From contig MENF01000066.1 of assembly GCA_001769035.1 (NCBI GenBank), positions 2,389 through 66,388 on the forward strand: a stretch of DNA of 64,000 bases, in the 5' to 3' direction. Within the stretch, counting starts at the first letter, position 1. Each line of letters begins with the position of its first letter. Shown piece after piece: positions 1 through 64,000 of the stretch. The notes under the pieces were generated by a model that ran no database searches, had not been told where the DNA came from, and worked only from the letters and a program-made list of their open reading frames with translations. Position numbers and translations under genes: made by a program. The DNA comes from Bacteroidetes bacterium GWA2_32_17. GTDB lineage: Bacteria > Bacteroidota > Bacteroidia > Bacteroidales > GWA2-32-17.

Positions 1-521
1 ATAGTTTTATTTTCATTAAAAAGACTAATTATAGCAGTATGAACCGGAGCCAAGTGAATTTTTATTTTTGTTGTACTTAAATAAAGAGAATATTTATTAC
101 TCACTTCTTTACATTTTTCTAATTCTTTGAAAATTTCTTTCATAAACTCATGATAGTCTTTTTTGTATTTCTCATCTAAGATTGAATAAGTATATATCTT
201 CTCTAAGATTGGACTATAAAAAGCAGTTAATAATTCATATGCTTCAATTTTTTTCTGAACATATATTAATACTTGACTTCTTTTAATATCAATTTCTAGC
301 TTGTGATTTTCTAATTCCCGAACCAGAGCGGATTTATATGCTTCTAATTCTTTCAGAAATTGTTGTTTGTATTTTGTATTTTCTTTCTCGAATTGAATAG
401 AGAACTTTGTTTTAATAAATTCTGAAATATATTTTTTAAATGCAAATGCTCCAATTCCTAATAAAATAACAATAATTGATAATGTCTTTGAAACGAGGTT
501 TAAGATTTCAGAAATGTCCAT
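1..521 (-). CDS. Hypothetical membrane-anchored protein, 3' end runs off the window
   Basis: Manual translation from ATG at 521: MDISEILNLVSKTLSIIVILLGIGAFAFKKYISEFIKTKFS..., an N-terminal TM helix then a charged helical region. Not in the ORF track. Confidence 0.7.
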   Translation of the reverse strand, partial: MDISEILNLVSKTLSIIVILLGIGAFAFKKYISEFIKTKFSIQFEKENTKYKQQFLKELEAYKSALVRELENHKLEIDIKRSQVLIYVQKKIEAYELLTAFYSPILEKIYTYSILDEKYKKDYHEFMKEIFKELEKCKEVSNKYSLYLSTTKIKIHLAPVHTAIISLFNENKT

Positions 522-807
522 ATTATGTTTATTAAAATTGCACCTAACTTGTTTATATATACACCTTATCCGACATTAATCGTTTACAACCACTTATTTT
601 AGTTTATTAAAAATTGCTAATACAAATTTATTAAATTATTTGTTACAAACACAAAAAATACTTTCATTTATTGTTTGAATTTAAATAACGTTTGAAGCTA
701 CGTAACGACTAGCATTTACTTGCAGTCGGTGTTAAACCGCTGAAATGTTTGAACTTTGTTATTCGTGTCAAGTTGCCCCTAACAGTCTGCTAAATTTTAA
801 CCGTGTG

Positions 808-960
808 TTACCGCCTGGCCATTTCTTTTTCGAAGTCAACTCGTCCTTTGCGAATATATTCGATAATTTGTTTAGGTGTCATATTTGCGATGTCGGAATT
901 AATTTTGTCTCTTAAGTCACGCATCATTTTTACGCAGTCAAATTTCTTTTTAGTCTTCAT
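808..960 (-). CDS. Small putative antitoxin partner of the PIN protein (50 aa)
   Basis: Manual translation MKTKKKFDCVKMMRDLRDKINSDIANMTPKQIIEYIRKGRVDFEKEMARR*; its start overlaps the PIN gene end. Confidence 0.7.
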   Translation of the reverse strand: MKTKKKFDCVKMMRDLRDKINSDIANMTPKQIIEYIRKGRVDFEKEMARR

Positions 961-1414
961 TGTATATTAAGTCTTTAGGTGAACGTATTTCAATTGAATG
1001 ATAACCATTTTTTAAGTTAACGGAATTATAACCTCGGATTCTTATTACATTAACAATATGTTTGAAATTCCAACTTACAAGTATGTCAACATGATTTGTG
1101 GTGGCAGTTGCAATATGAATACAATCTTCAAAACTTGTTTGACCCACAACTTTTTCTGTGACATAATTTGTTGCAAGCGAGATTTCTTCGTCGGTTACTG
1201 AAATTATTTCAACATTTTTAATTTTCAAGTCTTTTAATAAATCTCTAACATTTTTTGGAGCATTTAGTAATTCATTTTGAGTCAAGTCAGAAATTACAAC
1301 ATTGAATTCTCCATTTACAATTTTCTTAAAAAGCAACTTAGTCTCTTTATTGAATTCAGTGTCATAGTAGCCACCAAAAACAGATGTATCAATATATATT
1401 CTTAATGGTTTCAT
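950..1414 (-). CDS. PIN-domain (VapC-like) nuclease/toxin
   Basis: IYIDTSVFGG start, DCIHIATA, LVSWNFKH motifs. Confidence 0.85.
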   Translation of the reverse strand: MKPLRIYIDTSVFGGYYDTEFNKETKLLFKKIVNGEFNVVISDLTQNELLNAPKNVRDLLKDLKIKNVEIISVTDEEISLATNYVTEKVVGQTSFEDCIHIATATTNHVDILVSWNFKHIVNVIRIRGYNSVNLKNGYHSIEIRSPKDLIYNED

Positions 1415-1765
1415 TCAATTTCATTTTTTTCAAATATACAAAAAAAATCGCAAATCTCCAAATAGTCTGATTTTTCTATGGCTTGGCGGTAACTCTTGTA
1501 TAAACGCAATTGTGTTTATTTCGTCTTTATATGTAACTAATAAAATATTTGTAACTATCATATTATTACCACAAAAAACGTTTTTAACCGTTTGTGAACG
1601 TTTATTAATTTAAAATTAAATTTTAAAAATATCAATACAAAAATAAAATAATTTTTTATAATTACCTGTTTTTTACACATTCTTTTAAAAAATTATTATA
1701 AATAAATGTTTTAGCCCGCTGCGTAACAATTATTGATTTTTTAGAACGTCCTTATGTATTTTTTA

Positions 1766-3133
1766 TCAGGTATTGCACGAACATCCAAACTTCTTAGTAA
1801 TATTATGTTTTGTAATAAAATCTTCTAAAACACCATCTAAATTTGGAGTACCAATTTCCTGAAGTTCATAACCAACTTTTACTGTAGGTTTTTTAATGTT
1901 AATAATTCTCTTAAGGTCAATTGGAGTGGCAATTACAACTGTATCGCAAGGTGTGTTTTCAATTGTGCGTTCTAAATCATGAATTTGTTCATCGCCATAT
2001 CCCATTGCTGGTAATAATGTTCCAATGTTTGGATAAATTTTAAATGTTTCGGCAAGTTTACCAACGGCATACTGACGTGGGTCAACTAATTCAGCCGCAC
2101 CATATTTTTGGGCTGCTACAGTTCCTGCACCAATTTTCATGTGTCCATGTGTTAATGTTGGACCATCTTCGATAACTAAAACGCGTTTGCCTTTAATAAG
2201 TTCAGGTTTATCTACTGAAAGTGGTGAAGCACCGTCAATAATAATTGCATTGGGATTAATGTTACGTAAATTATTTCTTACAATATTAATATTTTCTAAC
2301 GATGCACTATCAATTTTATTGATAACAATAACATCAGAAATTCTTGCAACTACTTCGCCCGGATAAAAACTAACTTCTGCACCGGGACGTAATGGGTCGG
2401 CGACACCAATCATTAAATCGGGACGATAAAATGGGAAGTCGTTATTTCCACCGTCCCAAAGAATTACATCGCAACCATCAGGGTCTTTTTCGGCTGCACG
2501 TACAATTGCTTCATAATCAACACCTGCATAAATAACATTACCACGAACTACATGTGGTTCATATTCTTCCATTTCTTCAATTGTGCATTTGTGAAGTTTT
2601 AAATCTTCAACAGTTGCAAAGCGTTGTACTTTTTGTTTTACTAAATCACCATAAGGCATTGGGTGCCGAATAGCTACAACTTTTAATCCTTGTTTCATTA
2701 ATATTTCAACAATTCTGCGGGATGTTTGGCTTTTTCCGCAACCCGTACGGGTTGCACCAACTGCAATAACAGGTTTCGTTGATTTAATCATTGTGTCGTT
2801 TGGTCCAAGAAACATGAAGCTTGCACCTGCTGCCATTACCATTGAACCAATATTCATAACTCTTTGATAAGGAACATCACTATATGAAAATATACAAACA
2901 TCAACTTTTAGTTCTTTTATTAATTTAACAAGTTCGGATTCTGCATAAATAGGAATTCCGTCTGGATACATTTCTTTTCCTGCTAGTTCTGCCGGATATT
3001 TTCTTCCATCTATGTCGGGAATTTGGGCTGCTGTAAAAGCTACTACTTTATAATCTTTATTTCTTCTAAAGAAGGTATTGAAGTTATGGAAATCTCTTCC
3101 TGCTGCTCCAATAATAATCACATTTTTTGTCAT
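1766..3133 (-). CDS. COG2403 P-loop enzyme (annotated cyclic 2,3-diphosphoglycerate synthase/GTPase; arginine synthetase ArcE-like)
   Basis: GAAGRDFHNFN start, TGCGKSQT Walker A, RHPMPYG, WDGGNND, EDGPTLTHG, LPAMGY. Confidence 0.85.
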   Translation of the reverse strand: MTKNVIIIGAAGRDFHNFNTFFRRNKDYKVVAFTAAQIPDIDGRKYPAELAGKEMYPDGIPIYAESELVKLIKELKVDVCIFSYSDVPYQRVMNIGSMVMAAGASFMFLGPNDTMIKSTKPVIAVGATRTGCGKSQTSRRIVEILMKQGLKVVAIRHPMPYGDLVKQKVQRFATVEDLKLHKCTIEEMEEYEPHVVRGNVIYAGVDYEAIVRAAEKDPDGCDVILWDGGNNDFPFYRPDLMIGVADPLRPGAEVSFYPGEVVARISDVIVINKIDSASLENINIVRNNLRNINPNAIIIDGASPLSVDKPELIKGKRVLVIEDGPTLTHGHMKIGAGTVAAQKYGAAELVDPRQYAVGKLAETFKIYPNIGTLLPAMGYGDEQIHDLERTIENTPCDTVVIATPIDLKRIINIKKPTVKVGYELQEIGTPNLDGVLEDFITKHNITKKFGCSCNT

Positions 3134-3340
3134 AAAAAAATTAATTTAGTTTCTTAAATTAGAATTTTACAAATATATAGCTAATAAGCCACTTTTAAAA
3201 CATTAAAATTATGAACAATAACACAAAAATCTTTAATAATAGCCATAAACGTCAATTATTCAGAGTTATACAACAATAATATGTTAAGAAACATATCTTC
3301 AATTTGTTAATAACTTAAACTGTTAATTTATAGATTATTT

Positions 3341-4130
3341 AAACTTTAATTTAGGTAACTCATGTTACGCAAGTAAAAAATTTGTCTCGCAAAGCCGTTT
3401 ACCCCGTTAGATAATTGCTCTTTATATAGTTCGCTCTTTTTTTAACTATTTAACGGGGCAGGGTTCACAAAGTTAAAAAGTGGCTAAATAGTCGTCCCTT
3501 AAAAACCCTCTTTAGAAATTTTGGTCGTTATTAATTTCAATTGAGATTTTTTTTATTTTTCTTTTTTCACCACCAAAAAAGAAACAAAAAACCCTCCACG
3601 AAGTCCAACTCCAATTTTTTAACTAATTCAAATTTAGGAGTTTGATAGATGAAATAGCTTTGTTGTAACACCGTGAATAATTTGCCCAAAAATTGTAGTT
3701 CGCACAGTTACTCACATCTTTTTTTTATTTTTTTATGGTGTTCGTGAGGGCTAAAGCCGTTCGTGGACAACCCACCGCACTTGCTTCGATTAAAACTAAT
3801 AGGGAAAATCAATCTTATTACAATAAATATATTATGAAAATATGCAAGGTTTTAACTGTTCACCACGTGGGATAACTCCGTTGAACAATGGAGCGAAAAT
3901 AAAAAACAAATATCCAACGTGGTAAAATATTATTTCTTGCAATTTATTTTATTATTTTATAACATTATTTAACTGGATATTAATTTGTTGAATACTTTTT
4001 AAGTGACGACTATTTAAAAACTTAAATTTAGGTAACTCATGTTACGCAAGTAAAAAATTTGTCTCGCAAAGCGATGCACTGAGCTTATCGAAGTGCTACC
4101 AAGTTCACAAAGTTAAAAAGTGGCTAAATA
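3341..4130. repeat. Long direct duplication (3341-3490 and ~4018-4130) flanking the MITE
   Basis: TTTAGGTAACTCATGTTACGCAAGTAAAAAATTTGTCTCGCAAAGC...GTTCACAAAGTTAAAAAGTGGCTAAATA occurs twice with different central inserts. Confidence 0.9.
3486..4015. mobile_element. Non-coding MITE-like element (~530 bp)
   Basis: Terminal inverted repeats AAATAGTCGTCCCTTAAAAA / TTTTTAAGTGACGACTATTT (19/20); flanked by a long direct duplication. Confidence 0.65.
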
Positions 4131-4313
4131 AAAGCATTTGGAGTATTAATAATCAACGTTATATGTTACAATCATCAATTTTTTATGACAAAAAATGAAT
4201 TACATTTTGTTACTACTCAGGTTCGCATTATTTCTCGCAAAGACGCAATGCACGCAAAGTTTTAAGCACGCAAAGTTTTAAAAAAATCATTAATGATTTT
4301 TTTCTTTGCGTTC

Positions 4314-4691
4314 TTACAGATTATTTGCAATTCTTTTAATTCCATATTTTATTAAATCAACATTAAAATTGACAAGAAGTCCCAGTTTTAAATTTGTTAC
4401 TCGTAAATAGGTTAACAAGATTTTAGGAAAAGTGGATGACATTGTTTTTACTGATTTTATTTCCACTATGACTTTTTCTTCTACAATAATATCTGCTCTA
4501 AATCCTAAACCCAATTATACTGTTTCATAAAACACAGCAATCTCTGCCTGCCGCTTGTATTTTATTCTTAATTTATCCAGTTCATAACATATTGCCGCTT
4601 CGTAAACTGATTCCAGCAAACCGGGTCCTAATTTCTGATGAACCTTCAGAAAGATATTAACTAATATTTTGGCTACTTCGTTTTCGGTCAT
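4314..4691 (-). pseudogene. GxxExxY protein pseudogene
   Basis: ATG at 4691 gives MTENEVAK...LGPGLLESVYE; frameshift near 4565 and an in-frame TAA before LGLGFRADIIVEEKVIVEIKS; flanked by CGCAAAG repeats. Confidence 0.85.
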
Positions 4692-4748
4692 AATTCATTG
4701 CGTTCTTTGCGACTTTGCGAGACAACTTTTATGGTTGCTGAGTAGTTA

Positions 4749-5462
4749 CTACATTTTTAATTTTAAAATATCAAATTTGAGTAAATCAAAAACTATGAAA
4801 CTGTCTGATTTATAAATATCGAGTATTAACTGTATAGTAGCATTTGCCATATAAACACCCAGTATTCCAGGAACCACACCTAATACACCACTCTCATTGC
4901 ATCCGGGAGCATCTTCGGAATCAGGTGGTTCACCGTAAACATCTCTTAAATTTTTATTGTTTTTATAATTAAATACCGCAAGCTGGGCTTCAAATTTGTA
5001 AATGCTTCCGAACACTAAGGGTTTATTTAATTCTGCACAAATATCATTTACTAAAAACCGGGTTGGAAAATTATCGGAACCATCAACAATAATATCAAAA
5101 CGGGAAATGATTTCTTTACCGTTTTTTTTATTCAGAATTTCATTAAAAACAATAAATGAAACATTAGGATTCTGTGATTTTAATTTACCTGCTGCTATTT
5201 CCACTTTTGGTTTCCCGATATCATCGGTTGAATAAAGAATCTGACGATTTAAATTATGGAGTTCTACCGTGTCAAAATCAATAATCCCAATTGTGCCAAC
5301 TCCTGCAGAACATAGATATTGTAAAGCCGGACAACCTAATCCGCCGGCACCAACAACGAGCACTTTAGCATTTTTTAATTTCTCCTGACCTTTTTTTCCT
5401 ACCTCAGTCAGTATTAATTGATGCCTGTAACGTAATAACTCCTCTTTAGTAAAATCATTCAT
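4749..5462 (-). CDS. thiF: ThiF/MoeB family adenylyltransferase
   Basis: VGAGGLG, DFDTVELHNLNRQ, DGSDNFPTR; last gene of the thi operon. Confidence 0.85.
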   Translation of the reverse strand: MNDFTKEELLRYRHQLILTEVGKKGQEKLKNAKVLVVGAGGLGCPALQYLCSAGVGTIGIIDFDTVELHNLNRQILYSTDDIGKPKVEIAAGKLKSQNPNVSFIVFNEILNKKNGKEIISRFDIIVDGSDNFPTRFLVNDICAELNKPLVFGSIYKFEAQLAVFNYKNNKNLRDVYGEPPDSEDAPGCNESGVLGVVPGILGVYMANATIQLILDIYKSDSFIVFDLLKFDILKLKM

Positions 5463-6594
5463 ATTTTAAAAATGAATTATCCCAGTCTTTCCATACAGGT
5501 TCGTAATCATTTGAAGCTATTATCTCTGCTATCTGACCTGCATTTCGTTCATCTGCAATTTCAAACTGTTCCAGCGATTTTTGGTTGCCTGAATATCCAC
5601 CTGGATTAGTTTTTGAGCCTGCACTCATACTTGTAACACCTAATTTTATAATATTATTTCTAAAAGTTTCTGACTCACGTGTCGAAACAGATAATTCCAC
5701 ATCTTCGTTAAATAATCGGTAAGCACAAATTAATTGTACAAGTTCCTTGTCAGAGATTGATGATTCTGAAGCTCCGAATATTTTTTTATCTTGGTCATTA
5801 ACCTTATATGGCCTGATTCGTGGAAAAGAAATCGAATATTTTGTTTGCCAGTATTTTTTTTGCAGGTATTCTAAATGTAAAGCGCATAAACAGGAATCTG
5901 TCCGCCAGTCTTCCAGTCCTAATAATATTCCTAATCCAATTTTATGTATTCCCGCGCGCCCTATTCTGTCAGGTGTTTCAAGGCGAAAATAAAAATCAGA
6001 TTTTTTTCCCCTGGGATGATATACTTTATATTTCTCTTTGTTATATGTCTCCTGATATACAAAAACAGCATAAACACCTGCACGGTTTAATTCTTCGTAT
6101 TCTGTCTGTAAAAGAGGGAGTACTTCAATGGAAGTATTTGCAAAACTTGATTTTATCAGATTGACGGATTGAACTAAATATTCCAGGTTTACAACTTGTC
6201 GTGCCTCACCTGTTACAAGTAAAATATGATCAAATCCCTGTTTTTTAATTTCTGAAATTTCTTTTAAAATTTCATCTGTATTAAGCGTTTTACGTTCTAT
6301 TTTATTGTTAAAATTAAAACCGCAATAGGTGCAGTAATTATTACATTCATTGCTTAAATACAAAGGAACATATAATTGAATTGTTTTGCCAAAACGCTTT
6401 TGTGTTAATTGTTGACTTATTTGTGCCATTTGTTCCAGATAAGGAACGGCAGCAGGAGAGATTAATGCTTTAAAGTCTTCTATTGTCCTGTTATTCGAAG
6501 ACAATGCATTCTCAACATCACTGGAAGATTTATTTAAAATGGACTCTTTTATTTTGTTCCAATCCTGTAAATCATATATTTTTTGAAAACTCAT
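5455..6594 (-). CDS. thiH: 2-iminoacetate synthase (radical SAM)
   Basis: YLSNECNNYCTYCGF, YQETY, SAGSKTNPGGY, PVWKDWD. Confidence 0.95.
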   Translation of the reverse strand: MSFQKIYDLQDWNKIKESILNKSSSDVENALSSNNRTIEDFKALISPAAVPYLEQMAQISQQLTQKRFGKTIQLYVPLYLSNECNNYCTYCGFNFNNKIERKTLNTDEILKEISEIKKQGFDHILLVTGEARQVVNLEYLVQSVNLIKSSFANTSIEVLPLLQTEYEELNRAGVYAVFVYQETYNKEKYKVYHPRGKKSDFYFRLETPDRIGRAGIHKIGLGILLGLEDWRTDSCLCALHLEYLQKKYWQTKYSISFPRIRPYKVNDQDKKIFGASESSISDKELVQLICAYRLFNEDVELSVSTRESETFRNNIIKLGVTSMSAGSKTNPGGYSGNQKSLEQFEIADERNAGQIAEIIASNDYEPVWKDWDNSFLKYE

Positions 6595-6615
6595 TTTAGG
6601 TTTTGTTCAATTATT

Positions 6616-7401
6616 CTATTCTAAAAATGCAGTAAGGGGACTACTGGCTTCAGCATTATTTACTTTATTAGCCAGCTTTGCTTCAAAAGCTATTCTGCCG
6701 GCTTCTACTGCTAATTTAAAGGCATAAGCCATGTCAACCGGATGTTGGGCTATTGCAATGGCTGTATTTACCAGAACTGCATCAGCACCAATTTCCATGG
6801 CTTTTGCGGCATCGGAGGGCGCACCTATTCCTGCATCAATAACAACGGGTACATTACTTTGCTCAATAATAATTCTTAAAAAGTCAATTGTTTTTAAGCC
6901 CTTGTTACTTCCTATCGGTGAACCCAGCGGCATTACAGCCGATGTTCCTGCATCTTCAAGTCGTTTACACAACACCGGATCTGCATGTATATAAGGCATA
7001 ACAATAAAGCCAAGCCGGGATAATTCTTCTGTGGCTATTAATGTTTCAATTGGGTCAGGCATTAAATATTTTGGGTCTGGATGAATTTCTAATTTTATCC
7101 AGTTTGTTTCTAATGCTTCCCGGGCAAGTTTAGCGGCAAAAATTGCTTCTTTAGCGTTTCTTGCACCCGAAGTATTGGGTAATAAATTAATATTGGTATG
7201 TTGAAGATGTTCGAGAATATCATCATGAATTTTATTGTCTGTTGAATTCTTTGAAGTATTTATTCGTTTTAGTGCCACAGTTACTAATTCGGTACCGGAT
7301 GAAACGACAGCATCAGCCATTAGTTTTGAAGAACCAAATTTTCCTGTCCCTAAAAATAACCTCGACTTAAATTCTTTACCCCCTATTATTAATCTTTTCA
7401 T
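6616..7401 (-). CDS. thiG: Thiazole synthase
   Basis: [36 protein letters not shown]. Confidence 0.97.
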
Positions 7402-7826
7402 GTGTTTATATTTTAGTTATTGTCTCATTATTAATTACTTATATTTTTTAGATACACGACCTGACAGGAACTTCGTAACCTGTCAGGATGTGTAACAATT
7501 ATTCGTTAATCCTTATTCGATATTTTTTTAAATACAATCATTCCCTTGTGTGTCTTTATTTAGTCATGGATGTTTCATCTGTTTATATTTTTTAGTTTAC
7601 TGATACTCAATTTATTATATTTTTCAGATTGATGTAGATTGAAGAAGATTGATAGGATTGATGAAGACGTTCTCCAATCTTGTCTTCTCAATCTATTCAA
7701 TCTTGTTTTTTCAATCCTTTCAATCCTTCTTCTCAATCTTGTTTTCTCAATCTTTTTCAATCTCATCACTTAACCTCAACCGCTAATATAATCATTCCCT
7801 TGTGTGTCTTTATTTAGTCGTGGATG
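7402..7826 (-). mobile_element. Two tandem copies (7402-7572, 7579-7826) of an element flanked by ATGAAA direct repeats
   Basis: TTTCAT at 7396-7401, 7573-7578 and 7827-7832; shared ends CATCCAYGACTAAATAAAGACACACAAGGGAATGA...AAATATAAACAS on the minus strand. Confidence 0.7.
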
Positions 7827-8463
7827 TTTCATATAACAATGAATTTAATTTTTCTATTGTTTCTTTTTTATCTTTTCCTAATGTTATAAGACCTGATATG
7901 GCAACACCATAAACACCTGTTTTTAAAATGTCATCAATATCACCATGTTGAATGCCTCCAATTGCATAGACAGGTACATTTCTTTGTTCTATTGTAAGTG
8001 TGTTCATTATTCTGTTAATACCATCCAATCCTAAAACCGGGCTTAATTTTTCTTTGGTTGTAGTAAACCTGTATGGTCCTAAACCAATATAATTGCAGCC
8101 CTCGTTAATTCTTGTTAGTACATCGGTTATAGTATTGGCTGTACCACCGATTATTTTATCTTCACCTAAAATTTCTCTGGCCGTTGTGATTGGCATGTCC
8201 TTTAATCCAAGATGGACACCATGAATATCAGCTATTTTTGCTATGTCAACATTATCATTAATTATTAATGTGGAATTATATAATGAACATAGTTTTTTTA
8301 TTTTTTCAGTTAAATTTATTAACTGTTTTTTTTCACAATTTTTAAAACGTAATTGTATCCATTTACAGCCGGCATCAAGAGTACTGTTAATATTATTAAA
8401 TTGCTCTTCAGGTGTTGAGCCCTGGGAAATATACTGGAGTTTGCTATACATAATGATAACCAA
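7810..8463 (-). CDS. thiE: Thiamine-phosphate synthase
   Basis: WIQLRFK, IINDN, GVHLG, GPYRFTTTK, AIGGI; real start may be MYSKL at ~8451. Confidence 0.93.
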   Translation of the reverse strand: MVIIMYSKLQYISQGSTPEEQFNNINSTLDAGCKWIQLRFKNCEKKQLINLTEKIKKLCSLYNSTLIINDNVDIAKIADIHGVHLGLKDMPITTAREILGEDKIIGGTANTITDVLTRINEGCNYIGLGPYRFTTTKEKLSPVLGLDGINRIMNTLTIEQRNVPVYAIGGIQHGDIDDILKTGVYGVAISGLITLGKDKKETIEKLNSLLYETSTTK

Positions 8464-9196
8464 TTAATGAACGGTTTGACGATAAAAATGTCTCAACGTA
8501 GTTTTTTGCATTATAACAGGAAGTCAATAAATCAAATCCCAAAGCAAGATTTGCTGCAATAGCTGAAGATAACACACAACCCGAACCATGTTTGGGAAAA
8601 ATATTTTCTTTTGCAGGTAAAATCTTCTCTACATTGTTTTTTATATATAAATAATCTATTCCAGGTTCCATTTCATTATGCCCGCCCTTTAAAAGGACAT
8701 TACAATACCTTGATAATTCCTTTGAAGCTTTTTTGGGATCATTATTATTTGTTATAAATATTATTTCTTCAACATTAGGACTTATCAGAAAAATATTTTT
8801 AATAACAACTAATAAGTCTTTATTTTGAAATTTATTATGAAATTCAAAACCGGCACTGGCTTTAATAATGGGATCCCATATTATAATCGGGTTTGAAATA
8901 GAAGAAGTCAGGTAATTTATTATTTTTTCAAGCGATTCTAAATCTTTAATCAATCCGATTTTGATAATTGAAAATTCAAATCTTTTTCTTAACAATGAAA
9001 CCTGTTTTATTATATCATCTGCATTAATCCATTGGATACTGTTAAATTCAATATCGTTCTGAAAAGTAACGGAACTAATGGCTGAAACTCCGTAAACCCG
9101 GTGTCTTTCAAAAGTTTTAATGTCAGCAAGTATGCCTGCTCCGCCACTGGGGTCAAAGCCTGCAATGCTTAACACACAGTTTCTTTTTTCATCCAT
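8444..9196 (-). CDS. thiD: Hydroxymethylpyrimidine/phosphomethylpyrimidine kinase
   Basis: SIAGFDPSGGAGILADIKT, LLKGGH, KHGSGC. Confidence 0.93.
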   Translation of the reverse strand: MDEKRNCVLSIAGFDPSGGAGILADIKTFERHRVYGVSAISSVTFQNDIEFNSIQWINADDIIKQVSLLRKRFEFSIIKIGLIKDLESLEKIINYLTSSISNPIIIWDPIIKASAGFEFHNKFQNKDLLVVIKNIFLISPNVEEIIFITNNNDPKKASKELSRYCNVLLKGGHNEMEPGIDYLYIKNNVEKILPAKENIFPKHGSGCVLSSAIAANLALGFDLLTSCYNAKNYVETFLSSNRSLIGYHYV

Positions 9197-9756
9197 CTTT
9201 TTTTTATTTTATTGAATTTTTCGATAGGATTACTGTTTTGCCATATTGCCCCCAATAAAGCTATTCCGGGAAATCCTGTATCTTTTAAAATATCAATTTT
9301 GTTCTCATCAATTCCACCCAGGGCAAAGATTCTTTTTTCGGTAAATAAATCCCGATAATTTTTGAGATTTTGAAGATCAAAATTGCTTTTATAATTCTGC
9401 TTTGAGATACTATTGAAAACAGGGCTTAAAAACCCGTAATCAAATTTCTTATCGGATTCCATAATTTCATTAACTGAATGAAATGAAATGCTTAGAGGTT
9501 TATTGTTGCCTTTATCATTATAGGTCACCGGGACATGGATTCCTTTCAGATGATACTCTTCTGCCAGATGATAATGAGAATGTAAGACTATCCTTTTGTG
9601 ATAATTGTTATGAATTGTTTCAATAAATTTTTTGATATCTTCTTTTGTATATTGCTTTTTTCTGAGATGAAGTATCTCCAGGCCATCATAAAATAACTGA
9701 TGGATGAGGTTGACTTCATCTTTAATAAAAACCGGATCAGTGATAACAATAATCAT
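9169..9756 (-). CDS. ThiE/TenI-like protein (second ThiE-fold protein)
   Basis: LHLRK, SFHS, FLSPVFNSISK, ALGGI; position in the thi operon. Confidence 0.85.
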   Translation of the reverse strand: MIIVITDPVFIKDEVNLIHQLFYDGLEILHLRKKQYTKEDIKKFIETIHNNYHKRIVLHSHYHLAEEYHLKGIHVPVTYNDKGNNKPLSISFHSVNEIMESDKKFDYGFLSPVFNSISKQNYKSNFDLQNLKNYRDLFTEKRIFALGGIDENKIDILKDTGFPGIALLGAIWQNSNPIEKFNKIKKRWMKKETVC

Positions 9757-9757
9757 C

Positions 9758-11635
<1,878 letters not shown>

Positions 11636-11681
11636 TTATTTTATTTTGTGGATTTTGCATGATTATTTCATGTAAAATGTA

Positions 11682-11885
11682 CTATCCTCCTTGTGTAGCT
11701 TTAATGATTATAACTTCATCGTTTTGTTTAAGGAAATATTCCTGCCAGTATTCTTTTTTTATTACCTGGTTATTTACCGCAATGGCTATTCCCTTCTGTT
11801 TTTCATTTATTATTTCGTCAACTAATAATTGAATTGAACAGTTTTCAGGGAATTTTTCAATCTGGTTATTTACCTTTATCTCCAT
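11682..11885 (-). CDS. thiS: Sulfur carrier protein
   Basis: 67 aa, IAIAVNN, C-terminal QGG. Confidence 0.95.
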   Translation of the reverse strand: MEIKVNNQIEKFPENCSIQLLVDEIINEKQKGIAIAVNNQVIKKEYWQEYFLKQNDEVIIIKATQGG

Positions 11886-11970
11886 AATTAATTTAATTTA
11901 AACATCATGAACAAAAAAGATTTTATTTTTTAGAATGATTTATAAATGAGTACGGTATAAAAATCTTTTA

Positions 11971-12043
11971 TTGCCACGAATTACACGAATTAACGCAGAT
12001 AAATGATTTTTAAATCTGTGGAAATCAGCGTAATCTGTGGCAA
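11971..12043. repeat. REP-like imperfect palindrome in the thi leader
   Basis: TTGCCACGAATTACACGAATTAACGCAGAT...ATCTGTGGAAATCAGCGTAATCTGTGGCAA. Confidence 0.7.
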
Positions 12044-12171
12044 CATTTTTTTATTTTTTCAATTTTATTATTAAATTATACCTTTTTAGACTGGACTCAT
12101 AAATTCTTTAAATAAAAATCAAAATTAAACCGAAGAAATATTTTTTCATGGTTAATAATTAAAAATTTAAG

Positions 12172-12264
12172 TCAATGGAGGTCTTTTGGTTTTCCGGCTC
12201 GGCATTACCCGTCCCGGTCCTAAGGGTATATTCTCAGCCCGTTATATTAAGGCACCCCATTGAG
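12172..12264 (-). ncRNA. TPP riboswitch (variant P4/P5)
   Basis: Minus strand GGGGTGCC..GGGCTGAGAATATACCCTTAGGACC..GGGTAATGCC; CAATGGGG can pair with CTCCATTG; lies upstream of thiS. Confidence 0.88.
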
Positions 12265-12392
12265 CTATCGTTGCAAAGATAAAACCTATTTTATAAATAA
12301 AAAAATATTTTTTTATTTATTTAGATATAACAGGTTTTAAAACCTGTTAATTCTTGTAAATATTTTTTAATTTTGTAAAAAGTATTTCAGAT

Positions 12393-12893
12393 ATGAAAAG
12401 AATAACTTTAGTAACCATACTGATATTGTTTTCGTTATTGGCAAATAGCCAAGAAAAAAAGCTGATTTATATTCCAACTTTAAATGGAATGAAACAAATT
12501 GACGAAGCTGTAACAAAAGCTAAAGATGATAATAAAAATGTATTAGTTCAGGTTGGTGGAAACTGGTGCCCATGGTGTTTTAAATTTAATAATTTTTGTA
12601 AAGATGTTCCTCAAATTGATTCCATAATAAAATCGAGCTACGTTCTTATACATTTGAATTACAGTAAAGAAAACAGAAATTATGATGCTTTGGAAAGATT
12701 AGGATTTCCACAAAGGTTTGGTTTTCCTGTGCTCGTTGTTTTAAATTCAAAAGGTGAAAGATTGCATACTCAAGATAGTGGGTTGCTCGAAAAAGAAAAA
12801 GGCTACGATACTTTAAAAGTAGCAACCTTTTTAAATAACTGGACACCTCAAATATTTAATAAAGAGAGGTATATTGTTAATGAAAATAAGTAA
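12393..12893 (+). CDS. Exported thioredoxin-family protein
   Basis: Signal peptide, GGNWCPWC, FGFPVLVVL. Confidence 0.88.
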   Translation: MKRITLVTILILFSLLANSQEKKLIYIPTLNGMKQIDEAVTKAKDDNKNVLVQVGGNWCPWCFKFNNFCKDVPQIDSIIKSSYVLIHLNYSKENRNYDALERLGFPQRFGFPVLVVLNSKGERLHTQDSGLLEKEKGYDTLKVATFLNNWTPQIFNKERYIVNENK

Positions 12894-13213
12894 CGACAGT
12901 CAGTCCAAAAACCCATTTTTCTATAAATTTTAATCAAATATTAAGTGATTAAACGAAATAAAAAATAATCAACAACTTAAAGTGTTTTATAATTTGTTAA
13001 AAAGATGGGGCGTATTCATATTATTGATAACAGATATTTGTTATATTAATGTGCATATTATATTCACAATTGGTCTGTGTGCCACAGACCAAGGATGTAA
13101 AGATATTGCACATTATTAGAAAAAAGGTTTTAATATAAGACAATAACAGCCAATTTGGGTTTTATTTTTAACTGTATTCCACCTGCCAAGTGTATAATTT
13201 GTATATACGGGAC

Positions 13214-13245
13214 TTCTAAAATCCGATAGCTATCGGATTTTAGAA
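13214..13245. repeat. Perfect 32-bp palindrome (ATCCGATAGCTATCGGAT core), possibly acting as a terminator
   Basis: TTCTAAAATCCGATAGCTATCGGATTTTAGAA; the core recurs at ~38963. Confidence 0.8.
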
Positions 13246-13260
13246 CCCCTCTATAGTAAA

Positions 13261-14760
13261 TTATTGTTTCACAAATTTTTTAATTTGTGAAACATTTTTT
13301 GAATATATTTTTAACAAATAAATTCCTTTCGGTAAATTTGAAATATCAATGTAAGATTTTTTCCCAATTTCAGAGCAATGTATCTTTTGATTTAAAACAT
13401 TATAAATTTCGACTGTAAATAAACCCGTAGCATTTGTTATTTCAATGTTTAAATTATTTACAGAAGGATTTGGAAAAAGATTTATACTTATCTCATCAAC
13501 AACTGTTTTGGATTTGATATTTGTCGAAAATAATTCACAAAAATTAAATACTTGAGGGGCAAATTGATAAGCTGGGTTTCCATAATGGCTCACTGCTATT
13601 TTAAATACACAATCTTCGGGTATTACCTGAATAAATTGAAGGTTTATATTCTGAACAGATTGTGTTTTCATTATGTTCCAGTTATCAGATGAACCGATGT
13701 TTTGTCCGTTGTAATTTGTGTGAATAACATTACTCACATTCAAATATCGTGAACAATAAATTTGGGCATTGTTTCTTTTCACCATGTCATTGGCAGCATA
13801 TAAATTATCGCCATCAATACTATCGGTATAATTATTATATCGAAAAGTTACATAAGGTTGTTGTGGAGCCAGTTCTGCCACCATGGCAATCAGACTATCG
13901 TAACCCGCTGTTGATGGAGCCAGCGAACATACAATAAAACCGCTTGCATACCCATTGGTATTAGAAGATAATGCGTCGCGAATATCATTAACATTGTGCA
14001 AACCATCGTTATTAAAATCAACTTTTTCTAATCCTTTTCGTATGGCAAGCGTTACTGGTTCGTAGCCTTTGTTTACTAAAGCGGTGAAGCCGTTAACTGT
14101 ATTTAAAAAAGCAGTAACCCCATGAATGTTAAATGCCTGTGAAGCAGCCATCTGTCCGGCAGTACCTGTTAAAATCCATGGTTGTTCGTTAGTTTCAGAG
14201 GGGACATGAATAATTACCACTTGATTGTTGGTAATATTGGTATCTAATGGGCTTGCATCAAGATGATGGGAAATAACTGACTTACCGTTTAAATCTGTTC
14301 CCAAAGTAGCATCGCCCCAATCCATGAGACTGGAACAATTCTGAATAATTTCTTTTTTGGTAATAAATCCCGAAAGGTCAGTAATAAAATTTACAACAAA
14401 TAAATCAAGGTACGAAATTCCGGCAGTATCAATACCTGCATTTGCCATTCCATCTAACATAGCCTTTGCTTCAGTTACATAAATGGTGTCTATAGAAAAA
14501 TTATTTTGATTCCCTATAATTGATTTTGCCAACGGAAGCAGACCTCCAAAGTTAGGAAGAATGTAATTATTATATACAGAAAATATTTTCTGACTACATA
14601 AATATCCATAAGCAAAACCACGTTGGTAATGGGTTCCCCACACTTTTACAACTCTGATATTACCTGTGTCGGAAACTAATTCACCATTTACCGGTTGTGC
14701 ATACACTATACTTAAAGATGATGCAATAACAAAAACAACGATTACAAATATTTTTTTCAT
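13261..14760 (-). CDS. C45/NAAA-like Ntn hydrolase with T9SS C-terminal domain
   Basis: WGTHYQRGFAYGYL, NCSS putative nucleophile, FPNP...GIYLLK...KKFVKQ CTD. Confidence 0.75.
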   Translation of the reverse strand: MKKIFVIVVFVIASSLSIVYAQPVNGELVSDTGNIRVVKVWGTHYQRGFAYGYLCSQKIFSVYNNYILPNFGGLLPLAKSIIGNQNNFSIDTIYVTEAKAMLDGMANAGIDTAGISYLDLFVVNFITDLSGFITKKEIIQNCSSLMDWGDATLGTDLNGKSVISHHLDASPLDTNITNNQVVIIHVPSETNEQPWILTGTAGQMAASQAFNIHGVTAFLNTVNGFTALVNKGYEPVTLAIRKGLEKVDFNNDGLHNVNDIRDALSSNTNGYASGFIVCSLAPSTAGYDSLIAMVAELAPQQPYVTFRYNNYTDSIDGDNLYAANDMVKRNNAQIYCSRYLNVSNVIHTNYNGQNIGSSDNWNIMKTQSVQNINLQFIQVIPEDCVFKIAVSHYGNPAYQFAPQVFNFCELFSTNIKSKTVVDEISINLFPNPSVNNLNIEITNATGLFTVEIYNVLNQKIHCSEIGKKSYIDISNLPKGIYLLKIYSKNVSQIKKFVKQ

Positions 14761-15020
14761 GTGTTTATATTTTTTAGTTTATTGATACTCTATTTTTTAT
14801 ATTTTTCAGATTGATGTAGATTGAAGAAGATTGATAAGATTGATGAAGACGTTCTTCAATCTTGTCTTCTCAATCTATTCAATCTTGTTTTCTCAATCTA
14901 TTCAATCTTGTTTTCTCAATCTATTCAATCTTGTTTTCTCAATCTTCTCAATCGTACTAATAATCATTCCCTTTCCTATAAATCGGAACAAGTCGTGTGT
15001 TTTAAAATTAATCATGGATG
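14761..15020 (-). mobile_element. Third copy of the ATGAAA-flanked element, with TCAATCT repeats
   Basis: TTTCAT at 14755-14760 and 15021-15026; strongly similar to 7579-7826. Confidence 0.7.
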
Positions 15021-15025
15021 TTTCA

Positions 15026-15991
15026 TTAAACAAACCCTGTTTTTTTTGAAAATGAAATTATTTTATTTGCAAGAACTTCGGCTAATTTTATTTTCGATTC
15101 GTGAGTCCAGCCTGCAGAGTGTGGAGTAATAATTACTTTAGGGTTGTTAAGCAAATAATAAAATGTAGCTGGCATATTGTTTAAATCCATTTTGTCAAAT
15201 GAAGATTCCTCATACTCAATAACATCGAGCCCGGCACCTTTAATTTTTCCTGTGTCTATTGCATTTAAAAGACTTTCTGTTTCAACTACCAGACCACGAG
15301 AAGTGTTTATTAGGTAAATGTTTTTTTTGAATTTATTGATGAATTTACTGTTAACCATGTACTTTGTTTCTTCTGTTAAAGGAACATGCAGGCTAATAAT
15401 GTCAGAAAGCATGAAGATATCGTCTAATGCAACTTCTTTTGTATATCCATCGCTGTAATTTGTTTTATATTTATCGTACGAAATTACATTTGTTTCGAAT
15501 CCTGAAAGTTTATGTGCAAAAGCACTTCCCATGTTTCCGTATCCAATTATTCCAATAGTTTTTCCTTTAATTTCTGTTCCTCTGTTTTCTTCGCGTAACC
15601 ATCTCCCATTTTTTATTTCAAAATTCGATTTATTTATATTTGTTAAAAGCGATAACAACAATCCCACAGCTTGTTCGCCAACTGCATCGCGACTGCCTTC
15701 GGGAGAGTTTACACATTCAATATTTTTAAATTTAGCAAATTCGGTATCAATACTTTCCAATCCAGAACCAACTCTGCCTATGAATTTAAGTTTTGTTGCT
15801 TTCGATAAAATTTCTTTGTCAAGTGTTAAGCGACTTCTTAAAATAATACCAGTATAATTGCCAATAGTATTTAGTAATTTGTTATAATTAATTTCGGTAT
15901 CAATTTCACAATTAAAGCCACTTGCTTCTAACATTTGTTTTAACAATGGATGCGTTGAATCTATAAAAAGTATTTTGTTCATTGTTTTCAA
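15026..15991 (-). CDS. D-isomer-specific 2-hydroxyacid dehydrogenase (SerA-like)
   Basis: GIIGYGNMG, SLHVPLT, INTSRG, GAGLDV, TPH. Confidence 0.9.
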   Translation of the reverse strand: MKTMNKILFIDSTHPLLKQMLEASGFNCEIDTEINYNKLLNTIGNYTGIILRSRLTLDKEILSKATKLKFIGRVGSGLESIDTEFAKFKNIECVNSPEGSRDAVGEQAVGLLLSLLTNINKSNFEIKNGRWLREENRGTEIKGKTIGIIGYGNMGSAFAHKLSGFETNVISYDKYKTNYSDGYTKEVALDDIFMLSDIISLHVPLTEETKYMVNSKFINKFKKNIYLINTSRGLVVETESLLNAIDTGKIKGAGLDVIEYEESSFDKMDLNNMPATFYYLLNNPKVIITPHSAGWTHESKIKLAEVLANKIISFSKKTGFV

Positions 15992-16035
15992 AATTTTAAT
16001 AAGATGTTTCGACTTCGCTCAACATGACAAAAATT

Positions 16036-16584
16036 CTAAATTTTAACATTAGGTCTATCAAAGAATGGGTTTTTTGAAGTTGCCGAAAGCGGTATTCCAA
16101 AAGCAATTTTTACTTCTTTTCCGAGAAGTTCTAATTTTAATGCCGCTTGTCCAATGCTAAACATTACCCTGTTATCAATATGATGATTTGATGCTACCGA
16201 AACCGCAGAACCAATGGCAATTCCCAAATCATTTGTATTAAAAACGCATGGCATATCTTCGTGTTTCTTTTTTTCGGAACAATTTTTAAAACCACACATT
16301 CCGCATTTTTTTATATCTTGAGTTTTAATGCGAGTGCCAATAATTAAAATTGCAGGAGAATTTAAAATATTTTCGGCATCGCGGTTAAAAAAATCCATTT
16401 TATATTTTTTACCTATTCCTTCCATTGTTTCCGAAAGCATTTTAATTGTTTTATCAGTAACAATTGCAATTTCAAGATTATCGTTACCACGTGCTTTAGG
16501 AGCTGTTCTAGCTGCAACTGCCATAAGTTTGGCAACTTTCAGAACTACTTCAGCATTTATTTTATTTTCGTTTATTACAGCCAT
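16036..16584 (-). CDS. DUF2148 ferredoxin-like protein
   Basis: AARTAPKARG, CGMCGFKNC, DLGIAIGSA, DNRVM, KNPFFDR. Confidence 0.85.
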   Translation of the reverse strand: MAVINENKINAEVVLKVAKLMAVAARTAPKARGNDNLEIAIVTDKTIKMLSETMEGIGKKYKMDFFNRDAENILNSPAILIIGTRIKTQDIKKCGMCGFKNCSEKKKHEDMPCVFNTNDLGIAIGSAVSVASNHHIDNRVMFSIGQAALKLELLGKEVKIAFGIPLSATSKNPFFDRPNVKI

Positions 16585-16726
16585 TTTTTTTAAAAATTTT
16601 ATAAAGATAATATTTATTAAGAAGTTTCAGGTTTTAGGTTTTTAGTTCTTTGTGTTAAAAAATAACTCAATAAAATAGTAACTTTATAACCAAAAACCAT
16701 AAACTTTTAAACCAAAAACTAAATAA

Positions 16727-17614
16727 CTACTTAACTTCAAGTAACTCAACCTCAAAAACAACCGAAGTATATGCCGGAATAATTCCACTTGACGAACCTT
16801 TTTCACCAAAAGCAAGTGCCGAAGGCATAATAAAAAGTGCGTGGTCGCCTTGTTTCATTTCTCCAATTGCTTCTTCGAGTCCCTTTACCACTTGCCACTC
16901 AGTTCCATAAACGAATTGAAATGGTTCATTTCGCTTTTTTGTACTATCGAAAATTTTACCGTTTAAAAATCTTCCTTCATAATGTACTGTAATAGTATCA
17001 CTTACCTCAACTTTTTTACCATCACCTTTTTTAATATCAATCCTATAAATACCTGTTTGTGATGGATTTGCATTTATTTGTTCGTTTTCTATAAAATGCT
17101 TTAATACAGATTGCTCATATTCGCCAAAACCGCTAACCCAACTTAAAAATTCTTCTTTCCCTTTTTCAAAATTTTCAAATGAAGAAACTGACAACATTTT
17201 AATACCAATCTTAAAAAAACTTTGTGGAGGTATAAATTTTGGCAAAGGAGCTTTTATTGTTTTATAAAAAAACTTATCGGCATCAATATAAAACGAAGCG
17301 CTGTCATTTTCCGAAAGCATTGCAAAACATTCCTGAATTGAACCTCGGAATGGAGGTGGATTATATTTTATACTTCTGATTGCATCGAAAAACAACGAAT
17401 CGTTTCCTGTAAAATATTTAATGTGAAATGTTATATAATCGCCATTTTTAGGTTTTTTGGATTTTCTGCTGACTTGAAGTAATTTATAATAAATTCCGTT
17501 TGGAGTTTTTTTGTAATCATCAACTTCCGGCTTGTTTTTGCATGAAAATAAAATAATTATTAGCAAAATAAAAAATGATATGTTTTTTTTTAATAACATC
17601 TGAAAAATTAGCAA
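16727..17614 (-). CDS. FKBP-type peptidyl-prolyl isomerase lipoprotein (two FKBP domains)
   Basis: LFSC lipobox, VHYEGRFLNGKIFDS, IPAYTSVVFEVEL. Confidence 0.9.
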   Translation of the reverse strand: MLIFQMLLKKNISFFILLIIILFSCKNKPEVDDYKKTPNGIYYKLLQVSRKSKKPKNGDYITFHIKYFTGNDSLFFDAIRSIKYNPPPFRGSIQECFAMLSENDSASFYIDADKFFYKTIKAPLPKFIPPQSFFKIGIKMLSVSSFENFEKGKEEFLSWVSGFGEYEQSVLKHFIENEQINANPSQTGIYRIDIKKGDGKKVEVSDTITVHYEGRFLNGKIFDSTKKRNEPFQFVYGTEWQVVKGLEEAIGEMKQGDHALFIMPSALAFGEKGSSSGIIPAYTSVVFEVELLEVK

Positions 17615-17639
17615 TTACAAAACTACATCATTTTATTTT

Positions 17640-17835
17640 TAAAATTTGATTTTTGTGTTTTGGGATTTTAAATTTGAAATTTGGAATTTGGCACTTGGAA
17701 TTTGGCACTGGCTTGGAGCGGTCAGATGGGTTAGGAAATAGACACACAATTTACTACGTACCCATCAGACCGCTTGGAGTTAGTTTGGTATTTGAAATTT
17801 GGAATTTTGCACTTGGAATTTGAGACTTGGAATTT
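17640..17835. repeat. TTGGAAT-type heptamer tract with a nested palindrome
   Basis: Repeated TTGGAAT/TTGAAAT; AGCGGTCAGATGGGT (17717) / ACCCATCAGACCGCT (17760). Confidence 0.75.
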
Positions 17836-17913
17836 ATTTGTTATAAGTAAGGGTAAAATTATTTTTAAGTGTATTAAAAAAAGAATAATTTTGTACTAAC
17901 TAACAATTTAGAT

Positions 17914-19233
17914 ATGAGAAGAAATATATATTTATTGTTTTTTATTTTCATTTCAATTACTTGTTCAGCCCAGTCAAACTATATGGGGAAATTAGGGTAT
18001 GGTGTATCACCTTTGGGGCACCCCGATTTTTCGCAGTTTGGAGCTTTTTTACAGGAAGTTTCAAATACCTGCAACGGTGGAGTTGTTTATGCCAACGGAA
18101 GTTGGAGTGATACAATAACTAAAAGTGGAAATATTCCAAATTTAAACAACATTATTTGCCAGTTGCAACCCTTACCTTATAACTATGTTGATATGGTAAA
18201 TTGTGCATGGGCAACATATCCTCAACTACATTTGGCTGTACCATCAAACCCTACTAATAACTGGACAAATGCTGAAATGAAAAATTTATTTCTTCAAATG
18301 CTTATTAATACTGCCGACTCGCTTCATCCAGCTTATGTTTTTATTGGCAATGAAATAAGCATGTACTGGGAGCAGGATTCGTTGGATTATTTGAATTGGG
18401 TTTCATTTTATAATCAAGCTTATGATTCTATAAAAGTTCATTCGCCAAATTCAAAAGTAGGAACTACTTTTAATTTTGAACATCTTTCGGGAAATGGAAT
18501 TTTAACAGGTTGGAGTACACCATATTGGAATGCCTTTGATATTTTTGATACAAGCAAATTAGATATTATTGGTTTAACAGTTTATCCTTTTTTTAATTAC
18601 CAACATGCTAATGATGTACCTTTAAATTATCTTGACCCGATTTTTTCAAGGATTGGTAATAAGCCAGTTGTTATTGCGGAAACAGGTTGGCCTGGCGATT
18701 CTTTAATTGGCTCATGGTATGCTTCTTCTTTGGAACAAGTTAATTATGTAAATAAAATTTTTAATATAATTTCCGGCAAAAATGTTGAAGTTGTAAACTG
18801 GTTATTTTTAAATTATTGGATGGAACCATCTGACTCCGCTGTTGTAAAACTTTTTAAAAGCGTAGCTTTACGAGATTCTCTCGGAAATGACAGACCGGCA
18901 CTTGCAGAATGGTTATTACATTGTAATAACAATATAGTTAAAGAAAATAATAATTCAGAAGAAATAAGTATTTACCCTAATCCATTCAGCAACTCAACCA
19001 CTTTAGAAATCATTAATAACAAAACACAAAATAATAATTATGATATAACAATATTTGACGTCTTTGGCAAAACTGTTTACCAATCAACCATCAACAAATC
19101 CACTCCCCTCTCCTTTGGAGAGGGGTCGGGGGTGAGGTCAATAATAAATCTTAATTTGCCAAATGGAATTTATTTTTTACAGGTAAAAAGAAATAATTTT
19201 TTACAAACTAAAAAGCTGGAGGTAATAAAATGA
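17914..19233 (+). CDS. Clan GH-A-like glycoside hydrolase domain + T9SS CTD
   Basis: IGNEI and IAETGWP glutamate motifs; YPNP...KKLEVIK CTD. Confidence 0.7.
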   Translation: MRRNIYLLFFIFISITCSAQSNYMGKLGYGVSPLGHPDFSQFGAFLQEVSNTCNGGVVYANGSWSDTITKSGNIPNLNNIICQLQPLPYNYVDMVNCAWATYPQLHLAVPSNPTNNWTNAEMKNLFLQMLINTADSLHPAYVFIGNEISMYWEQDSLDYLNWVSFYNQAYDSIKVHSPNSKVGTTFNFEHLSGNGILTGWSTPYWNAFDIFDTSKLDIIGLTVYPFFNYQHANDVPLNYLDPIFSRIGNKPVVIAETGWPGDSLIGSWYASSLEQVNYVNKIFNIISGKNVEVVNWLFLNYWMEPSDSAVVKLFKSVALRDSLGNDRPALAEWLLHCNNNIVKENNNSEEISIYPNPFSNSTTLEIINNKTQNNNYDITIFDVFGKTVYQSTINKSTPLSFGEGSGVRSIINLNLPNGIYFLQVKRNNFLQTKKLEVIK

Positions 19234-21131
19234 AAATTTATTTATTTATATTAACAATAAGTATAAATATTTTAAATCATGTTTTTGCTCAAACTACTTA
19301 CTATGTTAATGGTAATAATAGCACAGCAAGCGACTATAATTCCGGCACAAGCCCCAGTGCAGCATGGAAGACATTAAGAAGAGCATGCATGGATACTACT
19401 ACTCCTGCTCCAGGTGATACAATTATTATAATGCAAGGTATTTACAGAGCATCACTTATTCCTAAGAAATCCGGCAGCCCAGGCAACTATATTACATTTC
19501 GTTCTGATACTACTTTTAGTACAAAAATAACAGGTATTGTTCTTTTAGATTCAGTTATTGCTGAAGGTGCAATATGGCAACAGGATACTCTTTGGCATCA
19601 GTTGGATACCAGTCTTCACAATGTTTGGAAAATACAATTAGATAGCACTAAACACGGTTATGTTGAAGCATACAGGGATACACAGCGTATGCCTTCCTTT
19701 AAAAGTATAGATGGAGGTGGCAGTCAACTTCCTTTAGATAGTAGTTATATATACCAAAACCATGTATCCTCAGGCAAAAGCTTTGTTTCCGATTCACTTA
19801 ATACACTTTTTGTTTTTCTTGAAGATACTGTAAGTAGCCCTGATATTTATTCATGGTACATCACAAAAAATAATGGAGTTTTTATAAACAACCAATCTTA
19901 TATTAAAATTCAAGGGTTTGAAATTGATTCTTTTGCAGAAGTTGGAGTACTTGTACAAGGATGCAATCATATTGCAATTGATAGTGATTCGATTCACCAT
20001 AACGGAAGAACAGGCATTGCTATAAACTTCACCAATAGCAATATTTTGGTTACAAATAATGATGTTTCGTACAATGGAATCGGACTCGGATATTCTTCTG
20101 GAATTAGTATATTCAGAGCAACAAATTCAAGTTTATACATCATTGGAAATAAATCTCATCATAATGCGGATTCTGCAACTTTTAGTTTTAGTCCTTCAGA
20201 TGGAAATGGATTTATTATTGATGAATCGGCAGATGTTGGACAAAATGGTGGTTGCACTTTTAAAAATAATGTATCCTATTTTAATCAAGGTTCCGGAATA
20301 CGTATTCATCGCAGTAAAAATTGTGAGGTAAAAAATAATACTACATATAAAAATGGTTGTAATGAGATGGATATAGGCGATCAAATAGCACCTGCAACCC
20401 TTGCCGATACTTTAATTTTACTTGATAATATTATTATTGAAAATAATATTTTTTTTGCTAAATCGAACAAATACCCGTTTAGTATGAGTTTTACACATAA
20501 TTTCGGTTCGATTATTTCAAACTTCAATGATTTTTATCGTAATAATGCAATCTCAAATTCTTTGCTTTTTAATATCACTGATTCGTTAAACCTAATGTAC
20601 ATAGGAGTTGACAGTATAAGTCAGTTCCAAAACATAACAGGAAATGATATTAATTCATTTGTTGCCGACCCGTTATTAGACTCTATTCTTCATTTGCAAT
20701 CTATTTCACCATGTATTGATACTGGCAATCCAGATTTATATAATGATGGACAAACATGGATTACAGATACTACCGACCAAGACCCTGACGGAACAAGAAT
20801 GGATATAGGTGCTTACTATTTTTCGCATTCATCAGGAATTGAGGCTAATATTTTACAAAATAATTCTGTAAATGTTTATCCAAATCCATTCAATGAAACA
20901 ACTACACTCGAAATTAGAAACTGGAAAAATCAGAATTACGATTTAAAAATTTATGATGTTTTTGGCAAAATCGTTTACCAATCAACCATCAACAAATCCA
21001 CTCCCCTCTCCTCCGGAGAGGGGTCGGGGGTGAGGTCAGTACTTAATCTTAATTTGCCCAACGGAATTTATCTTTTGCAAATAAAAAGTGATAATTTTGT
21101 ACAAACTAAAAAACTGGAGGTAATAAAATGA
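19230..21131 (+). CDS. Right-handed beta-helix protein + T9SS CTD
   Basis: YYV..ASDYNSGT..WKTL, PGDTI, parallel beta-helix repeats, SPCIDTG, DIGAY. Confidence 0.8.
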   Translation: MKIYLFILTISINILNHVFAQTTYYVNGNNSTASDYNSGTSPSAAWKTLRRACMDTTTPAPGDTIIIMQGIYRASLIPKKSGSPGNYITFRSDTTFSTKITGIVLLDSVIAEGAIWQQDTLWHQLDTSLHNVWKIQLDSTKHGYVEAYRDTQRMPSFKSIDGGGSQLPLDSSYIYQNHVSSGKSFVSDSLNTLFVFLEDTVSSPDIYSWYITKNNGVFINNQSYIKIQGFEIDSFAEVGVLVQGCNHIAIDSDSIHHNGRTGIAINFTNSNILVTNNDVSYNGIGLGYSSGISIFRATNSSLYIIGNKSHHNADSATFSFSPSDGNGFIIDESADVGQNGGCTFKNNVSYFNQGSGIRIHRSKNCEVKNNTTYKNGCNEMDIGDQIAPATLADTLILLDNIIIENNIFFAKSNKYPFSMSFTHNFGSIISNFNDFYRNNAISNSLLFNITDSLNLMYIGVDSISQFQNITGNDINSFVADPLLDSILHLQSISPCIDTGNPDLYNDGQTWITDTTDQDPDGTRMDIGAYYFSHSSGIEANILQNNSVNVYPNPFNETTTLEIRNWKNQNYDLKIYDVFGKIVYQSTINKSTPLSSGEGSGVRSVLNLNLPNGIYLLQIKSDNFVQTKKLEVIK

Positions 21132-22648
21132 AAACAAAAATTATTTTTTTAAACAGCATTTTTTATATTATCAGTAATTTTTCTTTTTCCCAAAACCCTG
21201 GCGATTCCATTTTCTTCTCACCCAATATTCATACTGTAAAAATTTATTTCTCCCAAGCCAATTGGTGGGATTCGCTGGTGATGTATAAACCAATAGATAA
21301 AAAAATGCCTGGCGATGTGGAAATTGACGGAACATATATTAATTCCGTTGGAATTCAGTTTAAAGGGAATTCGTCTTTCAGTAAGGACAGTTTAAAAAAC
21401 TCTTTCAAGATTGACTTCAACGAGTTTGTGAGCGGACAGAAATATGACGGGTTGAAAGTCATCAACCTGAACAATGGTGCCAGTGATCCTACGATGATGC
21501 GTGAAAAAATATTTCTTGATTTCTGCCTTGCAGCAGGCGTTGAAGCACCACGGGCAACATACACTAACCTTTATATCAATGACACACTGTGGGGACTTTA
21601 TACGCTGATAGAACAGGTGAATAAAACATTTTTACAGAATGAATACGGAAACGATGGAGGCAATCTTTTTAAAGGTGACCCATACGGCACACTGGAATGG
21701 TTAGGTAGCAACCCAGCCAATTATTACCACAGCTATGAACTCAAAACCAATGAAACCGAAAACGATTGGACCGACCTTGTGCATCTCACTGACGAAATAA
21801 ATAATACTTCTTCCGTAAATCTTTACGACTCGCTGGAGAATGTTTTAAATACAATTTCGTGGATTGAAGCATGGGCAGCCAATAATATATTCGTAAACCT
21901 TGATTCGTATATGGGTTCAGGGCATAATTATTATGTTTACCACAATACAGCAACGAATAAATTTGATTTTATTATATGGGATGTTAACGGAACGTTCGGA
22001 GCAAATAAACATTTTGGGATGAATATTTCTCAACTTGAAAATCTAAGCATACTTTTCATTCCCCCAAGCCCAAGCATCCGTCCATTAAACAAAAGAATGC
22101 TTCAGGACACGACTTACTTAAATTCTTATATAAACACTGTTTGCAATTATGTGAGCAATTATTATAGCAATGCTTATCTTGACCCGATAATTGATAGTTT
22201 GGCAAACCTTATACGTCCTTATGTTTATGCCGACACTAACAAGTTTTATACAAACCAGCAGTTTGAGGATAACATTAATATAAATGTAACGACAGGAACT
22301 AATGTAATTCCCGGATTAAAATCCCTCATCACTAACCGTAGAATCAGTTTAGCTTCTCAACTGGCGACCTATGGATGTTTATTGGGAGTGAACGATATCA
22401 GCGAAGAGTCGATTTTAGAAATTTATCCTAACCCTTTCAGCGAAACAACCACACTCGAAATTACAAACTGGCAGAATCAGAATTACGATTTAAAAATATA
22501 TGATGTCTTCGGCAAATGTGTTTACCAATCTAAAATCCTTAATCAAAAATCCTTAATCCTAAATCTTAATTTGCCTAATGGAATATATTTTTTGCAAGTA
22601 AAAGGCAATAATTTTATACAAACAAAAAAAATGGAGGTAATAAAATGA
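21128..22648 (+). CDS. CotH kinase family protein + T9SS CTD
   Basis: KGNSS, SFKIDF, MREK, GLYTLIEQV, NLDSY, HNYY, WD. Confidence 0.88.
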   Translation: MKTKIIFLNSIFYIISNFSFSQNPGDSIFFSPNIHTVKIYFSQANWWDSLVMYKPIDKKMPGDVEIDGTYINSVGIQFKGNSSFSKDSLKNSFKIDFNEFVSGQKYDGLKVINLNNGASDPTMMREKIFLDFCLAAGVEAPRATYTNLYINDTLWGLYTLIEQVNKTFLQNEYGNDGGNLFKGDPYGTLEWLGSNPANYYHSYELKTNETENDWTDLVHLTDEINNTSSVNLYDSLENVLNTISWIEAWAANNIFVNLDSYMGSGHNYYVYHNTATNKFDFIIWDVNGTFGANKHFGMNISQLENLSILFIPPSPSIRPLNKRMLQDTTYLNSYINTVCNYVSNYYSNAYLDPIIDSLANLIRPYVYADTNKFYTNQQFEDNININVTTGTNVIPGLKSLITNRRISLASQLATYGCLLGVNDISEESILEIYPNPFSETTTLEITNWQNQNYDLKIYDVFGKCVYQSKILNQKSLILNLNLPNGIYFLQVKGNNFIQTKKMEVIK

Positions 22649-23832
22649 AAAACAAATTCTTTTTTACGGCATTATTCTTTGCAATATTTTGGACGGAAAG
22701 TTTTGCACAATGGATTTCTCAAACTTCCGGGACAATTCAGAATTTAAACTCAATATTTGCGACTACTAATTCCTCAGTTTTTACAGTTGGAACATCGGGA
22801 ACTGGAAGAAAAACATCTGATGGTGGTGCAATTTGGAACACTATGAGTTTAGGTGTTACAACCACGCAATATAGTTTACGATTTATAAATTCAACATCGG
22901 GATTTACAGCGGGTGGCTTTCAGGATATTTTGCAAACATCTAATAGTGGTAGCTCATGGACAAACATAGGTGGTGGAATGACTGATCTGTACGATTGTTA
23001 TTTTACATCTTTCTCTTCAGGATGGGTTGTTGGTGATATTGAAGTAGGATATGGGTTTCTCTACAATCCTTTCACTTTTAATTTAATTCAGATATCCGCC
23101 AATGCGAACAAAGTGTTACGAGGAATTTATTTTGCAAACAGTACAATAGGTTGGGTACTAGGTGATGGTGGATTAATAATTAAAACCATTAATAGCGGCA
23201 CAAATTGGACGCAACAAACATCCGGTACAACAAATCAATTAAATAAAATAATGTTCATAGATGCAAATAATGGAATCGTTGTTGGTAATACCGGAACCAT
23301 TTTGAAAACAATTAACGGAGGAACAAACTGGACTTTATCAACCAGCGGTACAACACTAAACTTAAATGCACTTTATTATGCAGATGCATTAAATATCTGG
23401 ACTTGTGGTGATAACGGAATAATACTTAAAAGTATAGACGGAGGGCTAACATGGTTTATTGAAACATCAGGAACAATAGAAAATCTAAACGCAATTCACG
23501 GTATAGGAATAACAGATATTTGGGCTTGCGGAAATAATGGGACAATTATTTATCATTCAGGAACTACTTCTGTTTTTGAAAATCAATTACAAACAAATAT
23601 TTCTGTTTACCCCAATCCCACAAACGGAGATTTGCGAATTACAATTAATGATAAATGGTTAAAAAATGCAGAACTGAAGATTTTTGATGCCTTCGGCAAA
23701 AATGTTTACCAATCAAAAATCCTTAATCTTAAATCCTTAATCCTAAATCTTAATTTGCCCAACGGAATTTATTTTTTACAAGTAAAAGGCAATAATTTTT
23801 TACAAACTAAAAAACTGGAGGTAATAAAATGA
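22645..23832 (+). CDS. YCF48/BNR beta-propeller protein + T9SS CTD
   Basis: Repeated G.ILKTxxGGxxW units. Confidence 0.85.
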   Translation: MKNKFFFTALFFAIFWTESFAQWISQTSGTIQNLNSIFATTNSSVFTVGTSGTGRKTSDGGAIWNTMSLGVTTTQYSLRFINSTSGFTAGGFQDILQTSNSGSSWTNIGGGMTDLYDCYFTSFSSGWVVGDIEVGYGFLYNPFTFNLIQISANANKVLRGIYFANSTIGWVLGDGGLIIKTINSGTNWTQQTSGTTNQLNKIMFIDANNGIVVGNTGTILKTINGGTNWTLSTSGTTLNLNALYYADALNIWTCGDNGIILKSIDGGLTWFIETSGTIENLNAIHGIGITDIWACGNNGTIIYHSGTTSVFENQLQTNISVYPNPTNGDLRITINDKWLKNAELKIFDAFGKNVYQSKILNLKSLILNLNLPNGIYFLQVKGNNFLQTKKLEVIK

Positions 23833-25322
23833 ATAAAAAAACTTTTACACTGATTATTCTCATTCAATTATTTGTTGCCAATTCTTTCGGGCAACTTTGG
23901 TATCTCACGCGCGGACTTTCTACCGATGAATTAGCATGGGCAGTTGATGCAGATAGTACCGGAAATATCTATTGGGCAATAGAAGAAAAAAATCAGTTCC
24001 CTTATTGGTATTACAACATCATCCTTTTTAAAATTGCACCTGACGCACAGCAAATATGGCAAAGTACACCCTTTGGCTCAATATATAACGACATTGCATT
24101 TAAAACCACAGTTCATGGCTCCAGTGTCTATCTTTCAGGTAGAACCGATTCGACAGGTGCAAATAGTTCCGCCGATGGTCTTGTGCTTAGCTACAATACC
24201 AGCAATGCAGCGTTGAATTGGCAATATATCTATAGTCCTATTCCAGATTATGGCTACGAAGAAATTGACGGATTAAATGTTCAGCCCGATGGTATCTATC
24301 TCTCCGGCTGGACAAAAGGAAATACAACCGACGAAGATGTACTCCTTCAAAAAATATCACTTTCAGGTCAGCATATTTGGACAAACTATTGGGATTATGA
24401 TGGAATAGGGGCATTTGATGGTGCAAACGGACATATGGCAATGGATAACAATTTTTTGTATGTCGGTGCTCATGTCAATTTATTCGATGGCTCACTTGCT
24501 TGTTTCAGCCGCAACAATGGAGCTTATCAATGGGATGTAACATGGAGCAATTCAAACAATGACGAAGTGCTTGGACTAACAATGAGTGCCGATTCTATGC
24601 TCTATACAGTAGGTTATTATTGTCCGCCAGGTAATTCGCAAACTTGTATTAAAAAATTTACACGTGCAGGACAGCTTAAGTGGTCACACATCTGGGGCGG
24701 AACAGGGACTGAAGATGCTCGAACAATTGTTACCGATGGTGATAGCATAATATATGTAATTGGTACAACATCCAGTTATGGTAATGGTGGCAAAGATATT
24801 TTTGTATTGAAGTACGATACAACAGGAATATTAAACGATTCTATTATTTGGGGTGGTGCTTTTGACGAAGTATCTCATGATGCTGTTATGGTTGGTGATT
24901 ACATTTATATCACGGGCGAAACACAAAGCTTTGGAAATGGTCAAACAAATAGCGATCATATAGAAGATGGATTACTATTAAAAATAAATGGCAGAACCAT
25001 GCAATCGCCAGATTCAACGATGACAAATGTTACTACATTTTTTTTCAATGAACAAAGTGCAGTGAAAATTTACCCCAACCCATTCAGCCAATCTACCACA
25101 CTCGAAATTACAAACGCACAAAACCAGAAATACGATTTAAATATTTATGATGTCTTCGGCAAAACCGTTTACCAATCAATCATCAATAAATCCACTCCCC
25201 TCTCCTCCGGAGAGGGAAAGCCTGTCTTGAGCGAAGTCGAAAGAGGGGTGAAGTCAATCCTAAATCTTAATTTGCCCAATGGAATTTATTTTTTACAAAT
25301 AAAATCAGATAATTTTGCTTAA
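23829..25322 (+). CDS. SBBP-like beta-propeller protein with a truncated T9SS CTD
   Basis: Propeller repeats (WGGTGTED, DIFVLKYD); CTD ends DNFA* followed in frame by TKKLEIIK*. Confidence 0.8.
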   Translation: MNKKTFTLIILIQLFVANSFGQLWYLTRGLSTDELAWAVDADSTGNIYWAIEEKNQFPYWYYNIILFKIAPDAQQIWQSTPFGSIYNDIAFKTTVHGSSVYLSGRTDSTGANSSADGLVLSYNTSNAALNWQYIYSPIPDYGYEEIDGLNVQPDGIYLSGWTKGNTTDEDVLLQKISLSGQHIWTNYWDYDGIGAFDGANGHMAMDNNFLYVGAHVNLFDGSLACFSRNNGAYQWDVTWSNSNNDEVLGLTMSADSMLYTVGYYCPPGNSQTCIKKFTRAGQLKWSHIWGGTGTEDARTIVTDGDSIIYVIGTTSSYGNGGKDIFVLKYDTTGILNDSIIWGGAFDEVSHDAVMVGDYIYITGETQSFGNGQTNSDHIEDGLLLKINGRTMQSPDSTMTNVTTFFFNEQSAVKIYPNPFSQSTTLEITNAQNQKYDLNIYDVFGKTVYQSIINKSTPLSSGEGKPVLSEVERGVKSILNLNLPNGIYFLQIKSDNFA

Positions 25323-25345
25323 ACTAAAAAATTAGAAATAATTAA

Positions 25346-28300
25346 ATGACAAATAAAATATTACATATTGTTATTTTAATTTTTATTTCGCTACAATCAT
25401 TCTCGCAAATTGTTATAAACGAAGTATCGAGTGCCACTTATTCTAAATTTTTAGATGAAGATAACTCACAGGAAGATTGGCTCGAATTTTATAATACTAA
25501 TCCAAGTGCTATTAATTTACAGGGTTATCAAATAGTACGTGATGAAGCCGGAAAAATAAAGACATGGACATTTCCTAATATTATTATCAAAGGTAATTCA
25601 TATTTAACTGTATTTTGTTCCGAAAAAAACCGGACAACATGGTTCGACCACTGGGAAGTTCCTGTATATGCTAATAATGATTGGAAATATTTTCCTGGTA
25701 CAAGCGAACCGCCATTCAATTGGCGTACTTTAACATTTAACGATGGTTCATGGAGCAATGGTATTGGCGGGATTGGTTTTGGCGACAGCGATGATAGTAC
25801 TATTATATTACAGGTTCCTTCTCTTTATATGCGAAAAACATTTACTATTGCCGACACATCAAAAATTGCTATTGGAGCGTTGTTAATAGATTTTGACGAT
25901 GCTTTTGTTGCATATTTGAATGATGTTGAAATTGCTCGTTCAAATATCGGTATTTATGGCGACCACCCAACATTTAATACGCTTGCTTATGATGAACATG
26001 AGGCACAAATGTATCAGAACGGTAATTTTTCGGGTGGTTTTTGGATACCGGAAAATGTTATTGATGCAGCTATTAAACCCGGCTTAAATGTTTTTTCAAT
26101 TCAAACGCATAATTATATTGACGGGATGGACGATTTATCGTGTATTCCTTATTTATTAATTGGAGTTAGTGATACTACAATTACATATTATCCATTTCCG
26201 GCAATTGTCCATTTACATACTAATTTTAATTTAACTAACACCGGGCAAACTTTAACTTTAAAAAATTCAGCAGGAAATATTCTCGATTCACAAGTAATTG
26301 GCTATACCGAAATGAATCATTCACGTGGAAGAATTCCCGATGGCTCAAATAATTGGTGCATATTAAATAAACCAACACCCGATTCTACAAATAATAATTC
26401 AAATTGTTTTTTGGGATACGAAAGCCCTCCTGATTTTAATTTAGCTCCCGGATTTTACTCGTCATCAAAGCAATTAACAATTAATGGAAATTCTTCTTCT
26501 GTAATCCACTATTCCGATAATGGAAGTATTCCTGTTTCCGGTTCACCGGTTTATAATAATCTTATAACAATAAGCACAACAAAAGTTTTTCGTGCAAGGA
26601 ATTTTTCTACAAATCCTGCAATTCTGCCAAGTTCTGTAACAACTAACACATATTTTATTAATGAAAATATTTCTTTACCCGTTGTATCATTAAGTACAAA
26701 TTCCGATTATCTTTTTGACTGGAATTATGGAATTTATGTTTTGGGACCCAATGCTGACCTTTCGGCACCTCCTTTTTTTGGTGCAAACTTCTGGCAGGGA
26801 TGGTCCCGTCCTGCTCATATCGAATTTTTTGATAACAATCACAAACAAGCATTTGAACTGAATGCTGAAATTAAAATGCAGGGTAACTGGTCAAAAACAT
26901 TTCCTCAAAGAGGATTCTCAATTAAGGCAAAAGACGATTATGGCGGTTACCCGATTTCTTATAAATTATTTCCCGATAAACAAGTTACAGAATATAAAAG
27001 TTTTAACATACGTGCTGCAGGTAACGACTGGAATAGATGCCATTTTCGCGACCGCTTAAATCAAAAAACGGTACAGCTATTAACACATCTTGATATAATG
27101 GACGGAAGAGCGTGCGTTCTTTTTATTAACGGAATATACTGGGGCGTTTATGAGCTTCGTGAAAAGCAGGATAAATTTTATATTGCCAATAATAATAATG
27201 TTGACCAGGATAAAATAGATTTTCTTGAATTTGATGGCTCTGTAATTGAAGGTACCAATAAAGGTTTCCTTGATATGGTTGGCTTTATAAAAAATAACAA
27301 TATGTCGGATATTGCAAATTACGATTCTGTTAACAAAATGCTTGATATAGAAAATTTCGCCGATTATTTTATTGTTGAAACTTATATTGTAAATATTGAC
27401 TGGTTAGGTTCTTATACTAATAACATTAAATACTGGAGAACAAATAATCCTGCAGGAAAATGGCGTTATGTGCTATGGGATACAGATTTAACTCTTGGAC
27501 TTGGCAGTCCCGATACAACCAATATGCTTGAGCGTGCAATCAATCCTCCAACCAGCAATCCTCATTCGGTTATGCTTAAATCATTATTGAATAATACAGA
27601 GTTTAAAAACTATTTTGTTGACAGATATTGTGATTTGCTCAACACTATTTACCGTCCATATAAATTCAAAAAGAAAGCCGAAGCTCTGCACGATGTTATG
27701 TTACCCGAAATGGCAAGACATTTTGTGTTATGGGGAAATTTTGATTCATTACCTTTCCCATGGTCTTTATACTATCCTTACTTAGGATTGGCACCAGATA
27801 TTCCATACTGGGAAGCAAATATTGATACAATGAAAATGTTTATTGACAGTCGCCCTTTTTATGCTTTTAATCAAATTCAAAATCAATTTTCTTTATTAAA
27901 GCAGGTTAACATTACGTTAAATATTTCGCCTGCCGGAGCCGGTATTATTAAGCTTAACACAATATATCCCGATTCTTTGCCTTGGTCGGGTACATATTTC
28001 GACGGAGTTCCCATTACAATGTCTATAATTCCTAATCAGGGTTATAGATTTTTATATTGGAAATCACCAATAATTATTCAAACTCCTATAACAAATAATA
28101 CTTTAACAGTTAATGTAACAAATAACGAAGAATTTACAGCATTTTTTAAAGCAACAGATTATATTTTTGATGTGTATCCAAATCCTTTTGTTGATGAGTT
28201 TATTGTAAATTATGAAATTCCAGAAGAAAAGCAGGTCTCGTTGAAATTGTATGATGTTGTTGGTCGGGAAGTAATGGAATTAATTTCAAACAATGATTTT

Positions 28301-28429
28301 CAACAAACTGGTAATTATTCAATAACAATTGACACAAGAAAATATTCTTTATCAGATGGAATTTATTTTATTAAATTTACCACTTCTGATTTTTCTAAAA
28401 TGATAAAATTAGTTAAGACACAATTATAA
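25346..28429 (+). CDS. Lamin-tail domain + CotH kinase + T9SS CTD protein
   Basis: IVINEV, DWLEFY, YWGVYELREK, NIDW, KWRYVLWDTD, YPNP CTD. Confidence 0.85.
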   Translation: MTNKILHIVILIFISLQSFSQIVINEVSSATYSKFLDEDNSQEDWLEFYNTNPSAINLQGYQIVRDEAGKIKTWTFPNIIIKGNSYLTVFCSEKNRTTWFDHWEVPVYANNDWKYFPGTSEPPFNWRTLTFNDGSWSNGIGGIGFGDSDDSTIILQVPSLYMRKTFTIADTSKIAIGALLIDFDDAFVAYLNDVEIARSNIGIYGDHPTFNTLAYDEHEAQMYQNGNFSGGFWIPENVIDAAIKPGLNVFSIQTHNYIDGMDDLSCIPYLLIGVSDTTITYYPFPAIVHLHTNFNLTNTGQTLTLKNSAGNILDSQVIGYTEMNHSRGRIPDGSNNWCILNKPTPDSTNNNSNCFLGYESPPDFNLAPGFYSSSKQLTINGNSSSVIHYSDNGSIPVSGSPVYNNLITISTTKVFRARNFSTNPAILPSSVTTNTYFINENISLPVVSLSTNSDYLFDWNYGIYVLGPNADLSAPPFFGANFWQGWSRPAHIEFFDNNHKQAFELNAEIKMQGNWSKTFPQRGFSIKAKDDYGGYPISYKLFPDKQVTEYKSFNIRAAGNDWNRCHFRDRLNQKTVQLLTHLDIMDGRACVLFINGIYWGVYELREKQDKFYIANNNNVDQDKIDFLEFDGSVIEGTNKGFLDMVGFIKNNNMSDIANYDSVNKMLDIENFADYFIVETYIVNIDWLGSYTNNIKYWRTNNPAGKWRYVLWDTDLTLGLGSPDTTNMLERAINPPTSNPHSVMLKSLLNNTEFKNYFVDRYCDLLNTIYRPYKFKKKAEALHDVMLPEMARHFVLWGNFDSLPFPWSLYYPYLGLAPDIPYWEANIDTMKMFIDSRPFYAFNQIQNQFSLLKQVNITLNISPAGAGIIKLNTIYPDSLPWSGTYFDGVPITMSIIPNQGYRFLYWKSPIIIQTPITNNTLTVNVTNNEEFTAFFKATDYIFDVYPNPFVDEFIVNYEIPEEKQVSLKLYDVVGREVMELISNNDFQQTGNYSITIDTRKYSLSDGIYFIKFTTSDFSKMIKLVKTQL

Positions 28430-28559
28430 AATACAAAGCATTTTTATTAACAATATAATCTGATAAATTTAAAATTCATTTTTTGAATTCTAAAAACTTC
28501 ATTAAGCATAGTGTATCAAATTAGAAAAAATATGTATCTTTGTTTTATCAAAAAAATAA

Positions 28560-28787
28560 ACGCTCATCAATAAACATAAAACAATGAATTCTGACAACCG
28601 TATGACAATGAATGACTACTGAATGGCAATTGTATGACAATGAATGACTATTGAATGACAACTGTATGCTCACGAACTATAAACTCGAAACATTAAACTT
28701 TTTTTGAACAATAAACATAGAACAATAAACATAGAACAATGAACATAGAACAGTGAACAATTAACTTTTTTAAAACATTTTTAAACA
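28560..28787. repeat. Short tandem repeats upstream of the porP-like gene
   Basis: GTATGACAATGAATGACTA twice with ~32-bp period; AACAATA/AACATAG heptamers. Confidence 0.7.
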
Positions 28788-29819
28788 ATGAACAATAAAC
28801 TTTTTCAAACAGCAATTGGAGTTTTTCTAATTCCGGCTTCAATATTTGGGCAGGATATTTTATTTTCTCAGCCCAACGAAGCACCACTTATATTAAATCC
28901 CGCAAATGCAGGAATACCATACAGTATGCGTGTAACAGCAAACTATCGTTCGCAATGGCGAAGCGTAACAACACCGTTTAGTACAATTGCTGCAGGCGTT
29001 GATGGTAAAATTCTATCACAGGGGACAAAAGGTTCGTCGCTTGGTGTAGGATTAATCCTTTTTAATGACCAAGCTGGTAGTGGTCATCTTACTACAAATC
29101 AAATAAATTTGTGTGTTTCAGGAAAAGTCACCATTGCAAAATATCAGGCACTTTCGGTTGGGCTTTCTGGCGGAATTATACAAAGACGAATTGGTACAGA
29201 CAATTTAACATGGGGAGAACAATACAACGGTATTGCTTACGATCCAACCAGACTTTCAGGTGAAAGTTTTTCGGGCGATAATTTTTTAAACGGTGATTTT
29301 GGAACCGGAATACAATGGAGCTACGGAAAAGGACAAAGTACACTTTCATCAAACGACCAGTTTGGAGCACAAACTGGAATTTCAGTTTCTCATGTAAATA
29401 GTCCAAGTACAGGATTTTATCAGGTTGTTGATAAACGAGCCATTCGCTATTTATTCCATTTTAGTTGTTCTTACGGTATTAAAAACACTAATATGCAAAT
29501 TTCACCATTGTTCTTGTATGAAAGACAAGGCCCTGCACAAATGATTTATGGAGGAACATTTATTAAATACAAATTGCAGGAATCGTCGAAATATACCGAT
29601 AACATGCTATCAAAATCTATAAGTATTGGTGGCTTTTTTAGAAGCGGAGATGCTGCTGTTATTGCAGCCCAATGCGAACTCGGGCAAATAGGATTTGGTA
29701 TAAGTTACGATATTAATATTTCATCTTTAACAAACGTAAGTTCAGGCCACGGAGGTTTCGAAATTTCGTTAAAATACTTGCCAATTATTAAGTCATCTGC
29801 TCCAAATAGACTGCTTTAA
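28788..29819 (+). CDS. PorP/SprF family T9SS membrane protein
   Basis: QDILFSQ, LNPANAG, NYRSQW, GISYD, GGFEISL. Confidence 0.92.
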   Translation: MNNKLFQTAIGVFLIPASIFGQDILFSQPNEAPLILNPANAGIPYSMRVTANYRSQWRSVTTPFSTIAAGVDGKILSQGTKGSSLGVGLILFNDQAGSGHLTTNQINLCVSGKVTIAKYQALSVGLSGGIIQRRIGTDNLTWGEQYNGIAYDPTRLSGESFSGDNFLNGDFGTGIQWSYGKGQSTLSSNDQFGAQTGISVSHVNSPSTGFYQVVDKRAIRYLFHFSCSYGIKNTNMQISPLFLYERQGPAQMIYGGTFIKYKLQESSKYTDNMLSKSISIGGFFRSGDAAVIAAQCELGQIGFGISYDINISSLTNVSSGHGGFEISLKYLPIIKSSAPNRLL

Positions 29820-30045
29820 TAAAATGTATGAACTATGATTTATAAGATTAAAGGATGGTAGGATTAAAAAATTCTAAATTCGTTCACTATCGGATTAATA
29901 AATCCTATTAATCCTTGTTAAGACTATAAAAAATGGATTAGATAAAAAAACTGACACAAATTTTTTATATTGATTGATAAGAAATAATTATAACTTTGAT
30001 TTTTAATTATAAAATATTAGTTTTATAAAATTAAATTATTTTCGG

Positions 30046-32229
30046 ATGAAATTTATACCTTTATTTGTTTTATTATTTTTGCAATTTACAATTTTTGGTT
30101 ATTCCCAAAATGACACAATTTCAAAGCCTAATAAAGTAAAAACAAATAAACATAAGAAAAAAAGCAATCAAACACAATGGTCTTTTAAGGTGATTACCTT
30201 TTCTTCTCAATTTAGCAATAAAGAGAAATCGGCTAACCAGATTTTAGGAAAACCGAACGTACTTCCAATAGGAGGTTTATCTCCATGTGCATGGGCGGTA
30301 TCAAAAGATTACGATAAAACAAAGCCGACATCTATAAGAGTTGCTTTTGAAAAACCTGTTAAAGCAACACAAGTAGCAGTTGCCGAGAGCTATAAAGCTG
30401 GAGCAATCGAAAAAATAGTTTTATATGGAAACGACAATCAGGAAAAAATAGTTTATCAAAATGACCCTAAATTAATAGATATAAACTCAAGAATGTTGAA
30501 TGTTTTTTTTGAACCAACCCCCTTTGATGTAATTGAAGGAGAATTATTCCTGCAACCCAAAAAAGTATCTGATTTTGAAATTGATGCTTTTGGTATATCA
30601 GGCAATACCGATACTATTAAAGCATGTGTAAATGTGGCATTAACCATGAAATTTTCTTTTAGCAAAGAATCGTTAGGCCCTGCTATTAATACAAAACTCG
30701 ATGAAGTTGCACCCATAATTTCATCTGATGTAAAAACATTATATTTTGATAGAAAAAATTCTCCCGGAAATGTAGGGGGTGTGGATGATGAGGATGATAT
30801 TTGGTTTTCAAAAGCAGACACAAATGGGAATTGGTTGCCTGCTGTAAATATTGGCTCACCATTAAATAATAAATATAATAATTTTGTTCAATCAATTACT
30901 CCCGACGGAAATACCTTATTAATTGGAAATGTTTATAATTTAGATGGTGGTATGGCACCAGGTGCTTCTATTTCGAACAGAACAAAAGATGGATGGTCAT
31001 TCCCTGAAAAACAAAATATCAAAAATTTTAAAAATGATAATCAATTTGTAAATTACTTTTTAACAAATGACAATAAATTTTTATTAATCGCAATGGAAAA
31101 TAGTAGCAGCTACGGGGGACTAGATTTATATGTCAGTTTCAGAATCAGCGAAAATAATTGGTCTGAACCTCAAAATCTGGGAGTTGTTGTTAATACTGCT
31201 GCCAATGATTATAGTCCATTTTTAGCATCAGATGGCGTTACTCTATATTATTCAACATCAGGCATCAGTGGCTATGGTAAAGAAGATGTTTTTATGACCC
31301 GCCGCCTTGATGATTCATGGTTAAACTGGTCTGAACCGCAAAATCTTGGTAATGAATTTAACACAAAAGGGTCTGAAACTAAATTTACAATACCCGCATC
31401 AGGTGAACATATTTACTTTTCATCAACAGAAAATTCGATAGGACTTAATGATTTTTTTAGAATAAAACTACCCGAAGAAGTACAACCAGTTGACATAACA
31501 ATTCATAATGTAGAAATAGGAAATACTAAATTTGCATATAATGCTGTTCCTTTTAAATCGTCTTTTGATAGTTTAAAAGGGGTGGTTCGAAATGATTTGA
31601 ATGAAAAAAATATTAATAAAGCAACTTTATATTTAATAGATACTCTTACCGGAGACACTATTGCATATTCAACTACCAATGATAACGGCAAATTTGAAAT
31701 GACCGTACCTAAAAGAGACGATGAATCTATTGACGAAAGAGATTTACAACTTGTTATTGTAGGCGATGGTTATGAAAAGAAGGTAATTAATATAGACGCT
31801 CAATATTTTGAATCGGAATATCTGATTATTGGCAATGTTGATACAAAAATGAAAGTTGAAATGAAAATTGAAAAAGTTATAGAATTTCATAATATTTACT
31901 TCGATTATGGAAAGGCTGAATTAAACCAAAATTCTATATCTGTATTAGATAAAATAGTGCAAATTATGAATGAAAATAAAAAAATGGTTATTGAATTAAG
32001 CGCTCATACAGACTGCCAGTCGAGTTCCGATTTTAACCTTAATCTTTCTCAAAAAAGAGCAACTAATGCAAAAAACTATATTATTTCAAATGGGATAAGT
32101 CAGGATAGAATTGTTGCCAAAGGTTATGGTAAAACACATCTCCTTACTCATTGTAATTGCCTTACATGTACCGAAGATGAACATGCACTTAACAGGAGAA
32201 TTGAAGTTAAAATTTTAAAAATGCAATAA
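30046..32229 (+). CDS. OmpA-family protein with PD40 repeats (PorE-like)
   Basis: PD40/WD40-like repeats; C-terminal NIYFDYGK, ELSAHTD, LSQKRA, NRRIE. Confidence 0.85.
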   Translation: MKFIPLFVLLFLQFTIFGYSQNDTISKPNKVKTNKHKKKSNQTQWSFKVITFSSQFSNKEKSANQILGKPNVLPIGGLSPCAWAVSKDYDKTKPTSIRVAFEKPVKATQVAVAESYKAGAIEKIVLYGNDNQEKIVYQNDPKLIDINSRMLNVFFEPTPFDVIEGELFLQPKKVSDFEIDAFGISGNTDTIKACVNVALTMKFSFSKESLGPAINTKLDEVAPIISSDVKTLYFDRKNSPGNVGGVDDEDDIWFSKADTNGNWLPAVNIGSPLNNKYNNFVQSITPDGNTLLIGNVYNLDGGMAPGASISNRTKDGWSFPEKQNIKNFKNDNQFVNYFLTNDNKFLLIAMENSSSYGGLDLYVSFRISENNWSEPQNLGVVVNTAANDYSPFLASDGVTLYYSTSGISGYGKEDVFMTRRLDDSWLNWSEPQNLGNEFNTKGSETKFTIPASGEHIYFSSTENSIGLNDFFRIKLPEEVQPVDITIHNVEIGNTKFAYNAVPFKSSFDSLKGVVRNDLNEKNINKATLYLIDTLTGDTIAYSTTNDNGKFEMTVPKRDDESIDERDLQLVIVGDGYEKKVINIDAQYFESEYLIIGNVDTKMKVEMKIEKVIEFHNIYFDYGKAELNQNSISVLDKIVQIMNENKKMVIELSAHTDCQSSSDFNLNLSQKRATNAKNYIISNGISQDRIVAKGYGKTHLLTHCNCLTCTEDEHALNRRIEVKILKMQ

Positions 32230-32269
32230 TTAGTGGCTGTCCATAATATCGTAATAATAGTAAAAAGCC

Positions 32270-32400
32270 CAAAATACCAAATTCCAAATACCAAATACCA
32301 AGTTTGGGGCTTGAGATTTGGGGCTTGAGATTTGGGGTTTGGGGCTTGTGGTTTATGGTTTTGAAAACCTGAAACTTCAAACTTGAAACTTCAAACTTGA
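32270..32400. repeat. Inverted heptamer tracts
   Basis: AAATACC repeats, then TTGGGGC/TTGAGAT repeats, then AAACTTS repeats. Confidence 0.75.
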
Positions 32401-34607
32401 AACTATTTTTTTATGTTCATTGTTTATTGTTTTTACAATTTATTTCGTATTTTTGTATTAATAGTTTTTTAGTTATTTCAAATAAATGTGTCCCAATTAT
32501 GTGCTTTAAAACATTCAAAACTTTATCAACTGGTTTTTTTATTGTATTATTAGGATGTAGTGTGTCTTGTTATGGACAAACTTTATCGGACAGTATGCAA
32601 AAAGTGCTGGATAAAAAAACTGATACCGAGAAAATAGAATTTCTGAACAACCTTGCTGAAAAAAACATTAAAACTTCGCCCGAAAAAAGTATTGATTACG
32701 CAAACCAGTCACTTGAAATATCAAAGAACATCAAAAATCGCAATGCTGAACTTAATTCATTGCTTATTCTAGGAAAAGCCCTAAAGAGAGTGGGTAAATA
32801 TTCCGAAAGTATAAACAACTTTCAGAAATCTTTAGATATTTATATAGCAGCAAACCATAAAGAGGGTAAAGCTTATTGCTACAGTGAAATCGGAGATCTT
32901 TATAAAAACCTTAATCAATATAACAACGCTCTTGAAGACTTATCTAACGCATTAAAATTATATCAGGAATTAAAAGATAATAAAAATACGAATCTAACTT
33001 TAAATAGTATTGGCAATGTTTATTCTAAATCTCAGAATTATCAGAAAGCAATAGAATATTATAACAAAGTGCTTACACAAATTGAAACATCCGGAGATAA
33101 TAAGGGAATCACAGTAATAAATAGCCAAATAGGTGCTTCTTATGCAAACTGGGGAAATTACGAAGAAGCTTTAAAATATCTTGAGAAAGCAAAAAAAATT
33201 GCCGAAACAAACAATTACACTCAATTAGTTTCATCTATTACTAAAAATATTAGCGACATACAATACAATATTTCAATCAACGAAAAAAATACAACCAACT
33301 TTGATAAAGAAAAAAATGCTGAACAACAACAATATTTATCGTCTTTAGAAACCGAAAATTTAGTGGCTAAAAATAAAAATCTGAAATCGTTTGAAGAAAT
33401 TGAAAAATTAAGTTTCGAAAATCAGGCTAAAGAATTAAAGCTGCATGTAATACAAGAAAATTTAGAAAAACAGGTATTAGAAAAAAAACAAAAAGAGCAA
33501 AACATTAAATTGCTTAATACAAACAATAAATTAATTCAGACAGAACTTTCAAAAGAACAGGATAAACTTAAAAATCAGAAAAAAATACTGTTTATAATCC
33601 TTTCAGCCTTTTGTATTGTTTTTGTTTTACTCGTATTCATCTTCCGATTATTCTTATTTAAGAAAAAATCGCTGGTTCTGTTAGAAAGCCAACATCAGGA
33701 AATTTTAATCCAAAAAGAAGAAATTGAAACTCAAAATGAAAATATGGTAATGATTAATGAGGAGCTTCAAAATAAAAATATTTTAATAATAGATAGTATA
33801 AATTATGCTAAACGAATACAAAACGCAGTTTTACCAAGTGATGAATATGTTAATAAATTGTTAGTACAGTCGGGTTTTAATAATGCAAGGTTTTTTATTC
33901 TTTTTAAACCCAAAGACATAGTAAGTGGCGACTTCTACTGGATGGTAAAAACCAGCGATTATTTATTTACCGCTGTAGCCGATTGTACAGGACATGGCGT
34001 ACCAGGCGGTTTTATGAGTATGATTGGAATTTCACTGCTAAATGAAATAGTAAAAGGAAAAAATATTTTATGCCCGGCTGAAATACTTAATGAATTAAAT
34101 ACGTCTATCATTAATTCTCTTAATCAGACATTCGGAAATTCCAACGATAGCAATGAAATAGTTACCGACGGTATGGAAATATCAATATGCAGAATTGAAC
34201 CTAATTCACACGAAATGCAAATTGCTGTAGCAGGACAAACTGTTTTTATTATAAATAACGACACTTTTAAAGAAATAGATGGTACATTTTATAGTATTGG
34301 CGACCCTATTATAGCAAAACGAAATCTTGCATTTCAGAAACAAATAATTACAACAAGTAATAATGATATAATATATATGTTTTCTGATGGTTTATCCGAC
34401 CAATTTGGTGGATTAGAAGAGCAAAAATTTATGCAAAGTAATTTCAAAAATTTATTATTATCAATAAATACCAAGCCCTTAGAAGAACAAATGGCAATAA
34501 TTAACACAACAATTGAAAAGTGGATGTCGAACGTTAATGCATCTACTCAGAAAGCATATAAGCAAACAGATGATATTACTGTAATAGGGCTAAAAATTGG
34601 TTATTAA
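32397..34607 (+). CDS. Periplasmic TPR sensor-TM-SpoIIE (PP2C) phosphatase, SiaA-like
   Basis: TPR repeats, TM helix, SINYAKRIQ, KPKDIVSGDFYW, DCTGHGVPG, SDG, QTDDI; real start probably further downstream. Confidence 0.88.
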   Translation: MKLFFYVHCLLFLQFISYFCINSFLVISNKCVPIMCFKTFKTLSTGFFIVLLGCSVSCYGQTLSDSMQKVLDKKTDTEKIEFLNNLAEKNIKTSPEKSIDYANQSLEISKNIKNRNAELNSLLILGKALKRVGKYSESINNFQKSLDIYIAANHKEGKAYCYSEIGDLYKNLNQYNNALEDLSNALKLYQELKDNKNTNLTLNSIGNVYSKSQNYQKAIEYYNKVLTQIETSGDNKGITVINSQIGASYANWGNYEEALKYLEKAKKIAETNNYTQLVSSITKNISDIQYNISINEKNTTNFDKEKNAEQQQYLSSLETENLVAKNKNLKSFEEIEKLSFENQAKELKLHVIQENLEKQVLEKKQKEQNIKLLNTNNKLIQTELSKEQDKLKNQKKILFIILSAFCIVFVLLVFIFRLFLFKKKSLVLLESQHQEILIQKEEIETQNENMVMINEELQNKNILIIDSINYAKRIQNAVLPSDEYVNKLLVQSGFNNARFFILFKPKDIVSGDFYWMVKTSDYLFTAVADCTGHGVPGGFMSMIGISLLNEIVKGKNILCPAEILNELNTSIINSLNQTFGNSNDSNEIVTDGMEISICRIEPNSHEMQIAVAGQTVFIINNDTFKEIDGTFYSIGDPIIAKRNLAFQKQIITTSNNDIIYMFSDGLSDQFGGLEEQKFMQSNFKNLLLSINTKPLEEQMAIINTTIEKWMSNVNASTQKAYKQTDDITVIGLKIGY

Positions 34608-34748
34608 AAAATGAAAAACAAAAAAAACTTTATATTTTACAAACTTTTTACTAATTTGCGGCAAAAATTTAATGACGGTGTAGTTACAATAAATAATGCA
34701 GTAGGCAGTAAGAACGATGAACAATAAATATTAATAAAAATTTGTATT

Positions 34749-35837
34749 ATGTCAATTTATGAAATTTTCAATAGTTTAAAATCTGATAGTTTGAGTTTTA
34801 TATACAAAGGACAGTTTAGTGATACAATAACTGATAAAATACTAAGTTTAATTGAAGTTAATATTAGTAATAATTTAGTTGAATTGGCATCACTTAAAAA
34901 GAAAGTACCCTTTTTAATGGTCGAATGTTTCCAAAATATTGTACGACATGCCGCTGTATTAGAAGATGAAATGGGGTTTTTTATGATACGTAATATTGGA
35001 AGCAGTTATTTTATTGCATCGGGTAATGGACTTATGAATCTTAGTATACCTACTCTCAGATCAAGGCTCGAAAAGATTAATTCTTTAAATAAAGAAGAAC
35101 TGAAAGAATATTATTTAGAAATATTAAATAACGAAGAAATGTCTAAAGAAGGGGGTTCAGGGCTTGGTTTAATTGAAATGGCGCGAAAATCGGGAGAAAA
35201 AATTGATTTTGCATTTTATCCACTTAACGATACCTTCTCGCTTTTTTATATTCAATTAAAGATAAAAAGCAACGAAGATCATACTCAAGAGACAATACCA
35301 ATATTCGATACAATTTCAACAATTAACCATGCAACAGAACTTCACAAAAGTATGCGAGATAACAATATACTTTTAATACAACAGGGAGATTTTTCACAAG
35401 AGACTCTTTTTTCTATTCTTACAATGGTCGAAAATAATTTAAATCAGCAGATTGATGTCTCAAACAAAAACAAAGCAATATATCACGTTTTAGTCGAACT
35501 ATTGCAAAATATTACTAAACATGCCTATTCCGCATCAAACACAAATTTAAAAAAAGGAATTTTTACAGTTTCTAAGAGTGATGGTAGTTATCAGATATCC
35601 TCTGGCAACTTTATTGACACAAACAAAACAGATAAACTTAAACAACACCTTGAACAAATAAATTCTCTCAATCAAGATGGATTAAAGTTATTTTACCAAA
35701 AAATTTTAAGACAAAGTACCGAAACATCAGGATTAGGGTTAATAGATTTAGCAAGATTAAGTTCATCTTCTATAGAGTATAATTTTTATCCCGAAGATAA
35801 TAATTTAACATTTTTTGAAATAACTGCCAAAATTTAA
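34749..35837 (+). CDS. SiaB-family kinase with two tandem domains
   Basis: VECFQNI...GLGLIEMARKS and VELLQNI...GLGLIDLARLS. Confidence 0.85.
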   Translation: MSIYEIFNSLKSDSLSFIYKGQFSDTITDKILSLIEVNISNNLVELASLKKKVPFLMVECFQNIVRHAAVLEDEMGFFMIRNIGSSYFIASGNGLMNLSIPTLRSRLEKINSLNKEELKEYYLEILNNEEMSKEGGSGLGLIEMARKSGEKIDFAFYPLNDTFSLFYIQLKIKSNEDHTQETIPIFDTISTINHATELHKSMRDNNILLIQQGDFSQETLFSILTMVENNLNQQIDVSNKNKAIYHVLVELLQNITKHAYSASNTNLKKGIFTVSKSDGSYQISSGNFIDTNKTDKLKQHLEQINSLNQDGLKLFYQKILRQSTETSGLGLIDLARLSSSSIEYNFYPEDNNLTFFEITAKI

Positions 35838-35841
35838 AAAA

Positions 35842-36231
35842 ATGGAAAAAATAATAATAAATAATCAAAGTGGAGATACTCCCAAAATTACATTAGACAA
35901 AGAAGCCAATGTATTTGAAATTTGCGGAAAATCGTTTCCCGAAAATGCTGTTGAATTTTATTCACCAGTAATTAAATGGATAAATGAATATGCTCAAAGT
36001 CCAAATCCAGAAACAATTTTTACAATAAATTTAGATTATTTTAACTCTTCATCTTCAAAAAAAATCTTTGAAATTCTCATGAAATTGGAACAAATAACAA
36101 CTACTGGTGGAAATATTCTTGTTAAGTGGTATTACGACGAAAATGATGATGTGATGTTTACAAGAAGCAAGGATATACAAGACGTTTTAGATATTCCAAT
36201 TGAATTTATTAAGAAAACTAAACCGAAGTAG
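35842..36231 (+). CDS. SiaC-family (DUF1987) phosphoprotein
   Basis: TPKI, GKSFPENAVEFY, YFNSSSSK, WYYD. Confidence 0.9.
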   Translation: MEKIIINNQSGDTPKITLDKEANVFEICGKSFPENAVEFYSPVIKWINEYAQSPNPETIFTINLDYFNSSSSKKIFEILMKLEQITTTGGNILVKWYYDENDDVMFTRSKDIQDVLDIPIEFIKKTKPK

Positions 36232-36428
36232 TTATACTGCAAGCAATTAGTACATGTTACGCAAATAAATTATTGTCCGAATAATATACCAAAACCTAAA
36301 CTTGTGACAAACAGAACCATCGCAAGCCCAAAGTATGCACCGGGCGTAGTCGTTTATCTCAAGAAATTTGTTTTTTTATCCTTTGAATTTTGTAATTTTT
36401 TATTTTTAACAAGAGTAATTTTGAATTA

Positions 36429-36461
36429 AGACCTAACAGGTCTCAAAGACTTGTTAGGTCT
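36429..36461. repeat. REP palindrome of the ACCTAACAGG family
   Basis: AGACCTAACAGGTCTCAAAGACTTGTTAGGTCT; relatives at 12328-12349, 7459-7487 and 46891-46920. Confidence 0.75.
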
Positions 36462-36495
36462 AAAAAAGGAAAATAATTTTTAATATATATATATC

Positions 36496-37419
36496 ATGAA
36501 AACAATTAAAATTTCAATCGTTGTTTGTCTCGCTGTTCTTACAAACATTTTTTTTGCCCAAGGGCAAGAAATAGCAAACAATTCTGATAGCACAGGTTTA
36601 CCCGGCGACCACTTCAGTTTACAAGGTGCACTCGATTTATTTAAATCATCAAAATCATTAGAAGAGTTTGAAAAGAAACTTAATAACGAAGAAAACGCAG
36701 TAAATAATCTCGACCTTAATGGTGACGGTAATATTGATTATATTAAAGTTGCCGATAATAAAAAAGATAGTGCACATGCAATAGTTTTACAAGTACCAAT
36801 TAATGAAAAAGAATTGCAAGATGTGGCTGTGATTGAGATTGAAAAAACAGGAAACCAAACTGCGATGGTTCAAATTGTTGGCGACGAAGAACTTTATGGT
36901 GAAAATATATTCGTTGAGCCATTTGAAGAAAAAACTACTGTAAAAACTAAAAGCGGACCATTAAATTATTTTAGTATGCCGGCAAGATTAATAGTAAATG
37001 TTTGGCTTTGGCCATCTGTACAATTTATTTATGCTCCTGCTTATGTTGTTTGGGTTTCGCCTTGGAAATGGCACCATTACCCAATTTGGTGGAAACCATG
37101 GGCACCACATCCTTGGAAATGGCACCATCAACATTGTGCACATTATAACGCATTTTATTATCCTGTTTATAAACACAGAGTTGTTGTTGCACATCAAATT
37201 TATGCTCCACACCGAAAAACTTCAGTTGTAGTTCAAAACAGATATAAAAATAATCATGCAAATTATAAAGCACATAGAGGCGATAATGTAAATAAAAAAT
37301 CTGTAAACAATCAAAAAGTAAAACCTAATCCATCAAAGACTCATAAATCAGTTAAGGCTGGAAATAGCGGCGGTCGGAATAAATCAAATAGCGGTGGAGG
37401 TAAAGGCAAAAGAAAATAG
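36496..37419 (+). CDS. Exported hypothetical protein with EF-hand-like loop and W/H/P-rich region
   Basis: Signal peptide, DLNGDGNIDY, WVSPWKWHHYPIWWKPW, basic low-complexity tail. Confidence 0.8.
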   Translation: MKTIKISIVVCLAVLTNIFFAQGQEIANNSDSTGLPGDHFSLQGALDLFKSSKSLEEFEKKLNNEENAVNNLDLNGDGNIDYIKVADNKKDSAHAIVLQVPINEKELQDVAVIEIEKTGNQTAMVQIVGDEELYGENIFVEPFEEKTTVKTKSGPLNYFSMPARLIVNVWLWPSVQFIYAPAYVVWVSPWKWHHYPIWWKPWAPHPWKWHHQHCAHYNAFYYPVYKHRVVVAHQIYAPHRKTSVVVQNRYKNNHANYKAHRGDNVNKKSVNNQKVKPNPSKTHKSVKAGNSGGRNKSNSGGGKGKRK

Positions 37420-37566
37420 TTCACTAAAAGTTTATATACAATTTGATGTTTATATTATTTGTTTATCGTTTGTTGTTAAAAACGAATCCGATATCGGATA
37501 CAAGATATAATTTTTTTTAAACTTTCAAATATGCCTGAAATAATATACAGCTATGAATTAGTTTAT

Positions 37567-37882
37567 TAGACAACTTTCCAAATAAATTGTTGTAAAATCA
37601 TATATATTGCCACGACCTTTAGGTTGAAAATAATCTATATATTGCCACGACCTTTAGGTCGTGGAATATTAAAATAAATAATATGGCTTTAGCCAAAACA
37701 ATATTGTGCCATACATCAAAGAAAATATTTATGCAGGAATATAATTAGATTTTGAAATTATACGGATTTATTAAAAATATTTTGGCTAAAGCCGCTCCTC
37801 CTCTTCACAATTCAACCCACGACCTGAAGGTAGTGGCAATAAATGGTCGTGGCAATTAAAAATTTTATAGGAAAGATATCTA
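37567..37882. mobile_element. MITE/REPIN-like element, copy 1
   Basis: Ends TAGACAACTTTCC / GGAAAGATATCTA; internal GCCACGACCTTTAGGTCGTGG and TGGCTTTAGCCAAAA palindromes. Confidence 0.75.
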
Positions 37883-38851
37883 TTGTATTCTATCTGCTGC
37901 AGTTCTTATTAAATTATGAAATTCGAGCAAGGCAGCTATAAGTACTTGAGAATAATTTTGCGAAGCATTTCTGAAAGAGCCTGCTTCAGTTTGCCAAACA
38001 GTATAAATAAGCGGTAATCCGCCTTCTTTTGGTCGTATTGTATAAAGAATATTTTGCACGTTGCCACCACCAGCATGATATACATGCATAACCAACAATC
38101 TGAACCAAAGGTCATTTTCTTTATATGAAATATTTAAACTGTCGAGTATGCTTCTTACTGTTGGAATGCAAATTTTATTTATAAACATTGAAGCAGCATA
38201 AGCCGAACGTTTAATATCTTTACGTTCATCAGTTTTTCTGTTAATTGTTAAGCCGTATTTTCTGGCATTATATTTCATTAGTTGGAATGGTCCATAAGCT
38301 CCTGCTTTTGATTTTTGAAGTTTGTTAGGACTTTCAATCAGTAATATTGATTGTGCAAACCATGGGTCAACATTGTTCTCAATAAATACCGGAATACTTT
38401 CGTCTATACTTGGAATTACAGTTCTAAATGAATAAAAATATTTTTTCCCGGTTGTAAAAAATATTCTTGTCGAATCTGATAATCCAAATGCTTTTTTAAG
38501 ACTATCGCGATAATTTGTTTTTCGAGTATCATTTAACGAAGAATAATATATAACTGAAATGGTATCAATTATTTGTCTGGTTTTAGCTACACTCATAAAA
38601 CCCGAATCGGCTGATAAACGCATAAGTTTTGTCCAAAAAATTGTTTGAGGAATAGTATCCCAAAAATCAGCATACATTATCGAATCAACATAAGCTTTAC
38701 GGTAAGTCGAATCACCACGATAAAGAATTTTATATACATTGGTTCTATCATTTTTATTAATAGAATCGTTTTTTGCAATAACAAAATTTTGAGAATGTAC
38801 AATTTCCGAAAAACTTAAAAATATTGTAAATAATGTTATAACTAATTTCAT
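37880..38851 (-). CDS. Lytic transglycosylase (SLT domain)
   Basis: LLIES, SKAGAYGPFQLM, DERKD, YHAG. Confidence 0.8.
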   Translation of the reverse strand: MKLVITLFTIFLSFSEIVHSQNFVIAKNDSINKNDRTNVYKILYRGDSTYRKAYVDSIMYADFWDTIPQTIFWTKLMRLSADSGFMSVAKTRQIIDTISVIYYSSLNDTRKTNYRDSLKKAFGLSDSTRIFFTTGKKYFYSFRTVIPSIDESIPVFIENNVDPWFAQSILLIESPNKLQKSKAGAYGPFQLMKYNARKYGLTINRKTDERKDIKRSAYAASMFINKICIPTVRSILDSLNISYKENDLWFRLLVMHVYHAGGGNVQNILYTIRPKEGGLPLIYTVWQTEAGSFRNASQNYSQVLIAALLEFHNLIRTAADRIQ

Positions 38852-38942
38852 GTTTATAATTTAATAGCAGCAAATATATAACGATAAATTTGTATTAAAT
38901 AGTGCTTAAAAATTATTTATACACAAAATTTTGTTTATACAA

Positions 38943-39264
38943 TAGACATCTTTCCAAAATAAATCCGATAGCTATCGGATGTAAAACAATTGCCACGACC
39001 TTTAGGTCGTGGAATATAAAAATAAAAAATCTGGCTTTAGCCAAAACAATATTATTTTCAAACTTTCCGAAAGTTAACTCGGCTTGTGGCTTGGCAAACT
39101 TTCGGAAAGTTAACCGAGGAATATAATGAGATTTTGAAATTACACGGTTTTAGTAAAAATATTTTGGCTAAAGCCGCTCCTCCTCTTCACAATTCAACCC
39201 ACGACCTAAAGGTCGTGGCAATAGATGGTTGTGGCAACTAAAAATTTAATTGTAAAGATGTCTA
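38943..39264. mobile_element. MITE/REPIN-like element, copy 2
   Basis: Ends TAGACATCTTT / AAAGATGTCTA; same internal modules as copy 1 plus extra nested palindromes. Confidence 0.78.
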
Positions 39265-39311
39265 ATAGTAAATGAAAAAATATGAATAAATGATTTTTAT
39301 AAAAACTATTA

Positions 39312-39983
39312 TTACTTTTTGTTAAATTCAATTAATTCACTTCCTGAATTTTTTATTAAATCGAATGCCCATTTTGTTATTATAACCGAACAAATAATTC
39401 CGCTTATTGAATCAAGCGAATAAATTTTGTAGTACATTCCTGCTAATAATGCAATAATTGCAGTAATACTTGTTAATCCATCTGCTAAAACATGCAGGTA
39501 CGCTGCTTTAATGTTATGGTCCGATTGTTCGTGTTTGTGATGAAGAATTACAGCACTAACTCCGTTTACTACAAGTCCTATTACAGCAACAAAAATTGCT
39601 TGCTCAAATTTTATTTTTAAAGGATTTAAAAGTCGGTTAATTGATTCGATAGCCATAATAACTGCAACTACCTGTAAAATTATAGCACTTGAGTAACCCG
39701 ATAATGCCAGCAATTTTTCTTTTTTAAAACTATGTTTATCAGTATTTGAATATTTTCTTGAAACAATATATGCAAGCCATGTTAAACCAATGGCAAAAGC
39801 ATGCGACGACATGTGCCAGCCATCTGCTAATAATGCCATTGAGTTTGTTAAATAGCCAAAAGTAATCTCAACCGCCATTGTTACAGTTGTTAATATGGCT
39901 ACAAACTTTGTTTTATTTTCGTAAGCACCGTATTGATTATGCACGTGGACATTTAATTTCTCATCAGATATGTTCATTTTCAT
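39312..39983 (-). CDS. CDF family metal efflux transporter (DmeF-like, short form)
   Basis: SMALLADGWHM, DHNIKAAYLHVLAD; lacks the cytoplasmic C-terminal domain. Confidence 0.88.
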   Translation of the reverse strand: MKMNISDEKLNVHVHNQYGAYENKTKFVAILTTVTMAVEITFGYLTNSMALLADGWHMSSHAFAIGLTWLAYIVSRKYSNTDKHSFKKEKLLALSGYSSAIILQVVAVIMAIESINRLLNPLKIKFEQAIFVAVIGLVVNGVSAVILHHKHEQSDHNIKAAYLHVLADGLTSITAIIALLAGMYYKIYSLDSISGIICSVIITKWAFDLIKNSGSELIEFNKK

Positions 39984-40141
39984 ATATTATTATAACAATG
40001 TTCATATTTTAATTAATTTTAACTTAAAATATTTAATTTTATGAATATCACTTAAAAAATTATATTAGCTTAAATTAATTTCGCAAAAATACAATAATCA
40101 AAATATTGTTTATTATTATTTACAAAGTACAATAAATTAAA

Positions 40142-40306
40142 CCCTAACTCTGCAATTTTTTAGGTAGCTTTATTGACAAATAGCTGATTAACAAGAAACT
40201 AATAATTCTTTAAGATTACCTAATTATGTTTTCTATTAAAGTTGAGTAATGTTTTGATTGTTAATTGATTATGCTAAACAACTACCTAATTTGAGCGAAG
40301 TTAGGG
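40142..40306. mobile_element. Small TIR element
   Basis: CCCTAACT...TTAGGTAG / CTACCTAA...AGTTAGGG. Confidence 0.55.
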
Positions 40307-40395
40307 ATTAGAAGCATTTTTATTTATGTAACTTATCATTGCCAAAGTTAAACATAGTTTTTGACATCATGCCTTTGGTTGTTTATTAAAGAATA

Positions 40396-40529
40396 TGCCA
40401 TAGGCAGAACCGCTTGGTAAAAAGAAATAATAATAAAATATTGTGCCGTAGGCACAACCCATTATTCGAGTACTTTAAAAATGTAAGCCCATCATAATCT
40501 ACATCAAATAGGGTAGTGCCTATGGCACA
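40396..40529. repeat. TGCC(A/G)TAGGCA REP cluster
   Basis: Three palindromic units, the last one inverted. Confidence 0.65.
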
Positions 40530-40867
40530 TTGTTCTTTATATTGATTTCTGATTTTACCAGGCAATTATCTCTAATGGGACATGTTTAATAACACATTGA
40601 TAATTATTAATAAGTTGCATACTGATTAGTTACTTGATTTATTAATGATTATGTTGAAAAAAATTAATTAAAAGAAATAATTCTAAAAACAGCTAAAACA
40701 ATTTAACTATAATTAATAAGGTAAAATTTCATTATTGCAACCCTATTGATGACATTATGTATGTATAATAGGTTGATTAGGAAGTGATATAAAAAAATCA
40801 AATTCACGACTTTTTTTGTACTCAAATTTTATCGTTTTGAAAAATTTTTAATTTAAAAAATGAAAAT

Positions 40868-40893
40868 GCAACCTTTCTAATAAAATCATGTCT
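40868..40893 (+). promoter_or_regulatory. Putative ECF sigma promoter
   Basis: GCAACC-N16-GTCT, the same spacing as at 44154 and 51706. Confidence 0.55.
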
Positions 40894-40934
40894 TGTTGAA
40901 AACAAAAAAAAAGAAATTTATTTATTGAATAAAT

Positions 40935-41780
40935 ATGTTTTATAATATAAAATTTTTAATTTTGGTTTTTAATTGTAATCTTAAAATACATAAAAAAATG
41001 AAACATTTTTATTTTTTAATAATTTCAATGTTCATTGGAATTAACTGTTTTTCTCAAACAGCAACAAATTTTACTTGTAATGATTGTTCAGGAGGTTCAC
41101 ACGATTTGTTTACCGAACTTGATGCAGGTAAAGTTATAGTTTTGTGTTGGGTAATGCCATGCAGTGCTTGTATTCCCGCATCAAAAACTACATACAATGT
41201 TGTAACAAGCTATCAAACAACAAATCCCGACCGTGTTTTTTATTATTTAGTTGATGATTTTGGTGATACTCCATGCAGTTCACTAAATAGTTGGGCAAAT
41301 ACAAACAATATTAGTGAGTCAACTTATTCGAAAAGGTTTGTTAATACTGCAATTAATATGACTGATTATGGTTCAACTGGTATGCCTAAAATTGTTGTTA
41401 TTGGAGGTGCTTCGCACACTGTTTATTACAATGTTAATAGTTCAGTTATTGCAACTAACCTTCAGACAGCAATTGATAACGCATTAGCAGCAACATCGGG
41501 AATTGAAAATAATAATTCCGATTTGTTTAATGTAAGTTTATCGCCTGTTCCATCTAATAACCAGACGACACTTTCTGTTAATTTAAAGTCAATTTCAAAT
41601 GTAAAAGTTGAAATTTACAATGTTGTTGGAAAAAAAGTTTCAGATGTTTATAATAGTCAACTTAAATCGGGCGATAACAAATTAAATATAAATACTTTCG
41701 ATTTTAATAATGGGATGTATTTCGTAAAAGTTAGTGTTGCCGATAAAATCAAAACAATTAAATTAATTGTTTCTGAATAA
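40935..41780 (+). CDS. Thioredoxin-like (CxxC) domain + T9SS CTD
   Basis: ATNFT, WVMPCSAC, GMPK; CTD. Real start probably MKHF at ~40998. Confidence 0.75.
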   Translation: MFYNIKFLILVFNCNLKIHKKMKHFYFLIISMFIGINCFSQTATNFTCNDCSGGSHDLFTELDAGKVIVLCWVMPCSACIPASKTTYNVVTSYQTTNPDRVFYYLVDDFGDTPCSSLNSWANTNNISESTYSKRFVNTAINMTDYGSTGMPKIVVIGGASHTVYYNVNSSVIATNLQTAIDNALAATSGIENNNSDLFNVSLSPVPSNNQTTLSVNLKSISNVKVEIYNVVGKKVSDVYNSQLKSGDNKLNINTFDFNNGMYFVKVSVADKIKTIKLIVSE

Positions 41781-41796
41781 TTTTTTATTCTTTAAA

Positions 41797-41942
41797 TAGT
41801 GTCTGTCCATAAAGTCAGTGTCTGATTTATAATGTTCGAGTTTGAGGCATACGAAGTTTTGAAAACCAAGGAGTTTACTGTAGTAAATGACTGTTTTCAA
41901 AACGAGTATAACGAAAAAATCGGACATTATGGACAGACACTA
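41797..41942. mobile_element. MITE (146 bp)
   Basis: Perfect 16-bp TIR TAGTGTCTGTCCATAA / TTATGGACAGACACTA; a similar lone end lies at ~32232. Confidence 0.8.
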
Positions 41943-41959
41943 AATAAATATTTTTTTAC

Positions 41960-42985
41960 ATGAGAATTCATTGTGTTTTAGTAATGCTTTGTGTTTTTCT
42001 TTCTATAAAATCATTTTCGCAATGTTGTGGAGGTGGAGGCGGCAGCCCTATTGCTGGTGGTGCATCGCAAGGTGTGCTGCTCGAAAAACAAATGGAGGTT
42101 AATTCCAATTTTCAGTATATTAATACAAATAAATTTTATTCGGGAAATAAACCGGATACTAATTTTTTAGATAATTATAACAGTAAGTACGTATATACAC
42201 GTTTAGCTTATGGTTTATCAAAGAATTTAACTTTTTCATTAGAAACTGGCTATTGGCTCAATAAAACACAAATTGGCTTACATAAAGTTGATACAAATTC
42301 TTCAACCGGAATTGGTGATTTAATTATTTTTCCAAGATACGATATTTTCAAAATCACTAAAAACTCAAAGCAAACAGAATTAACTGTTGGTTTGGGCTTT
42401 AAAATACCACTTGGCTCATATAATGATTCAAGCAAACATATCTTAATTCAAGAGCCTGTTCTTCCAAATGAGATTTATTATAGTACGAAAACACTTTCAG
42501 TTCAAACATCTTCAGGTGCTCATGATCTTATTTTTTACTTATTCTTTTATAGAGGAAATAACATAAAAAAATTAAACTTTTTTGCTAATGCAATTTATAT
42601 TAAAAAAGGTTGGAATCCTATTGGCGAAAAAATTGGCGATTATGCCAGCGTAGGACTTTTTGCAAGTAAAACATTTTTAAAAAAATTGGGAATAACAATG
42701 CAATTAAAAGGCGAATGGGCTGATAAAATGCAGCTTAACAAAACTGTATATTTAAACTCATATCCAAATTATAATCCCGAAGCCACAGGATTTAGAAAAG
42801 TTTTTATTGTACCGCAAGTAAGTTATACAGTTAAAAAATTAACATTTTATTTGTTGTCTGAAATTCCTTTATATCAAGAAATGATAAAAACACAAATTAG
42901 CTCACAATATCAAATGGCGTTTGGTATTTCGTATAGATTTTATCTTGCTGACCCTACAAAAAAATCGGAAAGCGAATCAAAATAA
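41960..42985 (+). CDS. Putative outer-membrane beta-barrel transporter with N-terminal Cys pair
   Basis: Signal peptide then QCCGGG, GIGDL, GFKIPLG, GISYRF. Confidence 0.7.
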   Translation: MRIHCVLVMLCVFLSIKSFSQCCGGGGGSPIAGGASQGVLLEKQMEVNSNFQYINTNKFYSGNKPDTNFLDNYNSKYVYTRLAYGLSKNLTFSLETGYWLNKTQIGLHKVDTNSSTGIGDLIIFPRYDIFKITKNSKQTELTVGLGFKIPLGSYNDSSKHILIQEPVLPNEIYYSTKTLSVQTSSGAHDLIFYLFFYRGNNIKKLNFFANAIYIKKGWNPIGEKIGDYASVGLFASKTFLKKLGITMQLKGEWADKMQLNKTVYLNSYPNYNPEATGFRKVFIVPQVSYTVKKLTFYLLSEIPLYQEMIKTQISSQYQMAFGISYRFYLADPTKKSESESK

Positions 42986-42994
42986 AATGAATAT

Positions 42995-44095
42995 TTAGTT
43001 TAATACAAATTTCCCGGAACCATAAAAATATTTGTCGCTTATAATTTTGTAGGAGTATATTCCATCAGGAAGTTCATTCCTTTTGATAGTATTATTATCT
43101 GAAGAAATATTTTTAATTATTAATATTTGTCTGCCTGTTACATCATAAATAAACATTGAGATATTTTTCTCGTTATTAATGCTTTCTATATTTATTTTAG
43201 CTTCATTATTAAATGGATTAGGTACTATATTGAAATCATTTTTGTCGTTAAAAAGATTATTAATTCCTGCATCATTTCTTTTCATATAAGCAAAACGAGC
43301 TATTTGGTAATCGCTTCTTTTTTCTAATATGCCTTTATTTATTTGCATTACAGGAAATCCAAGCCCCTTTGTGTACCACTTATAGTAATAATTATCAGGC
43401 GTATAATTAATTAATTCTCCAATTCCATTTACATATAAACTATCCCATACAGTTTCTGTTGTATGAATTCTAACCACAGGATAAACATCAATTAAAGTAT
43501 TTAATTCGCCCCATGAATCAGCAATATTTGTATCAATAATATTAGTAACTAAAACTGAATCTGTTGATTTTTGAATTACTATTCTTGAACTGTCAATTTT
43601 TGTTTGCCCATACTGTAAAATTGGAAATGTAGTGCGATAATTGTATAAATTATATGCATACGGGTAATTTGATGCATAATAAATCAACCCAGTTGAATCT
43701 TCAATATAATAATCGCGATAACAAATCTCTTTAATAACGTGAGTAATCCAATCGTGTACCCAATAACAGTTCGATTTAAGTGCAATATCTGCTAATGGAA
43801 AAGTTTGAATTGAATCAGGAAAAATCCACCTGACCGAATCTAAAGAGGATGTTGGAGACCCACCCCAGAAATTTAACATACCAAAATCCCAGAAAACATT
43901 TGCTCCAGAATCGCCAGGGAAAAGCGTTAATCCTTGAATACTATCAACCCTGTAGCTAAGTTGAACATCGCCAGGTGCAGGTAAGTCGTTTTGATCTAAA
44001 ATAATTTGGCAGTAAAGAGAAATGTTAAAAGTGAAAAATATCAATAATAATAAAATTATTTTCATAAGGCATAAAGTTTTATTTAACAAAGACAT
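42995..44095 (-). CDS. T9SS cargo of unknown function, paralog of 50593
   Basis: DLP..GD, GANVFWDF, ADSWG, YYYKWY; PNP CTD. Confidence 0.8.
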   Translation of the reverse strand: MSLLNKTLCLMKIILLLLIFFTFNISLYCQIILDQNDLPAPGDVQLSYRVDSIQGLTLFPGDSGANVFWDFGMLNFWGGSPTSSLDSVRWIFPDSIQTFPLADIALKSNCYWVHDWITHVIKEICYRDYYIEDSTGLIYYASNYPYAYNLYNYRTTFPILQYGQTKIDSSRIVIQKSTDSVLVTNIIDTNIADSWGELNTLIDVYPVVRIHTTETVWDSLYVNGIGELINYTPDNYYYKWYTKGLGFPVMQINKGILEKRSDYQIARFAYMKRNDAGINNLFNDKNDFNIVPNPFNNEAKINIESINNEKNISMFIYDVTGRQILIIKNISSDNNTIKRNELPDGIYSYKIISDKYFYGSGKFVLN

Positions 44096-44153
44096 TATAA
44101 TTGTTAAAAAAGTTGCAAATAATTTAAAAATATTTAAAAAAATAAATTCTCAT

Positions 44154-44179
44154 GCAACCTTTTTCAAGAATTGTAGTCT
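44154..44179 (+). promoter_or_regulatory. Putative ECF sigma promoter
   Basis: GCAACC-N16-GTCT. Confidence 0.6.
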
Positions 44180-44250
44180 AATTAAAAAATAAAAGTATTT
44201 TATTTTGAAAGTGCATATTTTATTTATATATTTGTTTAATATTTGAAATA

Positions 44251-44616
44251 TTGAAAATAACATTAAACATATTAATTTCTGTTTTATTCCTTTTGTCAAC
44301 ATCTGGAATATTTATTTCTGAACATTACTGTGGAAATAATTTAGTTTCTGTTTCATTTTTTTCAAATGCAAAGAAATGTTGCGATGACAGTTGCCCATTC
44401 TGCAAAAATGTAAATCACACATATAAAGTAAAAACAAAAGTTGTTAAATCGAACAATATAAGTTTAGAAATTAATAATAATATTATTTCATTATTTAATT
44501 TGTCTTATATTGAACAATTGCTTTTATGTAATATCTATGTAAGCAATATTGTTAAAATTAATCCGCCTCCCGGCAAGTTTTCAACAACTGCTTATTTGTC
44601 TAAATTAAGACTATGA
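44251..44616 (+). CDS. HYC_CC_PP-type small Cys-rich protein, copy 1
   Basis: Hydrophobic N-terminus, HYC, CCDDSCPFC, PPP near the C-terminus. Confidence 0.8.
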   Translation: MKITLNILISVLFLLSTSGIFISEHYCGNNLVSVSFFSNAKKCCDDSCPFCKNVNHTYKVKTKVVKSNNISLEINNNIISLFNLSYIEQLLLCNIYVSNIVKINPPPGKFSTTAYLSKLRL

Positions 44617-44622
44617 TTTATT

Positions 44623-44645
44623 GCTGTTGTAATTCTTACAACAGC
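44623..44645 (+). promoter_or_regulatory. Hairpin immediately after leader ORF copy 1
   Basis: GCTGTTGTAA-TTC-TTACAACAGC. Confidence 0.55.
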
Positions 44646-44714
44646 TAAAATCTATTTTCCCATTTCTTAAACTATTGTCTAATTATTAATAATTTCAATT
44701 AAAAATAAATAAAA

Positions 44715-46841
44715 ATGAAAACTTTAAATAATATTTTTCAATTTAATAAAATAAAAAAAACTTTTTTATTTTCTCTGCTATTTGTTTTTTTGTTTGTAAA
44801 TGGTTTTTCTCAAACTCATTTATGTTCAGAATATGAAGCAGATAAAAAAGCAGAATTAGAAAACCCCGATTTCTTAAAAGCCAAAACTGAACTTGATAAT
44901 TTCACAAATCAATATGAGCAAAGCAATCAAAAATCAGAAGTAATATATATTATTCCTGTTGTATTTCATGTTTTACACAATTATGGTTCAGAAAACATCT
45001 CAAAAGCACAAATTTTAGATGCTGTTAGAATTATTAATGAGGACTTTAATAAATTAAATGCCGACACTTCTCAAATAATTCCAGAATTTCAGGGAATTGC
45101 TGCAAATTCTCATATTGAATTTCGTTTGGCTCAAATTGACCCTTATGGAAATTGTACCGATGGTATTGTTCGAACTGTAACAAGCGAAACTAATAATGCA
45201 GGCGATGATACAAAACTACTCTCACCATCATGGAACAGAACAAAATATTTAAATATTTGGACAGCAGCAAACCTCGAATCTGGTGCTGCAGGTTATTCTT
45301 TTTACCCATCAAGTGTTTCTGGTGCATGGGGTGTAAGTATTGATGGAGTTATGATTCTTGATTCTTATGTTGGAAGTATTGGAACAGGTAATTATACTTA
45401 TGCCCGTGCTTTATCGCACGAAATTGGGCATTATCTGAATTTAGCACATACATGGGGAAATAGCAACACACCTGGTCTTCTATCAAATTGTAGTATTGAT
45501 GACGGGGTAAGTGATACACCAAACACAATTGGACATACAAGTTGCAATTTATATTCTAATACTTGCGGTTTTCTCGACAATGTTCAAAACTATATGGATT
45601 ATTCGTACTGCGATAGAATGTTTACCGAAGGACAAAAAACAAGGATGAGAGCAGCTTTAAATAGCTCTGTTAGTGGCAGAAACAACCTTTGGACTGCTTC
45701 AAATTTAATAGCTACCGGTACAAATGATGGTTACATTGCTCAAGTTTGTGCTCCTATTCCTGATTTTATTTATTATAATTCATTCGGATGTAATAGTATG
45801 TCAGTTCAATATACTGATTTAACGTGGAATGTTGATTCCGGATATACTATTTTATGGTCATTCCCAGGTGGAACTCCATCTACATCAAATATTTCTAACC
45901 CTAATGTTTCGTATTCAAATACAGGTGATTATGGTTCGACATTAACTGTTTCAAATATAAGTGGAAGTAATCAGATTACTAAATCTAACATAATTCATAT
46001 TCAAGATCCTACTACTGGCGAAGGCATTCCATGGGTCGAAAGTTTTGAAAATAGTTCTTTCCCAATCAATTTAACCGACTCGTCAAAAAATTGGTTAATA
46101 TTAGGGAATAGCAATTTTAATTGGTCGCAAGTTAATGTTGCATACAATGGTTTATCATCTGTAAAAGTACCAAATGAAAACAATACTTTAAATCAAACTT
46201 CAGAGTTATATTCTCCAAATATTATTACATCGTCAAACAGCCATAATAATTTCTTTACTTTTAGGGTAGCTTATGCTCAAAAATTATCAACAGATGTTGA
46301 CAAATTACAGGTTTATATTTCATCTAATTGTGGTTTAACTTGGTATCCACGATTCACAAAATCTGGTGCAGAACTCGCAACTAATGGAGGAACGCTTGTA
46401 AGCTCTTTTAGCCCTGATACTTCGCAATGGAGAAAAGAAACAATTAGTCTTGGCTTATATTCAAATAAACCTTATATTAGAGTAAAGTTTCTTGTTACTT
46501 CTGGCAATGGAAATAGCATATATTTAGATGATATTAATTTAGACCAATTAACCAACATAGATAATTTGCCACTTTCTGTTTCAAATAATTTAAATATTTT
46601 TCCAAACCCTGTAAATAAGGAATCAATATTAGTTTTTGATTTAAGCAAGACATCTGAAGTTGAACTTTCACTTTCAAATGTTTTAGGACAAAAGTTAACT
46701 TTTTACAAAAATAATTTTATTGCTGGTCCTTATGATTTGAATGTAAATGAACTTTTTAAAACAGATTTGCAACAAGGAATATATTTTCTTTCGGTTACCA
46801 TTAATGGCATATCGGAAACATTAAAACTGGTAAAGGAATAA
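44715..46841 (+). CDS. M43 zinc metalloprotease + PKD + T9SS CTD
   Basis: IPVVFHV, HEIGHYLNLAHTW, NYMDY, MFTEGQ. Confidence 0.92.
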   Translation: MKTLNNIFQFNKIKKTFLFSLLFVFLFVNGFSQTHLCSEYEADKKAELENPDFLKAKTELDNFTNQYEQSNQKSEVIYIIPVVFHVLHNYGSENISKAQILDAVRIINEDFNKLNADTSQIIPEFQGIAANSHIEFRLAQIDPYGNCTDGIVRTVTSETNNAGDDTKLLSPSWNRTKYLNIWTAANLESGAAGYSFYPSSVSGAWGVSIDGVMILDSYVGSIGTGNYTYARALSHEIGHYLNLAHTWGNSNTPGLLSNCSIDDGVSDTPNTIGHTSCNLYSNTCGFLDNVQNYMDYSYCDRMFTEGQKTRMRAALNSSVSGRNNLWTASNLIATGTNDGYIAQVCAPIPDFIYYNSFGCNSMSVQYTDLTWNVDSGYTILWSFPGGTPSTSNISNPNVSYSNTGDYGSTLTVSNISGSNQITKSNIIHIQDPTTGEGIPWVESFENSSFPINLTDSSKNWLILGNSNFNWSQVNVAYNGLSSVKVPNENNTLNQTSELYSPNIITSSNSHNNFFTFRVAYAQKLSTDVDKLQVYISSNCGLTWYPRFTKSGAELATNGGTLVSSFSPDTSQWRKETISLGLYSNKPYIRVKFLVTSGNGNSIYLDDINLDQLTNIDNLPLSVSNNLNIFPNPVNKESILVFDLSKTSEVELSLSNVLGQKLTFYKNNFIAGPYDLNVNELFKTDLQQGIYFLSVTINGISETLKLVKE

Positions 46842-46980
46842 TTATATTTAAAAAAATATCGAACAAGGATTAATGAATAATTGTTACACAACCTGACAGG
46901 TTACGAAGTTCCTGTCAGGTTGTGTATTTAAGAAATATAAGTAATTATAATGAAACTTAACTGAAATATAACAAATGAAA
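46840..46980 (+). repeat. Fourth, partial copy of the ATGAAA-associated element
   Basis: Reverse complement of 7402-7535, including the ACCTGACAGG palindrome; ends AAATATAACAA-ATGAAA. Confidence 0.75.
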
Positions 46981-47016
46981 TTCATCCTATAAAATAAATT
47001 TTAAATAAAAATCATC

Positions 47017-50000
47017 ATGAAAAATTTAAGCTTTTTAATTATCACTTTCTTTATTGTAAGTGTGTCGTTTTCTCAAACTTATAACCCTAATTTTTTAGAT
47101 GGGCGAATAATGTTTAAATTGAAAACTAATGTGCATACTAAAGAAATAGTAAAACGTACAGATTTAAACAGTTATAGCAAAGTTGAAAATCTGGCAAACT
47201 ATCCCGAATTAGCTCTGGCATTGAAAGACTTTTCAATAACAAAATTCGAAAGACCAAGCTTTTATACGGGCAGAGCAGAATTAATGAAAATTTACCGGAT
47301 TTGTTTTTCTGATTTTTCAGATATAAAACAAATTATTAAAAAATTAAAACAGTTGAATTTTATCGAATTTGCCGAAAAAGAACCTATTTATAAAACAGAT
47401 TTTATTCCTAACGATACATATTATACAGGTACTTATAAATGGTATCATACTTTAGTTAATTCAGAGCAAGCTTGGGATATTAGTTTAGGAAGCAATTCAG
47501 TTAAAGTTGCTATTGTTGATAATGCAGTTTTTGCTAGTCATTCTGATTTAACTACATTTAAACAATTCGATGTTGCCGATAACGATAACAATGCAACTCC
47601 TCCTATTGTGTATTCTTCCGACCAGGGATGGTCGCATGGTACTCATACTTCAGGATTAGCAACTGCCGATTTAAACAATAGTTTAGGAATAGCTTCTTTA
47701 GGCGGCAATGTTGAATTAATTGCAGTAAAGGCAACTCCAAATAGCGCTTCTTCTGAAAGTATCTGGTACGGATACGATGGAATTCAATGGGCTTGCGAAA
47801 ATGGTGCTAATGTTGTTAGTATGTCTTTTGGCGGAACAACACCAAGCACTTCTACTCAAACATTAATAAATTCATATCCCGAAGTAGTTTTTTTAGCATC
47901 TGCAGGTAACGATGGAAATACAACACCTAATTATCCAGCTGCATACAATAATGTTATTGGTGTTGGCTCTGTTGATGGTAATGACAGCCGTTCAAGTTTC
48001 TCAAATTATAATGGTTCAACACCATTTGTTGATATTGCTTCTCCAGGTGGGTTTACTAATGGAGGTTTAATGAGTACTGTTTATTCAAGTTCAGGAAATA
48101 CCTATGGACTAATGAGTGGAACGTCAATGTCATGTCCTTTTGCAGCAGGACTTGTTGGTTTAATGTTAAGTGTTAACCCAACTCTTACACCTACTCAAAT
48201 CGAAAATTGTTTGATATCTTCCGGAGTAAACATTAACCAAAATGTTGGTCCAAGAATAGACGCTTATGCTGCAATGCAATGCGTTCAGGCAACTTTAACC
48301 GGCGACCCATTTGTAAATTTTTGGGGTGCTCCTGTATCAATTTACGAAGGACAAACTGTTACTTATTACGACAACTCAGCAGGTGGTGGAAATCCTATTA
48401 CAAATTGGCAATGGTTGTTCCCCGGAGGTACTCCTTCGTCTTATACCGGTCAAACTCCACCAGTTATAACATATTCCGTATCAGGAATTTATGATGTAAC
48501 TATAACAGTTACTAATTCTCAAAGTTCTCAAACACTCACACGAACTGGTTATATTAACGTTAGTATGCAACCTTATGGTGCATGGCTCGAAGAAGCATCG
48601 GGATTTGCAACTGCATCACGAGGAATTAATTTTCTTTCGGTAGTTGACCAAAATACAATTTGGGCTACAGCTTACGATGGTTCTGGTACAGCAGCAAATA
48701 TTCAGGAATTTACTAAAACTACTAATGGTGGAACTACTTGGACACCTGGAACTATTAATATTGGTAATACTGCTTTAGGAATATCAATGATTCATGCTTT
48801 TGATGCCAATACTGCCTGGTTAGCTGCATACCCTAATGCTGCCGGACAAACAGGTGGAGTATGGAAAACTACCAACGGTGGTACTACATGGATTCGACAA
48901 AATACAGCATTATATAATAATGCCAGTTCATTTACAAATGTTGTTTATTTTTGGGATGCTAATACTGGCTTTTGTATGGGTGATCCTATTAATGGCGAAT
49001 ATGAAGTTTATACAACAACAAATGGTGGTACTACATGGACACCTATTTCGGCTGCAAATATACCAAATCCATTATCTGGCGAATATGGTTATACCCGGCA
49101 AATTGAAGTTGTTGGTAACGATGTTTGGTTTACTACTAACAAAGGCAGAATTTACCATTCTACTGATAAAGGTTTAACATTTCAGGTATTTCAAACACCA
49201 ATTTCTGATTTTGGTTCTGTTGTAACACCATCTTTCACATCTTCAAACACTGGCATTTTTGTAGTCAGCGACAGTGTATATAAAACTGTTAATGGAGGTG
49301 CAACATGGAACCTGTTAAATACAACTGGTTCAGTATTCTCAACCGGATTATGCTATATTGTAGGCACTGATACTGTTTTTTCAACTGGTGCAGCTGCTGG
49401 AACTTCTGGTTCTTCATATAGCGTTGATGGTGGAATAAACTGGAATATTGTTGATAATGCCCAGCATACATCTGTTGAGTTTATTAACTCCTTAATTGGA
49501 TGGTCGGGTTGGTTTAATTTAAATGCTAGTTCTCAAGGTATGTGGAAATGGTATAAAGTAAACACAAGTTTGTTTGTTGATTTCTCGGGCTCACCTGTTA
49601 ATGCCTGTGTAGGTGATACTGTTAATTTTACTGATTTAACAACCGGCGGAACACCTATATCATGGCAATGGAGTTTTCCTGGCGGCACACCTTCAACATC
49701 TACATTGCAAAACCCTTCAGTAGTTTATAGTGCAGTTGGTTCGTACAATGTTTCTTTAACTGTAGATGATGGTAATGGACCTGCTTCAAAACAAATTACA
49801 GGATATATAAATGTTCTTACTACTCCAGCCCAGCCAGGACCTATTTTGGGTAATGCATTTCCATGCCAGGGAGCAAATATAACATATTCTGTAACAAATG
49901 TTCCTAATGTGTTTTATTCATGGACAGTACCAACTGGATGGACAGGAACAAGTACCACTAATTCGTTATTAGCAACAGTTGACTCAACTGCTGGTCAAGT

Positions 50001-50544
50001 AAAAGTTACAGCAGATAATGTTTGCGGAAGTAGTCCACAACGTACTAAATATATAACACCTACAAAATTACCCGTTGCCGGTTTTACTTATATTGATAAT
50101 CAGGAAACAGTTAGTTTTACAAGTACATCTACCAATGCTACTTCATACAGTTGGAATTTTGGCGATTTATCTACCGGTAATACTGCTAATCCTACACATA
50201 CTTATACTAATGTTGGAAACTTTTTAGTAACACTTATTGTAACTAATTCATGTGGTACCGATACAATTACACAAGTTATTAATATAACTATAATTGGAAT
50301 TAATGAAGTAATTATTAATAATATTAATATTTACCCTAATCCTGTTAAGGATATGTTATTTATTGATTTTAATAATTCTAATTTAATTAATTCTGAAATT
50401 AACATTACCGATATTCTTGGTAATATTGTTATTAATAATAAAATTGATAAACTAAATTATAGTATTGATTTATCAAAACTTAATAAAGGAATGTACTTTA
50501 TTAATATTAATAATGTAAATACATATAAATTTGTTAAGGAATAA
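47017..50544 (+). CDS. S8 subtilase + PKD + BNR propeller + T9SS CTD
   Basis: VAIVD, HGTH, AGND, GTSMS catalytic motifs; TTNGGTTW repeats; PKD domains. Confidence 0.92.
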   Translation: MKNLSFLIITFFIVSVSFSQTYNPNFLDGRIMFKLKTNVHTKEIVKRTDLNSYSKVENLANYPELALALKDFSITKFERPSFYTGRAELMKIYRICFSDFSDIKQIIKKLKQLNFIEFAEKEPIYKTDFIPNDTYYTGTYKWYHTLVNSEQAWDISLGSNSVKVAIVDNAVFASHSDLTTFKQFDVADNDNNATPPIVYSSDQGWSHGTHTSGLATADLNNSLGIASLGGNVELIAVKATPNSASSESIWYGYDGIQWACENGANVVSMSFGGTTPSTSTQTLINSYPEVVFLASAGNDGNTTPNYPAAYNNVIGVGSVDGNDSRSSFSNYNGSTPFVDIASPGGFTNGGLMSTVYSSSGNTYGLMSGTSMSCPFAAGLVGLMLSVNPTLTPTQIENCLISSGVNINQNVGPRIDAYAAMQCVQATLTGDPFVNFWGAPVSIYEGQTVTYYDNSAGGGNPITNWQWLFPGGTPSSYTGQTPPVITYSVSGIYDVTITVTNSQSSQTLTRTGYINVSMQPYGAWLEEASGFATASRGINFLSVVDQNTIWATAYDGSGTAANIQEFTKTTNGGTTWTPGTINIGNTALGISMIHAFDANTAWLAAYPNAAGQTGGVWKTTNGGTTWIRQNTALYNNASSFTNVVYFWDANTGFCMGDPINGEYEVYTTTNGGTTWTPISAANIPNPLSGEYGYTRQIEVVGNDVWFTTNKGRIYHSTDKGLTFQVFQTPISDFGSVVTPSFTSSNTGIFVVSDSVYKTVNGGATWNLLNTTGSVFSTGLCYIVGTDTVFSTGAAAGTSGSSYSVDGGINWNIVDNAQHTSVEFINSLIGWSGWFNLNASSQGMWKWYKVNTSLFVDFSGSPVNACVGDTVNFTDLTTGGTPISWQWSFPGGTPSTSTLQNPSVVYSAVGSYNVSLTVDDGNGPASKQITGYINVLTTPAQPGPILGNAFPCQGANITYSVTNVPNVFYSWTVPTGWTGTSTTNSLLATVDSTAGQVKVTADNVCGSSPQRTKYITPTKLPVAGFTYIDNQETVSFTSTSTNATSYSWNFGDLSTGNTANPTHTYTNVGNFLVTLIVTNSCGTDTITQVINITIIGINEVIINNINIYPNPVKDMLFIDFNNSNLINSEINITDILGNIVINNKIDKLNYSIDLSKLNKGMYFININNVNTYKFVKE

Positions 50545-50564
50545 TAAATTTTAATATAATATTT

Positions 50565-50604
50565 AAACACATTCATCGTTTATTTTCGATGAATGTGTTT
50601 TTTT
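50565..50604 (+). terminator. Intrinsic terminator
   Basis: AAACACATTCATCG...CGATGAATGTGTTT followed by a T-run. Confidence 0.65.
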
Positions 50605-51690
50605 AAAATGAATAATTATCTAAAAATATTTTTAGCCATTTATTTGTTAATTCACAACTTTAAGTGTGATAGTCAAATTGTTATGGATACTACTGATTTG
50701 CCTGATATTGGAACAATTCAAGTTTCTGTAAAAGTTGATAGTTTACAGGGAAGCACTTTAAATCCAGGAAATTCGGGTGAAAATTTAATTTGGGATTTTA
50801 GTAATTTATTACCATGTTGCGGTACAGTTGAAACATCAACCGATACAATTAAGTGGCTAAATCCACAAACTACACCAAACGGTCAAAATTTTATTTCTTC
50901 AAATTTATCTGATGCAATGAATTGTTATACTTACCATTCGCATGTTACACATAATGATGAATTAGTTTGTAATTACTTTTATTACATTAAAAATACCGAC
51001 GGTTTATTTATAAATGGTATTGCCGAACAAGGAAATGTTGTTATTTATCAAAACTATAATTTTTTCCCATTAATATTATATGGCGATTCAACCGAAGATA
51101 ATGCAAGAATAACTAAAATTAACGACGACACATTATTCTCAACTTTTTTTTCGTACAAATCAATTGCCGATTCATGGGGTACAATAACCACACCAGCAGG
51201 ACAATTTAATGCTATTCGTATTTTTACAACAGAATCTGTTTTCGATAGTATTTATATAAACGGTTCAGATTTTCAAACAAATGTTTCAAATAATAATTAT
51301 TATTACAGATGGTATTCAAAAGGCATCAAATCTCCTGTTTTAGAAATTTATAAAGGGCTTTGGCACCTCAAAAAAACAAATCAGCAAAAAACAATTTACA
51401 GTATTGATAATAATACAAGCATTAATTCTCAAATATTACAAAAAAACTTGTTTAAGATATACCCGAATCCTGTATTTAATACTTTAAATATTTCGATTAT
51501 CAATCAAAAAATTATAGATAATTACAATTTAATAATATATAATAATTTAGGATGCGAAGTACTAAAAATTAATAATATTTATAACAATCAGTCTATTGAT
51601 TTAGAACAAGTTCTTGTAAAAGGTTTTTATTATTTTATTATCTTTAATGATGGTAAAATAATATTTTCTGATAAGTTGATTAAATTATAA
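50593..51690 (+). CDS. T9SS cargo with Cys/His loop, paralog of 42995
   Basis: DLPDIG, GENLIWDF, CYTYHSHVTHNDELVC, ADSWG; likely start 50608. Confidence 0.8.
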   Translation: MCFFKMNNYLKIFLAIYLLIHNFKCDSQIVMDTTDLPDIGTIQVSVKVDSLQGSTLNPGNSGENLIWDFSNLLPCCGTVETSTDTIKWLNPQTTPNGQNFISSNLSDAMNCYTYHSHVTHNDELVCNYFYYIKNTDGLFINGIAEQGNVVIYQNYNFFPLILYGDSTEDNARITKINDDTLFSTFFSYKSIADSWGTITTPAGQFNAIRIFTTESVFDSIYINGSDFQTNVSNNNYYYRWYSKGIKSPVLEIYKGLWHLKKTNQQKTIYSIDNNTSINSQILQKNLFKIYPNPVFNTLNISIINQKIIDNYNLIIYNNLGCEVLKINNIYNNQSIDLEQVLVKGFYYFIIFNDGKIIFSDKLIKL

Positions 51691-51705
51691 TTTTTATTTA
51701 AACAT

Positions 51706-51731
51706 TAAACCTTTTTCTAAAAAAGTAGTCT
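51706..51731 (+). promoter_or_regulatory. Putative ECF sigma promoter
   Basis: TAAACC-N16-GTCT. Confidence 0.55.
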
Positions 51732-51754
51732 TACAAAAAAAATGAATTAGTTTA

Positions 51755-52120
51755 ATGAAAATACTTTCGAGCATATTACTTTCTTTAATTATAATTATAT
51801 CAACAAGTGGTATTTTTGTTTCGGAGCATTTTTGTAGTAATAAATTAATGTCGGTTTCTTTTTTCACTAATGCTAAAAAATGTTGTGATAATAATTGCCC
51901 ATATTGTAAAAACATTAATCATTCTTATAAAGTAAAAACAAAAGTTATTCAATCGCAAACAATTAATTTAAAACCTAACAACAGTGTAACAGATTTGTTC
52001 TTACTTCCTTCAAATAAAGTATTTACATATATTACTATTCCTGATTTTTCTTTAGAAATAGTTATTCCTCCCCTCATAAAAGAGAACCTTAATATCCTTT
52101 TTTCAATTTTTAGATTATGA
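51755..52120 (+). CDS. HYC_CC_PP-type small Cys-rich protein, copy 2
   Basis: HFC, CCDNNCPYC, IPP, FRL end; paralog of 44251. Confidence 0.82.
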   Translation: MKILSSILLSLIIIISTSGIFVSEHFCSNKLMSVSFFTNAKKCCDNNCPYCKNINHSYKVKTKVIQSQTINLKPNNSVTDLFLLPSNKVFTYITIPDFSLEIVIPPLIKENLNILFSIFRL

Positions 52121-52127
52121 TTATTGT

Positions 52128-52152
52128 AATTTGTTAAATACTTTAACAAATT
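52128..52152 (+). promoter_or_regulatory. Hairpin immediately after leader ORF copy 2
   Basis: AATTTGTTAAA-TAC-TTTAACAAATT. Confidence 0.5.
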
Positions 52153-52164
52153 TAACTTTGTTAT

Positions 52165-52635
52165 TTGTTTTCATTATGTAAAACAAATAACTTATTATCA
52201 ATAATAATAATTTTAAAAATGAAAAAAATGAAAAACAAAAAATTTTTTCGCAAAAACATTTTAACGTCAATATTATTGACATTATTAATGGTTTCATTTG
52301 GTACCGCTTATTCACAATGTGGCGGAGGGCATAATCATAGTAAAAGCAGTTCAACAAAAAGTGTTGATAACAATGATGTAAATGCAATAAAAGATAGTAC
52401 AAAAACATATACCTGCTCAATGCACTCCGAAGTAATTTCCGACAAACCGGGTAAATGTCCAAAATGTGGAATGGAATTGATTTTAAAAAATTCAGAATCA
52501 ACTCAAAATATGAATTTGGGTTGTATGGGTATGATGCATGGCGAAAAAGGAAAACATAAGGGAATGATGTACGTTGCAGGCGGTGTAATTATGGTGGCTA
52601 TGATGACGGTATTTATGTTCTTAAGAATTAATTAA
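52165..52635 (+). CDS. Heavy-metal-binding-domain protein with Met-rich region and C-terminal TM helix
   Basis: YTCSMHSEV...GKCPKCGMEL; real start probably ~52219. Confidence 0.82.
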   Translation: MFSLCKTNNLLSIIIILKMKKMKNKKFFRKNILTSILLTLLMVSFGTAYSQCGGGHNHSKSSSTKSVDNNDVNAIKDSTKTYTCSMHSEVISDKPGKCPKCGMELILKNSESTQNMNLGCMGMMHGEKGKHKGMMYVAGGVIMVAMMTVFMFLRIN

Positions 52636-52673
52636 TTTATTTTTAAACTAAATTCACAAAAAAAAATAATATT

Positions 52674-53150
52674 ATGGTAAACACATTTCATCCTTTGTTT
52701 GTGCATTTCCCTATAGCATTATTAATTGTTTCGGGAATTATTGCACTTATTGATTTGCTAAAAGGCAATGAGCAATTAAAAAAAATAATATTATGGAATT
52801 TAATATTTGCATTAATAAGTTTTATTTTTACTATTAGTTCAGGTTTCTTTGATGCAAACGCAATTCCGCATAACGAAACTATACATAAAATAATGGAAGT
52901 TCACGAAAAAATCGGCATATTGTTATTTGCAATAACTTTCATTTTAACAATGTGGCTCATAATAAGAATTTCAAAAATGACTAAATTAGAAAACTTATTA
53001 TTTGTAATTTTACTTTGGTTCGCAATGGCTTTGGTTAGCTATAATGGTTACCTTGGTGGTAAAATGGTTTACGAAAATGGTGCCGGTATAAAGCCAATGC
53101 AAAATTCCTTTATATTACAGGAAGCCGAAAAGCACGAACATGAGCATTAA
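52674..53150 (+). CDS. DUF2231 membrane protein
   Basis: HPLFVHFPIAL, GYLGGKMVY. Confidence 0.88.
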   Translation: MVNTFHPLFVHFPIALLIVSGIIALIDLLKGNEQLKKIILWNLIFALISFIFTISSGFFDANAIPHNETIHKIMEVHEKIGILLFAITFILTMWLIIRISKMTKLENLLFVILLWFAMALVSYNGYLGGKMVYENGAGIKPMQNSFILQEAEKHEHEH

Positions 53151-53167
53151 ATAATAAATTAACAATA

Positions 53168-53208
53168 ACCTCAAAGTCCTCTCCTTTGGAGAGGATTTAG
53201 GTGAGGTC
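53168..53208. repeat. Intergenic CCTCTCCTTTGGAGAGG REP
   Basis: Same family as the in-frame inserts at 19102, 21000 and 25194. Confidence 0.85.
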
Positions 53209-53225
53209 AATAAAAAAAATAAAAA

Positions 53226-53612
53226 ATGAATTACTATTTTAATAAAACCGTAAAAATGTCCTTCGAGGATGCAGAAATTAAAGTAATTGAAGCATTAAAA
53301 TCAGAAGGTTTTGGTGTATTAACCGAAATTGATGTTCAGGCAACATTAAAGAAAAAGCTTGATGTTGATTTTAGGAGGTACAAAATACTTGGTGCCTGTA
53401 ATCCGCCTTTTGCATACAAAGCATTGCAGGCAGAAGATAAAATTGGTCTTTTACTGCCCTGCAACATTGTTATTCAAGAAAAATCTGACAAAACAATTGA
53501 AGTTGCAGCAATAAATCCTCTTGCATCAATGGAAGTAGTAGGTAACGAAAAGTTAACTGAAATAGCAAAAGAAGTTCAATCTAAATTAAATAACGTTATT
53601 AAATCAATTTAA
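53226..53612 (+). CDS. DUF302 protein
   Basis: GFGVLTEIDV, ILGACNP, LLPCN. Confidence 0.92.
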   Translation: MNYYFNKTVKMSFEDAEIKVIEALKSEGFGVLTEIDVQATLKKKLDVDFRRYKILGACNPPFAYKALQAEDKIGLLLPCNIVIQEKSDKTIEVAAINPLASMEVVGNEKLTEIAKEVQSKLNNVIKSI

Positions 53613-53624
53613 ATTTTTAAAATC

Positions 53625-53888
53625 ATGAAAGCAAAAAACAGTTTTCTAATTATTATTGCTTTAGTATTAACTTTAGCATTAAGTTCTTGCAGTACACAAG
53701 AAGAAAAAAGTACAGAACAAAGTTCAAATTCCGAAAAAGTTACTTACACTTGCCCAATGCATCCCGAAGTTACCAGCGATATAGCAGACAAATGCCCAAA
53801 GTGCGGAATGGAATTAGTACAGAATGAAGCCCATGAACACGAAGCCCATGAGCACGATATGGATAATGACACAATGAAAATGGAATAA
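53625..53888 (+). CDS. Heavy-metal-binding lipoprotein
   Basis: LSSC lipobox, YTCPMHPEV...CPKCGM, His/Met tail. Confidence 0.88.
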   Translation: MKAKNSFLIIIALVLTLALSSCSTQEEKSTEQSSNSEKVTYTCPMHPEVTSDIADKCPKCGMELVQNEAHEHEAHEHDMDNDTMKME

Positions 53889-53972
53889 ATGTAATTATTT
53901 AATTGTAACTATTCAAAGTAATATTACTAATATTATAACAATGAGTAGTTACAATTATTAAAAAAAAATATT

Positions 53973-54560
53973 ATGAACGCAAAATCATATTTTAAGGTTA
54001 CGCTAATAATTGTTATTATACAGTTATTTACATCTGCTTTATTGTATAGTCAACACAACCATGGCGGTAGCGTTGGTGACGGTACAGGTCACCAAAACCA
54101 TAGCGCAAGTGCTACTAATAGCACACCTGCTGTAAATAAATTTTCTTCTTTTGGAGGTACAGTAAAAAAAGTTGGAAAATATAATATCGAAATGGTTTTT
54201 CAACCAATGATGAAAACCGACCCTTTAATTTTTTTTCTGATGAATAAAAAAGGCAAACCGGTAAACAACCAGGGAATTACAGGTAAAACAGAATTTACAT
54301 ATTCCGATAATAGTACCGAAACAGCAGTATTGAAGCCAAAAGGTGAAAACGGATTTGTTGCACAGATGAATAAGAAAAATCAGTCATTTATATGCAAACT
54401 GACTTTAAAAATAAATGATGAAAACATTACAGAAAATTTTCATGGCAGCAGTGCCGAAAATGCAATTAGTTATACATGTTCTATGCATCCTGAAATAACA
54501 AATAATAAACATGGAAGTTGCCCTAAATGCGGAATGGAATTAGTAAAAAAAAATGAATAA
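53973..54560 (+). CDS. Exported heavy-metal-binding-domain protein
   Basis: His-rich N-terminus, C-terminal YTCSMHPEI...CPKCGM. Confidence 0.85.
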   Translation: MNAKSYFKVTLIIVIIQLFTSALLYSQHNHGGSVGDGTGHQNHSASATNSTPAVNKFSSFGGTVKKVGKYNIEMVFQPMMKTDPLIFFLMNKKGKPVNNQGITGKTEFTYSDNSTETAVLKPKGENGFVAQMNKKNQSFICKLTLKINDENITENFHGSSAENAISYTCSMHPEITNNKHGSCPKCGMELVKKNE

Positions 54561-54566
54561 AATAAA

Positions 54567-55901
54567 ATGAATGTTTTACCCAAAATAATATTTTATTGGC
54601 TGTTAGCTACTGAAACTATTACTGGATATGCTCAAATATGGCAACCAGTAGGTAATGGTTTCGACAATGCAGTTTTAACTTTATTAAATGATTCTTCTAA
54701 CAACTTACTATATGCTGGCGGTTCTTTCGATACAGCCGATGGTAGTGATTGTAGCAGAATATCAAAATGGAATAATTCATACTGGGATACAATTGGAACA
54801 GGTTTATCAAATGGAAATGTTAACACAATGACAATTTATAACAATATGCTTTATACTGGTGGTTCGTTTACCAATGCTGGAAATAAAATAAGGAGATTTT
54901 TAACTAGATGGAATGGTGTTTCATGGGATTCAATAGCTTTTACAACCAGCAATTGTTTTGTAAATGAAATGCTTGAATACAATGGTGAATTATATGTTGG
55001 CGGAGGTTTCCCTATTGCAGGCGGAATTCAGGTTAACAATATTGCACGATTTGATGGAAGTCAATGGGACTCGGTTGGTGCCGGAACAAATAACAGAATA
55101 TATACTATGGCGATTTATAACAACGAGCTATATATTGGCGGTTGGTTCGATACAGCAGGTGGAATGCCAGCAAATTATATTGCAAAATGGAATGGAATTA
55201 ACTGGTCAAATGTTGGAAATGGAACAAATAACAGAGTTTTTGCTTTGGAAGTTTATAATAACGAGTTATATGTTGGTGGTTTATTCGATACTGTCGGCGG
55301 AGCTTATGTTAATCATTTAGCAAAATGGAACGGAAGTAATTGGTCGGCTGTTGGGAACGGTTTAAATGGGCAGGTAAATACTTTATATTCATATAAAAAC
55401 AATTTATACATAGGTGGCTATTTTACAATTGCCGGCTCAACTAATGCAAATAAAATTGCTGTTTTTGATGGAAATAATTATTTGCCAATGGATAGCGGTT
55501 TTAATGATGCCGTTAGCTCAATTACTTCATATAATAACGAAATTATTGCAGGAGGTTATTTTACTCAGTCTGATGTAAACATTGTTAAATATATTGCAAA
55601 GTGGAAAATTATTGATAATATTGAGAATATAACAAATGATAATGTTGAAGTTATTGCTTATCCTAACCCTTTTCGTGAGAGTACAATATTACAAATAAAT
55701 AATTCTTCAATAACTTATTGCAAAATAAACATATATGATACTTTTGGAAAGAAAGTAAAATTTAATATAATAAAAGAAAAAAATATGTTTGTATTAACTC
55801 GGAGAAATATTCCTAACGGTATTTATTTTTACAAAATTGTTTTTAAAGATAATATTAATAATAAAGTAAATAATTTAATGGGTAAATTAATTGTTCAATA
55901 A
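54567..55901 (+). CDS. Beta-propeller repeat protein + T9SS CTD
   Basis: Repeated LYVGG.F..AG....IAKWNG..W..VG.G units; YPNP CTD. Confidence 0.85.
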   Translation: MNVLPKIIFYWLLATETITGYAQIWQPVGNGFDNAVLTLLNDSSNNLLYAGGSFDTADGSDCSRISKWNNSYWDTIGTGLSNGNVNTMTIYNNMLYTGGSFTNAGNKIRRFLTRWNGVSWDSIAFTTSNCFVNEMLEYNGELYVGGGFPIAGGIQVNNIARFDGSQWDSVGAGTNNRIYTMAIYNNELYIGGWFDTAGGMPANYIAKWNGINWSNVGNGTNNRVFALEVYNNELYVGGLFDTVGGAYVNHLAKWNGSNWSAVGNGLNGQVNTLYSYKNNLYIGGYFTIAGSTNANKIAVFDGNNYLPMDSGFNDAVSSITSYNNEIIAGGYFTQSDVNIVKYIAKWKIIDNIENITNDNVEVIAYPNPFRESTILQINNSSITYCKINIYDTFGKKVKFNIIKEKNMFVLTRRNIPNGIYFYKIVFKDNINNKVNNLMGKLIVQ

Positions 55902-55941
55902 TTTTAATAAATAAATTGGTATAATAATAACAAAGTAAATA

Positions 55942-58900
55942 ATGTTAAAATTTTTAATAAAATATTTTCTCGAAAACAGATTTGTTTCAATTTTATTGCT
56001 ACTGATATTTATTATTTGGGGATTAGTTTCGTCGCCATTCGATTGGAATTTAGGATTTTTACCACATAATCCCATTGCTGTTGATGCAATTCCCGACATC
56101 GGCGATAATCAGCAAATTATTGCTACCGAGTGGATGGGACGAAATCCAAAAGATATCGAAGACCAAATTACATATCCACTTTCTTCTGCCCTGCTTGGTA
56201 TTCCCGGTATTAAAACAATTCGCAGTACTTCAATGTTCGGAATGTCTTTTATTTACATTATTTTTAAAGATGAAGTTGAGTTTTACTGGAGCCGTTCACG
56301 AATCCTCGAAAAACTTAATTCATTACCACCGAGTACGTTGCCTGCCGGTGTTCAGCCTACATTAGGTCCAGATGCAACTGCACTCGGACAAATATTTTGG
56401 TACACACTCGAAGGAAGAGATGAAAAAACAGGAAAACCAGCAGGTGGTTGGGACCCACAAGAATTAAGAACAATTCAGGATTATTATGTAAAATACGCAT
56501 TGGCAACTGCCGATGGTGTTTCTGAAGTTGCTTCGGTTGGTGGCTATGTAAAAGAATATCAGGTTGACATCAATCCAGATGCAATGAAATCCTTTAAGGT
56601 AACCGTTATGGATATAATGGAAGCTGTTAAAAAGTCTAATCTTGATATTGGTGCTGAAACTATTGAGCTAAATAAAGTTGAATATGTTATAAGAGGTTTG
56701 GGTTATATTAAAACTCTTGACGATTTAAAGAACGCTGTTATAACAGAGCGGAATAATGTTCCTGTAAGAATTAAAGATGTTGCAGAAGTTTCTTTTGGTC
56801 CTGCTACCCGACGTGGCGGACTCGATAAAAGCGGCTCCGAAGCTGCTGGAGCTGTTGTTGTTGCAAGATACGGTTCTAATCCGTTGGCTGTTATTAACAA
56901 TGTAAAAAATAAAATAAAGGAAGTTTCAGTAGGCTTACCAAGTAAAAAACTTGCCGACGGAACTGTGTCAAAAGTAACTATTGTTCCGTTTTACGACCGT
57001 ACCGATTTAATTAAAGAAACAATAGGCACACTTGAATCTGCCCTATCTCACGAAACATTAATTTCTGTTCTTGTAATTATTATTTTGTTATTGAATTTAA
57101 GGGCTTCATTTGTTGTTTCTTTTCTGTTACCTATTGCAGTTTTAATGGCATTTATTGCAATGAAATTATTTCATATTGATGCAAATATTGTTGCCTTATC
57201 GGGTATTGCTATTGCTATCGGTGTTATGGTTGATATGGGAATTGTTGATGTTGAGAATGTTACGCGGCACATGGAAATGCCCGGAAATAATAACTTAAAA
57301 GGTGAAAAATTAATTAAGTTAATTTATGATGCCAATATCGAAGTTAGAGCTGCTGTAACAGTTGCACTTGCAACAACAATTGTTAGCTTTTTACCTGTTT
57401 TTACAATGGAAGCTGCCGAAGGAAAACTTTTTCAACCTTTAGCATTTACTAAAACATTTGCACTTTTATCATCATATATTCTTGGGATTGTTGTATTACC
57501 TACATTAGTATATTTTCTTTATTCTATCTCATTCGATAAAAAAACAATAAGCCGTTACTGGAATATTTGCTTAATTGTTATTGCAACGTGCCTTATAATA
57601 TTTTGGCAAAATTGGATTGCCATATCATTAATTTTAATAAGTATTAACAATCTGCTAGAATTTAAATGGACTGAAAGTTGGAAAAAATATGTTAATTTAA
57701 TAAACATATTGATTGTTTCATTAGTTGTTGTTTATTTTCTGTCTTACGAGTGGCTTCCGATGGGTGCTCATAATTCACTTTTAATTAATTTTTTATTTGT
57801 TATAGGAATTGTAATAATTATTTTAACTCCATTAATTTTAATAACCCATTTCTACGAAAGAATCCTTAACTGGTGCTTAAGGAACAGATGGAAATTTTTT
57901 ATGATTCCAATTTTTACTGTTTCTTTAGGCATTATTATATGGCTTGGTTTTAATAAAAGTTTTGGATTTATTTCAACTGGAATTGAAAAGTTAGGTTGGA
58001 ATGTTAAACAAACTTCATTATGGCAAAAAGCACAATCTACATTTCCCGGATTAGGCAATGAATTTATGCCCGCATTAGACGAGGGGTCATATCTTTTAAT
58101 GCCAACAAGTATGCCTCATGCAGGAATCGAGAAAAATATTGAGTATGTTAGAACATTAGACAAAAGATTAAACAGCATCCCCGAAGTTGATGTGTCTGTT
58201 GGTAAGTGGGGAAGAGTAAATTCTGCATTAGACCCTGCTCCTGTGCAGATGTTTGAAAATACAATTAATTACAAACCCGAATATATTCTTAGTAATGAGG
58301 GACATAGAATGAGATTTAAAGTTGATGAAAATGAAAATTATTTGATAGATATAAATAAGGTTAAAGAACAGATTACCCTTGATTATAGCAATAACAAATC
58401 AAATATAAAAGTTATATCTTTAGAAAATAAAACTAGTGAAACTGAAATAGAATTTGATAAAATAAAAGAGATTAAATTTAATAAAGAAAATATTGAATTT
58501 ATTGTTTTGGTGAATAATAATTGGCTCGTTGTTCAAAATTATAGGGCAAATAATATTTTAAAATTTATATTTAAAAATTTTAAAATATTTCTAATAAATG
58601 ATAATAATGGCGAATATTTTAGGCAATGGCGGAAAGAAATTAAATCGCCAGATGATATTTGGAACGAAATTGTAAATGTAACAAATATTCCGGGATTAAC
58701 TTCGGCACCTAAATTACAACCTATTCAGGCACGGTTAGTGATGCTTTCAACCGGAATGCGTGCACCAATGGGATTGAAAGTTTATGGACCCGATTTAGAA
58801 ACTATTGAAAAAGCAGGATTGCAATTTGAAAATATTTTAAAAGAAATTCCAGATATTAAGGTCTCGTCTGTATTTTACGATAGAGCTGTTGGTGCACCAT

Positions 58901-59970
58901 ATTTGGAAATTAAGTTAAATCGAGAGGATATTTCGAGATATGGAATGAAAGTTAGTGATATTCAGGATGTGTTGCAAAGTGCAGTAGGCGGGATGGTTTT
59001 AGCAAACACAGTTGAAGGACGTGAACGTTTTCCAATTCGTGTAAGATATGCTCGTGAATTACGTACTACACCTGAAGATTTGAAAAATATTTTAGTGCCT
59101 TCGATGTCGGGAGTTCAAATACCTTTAGGGCAATTGGCAGATATAACATATACTCGAGGACCACAAATGATTCGTAGCGAAAATACTTTTTTAAACGGTT
59201 ATGTTATTTTCGATAAACAAACAGATATTGCTGAGGTTGATGTTGTTGAAAAAGCCGATGAATATATTAAAAGTAAAATAAAATCGGGTGAATTAGTTTT
59301 ATCTAAAGGAGTTTCGTATCAATTTGCAGGTAATTACGAGCAACAGTTAAGAGCTACAAAAAAACTTCTATTGGTTATACCTATTAGTCTGGGAATAATA
59401 TTCTTATTGTTATTTTTTCAGTTTAAAACAATTACTGCATCTTCAATTCATTTTTCGGGTGTATTTGTAGCATTTGCAGGTGGTTTTATGATGATTTGGT
59501 TATACTCACAACCATGGTTTTTAAATTTTTCGGTATCTGGTGTCAATATGAGAGATTTATTTCAAATACATACCATTAATTTGAGCGTTGCTGTTTGGGT
59601 TGGATTTATTTCGCTTTTCGGAATTGCTACTAATGATGGAGTAATTATGGGAACATATATTCATCAGGTTTTTGAAGATAAAAAACCAAATACTATAATT
59701 GCTGTTAGAGAAGCTGTTGTTGAAGCCGGTAAAAAAAGAGTTCGTCCTGCATTAATGACCGCTGCCTGTGCTATTATTGCTTTACTACCGGTTTTAACTT
59801 CTACAGGAAAGGGGTCTGATATAATGGTACCAATTGCAATTCCTACTTTTGGCGGAATGATTATTCAAATGATGACAATTTTTGTTGTTCCTGTATTGCA
59901 ATGTGTTTGGCGTGAAGGTGCTATTAAAAGACAACTGAAAAAAGAACAAACAAAGACTTCTGTAATTTAA
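55942..59970 (+). CDS. cusA: CusA/CzcA-family heavy-metal RND permease
   Basis: VDAIPDIGDNQ, LGPDAT, GIAIAIGVMVD, RVRPALMT; internal AT-rich insertion. Confidence 0.88.
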   Translation: MLKFLIKYFLENRFVSILLLLIFIIWGLVSSPFDWNLGFLPHNPIAVDAIPDIGDNQQIIATEWMGRNPKDIEDQITYPLSSALLGIPGIKTIRSTSMFGMSFIYIIFKDEVEFYWSRSRILEKLNSLPPSTLPAGVQPTLGPDATALGQIFWYTLEGRDEKTGKPAGGWDPQELRTIQDYYVKYALATADGVSEVASVGGYVKEYQVDINPDAMKSFKVTVMDIMEAVKKSNLDIGAETIELNKVEYVIRGLGYIKTLDDLKNAVITERNNVPVRIKDVAEVSFGPATRRGGLDKSGSEAAGAVVVARYGSNPLAVINNVKNKIKEVSVGLPSKKLADGTVSKVTIVPFYDRTDLIKETIGTLESALSHETLISVLVIIILLLNLRASFVVSFLLPIAVLMAFIAMKLFHIDANIVALSGIAIAIGVMVDMGIVDVENVTRHMEMPGNNNLKGEKLIKLIYDANIEVRAAVTVALATTIVSFLPVFTMEAAEGKLFQPLAFTKTFALLSSYILGIVVLPTLVYFLYSISFDKKTISRYWNICLIVIATCLIIFWQNWIAISLILISINNLLEFKWTESWKKYVNLINILIVSLVVVYFLSYEWLPMGAHNSLLINFLFVIGIVIIILTPLILITHFYERILNWCLRNRWKFFMIPIFTVSLGIIIWLGFNKSFGFISTGIEKLGWNVKQTSLWQKAQSTFPGLGNEFMPALDEGSYLLMPTSMPHAGIEKNIEYVRTLDKRLNSIPEVDVSVGKWGRVNSALDPAPVQMFENTINYKPEYILSNEGHRMRFKVDENENYLIDINKVKEQITLDYSNNKSNIKVISLENKTSETEIEFDKIKEIKFNKENIEFIVLVNNNWLVVQNYRANNILKFIFKNFKIFLINDNNGEYFRQWRKEIKSPDDIWNEIVNVTNIPGLTSAPKLQPIQARLVMLSTGMRAPMGLKVYGPDLETIEKAGLQFENILKEIPDIKVSSVFYDRAVGAPYLEIKLNREDISRYGMKVSDIQDVLQSAVGGMVLANTVEGRERFPIRVRYARELRTTPEDLKNILVPSMSGVQIPLGQLADITYTRGPQMIRSENTFLNGYVIFDKQTDIAEVDVVEKADEYIKSKIKSGELVLSKGVSYQFAGNYEQQLRATKKLLLVIPISLGIIFLLLFFQFKTITASSIHFSGVFVAFAGGFMMIWLYSQPWFLNFSVSGVNMRDLFQIHTINLSVAVWVGFISLFGIATNDGVIMGTYIHQVFEDKKPNTIIAVREAVVEAGKKRVRPALMTAACAIIALLPVLTSTGKGSDIMVPIAIPTFGGMIIQMMTIFVVPVLQCVWREGAIKRQLKKEQTKTSVI

Positions 59971-59979
59971 ATTATTGTT

Positions 59980-61416
59980 ATGAAAAGAATTTTTAAAAAA
60001 ATAATATTTATTCTAATATTTATAATGTCTCAACATTATATAATGGCTAAAAGCAACGATTCGCTTTCGTATTACCTTAAAATTGCTGCCGAAAATAATC
60101 CCGGACTTAAAACGGAATTTTTAAAATACTCAGCATCACTCGAAAAAATTATTCCTGCCGGCTCTTTACCCGACCCGCAATTAGAATTAGGATTTTATTT
60201 AAAGCCAATGGAATTGGTTGCAGGAAATCAAATTGCCGACATAAAGCTTATGCAAATGTTTCCTTGGTTCGGAACTCTTAAAAGCGCTAAAGACGAAGCA
60301 TCTAAGATGGCAATTTCAAATTTCGAGAATTTTATTAATTACAGAAACGAGTTGTTTTATAATACTAAAGTGATTTATTATAACTTATTTCAAATAAAAA
60401 AGGATATTGAGATTACTGGAAAAAATCTCAAAATTTTAAAAACTATTGAACAAATTGTTTTAATAAAGTACAAATCAAATTCCGGAAATAGTTCTGTCGC
60501 AACCGGAGCATCAATGGGAACAGGTTCAAATAATCAAACTTCAGGAAGTTCTGCAATGGGAAGTATGGGAAATCAATCGCAATCAGGTAATGCCAATTCT
60601 TCGTCTGCATCAAGTTCTTCATCAATGAGCTCGGCAGGTTCTTCAATGTCGTCAGGTGGTCAAAATCAAATGGTTAATTTGTTCAGAATTCAGATAGAAA
60701 TAAATTTACTCGAAAATAATTTAGCATTACTCAATGATAAACTTAAAACTGAAAAGGTAAGTTTTAACCGTTATTTAAACAGATTGCCCGAAACTGAAGT
60801 TTTTATTCAGGATACTTTAATCGAAGACGAATTACCAATTAACACTAATTCTTTAATTGATAGCATTGCCAATAACCCAATGGTAAAAATGTATCTTGCC
60901 GATTCTGTTGCATATAATGCCCGTGCAAAAATGCTCAAAAAAATGAGTTACCCAATGATTGGGCTTGGTGTTAATTATTCTGTAATTAACAAATCGTCAA
61001 GTAGCACAAGTATGATGAATGGGAAAGATATGATAATGCCAATGTTAGCAGTTACTTTACCAATTTACAGAAAGAAATATAATTCAATGATACATGAAGC
61101 CGAATTACTTCGCGACGCTTCTGCAAAATTATCACAAAGTGTAATAAATGATTTACGTTTTGAATTTCAACAAACTATACAAAATTATAATGACGCAAAC
61201 CGAAGAATTACACTTTATGCAAAACAATCAGATTTAGCCGAAAATAGTTTAAATATTTTAATTACTTCGTTCTCTGCTAATGGAACTGATTTTGAAGAAA
61301 TTTTGAGAATGGAGAATCAGTTATTAGACTATGAACTAAAAAAAATACAAGCTGTTATAGATAAAAATTCTTTAATTGCTCAACTGCTTTATTTATCGGG
61401 ATTTAATTATAAATAA
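59980..61416 (+). CDS. TolC-family outer membrane channel
   Basis: AENNPGL, LPDP, QMFPWFG, LPIYR; Ser/Met-rich insert. Confidence 0.88.
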   Translation: MKRIFKKIIFILIFIMSQHYIMAKSNDSLSYYLKIAAENNPGLKTEFLKYSASLEKIIPAGSLPDPQLELGFYLKPMELVAGNQIADIKLMQMFPWFGTLKSAKDEASKMAISNFENFINYRNELFYNTKVIYYNLFQIKKDIEITGKNLKILKTIEQIVLIKYKSNSGNSSVATGASMGTGSNNQTSGSSAMGSMGNQSQSGNANSSSASSSSSMSSAGSSMSSGGQNQMVNLFRIQIEINLLENNLALLNDKLKTEKVSFNRYLNRLPETEVFIQDTLIEDELPINTNSLIDSIANNPMVKMYLADSVAYNARAKMLKKMSYPMIGLGVNYSVINKSSSSTSMMNGKDMIMPMLAVTLPIYRKKYNSMIHEAELLRDASAKLSQSVINDLRFEFQQTIQNYNDANRRITLYAKQSDLAENSLNILITSFSANGTDFEEILRMENQLLDYELKKIQAVIDKNSLIAQLLYLSGFNYK

Positions 61417-63037
61417 AAACAATATGGACATTAAAAAACTAATTTTAAATAAATATCTTAAAAATTCTTTGCTTTTAATTGCAGGACTTTTTTTGGGGTG
61501 GCTTTTCTTTTATCATTCAGGAAATACAATGATTGATAACAAAGAACAAAATACAGAAAAAAGCACAATATGGACTTGCTCAATGCACCCTCAAATACGT
61601 ATGGACAAACCAGGATTATGCCCAATTTGTGCTATGGATCTAATACCTTTAGAACAAAATACAAGCATAATTGATGATGATGCAATTGAAATGACTGATG
61701 AAGCTGTTAAACTTGCCGATATTCAAACTACTGTTATTTCGAAACAATTACTTGTAAAAGATGTAAAACTTTATGGTAAAATTCAGGCAGATGAACGTTT
61801 AATAAAAACTATTCCTGCACATATCCCTGGCAGAATTGAGAAACTTTTTACAAACTTTACCGGCGAACAAATTAACAAAGGGCAAATAATTGCCAGCATA
61901 TATTCCCCGGAATTAATTACAGCACAACAAGAACTTTTTGAAGCATTAAAATTGAAAGATATTCAACCGCAAATAATTGAAGCAGCAAAAGAAAAATTGA
62001 AACAATGGAAACTTACTGATAATCAAATTGAAGAAATTGAAAAATCGAAAAAAATAACATCTGTTTTTGATGTAGTATCATCTGTATCGGGAGTTATAAT
62101 AAATAGAAAAATAAATTTAGGCGATTATGTACAAACTGGAACTCCTTTATTTGAGGTTTCTGATTTAAATCAGCTTTGGGGTGTTTTTGATGCCTACGAA
62201 AATGATTTGTCATGGATGAAAATTGGTTCTAAAGTTAATTTTACCTTACAAGCAATTCCAGGTAAAGATTTTTCGGGTAATATTTCCTTTATTGACCCTG
62301 TAATTGACCCTATCACGCGTATTGCAAAAGTTCGTATAGAGCTATACAATGCTTCGGGCAATTTTAAACCCGAAATGCTTGCCACAGGAATTGTAAAAAC
62401 GAAATTAGAACATAAAGGAAATGCTATAGTTGTACCGCAATCGGCTATTTTATGGACAGGTAAACGGTCTATTGTTTATGTTAAAATTCTAAACACAACA
62501 GAACCTACATTTAAAATGCGTGAGGTTATACTAGGTAACTATTTACAAAACAGTTACGAGATTGTAGAAGGTTTATCTGATGGAGAAGAAGTTGTAACAA
62601 ATGGTACATTTAGTGTTGATGCAGCTGCACAATTAGCTGGTAAAGTTTCGATGATGAATGATAATGCAGGAACTAAAGTCAATTCAATGCAGGAAATGGA
62701 TATGAGCGAAAGTTCCAATTCTGATTCAAAAGAACAAAAAGAAATGAAAAACATGAAGATGGATGAAAATATTGAACATGCAAATTTTAAAGTTAACGGC
62801 TTATGCGAGATGTGTAAAGACAGAATTGAATCTACTTCAAAGAAAATACCCGGTGTTAATTTTACAGAATGGAATATTAAATCAAAAGTATTAAATATTT
62901 CGTTTGATAAAAGTAAAATAAACAAATTAAAAATTCAAAAAGCAATTGCTGCAGTTGGACACGATAATGGTAAACAAATAGCACCGGATGAAGTTTATAA
63001 CAAATTGCCTGAATGTTGTAAGTATAGAAACAAGTAA
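61376..63037 (+). CDS. cusB: CusB-like RND adaptor with N-terminal metal-binding domain and C-terminal HMA domain
   Basis: WTCSMHPQI...CPICAMDL, YSPEL, KPEM, GLCEMC; start probably MDIKK at 61424. Confidence 0.85.
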   Translation: MLNCFIYRDLIINKNNMDIKKLILNKYLKNSLLLIAGLFLGWLFFYHSGNTMIDNKEQNTEKSTIWTCSMHPQIRMDKPGLCPICAMDLIPLEQNTSIIDDDAIEMTDEAVKLADIQTTVISKQLLVKDVKLYGKIQADERLIKTIPAHIPGRIEKLFTNFTGEQINKGQIIASIYSPELITAQQELFEALKLKDIQPQIIEAAKEKLKQWKLTDNQIEEIEKSKKITSVFDVVSSVSGVIINRKINLGDYVQTGTPLFEVSDLNQLWGVFDAYENDLSWMKIGSKVNFTLQAIPGKDFSGNISFIDPVIDPITRIAKVRIELYNASGNFKPEMLATGIVKTKLEHKGNAIVVPQSAILWTGKRSIVYVKILNTTEPTFKMREVILGNYLQNSYEIVEGLSDGEEVVTNGTFSVDAAAQLAGKVSMMNDNAGTKVNSMQEMDMSESSNSDSKEQKEMKNMKMDENIEHANFKVNGLCEMCKDRIESTSKKIPGVNFTEWNIKSKVLNISFDKSKINKLKIQKAIAAVGHDNGKQIAPDEVYNKLPECCKYRNK

Positions 63038-63407
63038 TTTTTTTATTAATCATTTAAATAAATTTATCATGAAAAACAAAAGTTTAATTTTAGTATGTAT
63101 GTTCTTAATAGGAACAATGACAGTATTTGCACAAGCAAAAACTGAAAAGTTTAAAGTTTATGGCAATTGTGGTATGTGCCAAACCCGTATTGAAAAAGCA
63201 GCAAAATCTGTTGATGGCGTGTCAAAAGCAAAATGGAACAGCGATAATGCTATGTTAACGGTTACTTTCGATGCTTCAAAAATTAAAGTTTTAGATATTC
63301 ACAAAGCCGTTGCTATAGTTGGACACGATACCGATTTAGAAAAAGCCGATGATGTAGTTTATTCTAAACTTCATGGCTGTTGCCAGTACGAAAGACCTAA
63401 TAAGTAA
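62988..63407 (+). CDS. Exported HMA-domain (CopZ/MerP-like) protein
   Basis: GNCGMC, GHDT, LHGCCQY; start probably MKNK at 63069. Confidence 0.88.
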   Translation: MKFITNCLNVVSIETSNFFINHLNKFIMKNKSLILVCMFLIGTMTVFAQAKTEKFKVYGNCGMCQTRIEKAAKSVDGVSKAKWNSDNAMLTVTFDASKIKVLDIHKAVAIVGHDTDLEKADDVVYSKLHGCCQYERPNK

Positions 63408-63414
63408 ATTTTAA

Positions 63415-63515
63415 TAGCGGAGTGCCGCAGAGAAATACAATGACAGAGAACGAAATAATTGAAAAATAAACCCAGCGGTTCTATGTGTAAAAACTTATGC
63501 GAACTCTGTGGTTAA
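63415..63515 (+). repeat. Internally deleted GxxExxY-element remnant
   Basis: CCGCAGAG...ATG ACA GAG AAC GAA ATA (MTENEI)...CTCTGTGG. Confidence 0.5.
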
Positions 63516-63613
63516 AATGTATTTGCGTAATATGAGTCAAATAAGATTTTTAGTAAATATTCTTTTTCGGAGTGGACACGCTCATAGATGTTTTAAATAA
63601 GGTAAATATAAAA

Positions 63614-63649
63614 AACGGAGTGAAGAATCTATATATTCTTCTCTCCGTT
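63614..63649. terminator. Hairpin between convergent genes
   Basis: AACGGAGTGAAGAAT...ATTCTTCTCTCCGTT. Confidence 0.55.
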
Positions 63650-63673
63650 ACTAATAACAATAAAAAACGTGAA

Positions 63674-64000
63674 TTATTTTACAATAATTTTGTTAGTAAC
63701 ACGCTTTTCTCCAAAATACATTTTTACAAAATATTCGCCTTTATTTAATTGCGAAAGATTGATTTGCAATTCGCCGGTTTGTGGAGCTAAATTTTGATAA
63801 ACTATTTGTCCCAGATTATTTAGAACCTCAACCTTATTTAATGAATTAATTTCTTTGCCAATTCTTAAAGTAAATATGCCATTAGATGGATTTGGAAAGA
63901 TGCTACAACTTTTATCCTGCAATGTCTGTGAGAAAAATCCCGTAGTGACATAGGGAGTACCAAATGACATTTCAATTTCGTCGTGCCATGCCAAACCCGG
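63674..64000 (-). CDS. C-terminus of a T9SS cargo protein (partial)
   Basis: IFPNPSNG...GEYFVK...KIIVK; 5' part lies beyond the window. Confidence 0.8.
   Translation of the reverse strand, partial: PGLAWHDEIEMSFGTPYVTTGFFSQTLQDKSCSIFPNPSNGIFTLRIGKEINSLNKVEVLNNLGQIVYQNLAPQTGELQINLSQLNKGEYFVKMYFGEKRVTNKIIVK

Follow-up and report, generated by a model that had tools for sequence, protein, structure and literature searches.

The window analysed here, a 64-kb stretch of contig MENF01000066.1 from Bacteroidetes bacterium GWA2_32_17, carries three short non-coding repeats on its minus strand (copies A, B and C; Table 1). Copies A and B lie head to tail between thiE and thiG, in a neighbourhood where Pfam confirms thiE, thiG, thiD, thiC, thiH and thiF, while copy C separates a 2-hydroxyacid dehydrogenase gene from an ORF (13261–14760) whose sole Pfam match is a T9SS sorting domain; the 'C45' label attached to this ORF in an earlier note, made from the sequence alone, was not reproduced. 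Each copy has the hexamer ATGAAA on both sides, begins with CATCCA and ends in AAATATAAACAS. Every coordinate given in the earlier note for these three copies, described there as bounded by ATGAAA direct repeats, proved correct, as did its account of the interiors, with a palindrome in copy B and a repeat hairpin in copies A and C. The start of the element encodes a four-codon mini-ORF (ATG AAA CAT CCA TGA), and the predicted folds consist of one central hairpin followed by an unpaired 3′ part.

Table 1. Elements, flanking hexamers and variable cargo in the window
Feature	Position	Strand	Description
5′ hexamer of copy A	7827..7832	-	ATGAAA, inside the thiE 3′ end
Copy A body	7579..7826	-	Left-end module, then the 23-nt minisatellite hairpin and an A-rich right end ...AAATATAAACAG
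Hexamer common to copies A and B	7573..7578	-	ATGAAA, head-to-tail junction
Copy B body	7402..7572	-	Left-end module, CCTGACAGG/CCTGTCAGG palindrome (about 7453–7494), A-rich right end ...AAATATAAACAC
3′ hexamer of copy B	7396..7401	-	ATGAAA = thiG start codon and Lys codon
5′ hexamer of copy C	15021..15026	-	ATGAAA, sharing bases with the stop codon TAA of the 2-hydroxyacid dehydrogenase gene (TAATG)
Copy C body	14761..15020	-	Left-end module carrying an additional hairpin insert (TTCCGAT..GGAA), then the 23-nt minisatellite hairpin and an A-rich right end
3′ hexamer of copy C	14755..14760	-	ATGAAA = start of the T9SS-tail protein gene (MKKIFVIVVF...)
Copy D, partial	46832..46980	+	B-type interior and degraded right end finishing in ATGAAA, without a left-end module
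23-nt tandem repeats in copy A	7675..7753	.	Variable cargo
23-nt tandem repeats in copy C	14857..14958	.	Variable cargo

A fourth, partial copy had also been proposed, ending in ATGAAA just before the S8 gene. Copy D is indeed partial (46832–46947 on the plus strand is 92 % complementary to 7432–7547) and does end in the hexamer (46975–46980); this hexamer is not the start of the S8 peptidase gene, which begins 36 nt further downstream, at 47017.

The ends of the three full copies are unlikely to recur by chance. The 19-nt left end ATGAAACATCCAYGAYTAA occurs exactly three times, against 0.17 occurrences expected in shuffles (0/100 shuffles reach three), and the right end AAAATATAAACASATGAAA three times against 0.64 (2/100 reach three). 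HMMs built from the copies of other genomes only matched the window at exactly these three left ends (E value about 1e-10) and recovered the right ends of copies A–C at E values of 0.002–0.15. The termini, CATCCA... and ...AAACAS, are unrelated, so the window copies have no terminal inverted repeats (TIRs). The 64-kb window contains no transposase gene, and Rfam covariance models returned no match in it at the gathering threshold, nor in nine loci at E values of up to 1–10. Terminator prediction found none, and sigma-70-type promoters were not above shuffles, with a tool that does not cover Bacteroidota-type promoters.

The minisatellite of copies A and C, made of 23-nt units containing AGATTGA that fold into a long hairpin, prompted a comparison with BrickBuilt of Porphyromonas gingivalis, likewise an intergenic Bacteroidota element, in which a leader and a tail module enclose a 23-nt minisatellite. 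BrickBuilt is a MITE with IS5-type TIRs (GAGACCTTTGCA / TGCAAAGGTCTC), variable flanking repeats and a host range of P. gingivalis and P. gulae (PMC4596501). We rejected identity with it, since these TIRs, as given there, are absent from the ends of copies A, B and C, and the host range does not fit.

The thiE–thiG junction indicates that the elements have been inserted. The window's thiE reads through into copy A and now ends in ...LYETSTTK*, so that its actual C-terminus, ETSTTK*, is encoded by the element. Removing both elements together with one hexamer predicts instead the tail EKINNRG*, which is what the window's thiG start yields when read in the thiE frame. The C-termini of four ThiE orthologues (YEKVSNRG in P0011 and P0012, HEKINNCR in P0013 and HEKINNSR in P0014) match this predicted tail, so that relatives have an empty site, which bears out the earlier proposal that removal restores a thiE/thiG overlap. 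A second empty site was found for a sister family, where locus L036 has a single ATGAAA exactly at the site of the 131-nt sister element of L064. Among the scanned loci, only three, all from Aequorivita, were orthologous to one another, and all were filled; none of the scanned loci had useful flanks in common with the window.

A genome collection was scanned with a pattern in which part of the left end was fixed and ATGAAA was left out, which returned 105 matches in about 30 Bacteroidota assemblies. Including the window's three copies, 86/108 matches are preceded by the exact hexamer; 20 of the other 22 have one or two mismatches to it or are shifted by a single base, and two are chance hits. 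In the 68 copies that do not follow another copy, the A of ATG is precisely where conservation sets in. On the 3′ side, the hexamer is ATGAAA in 62 of the 73 complete copies, with a free sixth base, although these 3′ statistics are partly by construction, as the 3′-end finder demanded ATGAA plus the A-rich module. Interiors, judged by eye from listings, are similar within one genome and different between genomes. No DNA match to compact elements was obtained in plasmids and phages.

It had been suggested that the element targets start codons. Among the 73 complete copies, however, only 32 adjoin an ORF of 60 codons or more; another 32 are followed by a short intergenic ORF, seven adjoin another element, and two run off a contig. 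The target is the ATGAAA hexamer, not start codons as such. The hexamer opens 15 of the 45 listed ORFs of the window. In 37 cases the next gene downstream points the same way as the element, in nine it points the other way, and in a further nine there is none within 600 nt; 36/104 copies follow the right end of another copy, and 29/80 loci have a contig end within 400 nt. Locus L078 was considered as an intragenic insertion and rejected, since the 40-codon ORF that follows looks like a small gene ahead of the next gene, which we take to be MazF-like.

The position upstream of genes, the shared orientation, the predicted unpaired A-rich 3′ part and the four-codon mini-ORF would also suit a cis-regulatory leader RNA or a duplicated, immobile intergenic spacer. 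This reading is largely refuted, and we give it almost no weight: the neighbouring genes are functionally unrelated, the copies form tandem arrays and break contigs, relatives have empty sites, Rfam has no match, and a relative of the elements carries a transposase.

This relative, L055, occupies the whole of a 1504-nt contig that starts with ATGAAA-CATCCATGATTAA... and stops with ...AAATTATAAACAG-ATGAAA, and it supplies the longer, transposase-bearing copy for which the earlier note had suggested a search. Its protein matches PF01548 (E value 1.6e-28; DEDD RuvC-like) and PF02371 (E value 1.2e-16), contains the G--P----SG motif, is named 'IS110 family RNA-guided transposase' at NCBI and matches the IS621 transposase 8WT6 (E value 2.6e-11). 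The left ends of L055 and copies A–C align with 32 invariant columns over about 46 nt, and the right ends over about 20 nt, including TATAAACAS-ATGAAA. L055 is the sole full-length copy seen; its genome is that of a flavobacterium, outside the lineage of the window, and an A9 run interrupts the transposase frame. Plasmid matches to the transposase were all below 60 % identity.

As L055 combines the same two ends with an IS110-family transposase, the window copies are best read as non-autonomous mini-IS. Having no ORF, they could belong to the IS110/IS1111 family only as derivatives; what they retain is roughly 46 nt at the left end and roughly 20 nt at the right, around a variable interior. 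We therefore interpret them as natural mini-IS, i.e. internally deleted, transposase-less derivatives of an IS110-family element widespread in Bacteroidota, with a probability of roughly 0.75. The earlier view of non-autonomous mobile elements that sit at ATGAAA in a single orientation is supported. Laboratory mini-IS with only a 29–84 bp left end and a 16–71 bp right end are moved in trans by transposase and seekRNA (PMC11187229).

Alternatively, the likeness to L055 may be secondary, an unrelated IS110 having nested in, or captured, an older small element with another mobilising enzyme. There is only one full-length example, and the small elements are far more numerous, also in genomes that yielded no full-length copy. 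Against this, the L055 contig starts and stops exactly at hexamers, and four contig-end fragments from the same genome (L019, L023, L074 and L077) share an identical left end with different flanks; these copies break the assembly right after that left end, suggesting that the repeating unit there starts at the hexamer. As the absence of TIRs, the shared core and the single orientation independently fit the small elements as IS110-family members, we regard secondary capture as unlikely.

Of 211 flank ORFs of at least 150 aa around the copies, 178 were scanned, 33 having been dropped by eye (mostly overlapping opposite-strand ORFs, plus the orthologous L026 and the chance hit L030). The only transposases among the 178 were those of L055 (IS110) and L027 (IS5-type DDE), and 15 ORFs downstream of long copies, inspected by eye for an internal transposase, all read as ordinary host proteins. 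The L027 gene is the single DDE gene near a copy and an isolated case, which bears on the idea of a DDE-type MITE producing a 5–6 bp target duplication at a strongly preferred site. A MITE would be expected to be short, non-coding, flanked by direct repeats, present in many copies and disruptive to assemblies, as these elements are; yet their termini are not inverted repeats, and the flanking repeat is fixed in sequence, with a sixth base that differs systematically between the two sides. A DDE origin is accordingly very unlikely.

The same sixth base bears on the earlier claim that insertion duplicates the start codon. Where the 3′ hexamer is ATGAAT (five copies), the 5′ hexamer always has A in sixth position, and the sister family has ATGAAC on the 5′ side only, indicating that one of the two hexamers is part of the element. 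In published work, likewise, one copy of any apparent duplication is assigned to the IS (PMC11187229). Rather than a staggered-cut duplication, the flanking repeat is thus probably a short core common to an IS110-family donor and its target, as judged from the sequences. Studied IS110-family members recognise about 11–14 nt (PMC11208160), whereas the conserved target here comprises only 5–6 nt. The canonical IS1111 subterminal inverted repeats (11–13 bp, with extensions of 7 bp on the left and 3 bp on the right) are absent.

Under the IS110 interpretation, and by analogy with the established behaviour of the IS110/IS1111 family, a full-length copy elsewhere in the genome would supply the recombinase (DEDD/RuvC-like) and a bridge or seeker guide RNA. 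The element would excise as a circle with the junction ...AAACAS-ATGAAA-CATCCA..., and the circle would then recombine, always in the same orientation, with an ATGAA(A) core in the genome, leaving the core on both sides of the inserted element. The A/B head-to-tail junction (7573–7591) has the same sequence as this expected circle junction, an identity that by itself says nothing on circles. With the core on both sides, a gene opening with ATG AAA would keep an intact start, now behind the unstructured A-rich right end, a putative initiation region, and where the preceding gene ends across the old start (ATGA, TAATG), its stop codon would survive as well. Intragenic insertions would presumably be purged by selection, leaving those located at a gene start, in a 5′ region or at the end of an older copy. 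As to the guide RNA, the 183-nt 3′ non-coding region of L055 carries, in sense, AGATGAAA and ATGAAAC, and lacks any complementary stretch of 6 nt or longer. Guides annealing to the bottom strand on the left side of the core would have this appearance (PMC11208160).

Like IS110/IS1111 elements such as IS621 (bridge RNA) or ISEc11 and ISEc21 (seekRNA), L055 has PF01548, PF02371 and a long non-coding end, and the elements as a whole lack TIRs, are site- and orientation-specific and have a short core on both sides. Unlike those members, the window copies have neither a transposase nor a long non-coding region of the L055 type, and the target is ATGAA(A) alone. Translation-start signals would have a precedent as IS110-family targets in the mycobacterial IS900, IS901 and IS902, described as landing, in a single orientation, between ribosome-binding site and start codon of their target genes; these are, however, autonomous, have a longer consensus target and belong to a different phylum. 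A non-autonomous IS110-family piece at extra sites is also known, namely ssr9, the transposase-less module of ISPpu9 in Pseudomonas putida, which uses an IS110-family transposase (PMC12288879). The ssr9 module is a defined small-RNA gene that targets REP sequences and has three additional copies within a single species, whereas the present elements number tens of copies per assembly across a phylum, have variable cargo and target ATGAAA. The IS110-type kind is already known; the ATGAAA target and the miniature derivatives were not found, judging by titles and abstracts, in the literature searched, which lay outside subscription journals and ISfinder. There, the literal 13-nt left-end motif gave no match, and the 20 listed of 22 matches for four 12-nt motifs look unrelated by title.

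IS110-family recombinases are under development as programmable genome-editing tools, which lends interest to natural variation in target and donor. In this clade the core or target appears to be very short, ATGAA(A), and coincides with the commonest start of Bacteroidota genes, and its abundant miniature derivatives inside operons would offer a natural example of sparing the host. The elements are also a likely cause of fragmented Bacteroidota metagenome assemblies, given the proportion of loci at contig ends, and they lead to mis-annotated start codons and to changed C-termini, ThiE here being one case.

Finally, part of the family shows an internal feature that the window copies lack. A 12-nt inverted copy of the left end lies inside 37/73 copies, 27–33 nt from the right end, but neither L055 nor the window copies have it, so the earlier statement that the element has no clear TIRs stands for the window, but half of the family has this internal inverted copy. 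In 26 type-I copies, an internal CAT-NNN covaries with the NNN-ATG of the 3′ junction, with 91 % of cells paired and 18 double-change cells against 6.6 ± 1.6 in shuffles (0/500 reach 18). One alternative is a single-strand, non-autonomous HUH/Y1 element (IS200/IS605-like), inserting 3′ of TTCAT on the antisense strand and using an internal guide that pairs with the cleavage sites, much as IS608 has internal sequence complementary to its ends. The type-I covariation would suit such an element, as would the lack of TIRs and of a variable duplication, the strict orientation, the 5-nt repeat and an invariant A.C mismatch in the long stem (sense) that would be a G.T wobble on the other strand; with palindrome-associated IS200/IS605 elements and REP/RAYT, the present family shares the absence of TIRs, a short fixed target and a single orientation. 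Unlike in those systems, the ends are linked to no Y1 enzyme and have no paired subterminal hairpins. Moreover, the sole transposase found with these ends is of the IS110 family; the 178 flank ORFs scanned include no Y1 or TnpB gene, there is no conserved hairpin near either end, and the guide-like segment is missing from half of the copies, L055 and the window copies, making an HUH mechanism highly improbable.

Within the IS110 interpretation, the type-I members, of about 125 nt, might be minimal guide-carrying elements rather than mere deletion remnants, consisting of a left end, a compact bridge- or seeker-like RNA and a right end, with the recombinase as their sole requirement in trans and the donor-binding part covarying with the element's own 3′ terminal bases. 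Such an element would be a portable 5′ leader across the phylum, slipping between translationally coupled genes and breaking neither; we offer this as a speculative and rather doubtful extension. The covariation of the internal segment with the 3′ end, in half of the copies, provides a testable handle on donor-end recognition in this clade.

Three short non-coding copies of the element (A, B and C) lie on the minus strand of the window, each between ATGAAA hexamers. Copies A and B stand head to tail in a thiamine operon (identified by gene calls and Pfam) and separate thiE from thiG, the sole operon neighbours that do not overlap or nearly touch. ATGAAA occurs 5′ of copy A, at the A/B junction and 3′ of copy B, where it forms the start of thiG. 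For copy C, the TAA stop of the dehydrogenase gene overlaps the first hexamer (TAATG) and the second hexamer is the start of the T9SS gene. The left and right ends are each present three times in the window, against expectations of 0.17 and 0.64, respectively, and HMMs made solely from other genomes' copies picked out copies A–C and no others, bearing out the earlier note's description and coordinates of three ATGAAA-bounded copies with a CATCCA start and an A-rich end. The interior of copy B is a palindrome, and those of copies A and C consist of a 23-nt minisatellite predicted to fold into a long hairpin. A fourth, partial copy (D) had also been proposed; its B-type interior and terminal ATGAAA are present, but it is without the left end and stops 36 nt upstream of the S8 peptidase gene. 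No transposase or recombinase gene was found in the 64-kb window by Pfam or by a search of the window. The operon also holds two TMP-TENI (thiE-type) genes, of which the thiE-like one scores much weaker.

Positions of the elements, operon genes and other features discussed, in window coordinates
Feature	Position	Strand	Remarks
thiC	9758-11623	-	
thiE-like gene	9169-9756	-	TMP-TENI, E 4.8e-17
thiD	8444-9196	-	
thiE	7810-8463	-	TMP-TENI, E 1.8e-47
Copy A	7826..7579	-	starts CATCCAYGAC, ends AAATATAAACAS
Copy B	7572..7402	-	starts CATCCAYGAC, ends AAATATAAACAS
thiG	6616-7401	-	
thiH	5455-6594	-	
thiF	4749-5462	-	
Copy C	15020..14761	-	between 2-hydroxyacid dehydrogenase gene and T9SS-sorting-domain protein gene
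Copy D, partial	46832-46980	+	B-type interior, without left end
TPP riboswitch match	12174-12269	-	sub-threshold
Hairpin repeat	~11975-12045		rich in CACAGATT
Intergenic short-direct-repeat arrays	17631-17849, 28552-28757, 32303-32398		upstream of genes
T9SS gene array	17914-28429	+	six genes
Two small repeat families	37606-37705, 38989-39053, 39199-39226; 19082-19123, 20980-21021, 25174-25215, 53153-53194		

When copies A and B and one hexamer were deleted in silico, thiE read on through the start of thiG. The thiG start in the thiE frame is EKINNRG*, while the actual ThiE ends in LNSLLYETSTTK*, its last six residues replaced by five others; this altered C-terminus is the host cost seen. Among 15 sequences fetched of the 120 ThiE relatives listed, those at 62–65 % identity end in ...LYEKVSNRG (P0011, P0012), ...LHEKINNCR (P0013) and ...LHEKINNSR (P0014), and P0016 ends in ...INEQFNYIR. 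The overlap that the earlier note expected on removal of the copies is thus matched by the tails of P0011–P0014, which also supply the empty thiE–thiG sites it had sought in relatives, as a protein footprint alone. P0013 is named as from the same assembly as two loci carrying the element (L033 and L075), so a genome with the element elsewhere has an empty thiE–thiG site. Of the close relatives (94–95 % identity), P0002 and P0003 end in ETSTTI, the element-encoded tail, and P0004–P0010 stop at ...LNSLL. A second filled/empty pair is provided by L036, which reads ...GACTG-ATGAAA-TTGCAAG, and L064, where a 131-nt sister element is flanked by ATGAAC and ATGAAA; the two are copies of a larger repeat bounded by TIRs. 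That repeat (L036:1800-2190, and L064 on the minus strand) has inverted AAATAGGGCCTGCTGAAAAAG termini, carries one element inside and lies in different flanks in two assemblies.

Outside the window, a genome-collection scan with the left-end pattern CATCCAYGAYTAAN{6,7}ACACAC, from which ATGAAA was left out on purpose, returned 105 matches at 102 loci in ~30 assemblies (counted from the accession prefixes of the 80 loci with titles listed); copy numbers are lower bounds, as the pattern fixes 19 left-end positions. Carriers include many Bacteroidales MAGs, Flavobacteriaceae (Aequorivita, Sinomicrobium, Galbibacter, Polaribacter, Gelidibacter), Saprospiraceae and Sphingobacteriia. Adding the window's three copies, an exact ATGAAA lies directly 5′ of 86 of the 108 matches; in 20 more the hexamer carries one or two mismatches or is shifted by one base, most changes destroying the ATG. 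L030 and L096 were rejected as chance matches, having no other element feature. Nothing upstream of the hexamer is conserved, and conservation starts at the A of its ATG (68 copies without a preceding copy). The right end was found in 73 of the 108 matches, the others running off the contig, having no right end within 900 nt or, in L055, having it 1.5 kb away. Its consensus is AAAWTWTAAACAS, followed by ATGAAA (n=62), ATGAAT (n=5), ATGAAC (n=5) or ATGAAG (n=1), figures that are partly by construction since the 3′-end finder demanded ATGAA and an A-rich module. The shortest complete elements span 78–94 nt. Interiors, from listings read by eye, are similar inside one assembly and unlike between assemblies. 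Another copy's right end directly precedes 36 of 104 copies, and a contig end lies within 400 nt at 29 of 80 loci.

Some copies showed further similarities between assemblies. L075:1928-2031 is 99 % identical to window 7730-7832 over 104 nt, and the ThiE of the assembly named for L075 shares only 65 % identity with that of the window; this reflects either recent element movement between lineages or a small mis-binned contig. Outside the elements, L033:2227-2290 matches window 3398-3458 at 86 %, representing another repeat common to a related assembly. A single 88–89-nt copy occupies the same site in three assemblies, two of them named Aequorivita (L025, L026, L084), and is antisense to both neighbouring genes, showing that not every copy is young or gene-oriented.

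The earlier note took start codons to be the target, a view that the family does not favour, as only 32 of the 73 complete copies abut a long ORF, i.e. have a 3′ hexamer that opens an ORF of 60 codons or more. In another 32 of the 73 a short ORF follows the 3′ hexamer and the real gene lies 10–400 nt further on, seven adjoin another element and two run off the contig. The 32 long ORFs begin at real gene starts, since in none of them does an upstream ORF run in frame into the 5′ hexamer and several downstream proteins have signal-peptide-like starts (read by eye). At L013, L024 and L032, and at copy C in the window, the stop codon of the preceding gene falls within or abuts the 5′ hexamer (ATGA, ATAA, TAATG), the signature of a junction at which stop and start once overlapped. 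Element and downstream neighbour point the same way in 37 cases and opposite ways in 9; in a further 9 there is no such neighbour within 600 nt. The window holds 128 ATGAAA hexamers, 41 with at least 60 open codons behind them, and ATGAAA starts 15 of its 45 listed ORFs. In our reading, the target is the hexamer itself, and insertions would survive where they fall at a gene start, in a 5′ region or at the end of an earlier copy.

In all five copies with a 3′ ATGAAT, the 5′ hexamer ends in A, and a sister family (L008, L059, L064) has ATGAAC on the 5′ side and, where visible (L064), ATGAAA on the 3′ side. The sixth base is therefore contributed by the element at the left junction and by the target at the right one; the shared unit is ATGAA, one copy of which is the element's own. 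The sister family (also L016) has the same architecture, with the left end ATGAAC-CGAGCCATGAYAATAAC..., and often has a main-family right-end hexamer as its insertion site.

Of the 211 flank ORFs with 150 aa or more, 178 were scanned against Pfam; the other 33, mostly overlapping opposite-strand ORFs, were dropped by eye. The flanks are ordinary unrelated host genes except for an IS5-type DDE gene (L027) and an IS110-family gene (L055). The latter locus answers the earlier note's search for a longer, transposase-bearing copy: it occupies an entire 1504-nt contig of Sinomicrobium pectinilyticum, is the only full-length copy found and comes from another class than the window, and both of its ends align with the corresponding ends of copies A–C. 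Read on the minus strand, it opens with A-ATGAAA-CATCCATGATTAAATTTTAAACACACAGGGGAATGATTATTTTGG, has a 319-codon ORF (PF01548 and PF02371) beginning after 66 nt and a 183-nt non-coding stretch 3′ of the protein, and closes with ...AACTAAATTATAAACAG-ATGAAA-A. An A9 run interrupts this frame, and the remaining protein is encoded in another; the break may be a conserved slippage site and not an error, because the relatives listed (P0121–P0240) form two common length classes, ~318–319 aa and ~413–416 aa. The protein is named 'IS110 family RNA-guided transposase' by NCBI and matches the IS621 transposase structure 8WT6 (E 2.6e-11). All 120 listed relatives, the query itself aside, share 71–81 % identity; most lie on 1–2.5 kb contigs, and the few named organisms are Bacteroidota. 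Plasmid-borne relatives are all below 60 % identity and belong to other phyla. In the same assembly, four other contigs break off 48–54 nt into an identical left end, with differing flanks.

IS110/IS1111 elements are described as without terminal inverted repeats, excising scarlessly as double-stranded circles and recombining in one orientation at a short core common to donor and target, with a guide RNA from the long non-coding end; one copy of their apparent duplications is to be assigned to the IS (PMC11187229, PMC11208160). Laboratory mini-IS of a 29–84 bp left end and a 16–71 bp right end move with transposase and RNA in trans (PMC11187229), and ISPpu9 carries a hitch-hiking transposase-less module (PMC12288879). 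The window elements are most likely natural mini-IS, with a left end of ~46 nt and a right end of 20 nt. Ends common with L055, a core on both sides, a single orientation and empty sites were all observed; the enzyme and RNA would be supplied in trans, with a circle intermediate and RNA guidance. In most copies the 5′ ATG opens only ATG AAA CAT CCA TGA, the hexamer's ATGA is a stop in a second frame, the 3′ 30–60 nt are A/U-rich and unpaired in every predicted fold, and a terminator search predicted none. These features suggest that the operon would be read through and the downstream gene keep its start, in an A/U-rich unpaired leader of the kind that Bacteroidota use.

Of the 73 complete copies, 37 contain the left end again in inverted orientation (TGGATGTTCCAT, at most 2 mismatches), 27–33 nt before the 3′ hexamer in 33 of the 37; searches of the window copies and L055 found none. 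In an alignment of 26 of 36 such copies of at most 165 nt (10, much shorter or with extra inserts, were left out), the base triplet following this segment covaries with the triplet preceding the 3′ ATG (GAG/CTC, GTG/CAC, CTG/CAG). Paired cells make up 91 %, against 13–47 % in slid controls. Both sides have changed in 18 cells; shuffles gave 6.6 ± 1.6, and none of 500 reached 18. The three states are common to related copies, leaving few independent events, perhaps two. Pairing is partly broken in L024 and L039. Together with the inverted left end, the covariation indicates that the segment is the complement of the right end–ATGAAA–left end junction; its one invariant sense-strand mismatch (A.C) would be a G.T wobble on the other strand. 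It could be a donor-binding guide, an end-recognition structure or a translational hairpin. The 3′ non-coding region of L055 contains AGATGAAA and ATGAAAC in the sense direction and lacks any complementary match of 6 nt or longer.

An IS110-family element with a hitch-hiking derivative is a known kind of element, and the full-length element is quite possibly already an IS entry. A Bacteroidota-wide family of miniature derivatives, a 5–6-nt core coinciding with ATG AAA, and frequent residence at gene starts and inside operons were not found in the literature searched, which did not extend to ISfinder and subscription journals. In mycobacteria, elements of the IS900 type target the gap between ribosome-binding site and start codon. 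The terms 'MITE' and 'non-autonomous' have 0 occurrences each in the two mechanism papers, PMC11187229 and PMC11208160.

The window contains further repeats. Heptamer repeats upstream of start codons have been described in Bacteroidetes (PMC4679880). The intergenic arrays comprise 7- to 14-nt units (e.g. TTGGAATTTGG and AACAATAAACATAG), and similar arrays are cargo of L066, L073 and L091. The TPP riboswitch match scores 31.8 bits (E 3.7e-4), below the gathering score of 54.3, and is followed ~290 nt downstream by a likely thiS and then by thiC; the hairpin repeat between riboswitch and thiS resembles the interiors of L043 and L054. The T9SS-sorted protein genes have four consecutive stop/start-overlap junctions, and four of the six share a repeated leader ending GGAGGTAATAAA-ATG, with an SD-like motif that is unusual for this phylum. 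Finally, the two small repeat families are ATTGCCACGACCTTTAGGTCGTGG palindromes and CCTCTCCTTTGGAGAGG hairpins downstream of genes.

Follow-up and report, generated by a model that had tools for sequence, protein, structure and literature searches.

The closest known case to the locus described here is the KLIKK protease array of Tannerella forsythia, which likewise consists of clustered T9SS cargo genes with unrelated passengers and a shared, lineage-specific CTD (Ksiazek et al. 2015, PMC4404884). In the parts of that report drawn on here, the KLIKK CTD is described as conserved, ~86 residues long and with a characteristic basic end; the passengers are catalytic, the array is absent from the closest relative, and the authors propose an origin by fusion of pre-existing genes to shared signal and C-terminal segments. 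The same parts offer no evidence from comparison that the KLIKK genes have undergone conversion or shuffling; these genes lie in two clusters, lack ATGA overlaps and had no Shine-Dalgarno (SD) sequence found. Each KLIKK gene is described as preceded by a potempin lipoprotein gene (PMC9890683, in part).

The gingipains and HagA of Porphyromonas gingivalis are also T9SS cargo with shared repeated modules and homologous recombination, and their combinatorial modularity is incongruent with the strain phylogeny (Dashper et al. 2017, PMC5266723). In the sections of that study considered here, the recombining parts are adhesin domains of dispersed genes within one species, the CTD being simply conserved. 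At our locus the shared repeat is instead the CTD-coding tail with the gene junction, and the genes stand in tandem. Integron arrays resemble the locus in that their genes share one orientation, show no obvious promoters of their own and end in related, recombination-prone elements, and in that content and order vary, but here the repeat is coding, the end-points of exchange differ from case to case and each gene product is a fusion protein. In tandem paralogues under concerted evolution and in Rhs/CdiA orphan-module arrays, a conserved repeat of neighbouring genes mediates RecA-type exchange of the variable parts, the conserved part of Rhs/CdiA loci lying upstream of a variable C-terminal toxin. 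The polarity is reversed at our locus, where the N-terminal part varies and conservation extends over the C-terminal secretion signal and the start of the next gene.

Organization of the array

The 64-kb stretch of DNA that was analysed as a whole (hereafter the window) comes from an uncultured, low-G+C Bacteroidota genome and carries six back-to-back, co-oriented genes on the + strand at 17914-28429 (Table 1). An earlier, sequence-only reading had listed five consecutive genes with unrelated N-terminal domains. All five were found as + strand ORFs scoring above the cut-off for the type-A CTD profile PF18962 (Por_Secre_tail), as does gene 6, the sixth and last member of the operon-like array (6/6 genes, 38-48 bits, cut-off 27). 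The passengers of genes 1-5 (GH53-like, beta-helix, CotH, BNR/Ycf48-like propeller and one without a Pfam family) are mutually unrelated, and the clustering is of the KLIKK type in that five genes with four Pfam-distinct passengers share one CTD family. The second propeller named in the earlier reading, gene 5, has no Pfam family, its orthologues giving weak PQQ_2 propeller matches; the first, gene 4, stands. A strict KLIKK type (nearly identical CTD, KLIKK end, proteases, regions A and B, potempins) does not describe the array: the passengers are glycan-related or propeller proteins rather than proteases, the tail ends in KLEVIK, and neither a peptidase domain nor intervening small lipoprotein genes were found in the array.

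All six proteins begin with a short basic segment and then a hydrophobic stretch with AQ, SQ or GQ at its end (read from the translations), which we regard as putative signal-like peptides. The array genes are presumably co-transcribed and their products presumably secreted via the T9SS. The proposed role of the module as a secretion tag gains support from its membership of the PF18962 family in 6/6 genes and from two adjoining genes, one for a PorP/SprF-family protein and one for a PD40 + OmpA, putatively PorE-like, protein; none of the core T9SS genes porK/L/M/N and sov lies within the window. The AF2 model of the gene 1 product places seven strands in residues 350-437, with a mean pLDDT of 64.8 overall and of about 60-86 in the CTD.

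Gene 5 had been taken to end at 25349, but its actual stop is a TAA at a position where the other four modules read CAA, and the last 9 codons are cut off. Only in the ancestral frame does TKKLEIIK followed by ATGA come after this TAA, so that the ATGA of gene 5 is ancestral only; gene 6 starts 23 nt past the real stop. The extreme C-terminus is intact in genes 1-4 and 6. As T9SS function depends on a conserved motif at the C-terminus (PMC11285876, in the part considered), the product of gene 5, having lost its CTD end to a nonsense mutation, is probably no longer secreted.

Table 1. Features of the array and its surroundings, in window coordinates.
Feature	Position	Strand	Basis or remark
Decayed relic of module 3' tail, directly upstream of gene 1	17812..17913	+	alignment to five tails
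Gene 1: GH53-like passenger + CTD module	17914..19233 (module 18967-19233)	+	PF07745 E 2.5e-9; PF18962 E 7.4e-10
Insert in gene 1 CTD, 36 nt, 12 codons	19102..19137	+	sequence comparison
Junction 1/2: Leu-Glu-Val-Ile-Lys-stop codons with GGAGG, then ATGA	19216..19233	+	
Gene 2: right-handed beta-helix passenger + CTD module	19230..21131 (module 20871-21131)	+	PF13229 E 1.1e-13; PF18962 E 2.4e-11
Insert in gene 2, 36 nt	21000-21035	+	sequence comparison
Junction at gene 2 end	21114-21131	+	
Gene 3: CotH passenger + CTD module	21128..22648 (module 22418-22648)	+	PF08757 E 2e-61
Junction at gene 3 end	22631-22648	+	
Gene 4: BNR/Ycf48-like propeller + CTD module	22645..23832 (module 23602-23832)	+	Pfam matches, module comparison
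Junction at gene 4 end	23815-23832	+	
Gene 5: passenger without Pfam family + shortened CTD	23829..25322	+	early TAA 25320-25322
Module 5, including untranslated ancestral tail 25323-25349	25065..25349	+	insert 25194-25253
Insert in gene 5, 60 nt	25194-25253	+	sequence comparison
Gene 6: LTD + CotH + accessory domains, divergent CTD	25346..28429 (CTD 28169-28429)	+	Pfam
PorP/SprF-family T9SS membrane protein (context)	28788..29819	+	PF11751 E 2.8e-33
PD40 + OmpA protein (context)	30046..32229	+	PF00691, PF07676

A shared CTD module

Pairwise identity among the CTDs of genes 1-5 (10 pairs) is 66-83% at the DNA level and 54-78% at the protein level; for the 68 other CTD pairs, drawn from gene 6 and the seven other CTD genes of the window, it is 41-55% and no more than 41%, respectively. 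Compared with modules 1-5, the gene 6 CTD has a DNA identity of 44-47%. Nucleotide alignment thus confirms that the five modules form one family and that the other CTDs of the window are far more divergent, as had been claimed. The module had also been called near-identical, which is too strong, and the observation is therefore partly confirmed, as real but overstated: only the last 93 nt reach 80-92% identity among genes 1-5, while the 5' 135 nt are at 54-82%, and the KLIKK CTDs, described as nearly identical in the part of PMC4404884 used here, are in this respect different. The module of gene 4 combines a 5' half of a different subtype with a 3' 93 nt that is 92% identical to that of gene 3. 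A repeat search returned a 5-copy family of 126 nt, 77-81% identical to its reference and far beyond chance.

A profile of four window CTDs, searched against 1.84 billion representatives, gave 41257 matches at E<=1e-3, 106 at E<=1e-10 and one at E<=1e-30; the QTKK-type tail was present in 1 of the 148 best-listed matches, leaving out the relatives already collected. Judged by its sequence, the module is a rare, lineage-specific CTD family that is strongest in the last ~93 nt and the stop/start junction. The pS between the modules, 0.27-0.56, is substantial, which means that any homogenisation has been slow or old. Such values, together with the limited DNA identity, are also what would be seen in an ordinary T9SS cargo operon, in which the CTDs resemble one another through ancient duplication or domain accretion, together with purifying selection and co-adaptation to the host T9SS, arrays change by generic rearrangement, and the module has no role in recombination.

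Related loci and the history of the CTDs

Orthologues of the array passengers are found in three related loci (L001, L004 and L005) with other partners, joined by the same type of junction. The order in the window is g1-g2-g3-g4-g5-g6; it is g1'-X(LVIVD)-g5' in L001, g5'-g1'-Y in L004 and Z-g3'-g1'-W in L005. Invariant content and order, named in the sequence-only reading as counting against shuffling, are thus not what the relatives display. Passenger identity is 69-84% for the gene 1 orthologues of the three loci and 82% for the gene 3 orthologue of L005. The g1' gene of L005 bears a non-module CTD, and the nine closest passenger relatives of gene 4 are 59-81% identical in the passenger and just 31-38% in the CTD. 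The genomes compared are very diverged (passenger pS 0.46-0.75; 0.51 for the g1 passenger between the window and L001), and the arrays sit in unrelated housekeeping contexts; the FKBP, DUF2148, PorP and PD40 + OmpA genes of the window had no match in the nine loci compared. This divergence and these unrelated contexts indicate that ordinary rearrangement over long times contributes to the differences, in line with an ordinary operon.

Comparison of the CTD and passenger phylogenies revealed incongruence. In a 28-row protein tree, the AU test rejected a single CTD clade for the g1 orthologues (p 1.2e-4) and for the g5 orthologues (p 6.5e-5), and in the DNA tree of the 93-nt tail ortholog clades were rejected as well (g1, p 1.7e-5; g5, p 8.7e-4). 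On the 93-nt tree, within-genome paralogues group together as in concerted evolution: the genome labels can be placed with 5 changes, for a minimum of 4, shuffled labels average 9.1 and none of 200 shuffles is as low, and the L001 trio forms a clade (support 90/92). On the whole-CTD protein tree this grouping is weak and the genome labels barely cluster, which an ordinary operon would accommodate: the window group requires 5 changes where shuffling gives a mean of 5.6, and the figure for all groups combined is 18 where shuffling gives 20.2, with 9 of 200 shuffles as low. At synonymous sites of the tails, pS is 0.27-0.54 between paralogues within the window, 0.26-0.46 between those within L001 and 0.55-0.79 between orthologues of different genomes. 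For the window and L001 together, the mean is 0.37 within and 0.47 between genomes, the most extreme of 56 labellings, over 31 codons and with a shared codon bias. The effect is not seen in L004, whose within-genome values (0.51-0.56) are no lower than those between genomes. CTDs are moreover reported not to be interchangeable between species (PMC11285876, in the part considered), and genome-specific CTD features could for this reason reflect co-adaptation to the host T9SS; this documented species-specific compatibility speaks for an ordinary operon.

Mosaic tracts with discrete boundaries were found in P0008, P0002, P0240 and module 4. Between P0008 and gene X of L001, 36 of the 53 residues at positions 389-441 differ, compared with 5/424 elsewhere, and the 5' breakpoint lies in passenger-specific sequence. 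P0002 differs from g1 at 7 of the last 21 residues and at 19/418 elsewhere, and the fragment P0240 joins a g1-type CTD 5' half to the long g5-type insert. Near-identical orthologues with sharply bounded, replaced CTD segments are thus present among relatives, as are other orders and partners. The three mosaic partners come from metagenomic contigs of 1.5-3 kb, so that individual ones could be assembly chimeras. More generally, the repeats might have caused chimeric joins in metagenomic contigs, and thereby false arrays or mosaics; the window is itself from such a contig, and the longest contig with the window's own proteins measures 69594 nt. We consider this highly improbable, as the repeats are just 80-92% identical over 93 nt and lack long exact stretches, four other MAG contigs yielded similar arrays in independent assemblies, and the 5' breakpoint of P0008 offers no repeat to jump across.

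Directly upstream of gene 1 lies a decayed relic of the module 3' tail, which agrees with the consensus of the five tails at 57 of 75 columns (76%), with insertions of 2 nt and 28 nt. Its strict local score of 39 was reached by 3 of 2652 control windows outside the array, and these three overlapping windows are the genuine CTD tail of the gene at 13261-14760. In five related loci (L002, L003, L004, L005 and L027), the sequence preceding the first array gene contained no such relic.

An ordinary operon leaves several of these observations unexplained, namely the sharply bounded replaced segments in orthologues that are otherwise 94-99% identical, the apparent genome-specific synonymous signatures of the tails, the precise ATGA junctions across different gene orders, the relic before gene 1 and the 36-nt insert at one site in 3/5 modules (described below), and we consider it unlikely. 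What we regard as likely is a chromosomal, operon-like T9SS cargo array in which the 3' half of the CTD recombines homologously, by gene conversion and unequal exchange, without an integrase. The module copies are direct repeats ~1.2-1.9 kb apart and would as such serve as substrates for homologous recombination, presumably of the RecA type rather than site-specific. Gene conversion between copies would homogenise the tails within a genome and yield mosaic CTDs, while unequal exchange would delete, duplicate or re-join units of junction, passenger and CTD 5' half, always in frame. Together, the two processes would place the same passengers in differing orders, beside different neighbours and with different CTDs across related genomes, with no dedicated recombinase. 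An export-tag sequence swapped and homogenised between genes would in this way lead to array content and order that differ among relatives. The module had been proposed as a recombination joint, which the varying orders, incongruent trees, tails grouping by genome, mosaics and relic support in the sense of ordinary homologous recombination or gene conversion; the likening to an integron-like cassette system is not supported, and there is no sign of selection on the joint for shuffling.

Stop/start junctions and the GGAGG motif

The junctions g1/g2, g2/g3, g3/g4 and g4/g5 are true 4-nt ATGA stop/start overlaps with GGAGG 7 nt before the ATG, encoded by Leu/Met-Glu-Val codons. The module endings quoted for genes 1-5 proved exact; that ATGA is both the stop and the next start is correct for these four junctions and incorrect for gene 5, with its premature TAA. 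A 4-nt overlap and an SD-like motif in the upstream 3' end, 5-10 nt before the overlap, are features of termination-reinitiation (Huber et al. 2019, PMC6728339), and all four junctions have both. In the part of that survey used here, Bacteroidetes are the one group making essentially no SD use at overlaps (SD at <10% of overlapping gene pairs), which agrees with the earlier remark that Bacteroidota rarely use such sites, and compared with which four perfect GGAGG sites in a row would be atypical for the phylum. Within the window, GGAGG precedes 4/40 ORF starts, all four in the array, and none of the other 36 starts has GGAG, GAGG or AGGA at -20..-1. No rRNA gene lies in the window.

The motif is probably, in our view, a passive by-product of the Leu-Glu-Val codons of the last CTD strand, inherited or converted, perhaps just carried along with the module, any re-initiation at ATGA being SD-independent. 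The scarcity of SD use in the phylum even at overlaps points this way, as do reports, considered in part, that Bacteroidia ribosomes sequester the anti-SD and are 'blind' to SD unless without bS21, work on Flavobacterium johnsoniae arguing against general SD use (PMC9976891, PMC13000453). Furthermore, the g5'->g1' junction of L004 and the c->g5' junction of L002 overlap without GGAGG, and the four window copies are non-independent. On the other hand, GAG makes up 14.5% of the Glu codons and CTG 5.8% of the Leu codons, and these rare codons are kept in tails that have diverged at other synonymous sites. Among the 14 module tails with DNA sequence, a small and phylogenetically non-independent sample, GAG is present in 9/11 with a real overlapping downstream gene and in 0/3 terminal ones (Fisher 0.027). 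In the untranslated tail of gene 5, the codons have drifted to TTA GAA and GGAGG has decayed to AGAAA. A role of GGAGG in aiding re-initiation at the ATGA overlap is thus only tentatively put forward. The earlier description of the module as a translational coupler holds as far as the overlaps are real and the rare-codon GGAGG is kept; codon choice is the one feature suggesting coupling through GGAGG, in conflict with the published SD-blind Bacteroidia ribosomes.

It is doubtful that the CTD 3' half, ATGA and GGAGG make up a selected, multi-purpose portable joint serving as export signal, re-initiation site and recombination handle. If they did, the joint would give the secretome a counterpart of a cassette array that needs no integrase, through which secreted enzymes could be captured, reordered, deleted and exchanged in frame between loci and genomes, and re-initiation would perhaps be read by a subpopulation of ribosomes without bS21 in an otherwise SD-blind phylum.

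A palindromic insert in three modules

Modules 1, 2 and 5 carry an in-frame, G+C-rich palindromic insert at the same site, a feature that the sequence-only reading does not contain, while modules 3 and 4 have none. The sequence-only reading had seen no integrase, and indeed no integrase, transposase or recombinase family was detected among the 39 ORFs of the window, nor in six related loci, where 19 flank ORFs were scanned along with the array genes (the flanks scanned including L002, L003, L004, L019 and L027); an integron array was accordingly rejected, no IntI integrase being found in the window or in these flanks. A recombinase encoded elsewhere could in principle act on a site in the module such as this palindrome, giving integron-like cassettes, and the co-oriented, seemingly promoter-less genes, the content that varies among relatives and the strong hairpin in 3/5 modules would suit it. 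The palindrome, the only strong one, is however missing both in modules 3 and 4 and in every one of 75 related loci (0/75), and lies ~100 nt inside the coding sequence, within the CTD rather than at gene boundaries; no attC-type sites were found at cassette boundaries. The exchanged segments have varied end-points, as expected of homologous exchange, and together with the lack of recombinase genes in the regions scanned this makes site-specific cassettes extremely improbable.

The RNA hairpin of the gene 1 insert folds at -22.3 kcal/mol. In the AF2 model of this protein, the insert starts out in a low-confidence inter-strand loop, and its final residues are placed in the strand that follows. 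Similar hairpins, in intergenic positions, were observed in one Prevotella and one Hymenobacter record.

Array organization and the shared module

The array is made up of six same-strand ORFs (g1 to g6), listed with the other features of the region in the table below. All six products match the T9SS type-A C-terminal sorting domain (CTD, PF18962) above the cut-off, and all six carry, as read from the translations, a signal-like hydrophobic segment at the N-terminus. An FKBP gene on the opposite strand and a thiamine operon lie 5′ of the array, and a PorP/SprF gene and a PD40+OmpA gene lie 3′ of it. PF18962 is also found in seven more genes, dispersed across the window (G+C content about 25–38%), while no integrase or transposase families were detected among the 39 ORFs scanned in it.

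Coordinates of the array genes and of other features in the window
Feature	Position	Strand	Description
g1	17914-19233	+	GH53-like passenger
g2	19230-21131	+	right-handed beta-helix passenger
g3	21128-22648	+	CotH passenger
g4	22645-23832	+	BNR/Ycf48-like propeller passenger
g5	23829-25322	+	passenger without Pfam family; weak PQQ_2 propeller matches in orthologues
g6	25346-28429	+	LTD, CotH and accessory domains
Early stop of g5	25320-25322	+	TAA; CAA in the other four modules
Insert, module 1	19102-19137		36 nt
Insert, module 2	21000-21035		36 nt
Insert, module 5	25194-25253		60 nt
AATCCTT-unit repeat, module 3	22527-22570		encodes part of the CTD
AATCCTT-unit repeat, module 4	23717-23754		encodes part of the CTD
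Relic 5′ of g1	17812-17913		decayed module tail
TAATTTTG	17886-17893		in the relic
TAATTTTG	21089-21096		in module 2
TAATTTTG	25306-25313		in module 5
Tandem-repeat blocks, g1 promoter region	17631-17849		14-nt units, TTGGAATTTGGCAC x2.1 and TTGGAATTTGAAAC x3.6
Inverted repeat	17717-17731 / 17760-17774		15 bp, 93% complementary, between the two blocks
Repeat region, g6-PorP/SprF spacer	28552-28765		spacer of 358 nt
Tandem repeat, same spacer	28592-28668		32-nt unit x2.4
Tandem repeat, same spacer	28706-28752		14-nt unit x3.4
TPP riboswitch match	12174-12269	-	full length, sub-threshold
Heavy-metal efflux cluster	52165-63037		pump, outer-membrane factor and fusion protein

The sequence-only reading had claimed that g1 to g5 end in one near-identical CTD-coding module, closed by an ATGA serving as both stop and next start, and that the other CTDs of the window are far more divergent. 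A repeat search did recover a five-copy family (126 nt, 77–81% identity to the reference), the endings quoted for the modules are exact, and the ten pairs of module CTDs share 66–83% DNA and 54–78% protein identity, against 41–55% DNA and at most 41% protein identity for the 68 other pairs. “Near-identical” is however too strong, since only the last 93 nt (the tail) reach 80–92%, while the 5′ 135 nt share 54–82%; the 5′ half of the g4 module is of a different subtype, and synonymous divergence between modules is substantial (pS 0.37–0.56 over the whole CTD). The ATGA overlap is present at four junctions but not at g5, which ends early, so that what was quoted as its end is a stretch of ancestral tail no longer translated, with a decayed GGAGG motif. 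The module is rare: 10 proteins were found with the g2 CTD as query, and when 1.84 billion representatives were searched with a profile built from four window CTDs, 41257 hits to generic CTDs had E ≤ 1e-3, 106 remained at E ≤ 1e-10 and one at E ≤ 1e-30. Among the 148 best-listed profile hits (those fetched earlier left out), a single one has a QTKK-type tail.

In the tails of both module 2 and module 5, Asn-Phe-Val/Ala is encoded by the octamer TAATTTTG, which also occurs in a decayed tail 5′ of g1. It presumably matches the −7 promoter consensus of Bacteroides, TAnnTTTG; in DNA so rich in A+T, 8-mers of this kind often arise by chance.

Different histories of CTDs and passengers

A scan of genome contigs returned 75 loci, the source genome not being among them. 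The closest ones (L001 to L005, L019 and L027) are on contigs of Bacteroidales or Bacteroidota MAGs, and contain orthologues of the g1, g3 and g5 passengers (the protein parts N-terminal to the CTD) with 62–84% identity by blastp, from which the ortholog groups were fixed before any tree was built. The CTD trees are not congruent with this orthology. In the 28-row protein tree, monophyly of the CTDs is rejected by AU tests for the orthologues of g1 (p 1.2e-4; core set 2.1e-5) and of g5 (p 6.5e-5; core set 2e-4), and in a DNA tree restricted to the 93-nt tails both groups are rejected too (p 1.7e-5 and 8.7e-4, respectively). The tails cluster instead by genome: 5 label changes suffice where the minimum is 4 and shuffling gives a mean of 9.1, and none of 200 shuffles gets as low; the three tails of L001 form a clade (support 90/92), and a single clade of the five window tails is not rejected (p 0.49). 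Grouping by genome is weak for the whole CTD (18 changes, shuffled mean 20.2), and the difference from the tails is consistent with mosaic CTDs in which the two halves differ in history.

At synonymous sites, with the reservation that tails are only 31 codons long, pS is 0.27–0.54 (window) and 0.26–0.46 (L001) between paralogous tails within a genome, and 0.55–0.79 between orthologous tails of different genomes; the g1 passenger gives 0.51 between the window and L001. The true labelling of window and L001 tails is the most extreme of 56, although the effect is modest, and the lower within-genome pS is absent in L004. For g4, the nine nearest passenger relatives have 59–81% passenger identity, and their CTDs are only 31–38% identical to that of g4, which is the background level, whereas the g4 CTD shares 68% identity with the CTD of g3, the unrelated gene next to it. 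In the g1 family, some relatives carry other CTD types and some, of about 355 residues, are CTD-less.

Genome-specific CTD features could also arise by co-adaptation, a rival explanation which accounts for the amino-acid patterns and is supported by CTDs being reported as not interchangeable between species (PMC11285876). It leaves unexplained three further observations: discrete mosaics, a shared insert and a relic of a module.

The mosaics were identified with homologous proteins from short metagenomic contigs. P0008 is 98% identical to the X protein of L001 over the passenger and likewise over the last 37 residues, but 36 of 53 residues differ at positions 389–441, against 5 of 424 elsewhere (Fisher test, 1e-35). 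P0002 is 94% identical to g1, with 7 of the 26 differences falling within the last 21 residues (Fisher test, 7e-5), and in the P0240 fragment a g1-type CTD 5′ half is joined to a long g5-type insert. The window modules themselves conflict, as the insert unites modules 1, 2 and 5, while the module 1 tail is closest to that of module 4 (90%).

The insert consists of a palindrome rich in G+C and, after it, a G-rich segment; it keeps the reading frame and is found at one and the same site in modules 1, 2 and 5 and absent from modules 3 and 4; the g5 insert is a longer copy with an additional nested 24 nt. The 36-nt hairpin is predicted at −22 to −24 kcal/mol. In an AF2 model of g1 of low confidence (mean pLDDT 64.8), which served only to locate the insert, residues 397–404 of the insert lie within a low-confidence loop (394–404) and residues 405–408 are placed in the next strand. 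Closely similar hairpins with the same G-rich segment were found in a Prevotella record, in unannotated sequence, and on a Hymenobacter plasmid, between the genes for ATP synthase subunits A and C, which suggests that the insert derives from a hairpin repeat dispersed among Bacteroidota. A copy would have entered one CTD in frame, and conversion would then have carried it into two more. The palindrome pattern occurs in none of the 75 related loci, and the longer g5 insert has no plasmid match. The CTD loop apparently tolerates such an insertion of 12–20 residues, probably derived from the dispersed repeat. In modules 3 and 4, the insert site is occupied instead by a tandem repeat with a unit of 7 or 14 nt, in about 5 copies.

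The relic 5′ of g1 can be aligned to the 3′ tail of the module with two insertions and 57 matches in 75 columns (76%), and the g1 start codon lies near the position that the internal start codons hold relative to the tail. A loose-gap alignment score did not discriminate it from the next best A+T-rich upstream region (63.3 vs 62.9), and it was then assessed by a strict local score with an empirical null: 3 of 2652 windows outside the array reach its score, and these three overlap and are all genuine CTD tail. The relic suggests either that a CTD gene formerly ahead of g1 was lost through a break-point inside the module, or that g1 arrived along with its upstream junction. No module relic precedes the first array gene in L002, L003, L004, L005 or L027.

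Variable gene order in related loci

Array order and content are not invariant. With primes marking orthologues of window genes and X, Y, Z and W other array genes, the order is g1′-X-g5′ in L001 (X being an LVIVD protein), g5′-g1′-Y in L004 and Z-g3′-g1′-W in L005; g5′ comes last of four genes in L002, and is solitary in L019 and L027. Wherever a module tail occurs, the genes are linked through the same ATGA junction. The flanking genes are unrelated ones with housekeeping functions, and those scanned include no mobile-element genes; the FKBP, DUF2148, PorP and PD40+OmpA genes flanking the window array are matched in none of the 9 loci compared, which leaves no insertion-site synteny to draw on. 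X, Y and W, the LVIVD proteins 3′ of g1′ in three loci, are not clearly orthologues (X and W are 27% identical over 139 residues, and Y gave no hit).

In L001 the ATGA overlap persists past the terminal array gene and opens a 31-codon ORF (3973–4066), which is not signal-peptide-like and may be the remnant of a lost downstream gene. The g5-passenger orthologue of L019 (1161–2654) has a different CTD and stands alone between two molybdopterin-dehydrogenase subunit genes, overlapping both, an unusual setting for a propeller protein destined for secretion.

Proposed recombination among direct repeats and its precedents

The best-supported reading of these sequences is that of an operon-like array of T9SS cargo genes, in which the CTD 3′ halves and the junctions would constitute a homologously recombining direct-repeat family. 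Such recombination would result in concerted evolution of the tails, mosaic CTDs, CTD replacement on orthologous passengers, and in-frame gene loss, gain or reordering. The proposal of a recombination joint in a cassette-like array thus holds in part: incongruence, mosaics and reordering point to homologous recombination, but nothing indicates a site-specific one. None of the observations shows selection of the arrangement for shuffling.

Among published systems, the closest is the array of KLIKK proteases in Tannerella forsythia, described as six genes in two clusters, of unrelated catalytic classes and with a nearly identical CTD, and as missing from the sister taxon (PMC4404884). A second precedent is the reported recombination among shared modules of the P. 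gingivalis gingipains and HagA (PMC5266723). A full-text search of a limited collection found no paper reporting that T9SS CTDs evolve in concert or undergo conversion. T9SS cargo sets vary greatly among Bacteroidota, and how a new cargo gains a compatible sorting signal is not settled; the locus and its relatives provide sequence-level evidence on this question. The CTD-coding tail appears to move independently of the passenger, to be homogenised within genomes and to mark break-points of gene gain, loss and reordering, which would offer a simple recombinational route for remodelling the secretome with every product kept secretion-competent.

The GGAGG motif before internal starts

The GGAGG is encoded by Leu/Met-Glu-Val (CTG or ATG, GAG, GTA) and lies 7 nt 5′ of the ATG. 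It precedes 4 of the 40 ORF starts in the window, all four of them within the array, and GGAG, GAGG or AGGA occurs in the −20 to −1 region of none of the 36 others. GAG makes up 14.5% of Glu codons, and CTG 5.8% of Leu codons. Among module tails with available DNA sequence, the GAG codon is present in 9 of 11 with a real overlapping downstream gene and in none of 3 terminal tails (Fisher test, 0.027; the 14 tails are phylogenetically non-independent). Shine-Dalgarno (SD) sequences are reported at fewer than 10% of overlaps in Bacteroidetes (PMC6728339), and Bacteroidia ribosomes are described as sequestering the anti-SD and responding to strong SDs only without bS21 (PMC9976891, PMC13000453). 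Considering this published low use and the small, non-independent sample, SD-assisted re-initiation at the ATGA overlaps seems rather doubtful. The locus is also a natural test case for the role of an SD-like motif where genes overlap, in a phylum with ribosomes that normally disregard SD sequences.

Other features of the region

Promoter and terminator predictions are uninformative, with 55 sigma-70 promoter-like sites where 63 are expected and, against an expectation of 7.4, 10 terminator-like sites; the palindromic inserts, which all score on the minus strand, make up three of these terminator-like sites. The only Rfam matches of the inverted repeat upstream of g1 are chance hairpin hits to microRNA models. 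At the gathering threshold, Rfam has no match anywhere in the window; the sub-threshold TPP riboswitch match (31.8 bits, gathering score 54.3; E 3.9e-4) sits 5′ of the thiC-led thiamine operon. The heavy-metal efflux cluster comprises an AcrB-type pump, an outer-membrane factor and a HlyD/CusB-type fusion protein, together with three proteins bearing a small HMBD metal-binding domain.

Follow-up and report, generated by a model that had tools for sequence, protein, structure and literature searches.

Bacteroidetes bacterium GWA2_32_17 carries two small Cys-rich genes in a metal island, and the question raised by this locus is whether they act as leaders of the genes behind them and, if so, through what kind of element. 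The window (the whole 64,000-nt stretch of DNA that was analysed) contains both genes. The initial annotation proposed that each encodes a metal-sensing leader peptide, preceded by an ECF-type promoter and followed by a hairpin, and that ribosome stalling at a Pro-Pro (PP) motif controls the downstream genes.

Two HYC_CC_PP genes in the window

Copy 1 occupies positions 44251–44616 (+ strand, TTG start) and copy 2 positions 51755–52120 (+ strand, ATG start); each encodes 121 residues and ends in a TGA stop. Both ORFs belong to the HYC_CC_PP family. The NCBIfam model NF047658, with a curated cut-off of 28 bits, scores copy 1 at 40 bits and copy 2 at 36.7 bits, both passing, and scores a third genomic copy (copy 3, contig C231) at 30.3 bits; PF26622 is the precomputed label on database relatives of copy 2. 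Copies 1 and 2 are identical at 44 of 66 residues over positions 17–82 and diverge in their C-terminal tails. Both contain an N-terminal hydrophobic segment and the motifs that give the family its name (H-Y/F-C, CC and PP), present as EH[YF]C, KCCD-x2-CP-x-C (that is, CC-x3-C-x2-C) and a PP motif. The ORFs, motifs and NF047658 scores bear out the initial description of two 121-residue paralogs with these Cys motifs and a hydrophobic N-terminus. The PP motif, which had been placed about 13 codons before the stop, is present but is followed by 15 residues in copy 2 and, as PPP, by 14 residues in copy 1.

Across 122 members, conservation reaches at least 90% at H25, C27, C43, C48 and P106, and C51 never varies. 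All near-invariant family residues and the tail are intact in copy 1, and a copy-1-type ortholog (P0005) retains PPPGK...YLSKLRL. Orthologs of copy 1 and of copy 2 occur elsewhere with the tail conserved in each, and copy 1 is therefore maintained.

Protein features

The spacing from the last CC to PP is 52–57 residues in 87 of 106 members. The PP motif, mostly [SA]PP (66/106), lies 15–16 residues from the C-terminal end in 57 of 106 members, 12 residues in 16 and 14 residues in 12. It is missing from the last 24 residues of 17 of 123 members, and PL takes its place in two near-identical variants of copy 2 from metagenomes. Conservation of the tail is that of a protein sequence, its codons varying synonymously; among 122 members, position −3 is F in 88 and Y in 23, position −2 is L in 61 and R in 39, and position −1 is I in 73. 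TGA is the stop codon of 73 of 123 members; among ORFs of this genome it ends 356 of 2812, and among flanking ORFs 15 of 84.

In the AlphaFold model, residues 1–60 are confidently predicted to form a helix and three strands bearing the His and Cys residues, and residues 61–121 (pLDDT 56–72) are mostly coil. A helix is predicted at residues 2–18. A structural search against solved folds returned no match at E ≤ 0.001. The confident predicted fold of the N-terminal 60 residues would also fit a stable protein.

HYC_CC_PP leads heavy-metal operons across Bacteroidota

HYC_CC_PP is the first gene of heavy-metal operons across Bacteroidota. Of 401 Bacteroidota genomes 116 contain the family, and none of 14 control genomes does; a co-directional ORF lies 40–200 nt downstream in 108 of 123 members from Bacteroidota. 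The gene is always operon-first and is followed by a long structured spacer. Among the 115 downstream neighbours scanned were 50 ACR_tran proteins (CusA-type RND pumps), 25 HMA proteins, 13 TonB receptors and 5 HMBD proteins; the remainder comprised two DUF3347, two AraC, one MbnP, one OEP, one propeller and 15 with no assignment. Copy 3 precedes a TonB-dependent transporter, as do those 13 homologs. One architecture is common to efflux pumps and uptake receptors, though opposite responses are needed.

As first described, copy 2 lies ahead of a Cus-type efflux operon (52219–63407, + strand), with genes for HMBD, DUF2231, DUF302, two further HMBD proteins, a T9SS propeller, a CusA-type RND pump, OEP, a CusB-type protein and HMA.

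An ECF-type promoter-like motif precedes all three copies

The motif AACC-N16-GTCT was reported just upstream of both copies, and a motif scan places it at 44156–44179 (+ strand, tgcAACCTTTTTC...GTAGTCTAA) for copy 1 and at 51708–51731 (+ strand, ttaAACCTTTTTC...GTAGTCTTA) for copy 2. The upstream likeness of the two copies exceeds the motif, AACCTTTTTC...GTAGTCT being common to both, and the 5' region of copy 1 carries a 48-nt insertion relative to copy 2. The window holds four matches against 0.90 expected (four were reached by 2 of 100 shuffles); a third lies at 40870–40893 (+ strand), 41 nt upstream of a T9SS-tailed ORF (40935–41780). The same motif precedes copy 3.

In the genome, the intergenic share of matches is 24/53 for N16 and 28/62 for N17, compared with 5/47 for N14 and 7/52 for N15. 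The motif precedes two ECF sigma genes (C169:7055 and C185:1865) and also SprB, DUF7948, C25, M43 and T9SS-tail genes. The enrichment specific to N16/N17 spacing and the position before ECF sigma genes support AACC-N16/17-GTCT as a real, spacing-specific intergenic class that is ECF-type promoter-like, in agreement with the initial assignment. All three copies in this genome would be transcribed from this class, which they have in common with T9SS cargo genes. Among the 123 family members, the motif was found only before these three copies and, as one more distant instance, in a second genome (G626); a TAnnTTTG box no more than 42 nt from the start is present instead in 75 of 123.

A long-range stop-to-start helix is conserved

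Hairpins of 10–11 bp positioned 6–7 nt after each stop, as previously noted, were recovered as perfect stems. The copy 1 stem (10 bp, 44623–44645) begins 6 nt after the stop and forms the core of a hairpin at 44615–44652 (+ strand); its GAUUU/AAAUC extension starts within the stop codon, and UAUUUU follows. The copy 2 stem (11 bp, 52128–52152, + strand) begins 7 nt past the stop and has a single G-C pair, almost all of it being A-U. Perfect stems of at least 10 bp starting within 15 nt of the stop follow 1.1% of 3470 ORFs in the genome; the presence of such rare hairpins in both window copies, with UAUUUU after that of copy 1, favours the initial reading in which stalling at the PP codons sets a local hairpin that acts as a transcription attenuator. 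The hairpin is not kept in homologs, however: at the 36 other loci examined, perfect stems after the stop did not exceed 8 bp. A terminator consensus scan picked up neither copy's hairpin, an Rfam scan of positions 43900–52700 gave nothing relevant at E ≤ 1, and a tRNA was the sole match at gathering score in 15 homolog loci.

The widely conserved RNA feature is a long-range helix in which the leader stop codon pairs with the start region of the gene downstream. A stop-to-start duplex of −8 kcal/mol or stronger is present at 56 of 108 loci, where six within-locus controls give 5 to 19; among 636 gene pairs taken from this genome as background, 6.4% are that strong. The mean duplex is −7.6 for cognate and −4.3 for non-cognate pairs, and the cognate pair beats all 20 non-cognate partners at 40 of 108 loci. 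After de-duplication into 83 clusters the count is 39/83, against 6.2% of non-cognate pairs; P-values overstate the effect because the loci are related. In 39 of the 56 strong loci the 5' arm begins at the first base of the stop codon. At 11 TonB-linked loci, 91% of cells pair, compared with 34–49% when the partner is slid, and five pairs change on both sides, a covariation reached by 1 of 500 shuffles. By neighbour, the signal is weak for HMA (6/22), HMBD (0/3) and other genes (7/21).

In the genome studied here, structure joining the leader end to the downstream start is present in copies 2 and 3 and absent from copy 1. The copy 2 duplex (−13.3 kcal/mol) is equalled in strength by 1.6% of the 636 background pairs. 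Its closing helix, P1, pairs the last four codons, the stop codon and 6 nt more (52106–52126, + strand) with positions −20 to +2 of the ATG at 52219 (52199–52220, + strand). The spacer folds as a three-way junction (z −3.8) with two internal arms, P2 (the 11-bp hairpin described above) and P3 (52160–52191, + strand). The copy 3 duplex (−10.6 kcal/mol) is in the top 5% of the background, and that of copy 1 (−3.3 kcal/mol) is matched by 81% of background pairs. Such a helix points to masked translation initiation rather than transcription attenuation. Further against an attenuator, the copy 2 hairpin is an inner, almost wholly A-U arm of a larger junction, and a ribosome at PP would be ~45 nt away from the hairpin. 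PP also lies ~45 nt before the stop, so that stalling there would leave the helix untouched.

Copy 1 and the secreted proteases

Downstream of copy 1 are the two T9SS-tailed proteases of the initial annotation, an M43 metallopeptidase with a PKD domain (44715–46841, + strand) and an S8 subtilase with PKD domains (47017–50544, + strand). A T9SS-tailed 365-residue protein follows (50593–51690, + strand); its T9SS-tailed 366-residue paralog (42995–44095, − strand) is divergent from copy 1. In genome G626, homologs of the 365-residue protein come after both HYC_CC_PP genes, and this link of the subfamily to T9SS-tailed genes, like the maintenance of copy 1 through its orthologs, speaks for copy 1 placing the proteases under metal control. 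So does the 98-nt spacer before M43, which by eye contains nothing that matches the consensus of the Bacteroidetes −7 box.

Other observations weigh against such control. Peptidases account for 0 of the 115 homolog neighbours, the peptidase beside copy 1 being unique among 117 members, and copy 1 lacks the helix. The full AACC-N16-GTCT motif is absent between 44617 and 44714, but the spacer does contain GTCTAA, which is −10-like, and TTCC 16 nt before it (44657–44682), and another, paralogous M43 gene carries the full motif with no leader. A 16-bp hairpin (~46884–46925) separates M43 from S8, and strong hairpins follow both genes. The data thus hint only weakly at leader control of the M43 and S8 proteases; the promoter class drives T9SS cargo generally, including the leaderless M43, so the protease link need not run through the leader.

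A serious possibility, short of an even chance, is that copy 1 is a duplicated leader that has lost its former target, that its hairpin is a plain terminator, and that M43, S8 and the 365-residue gene are separate T9SS-cargo units of the ECF regulon that came between the copies. The missing closing helix, the TTG start and 48-nt insertion, the unique peptidase neighbour, the hairpins after M43 and S8 and the genome-wide use of the promoter class for T9SS cargo are all consistent with such a history; the intact family residues and tail, their retention in P0005 and the lack of a full promoter motif in the spacer argue against it.

Comparison with known leader systems

The proposed analogy to DUF2946 leaders holds for the operon-leading layout and structured spacer and fails for sequence membership, none of 122 members matching DUF2946 (PF11162) at E ≤ 1. 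An hhalign comparison with six RAPP-ended DUF2946-like proteins gave a probability of 2.2% over 13 aligned signal-segment columns, and the 15 residues after PP in copy 2 and 14 after PPP in copy 1 differ from a DUF2946-type RAPP/PPP near the C-terminus. In true DUF2946-like genes of the phylum, RAPP is followed by 2–4 terminal residues; such genes are rare (7 of 301 genomes) and were found in none of this genome's class. According to one survey, Bacteroidota lack Cu-related RAPP/RGPP uORFs (PMC12992588), and 'CutF-like' proteins from Bacteroidota beside OEP, ACR_tran, HlyD and TonB genes have already been surveyed (PMC9973294). The family and DUF2946 have in common a Cys metal motif, an export signal, first position before metal-homeostasis genes and kept motif spacing; this likeness is one of architecture and no proof of descent.

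Like CutF of Rhodobacter capsulatus (DUF2946, cutFOG), HYC_CC_PP is a small exported protein whose gene opens a metal operon and which has a Cys motif and a near-C-terminal Pro motif (PMC9973294). In the CutF system, intergenic RNA shields the next start and must be opened by the leader ribosome (PMC9973294; bioRxiv 10.1101/2025.02.05.636593), as would be the case here. Unlike CutF, to which it has no sequence relation, HYC_CC_PP carries PP 12–16 residues from the end, followed by a conserved hydrophobic tail, whereas the CutF motif is at the very end. Its helix begins at the stop codon and extends across the entire spacer, where CutF has a local stem-loop over the Shine-Dalgarno site, and in place of a multicopper oxidase it has pumps, receptors and HMA proteins as targets.

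The resemblance to CruR (Bp2923, DUF2946) of Bordetella pertussis lies in a uORF before a TonB-dependent transporter (copy 3 and 13/115 homologs), a kept Cys-to-Pro spacing (45 residues in CruR, 52–57 in HYC_CC_PP) and an N-terminal export signal with a long spacer (PMC9426467). In contrast with CruR, the HYC_CC_PP motif is mostly [SA]PP and far from the stop, and the RNA feature points to translation-initiation control. TnaC acts at its own stop codon, with a key residue ~12 positions back. As in SecM, VemP, MifM and TnaC, a nascent chain held in the tunnel would set the dwell time, and the dwelling ribosome would melt downstream RNA and turn the next gene on (bioRxiv 10.1101/2025.02.05.636593). 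Unlike in these peptides, an extracytoplasmic metal would serve as ligand, and the tail is dissimilar in sequence; arrest itself is here a prediction.

Discussion

On balance, we favour a reading by analogy in which HYC_CC_PP is a CutF/CruR-like metal-sensing leader, with putative stalling and metal response. The nascent, membrane-targeted chain would show its His/Cys metal site outside the cell membrane while the Pro-containing tail is still in the ribosome. Whether the downstream gene is expressed would then depend on how the ribosome passes, or lingers on, the final 15 codons and the TGA stop. Coupling would be the task of the intergenic RNA, in which the stop codon and the next 10–15 nt pair with the region before or over the next start codon, usually enclosing one or two hairpins. 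On reaching the stop or pausing there, a ribosome would unzip the helix and free the start region. Bacteroidota are said to initiate translation without Shine-Dalgarno pairing, which is why this freeing would matter. Copy 2, with P1, P2, P3 and the HMBD/Cus operon, would be the full device; copy 1, a leader with a stop-overlapping hairpin and U-rich tail and without a closing helix, may be a terminator-type variant or a remnant. Several points tell against this reading: a pause at PP would leave the helix untouched, PP is missing from some members and from the copy 2 variants, the helix signal is weak before HMA and HMBD genes, copy 1 lacks the helix, the N-terminal fold would suit a stable protein, pumps and receptors with opposite needs have one architecture, and the promoter motif is almost confined to this genome's copies.

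It is rather unlikely, in our judgment, that HYC_CC_PP is instead a conventional metal-binding protein, stable, periplasmic and anchored in the membrane (such as a chaperone of the pump or receptor, or an accessory subunit), with the helix serving only to couple translation, so that both products appear together, and no nascent-chain sensing. Plain coupling would need the helix equally, the N-terminal 60 residues with their near-invariant His and Cys are predicted to fold confidently, the conserved tail could be a binding or degradation motif, and 17 of 123 members, like the population variants, do without PP. Yet the low-confidence coil half, its length tightly kept, resembles a ruler rather than a domain; the gene is always operon-first with a long structured spacer, solved folds gave no structural match, the TGA enrichment is left unexplained, and CutF, with the same layout, is degraded on export (PMC9973294). 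Least probable of all is the attenuator with proteases under metal control.

The family behaves like an operon-leading, exported, Cys-rich sensor gene before metal genes, and this supports the analogy to CutF and CruR. By that analogy, the HYC_CC_PP leader is probably a built-in metal sensor of the heavy-metal operons that it heads.

Two paralogous members of the HYC_CC_PP family

Two small ORFs of the window precede the genes of interest: copy 1 (44251–44616, + strand, TTG start, 121 aa) lies ahead of the M43 and S8 protease genes, and copy 2 (51755–52120, + strand, ATG start, 121 aa) lies ahead of the HMBD/Cus operon. The initial annotation described them as 121-residue paralogs with a hydrophobic N-terminus, H[YF]C, a Cys cluster and PP, and every one of these features is present. 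The proteins are identical at 44 of 66 residues over positions 17–82 and diverge in their tails; both have the hydrophobic N-terminus, EH[YF]C, KCCD-x2-CP-x-C and PP, with 15 residues after PP in copy 2 and 14 after PPP in copy 1. Both belong to NCBIfam family NF047658 ('HYC_CC_PP'), with scores of 40 bits (copy 1) and 36.7 bits (copy 2) above the cut-off of 28. Neither 121-aa ORF has a match in our local Pfam library, and PF26622 is a precomputed label on their database relatives.

At the DNA level the likeness of the two copies spans the promoter motif to ~100 codons and fades in the tail and spacer, with a 48-nt insertion in the 5' region of copy 1 relative to copy 2. A third copy in the same genome, on contig C231, precedes a TonB-dependent receptor gene and has the upstream motif AAACCTTTTTC-N10-GGTCTAA, as in the window copies. 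Database relatives are of a copy-1 type (P0005) or a copy-2 type (P0002, P0003), and each type keeps its own tail, so that the duplication must be old and both copies maintained. The CusA-type RND gene of the window (55942–59970) encodes 1342 residues, ~300 above the family model, and is matched by Pfam and NCBIfam models in several separate segments, suggesting that the protein carries a large insertion.

Distribution, context and conserved features of the family

In a sample of 401 Bacteroidota genomes, HMM searches detected HYC_CC_PP in 116 (62 of 151 in the window's order); they gave no match in 14 control genomes and found no copy in the same-genus and same-family genomes. The family set comprises 123 members from 122/123 fetched loci. 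Members lead operons of metal genes. In 108 of the 123 members the next ORF (≥ 100 aa) is co-directional and lies 40–200 nt downstream (median spacer ~97 nt), and the 115 downstream neighbours scanned, a set that omits five probable TonB-linked loci and both window copies, are ACR_tran (CusA-type, 50), HMA (25), TonB receptor (13) and HMBD (5), the remainder being DUF3347 (2), AraC (2), MbnP (1), OEP (1), a propeller protein (1) and proteins of no family (15). A TAnnTTTG box, which corresponds to the −7 element in the main type of Bacteroidetes promoter, occurs no more than 42 nt before the start in 75 of 123 members (among L004–L123), mostly at 12–16 nt. A box so near the start suggests very short leaders, with transcripts leaderless or nearly so, and identifies each such gene as the first of its transcription unit. 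At one locus (L107) the next gene encodes a T9SS-tailed MbnP-domain protein, which ties the leader family to copper proteins and T9SS export. A literature search on the family name 'HYC_CC_PP' found no mention.

The C-terminal region is conserved in spacing and in sequence. Of the 123 members, 106 have PP among their last 24 residues, with S or A before it in 66 of these; 57 members have 15–16 residues between PP and the end, 16 members have 12, and 12 members have 14. The last CC and PP lie 52–57 residues apart in 87 of the 106. Among 122 members the tail has F/Y at position −3 (111 members), L/R/Y at −2 (120) and I/L/A at −1 (98), and the tail codons are diverse and synonymous across the family, so that selection acts on the peptide. 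The family also prefers TGA as its stop codon (73/123 members, compared with 13% of this genome's ORFs and 15 of 84 flanking ORFs). AlphaFold2, run on a 122-row alignment, confidently predicts helix 2–18 and three strands with the His/Cys residues (blocks with pLDDT > 89 up to residue 60), followed by a coil-like region (residues 61–121, pLDDT 56–72). Foldseek against the PDB returned no matching solved fold at E ≤ 0.001.

Relation to CutF, CruR and DUF2946

CutF (Rhodobacter) and CruR (Bordetella), the leader proteins to which the cassettes had been compared, are DUF2946 (PF11162) proteins. [quoted passage not shown] A survey (Ozturk 2023, PMC9973294), the only paper to use 'CutF-like' among the matches listed, counts 5334 'CutF-like' proteins, of which Bacteroidota contribute 19%; OEP, ACR_tran, HlyD_D23 and TonB are among their neighbours, and their spacers are mostly < 100 nt. 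The idea of such leaders in Bacteroidota is therefore already in print, and the supplementary lists of PMC9973294 and PMC9426467 may already hold HYC_CC_PP or its spacer lengths. A later survey (PMC12992588) reports that it detected no Cu-related RAPP/RGPP uORFs in Bacteroidota.

By sequence, HYC_CC_PP is outside DUF2946, and its likeness to CutF and CruR is one of layout. PF11162 matched none of 122 HYC_CC_PP members, and an hhalign comparison of the HYC_CC_PP and DUF2946-like profiles gave a probability of 2.2%. Searched against 301 genomes of the phylum, PF11162 itself has matches in 7 (4 above cut-off, none in the window's class); six of the seven short matching proteins end in RAPP plus 2–4 residues and one in RGPP plus 4. 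The true DUF2946-like genes (L178–L184) come from other classes of the phylum, and their centres are His-rich, not Cys-rich.

RNA structure between the leader stop and the next start

The hairpins annotated just after both stop codons are present: a perfect 10-bp stem begins 6 nt past the stop of copy 1 and a perfect 11-bp stem 7 nt past that of copy 2. Such a perfect stem lies within 15 nt of the stop in 1.1% of 3470 ORFs of this genome. The local hairpin is not kept in homologs, however; of the first 39 records inspected, none but the two window copies has a stem longer than 8 bp.

The copy 2 spacer folds into a three-way junction (z −3.8). Its closing helix (P1) pairs 52106–52126, which covers the last four codons, the TGA and 6 nt, with 52199–52220 and reaches +2 of the ATG at 52219; the inner hairpins are P2 (52128–52152), the hairpin originally annotated, and P3 (52160–52191). 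Calculated in wider windows, the P1 duplex has −13.3 kcal/mol, a strength equaled in 1.6% of 636 background pairs. The post-stop sequence of copy 3 likewise pairs with the start codon of the receptor gene (−10.6 kcal/mol, top 5%). Copy 1 has no stop-to-start helix (−3.3 kcal/mol, with 81% of background pairs as strong); it has the hairpin only, with a GAUUU/AAAUC extension into the stop codon and then UAUUUU. A metagenome scan for close relatives gave four loci, all at 98–100% identity. Among the copy 2 variants (L142–L144), one differs by four substitutions, which all fall in the top of P2, and two near-identical ones have PL in place of PP; in these two the 9-nt ATGAAAAAA repeat is also absent from the start of the HMBD gene downstream.

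A stop-to-start helix recurs in homologs. In TonB-linked loci its 5' strand starts at the stop codon (tgaTTTTAATGTT), its 3' strand (AACATTAAAAtca) ends 7–12 nt before the next ATG, and it encloses one or two hairpins; compensatory variants occur (for example TTTATTTGTT/AACAAATAAA). RNAalifold predicted no structure for 11 TonB-linked spacers because their interior does not align. When pairing was counted in these 11 aligned spacers for a hand-specified 13-pair helix, 91% of cells were paired versus 34–49% with the partner slid; five pairs changed on both sides, a result to which two sequences contributed most of the changes and which 1 of 500 shuffles reached. Rfam gave no relevant match in the window spacers and homolog loci searched.

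For a general test we took the best duplex of the segment from the stop codon to +15 with the segment from −30 to +10 of the next start. A duplex of ≤ −8 kcal/mol was found in 56 of 108 family loci, compared with 8/108, 7/108, 5/83, 15/108, 19/108 and 9/108 in six within-locus control windows and 6.4% of 636 co-directional gene pairs of this genome. The mean was −7.6 kcal/mol for cognate and −4.3 kcal/mol for non-cognate duplexes, and the cognate partner beat all 20 random non-cognate partners in 40/108 loci. With one member retained per 50%-identity cluster, the duplex was strong in 39 of 83 clusters versus 6.2% of non-cognate pairs, and 37 were in the best 5%. The 5' arm begins at the first base of the stop codon in 39 of the 56 strong loci. 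By neighbour class, a strong duplex was found in 12/16 TonB, 31/46 ACR_tran, 6/22 HMA, 0/3 HMBD and 7/21 other loci.

The AACC-N16-GTCT promoter-like class

AACC-N16-GTCT lies at 44156–44179 before copy 1 and at 51708–51731 before copy 2, and matches four times in the window against 0.9 expected. Another instance (40870–40893) lies 41 nt before a T9SS-tailed ORF (40935–41780); the ORF that follows (41960–42985) encodes a Phenol_MetA_deg-like outer-membrane protein with a mature N-terminus beginning CCGGGGGS. Genome-wide, 24 of 53 instances with N16 and 28 of 62 with N17 are intergenic, versus 5 of 47 with N14 and 7 of 52 with N15, as counted with a crude ORF mask that leaves ~20% of the genome non-coding. 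The intergenic instances have GCAACC...CGTCTTA in common and occur on contigs C23, C25, C46, C63, C150, C154, C167, C169, C171, C185 and C227 (L124–L141). The 18 downstream ORFs scanned include two ECF sigma factors (C169:7055 and C185:1865), two SprB-repeat proteins, three DUF7948 proteins and six of no family, with one each of peptidase C25, M43 with PKD, T9SS-tail, Ig_7/CHU_C-associated and glycosyltransferase. This genome has 20 ECF sigma matches above the family cut-off. GCAACC-N16/17-CGTCTTA looks like the promoter of an ECF-driven T9SS cargo regulon. The original designation of the motif as ECF-type is thus reasonable, since it precedes two ECF sigma genes, but the class is in this genome a general one for T9SS cargo.

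Among the 123 family members, the three copies of this genome are the only ones with the motif no more than 130 nt before the start; one copy in another genome, G626, has GCAACC-N16-CGTCTT further upstream. In nine relatives (L037, L038, L042, L049, L057, L060, L072, L073 and L093) a sequence of the form (GCAACY)TTTTTCAAAATT[AG]T[AG]TAA lies 41–73 nt before the start, its AATT[AG]T[AG]TAA core giving 10 matches. The element resembles AACCTTTTTCAAGAATTGTAGTCTAA of the window and ends in TAA(C/A), not GTCT; it is an apparent candidate for a promoter variant or an operator.

Proteases and T9SS-tailed neighbours

Control of the M43 and S8 genes by the copy 1 leader is a candidate reading, against which several features of the locus can be set. 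Copy 1 is alone in the family in having a peptidase neighbour, none being found among the 115 scanned homolog neighbours. The spacer before M43 contains GTCTAA with TTCC 16 nt upstream (44657–44682), which may be a weak promoter of the AACC-N16-GTCT class, and a perfect 16-bp hairpin (46884–46925) after the M43 gene and a 14-bp hairpin (50565–50600) at the end of S8 also argue against the link. The second of these overlaps the first codons of a 365-aa ORF as listed (ATG at 50593). The matches of miRNA models to both strands of the 46884–46925 hairpin come from its palindromic sequence alone.

Other features speak for some link with T9SS cargo. Paralogous T9SS-tailed genes of 365/366 aa flank the cassette (42995–44095, − strand; 50593–51690, + strand); their products are 34% identical, conserve DLP..G..Q...VDS...PG.SG.N..WDF and a CC pair, and have T9SS-tail-related family matches only (Por_Secre_tail and weak related ones). 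Both G626 copies, the closest homologs found, are followed by a same-strand homolog of these genes (L176, L177; 48–50% identity). The window's HYC_CC_PP subfamily is repeatedly linked to T9SS cargo, and the 365/366-aa proteins may be its conserved partner.

A possible mechanism

The likeliest explanation, held with moderate confidence, is that HYC_CC_PP proteins act as nascent-chain metal sensors analogous to CutF and CruR. In such a sensor the His/Cys module, ~54 residues before PP, would report metal outside the membrane while the tail sits in the tunnel; by our own estimate from known dimensions, a ruler of ~54 residues fits tunnel plus translocon. The stop-codon-to-start-codon helix would mask the next gene's initiation region, devoid of a Shine-Dalgarno sequence, and would be unzipped by a ribosome that arrives or pauses at the leader stop. 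The conserved 15-residue tail may set the ribosome's arrival or dwell at the preferred TGA. A ribosome stalled at PP would stop ~45 nt before the helix and keep the next gene off, and one paused at the leader stop would switch it on. The most far-reaching reading, rather improbable as a whole, joins these elements into an independent Bacteroidota invention of transmembrane nascent-chain metal sensing, non-homologous to DUF2946, which in this lineage would be wired into the ECF/T9SS regulon and make secreted cargo (M43, S8) metal-responsive.

To date, the sensing of extracytoplasmic metal by an exported nascent chain is understood from two DUF2946 proteins of proteobacteria. If the proposed reading is true, the same principle would have arisen convergently in an unrelated sequence and be phylum-wide, and a named, uncharacterised family ahead of CusA-type pumps and TonB receptors would gain a role. 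The stop-to-start helix offers a concrete, mutable handle on initiation gating in bacteria that lack Shine-Dalgarno pairing. The annotation of metal-resistance and metal-uptake operons and regulons, in host-associated and environmental Bacteroidota alike, would also gain if the proposed reading is true.
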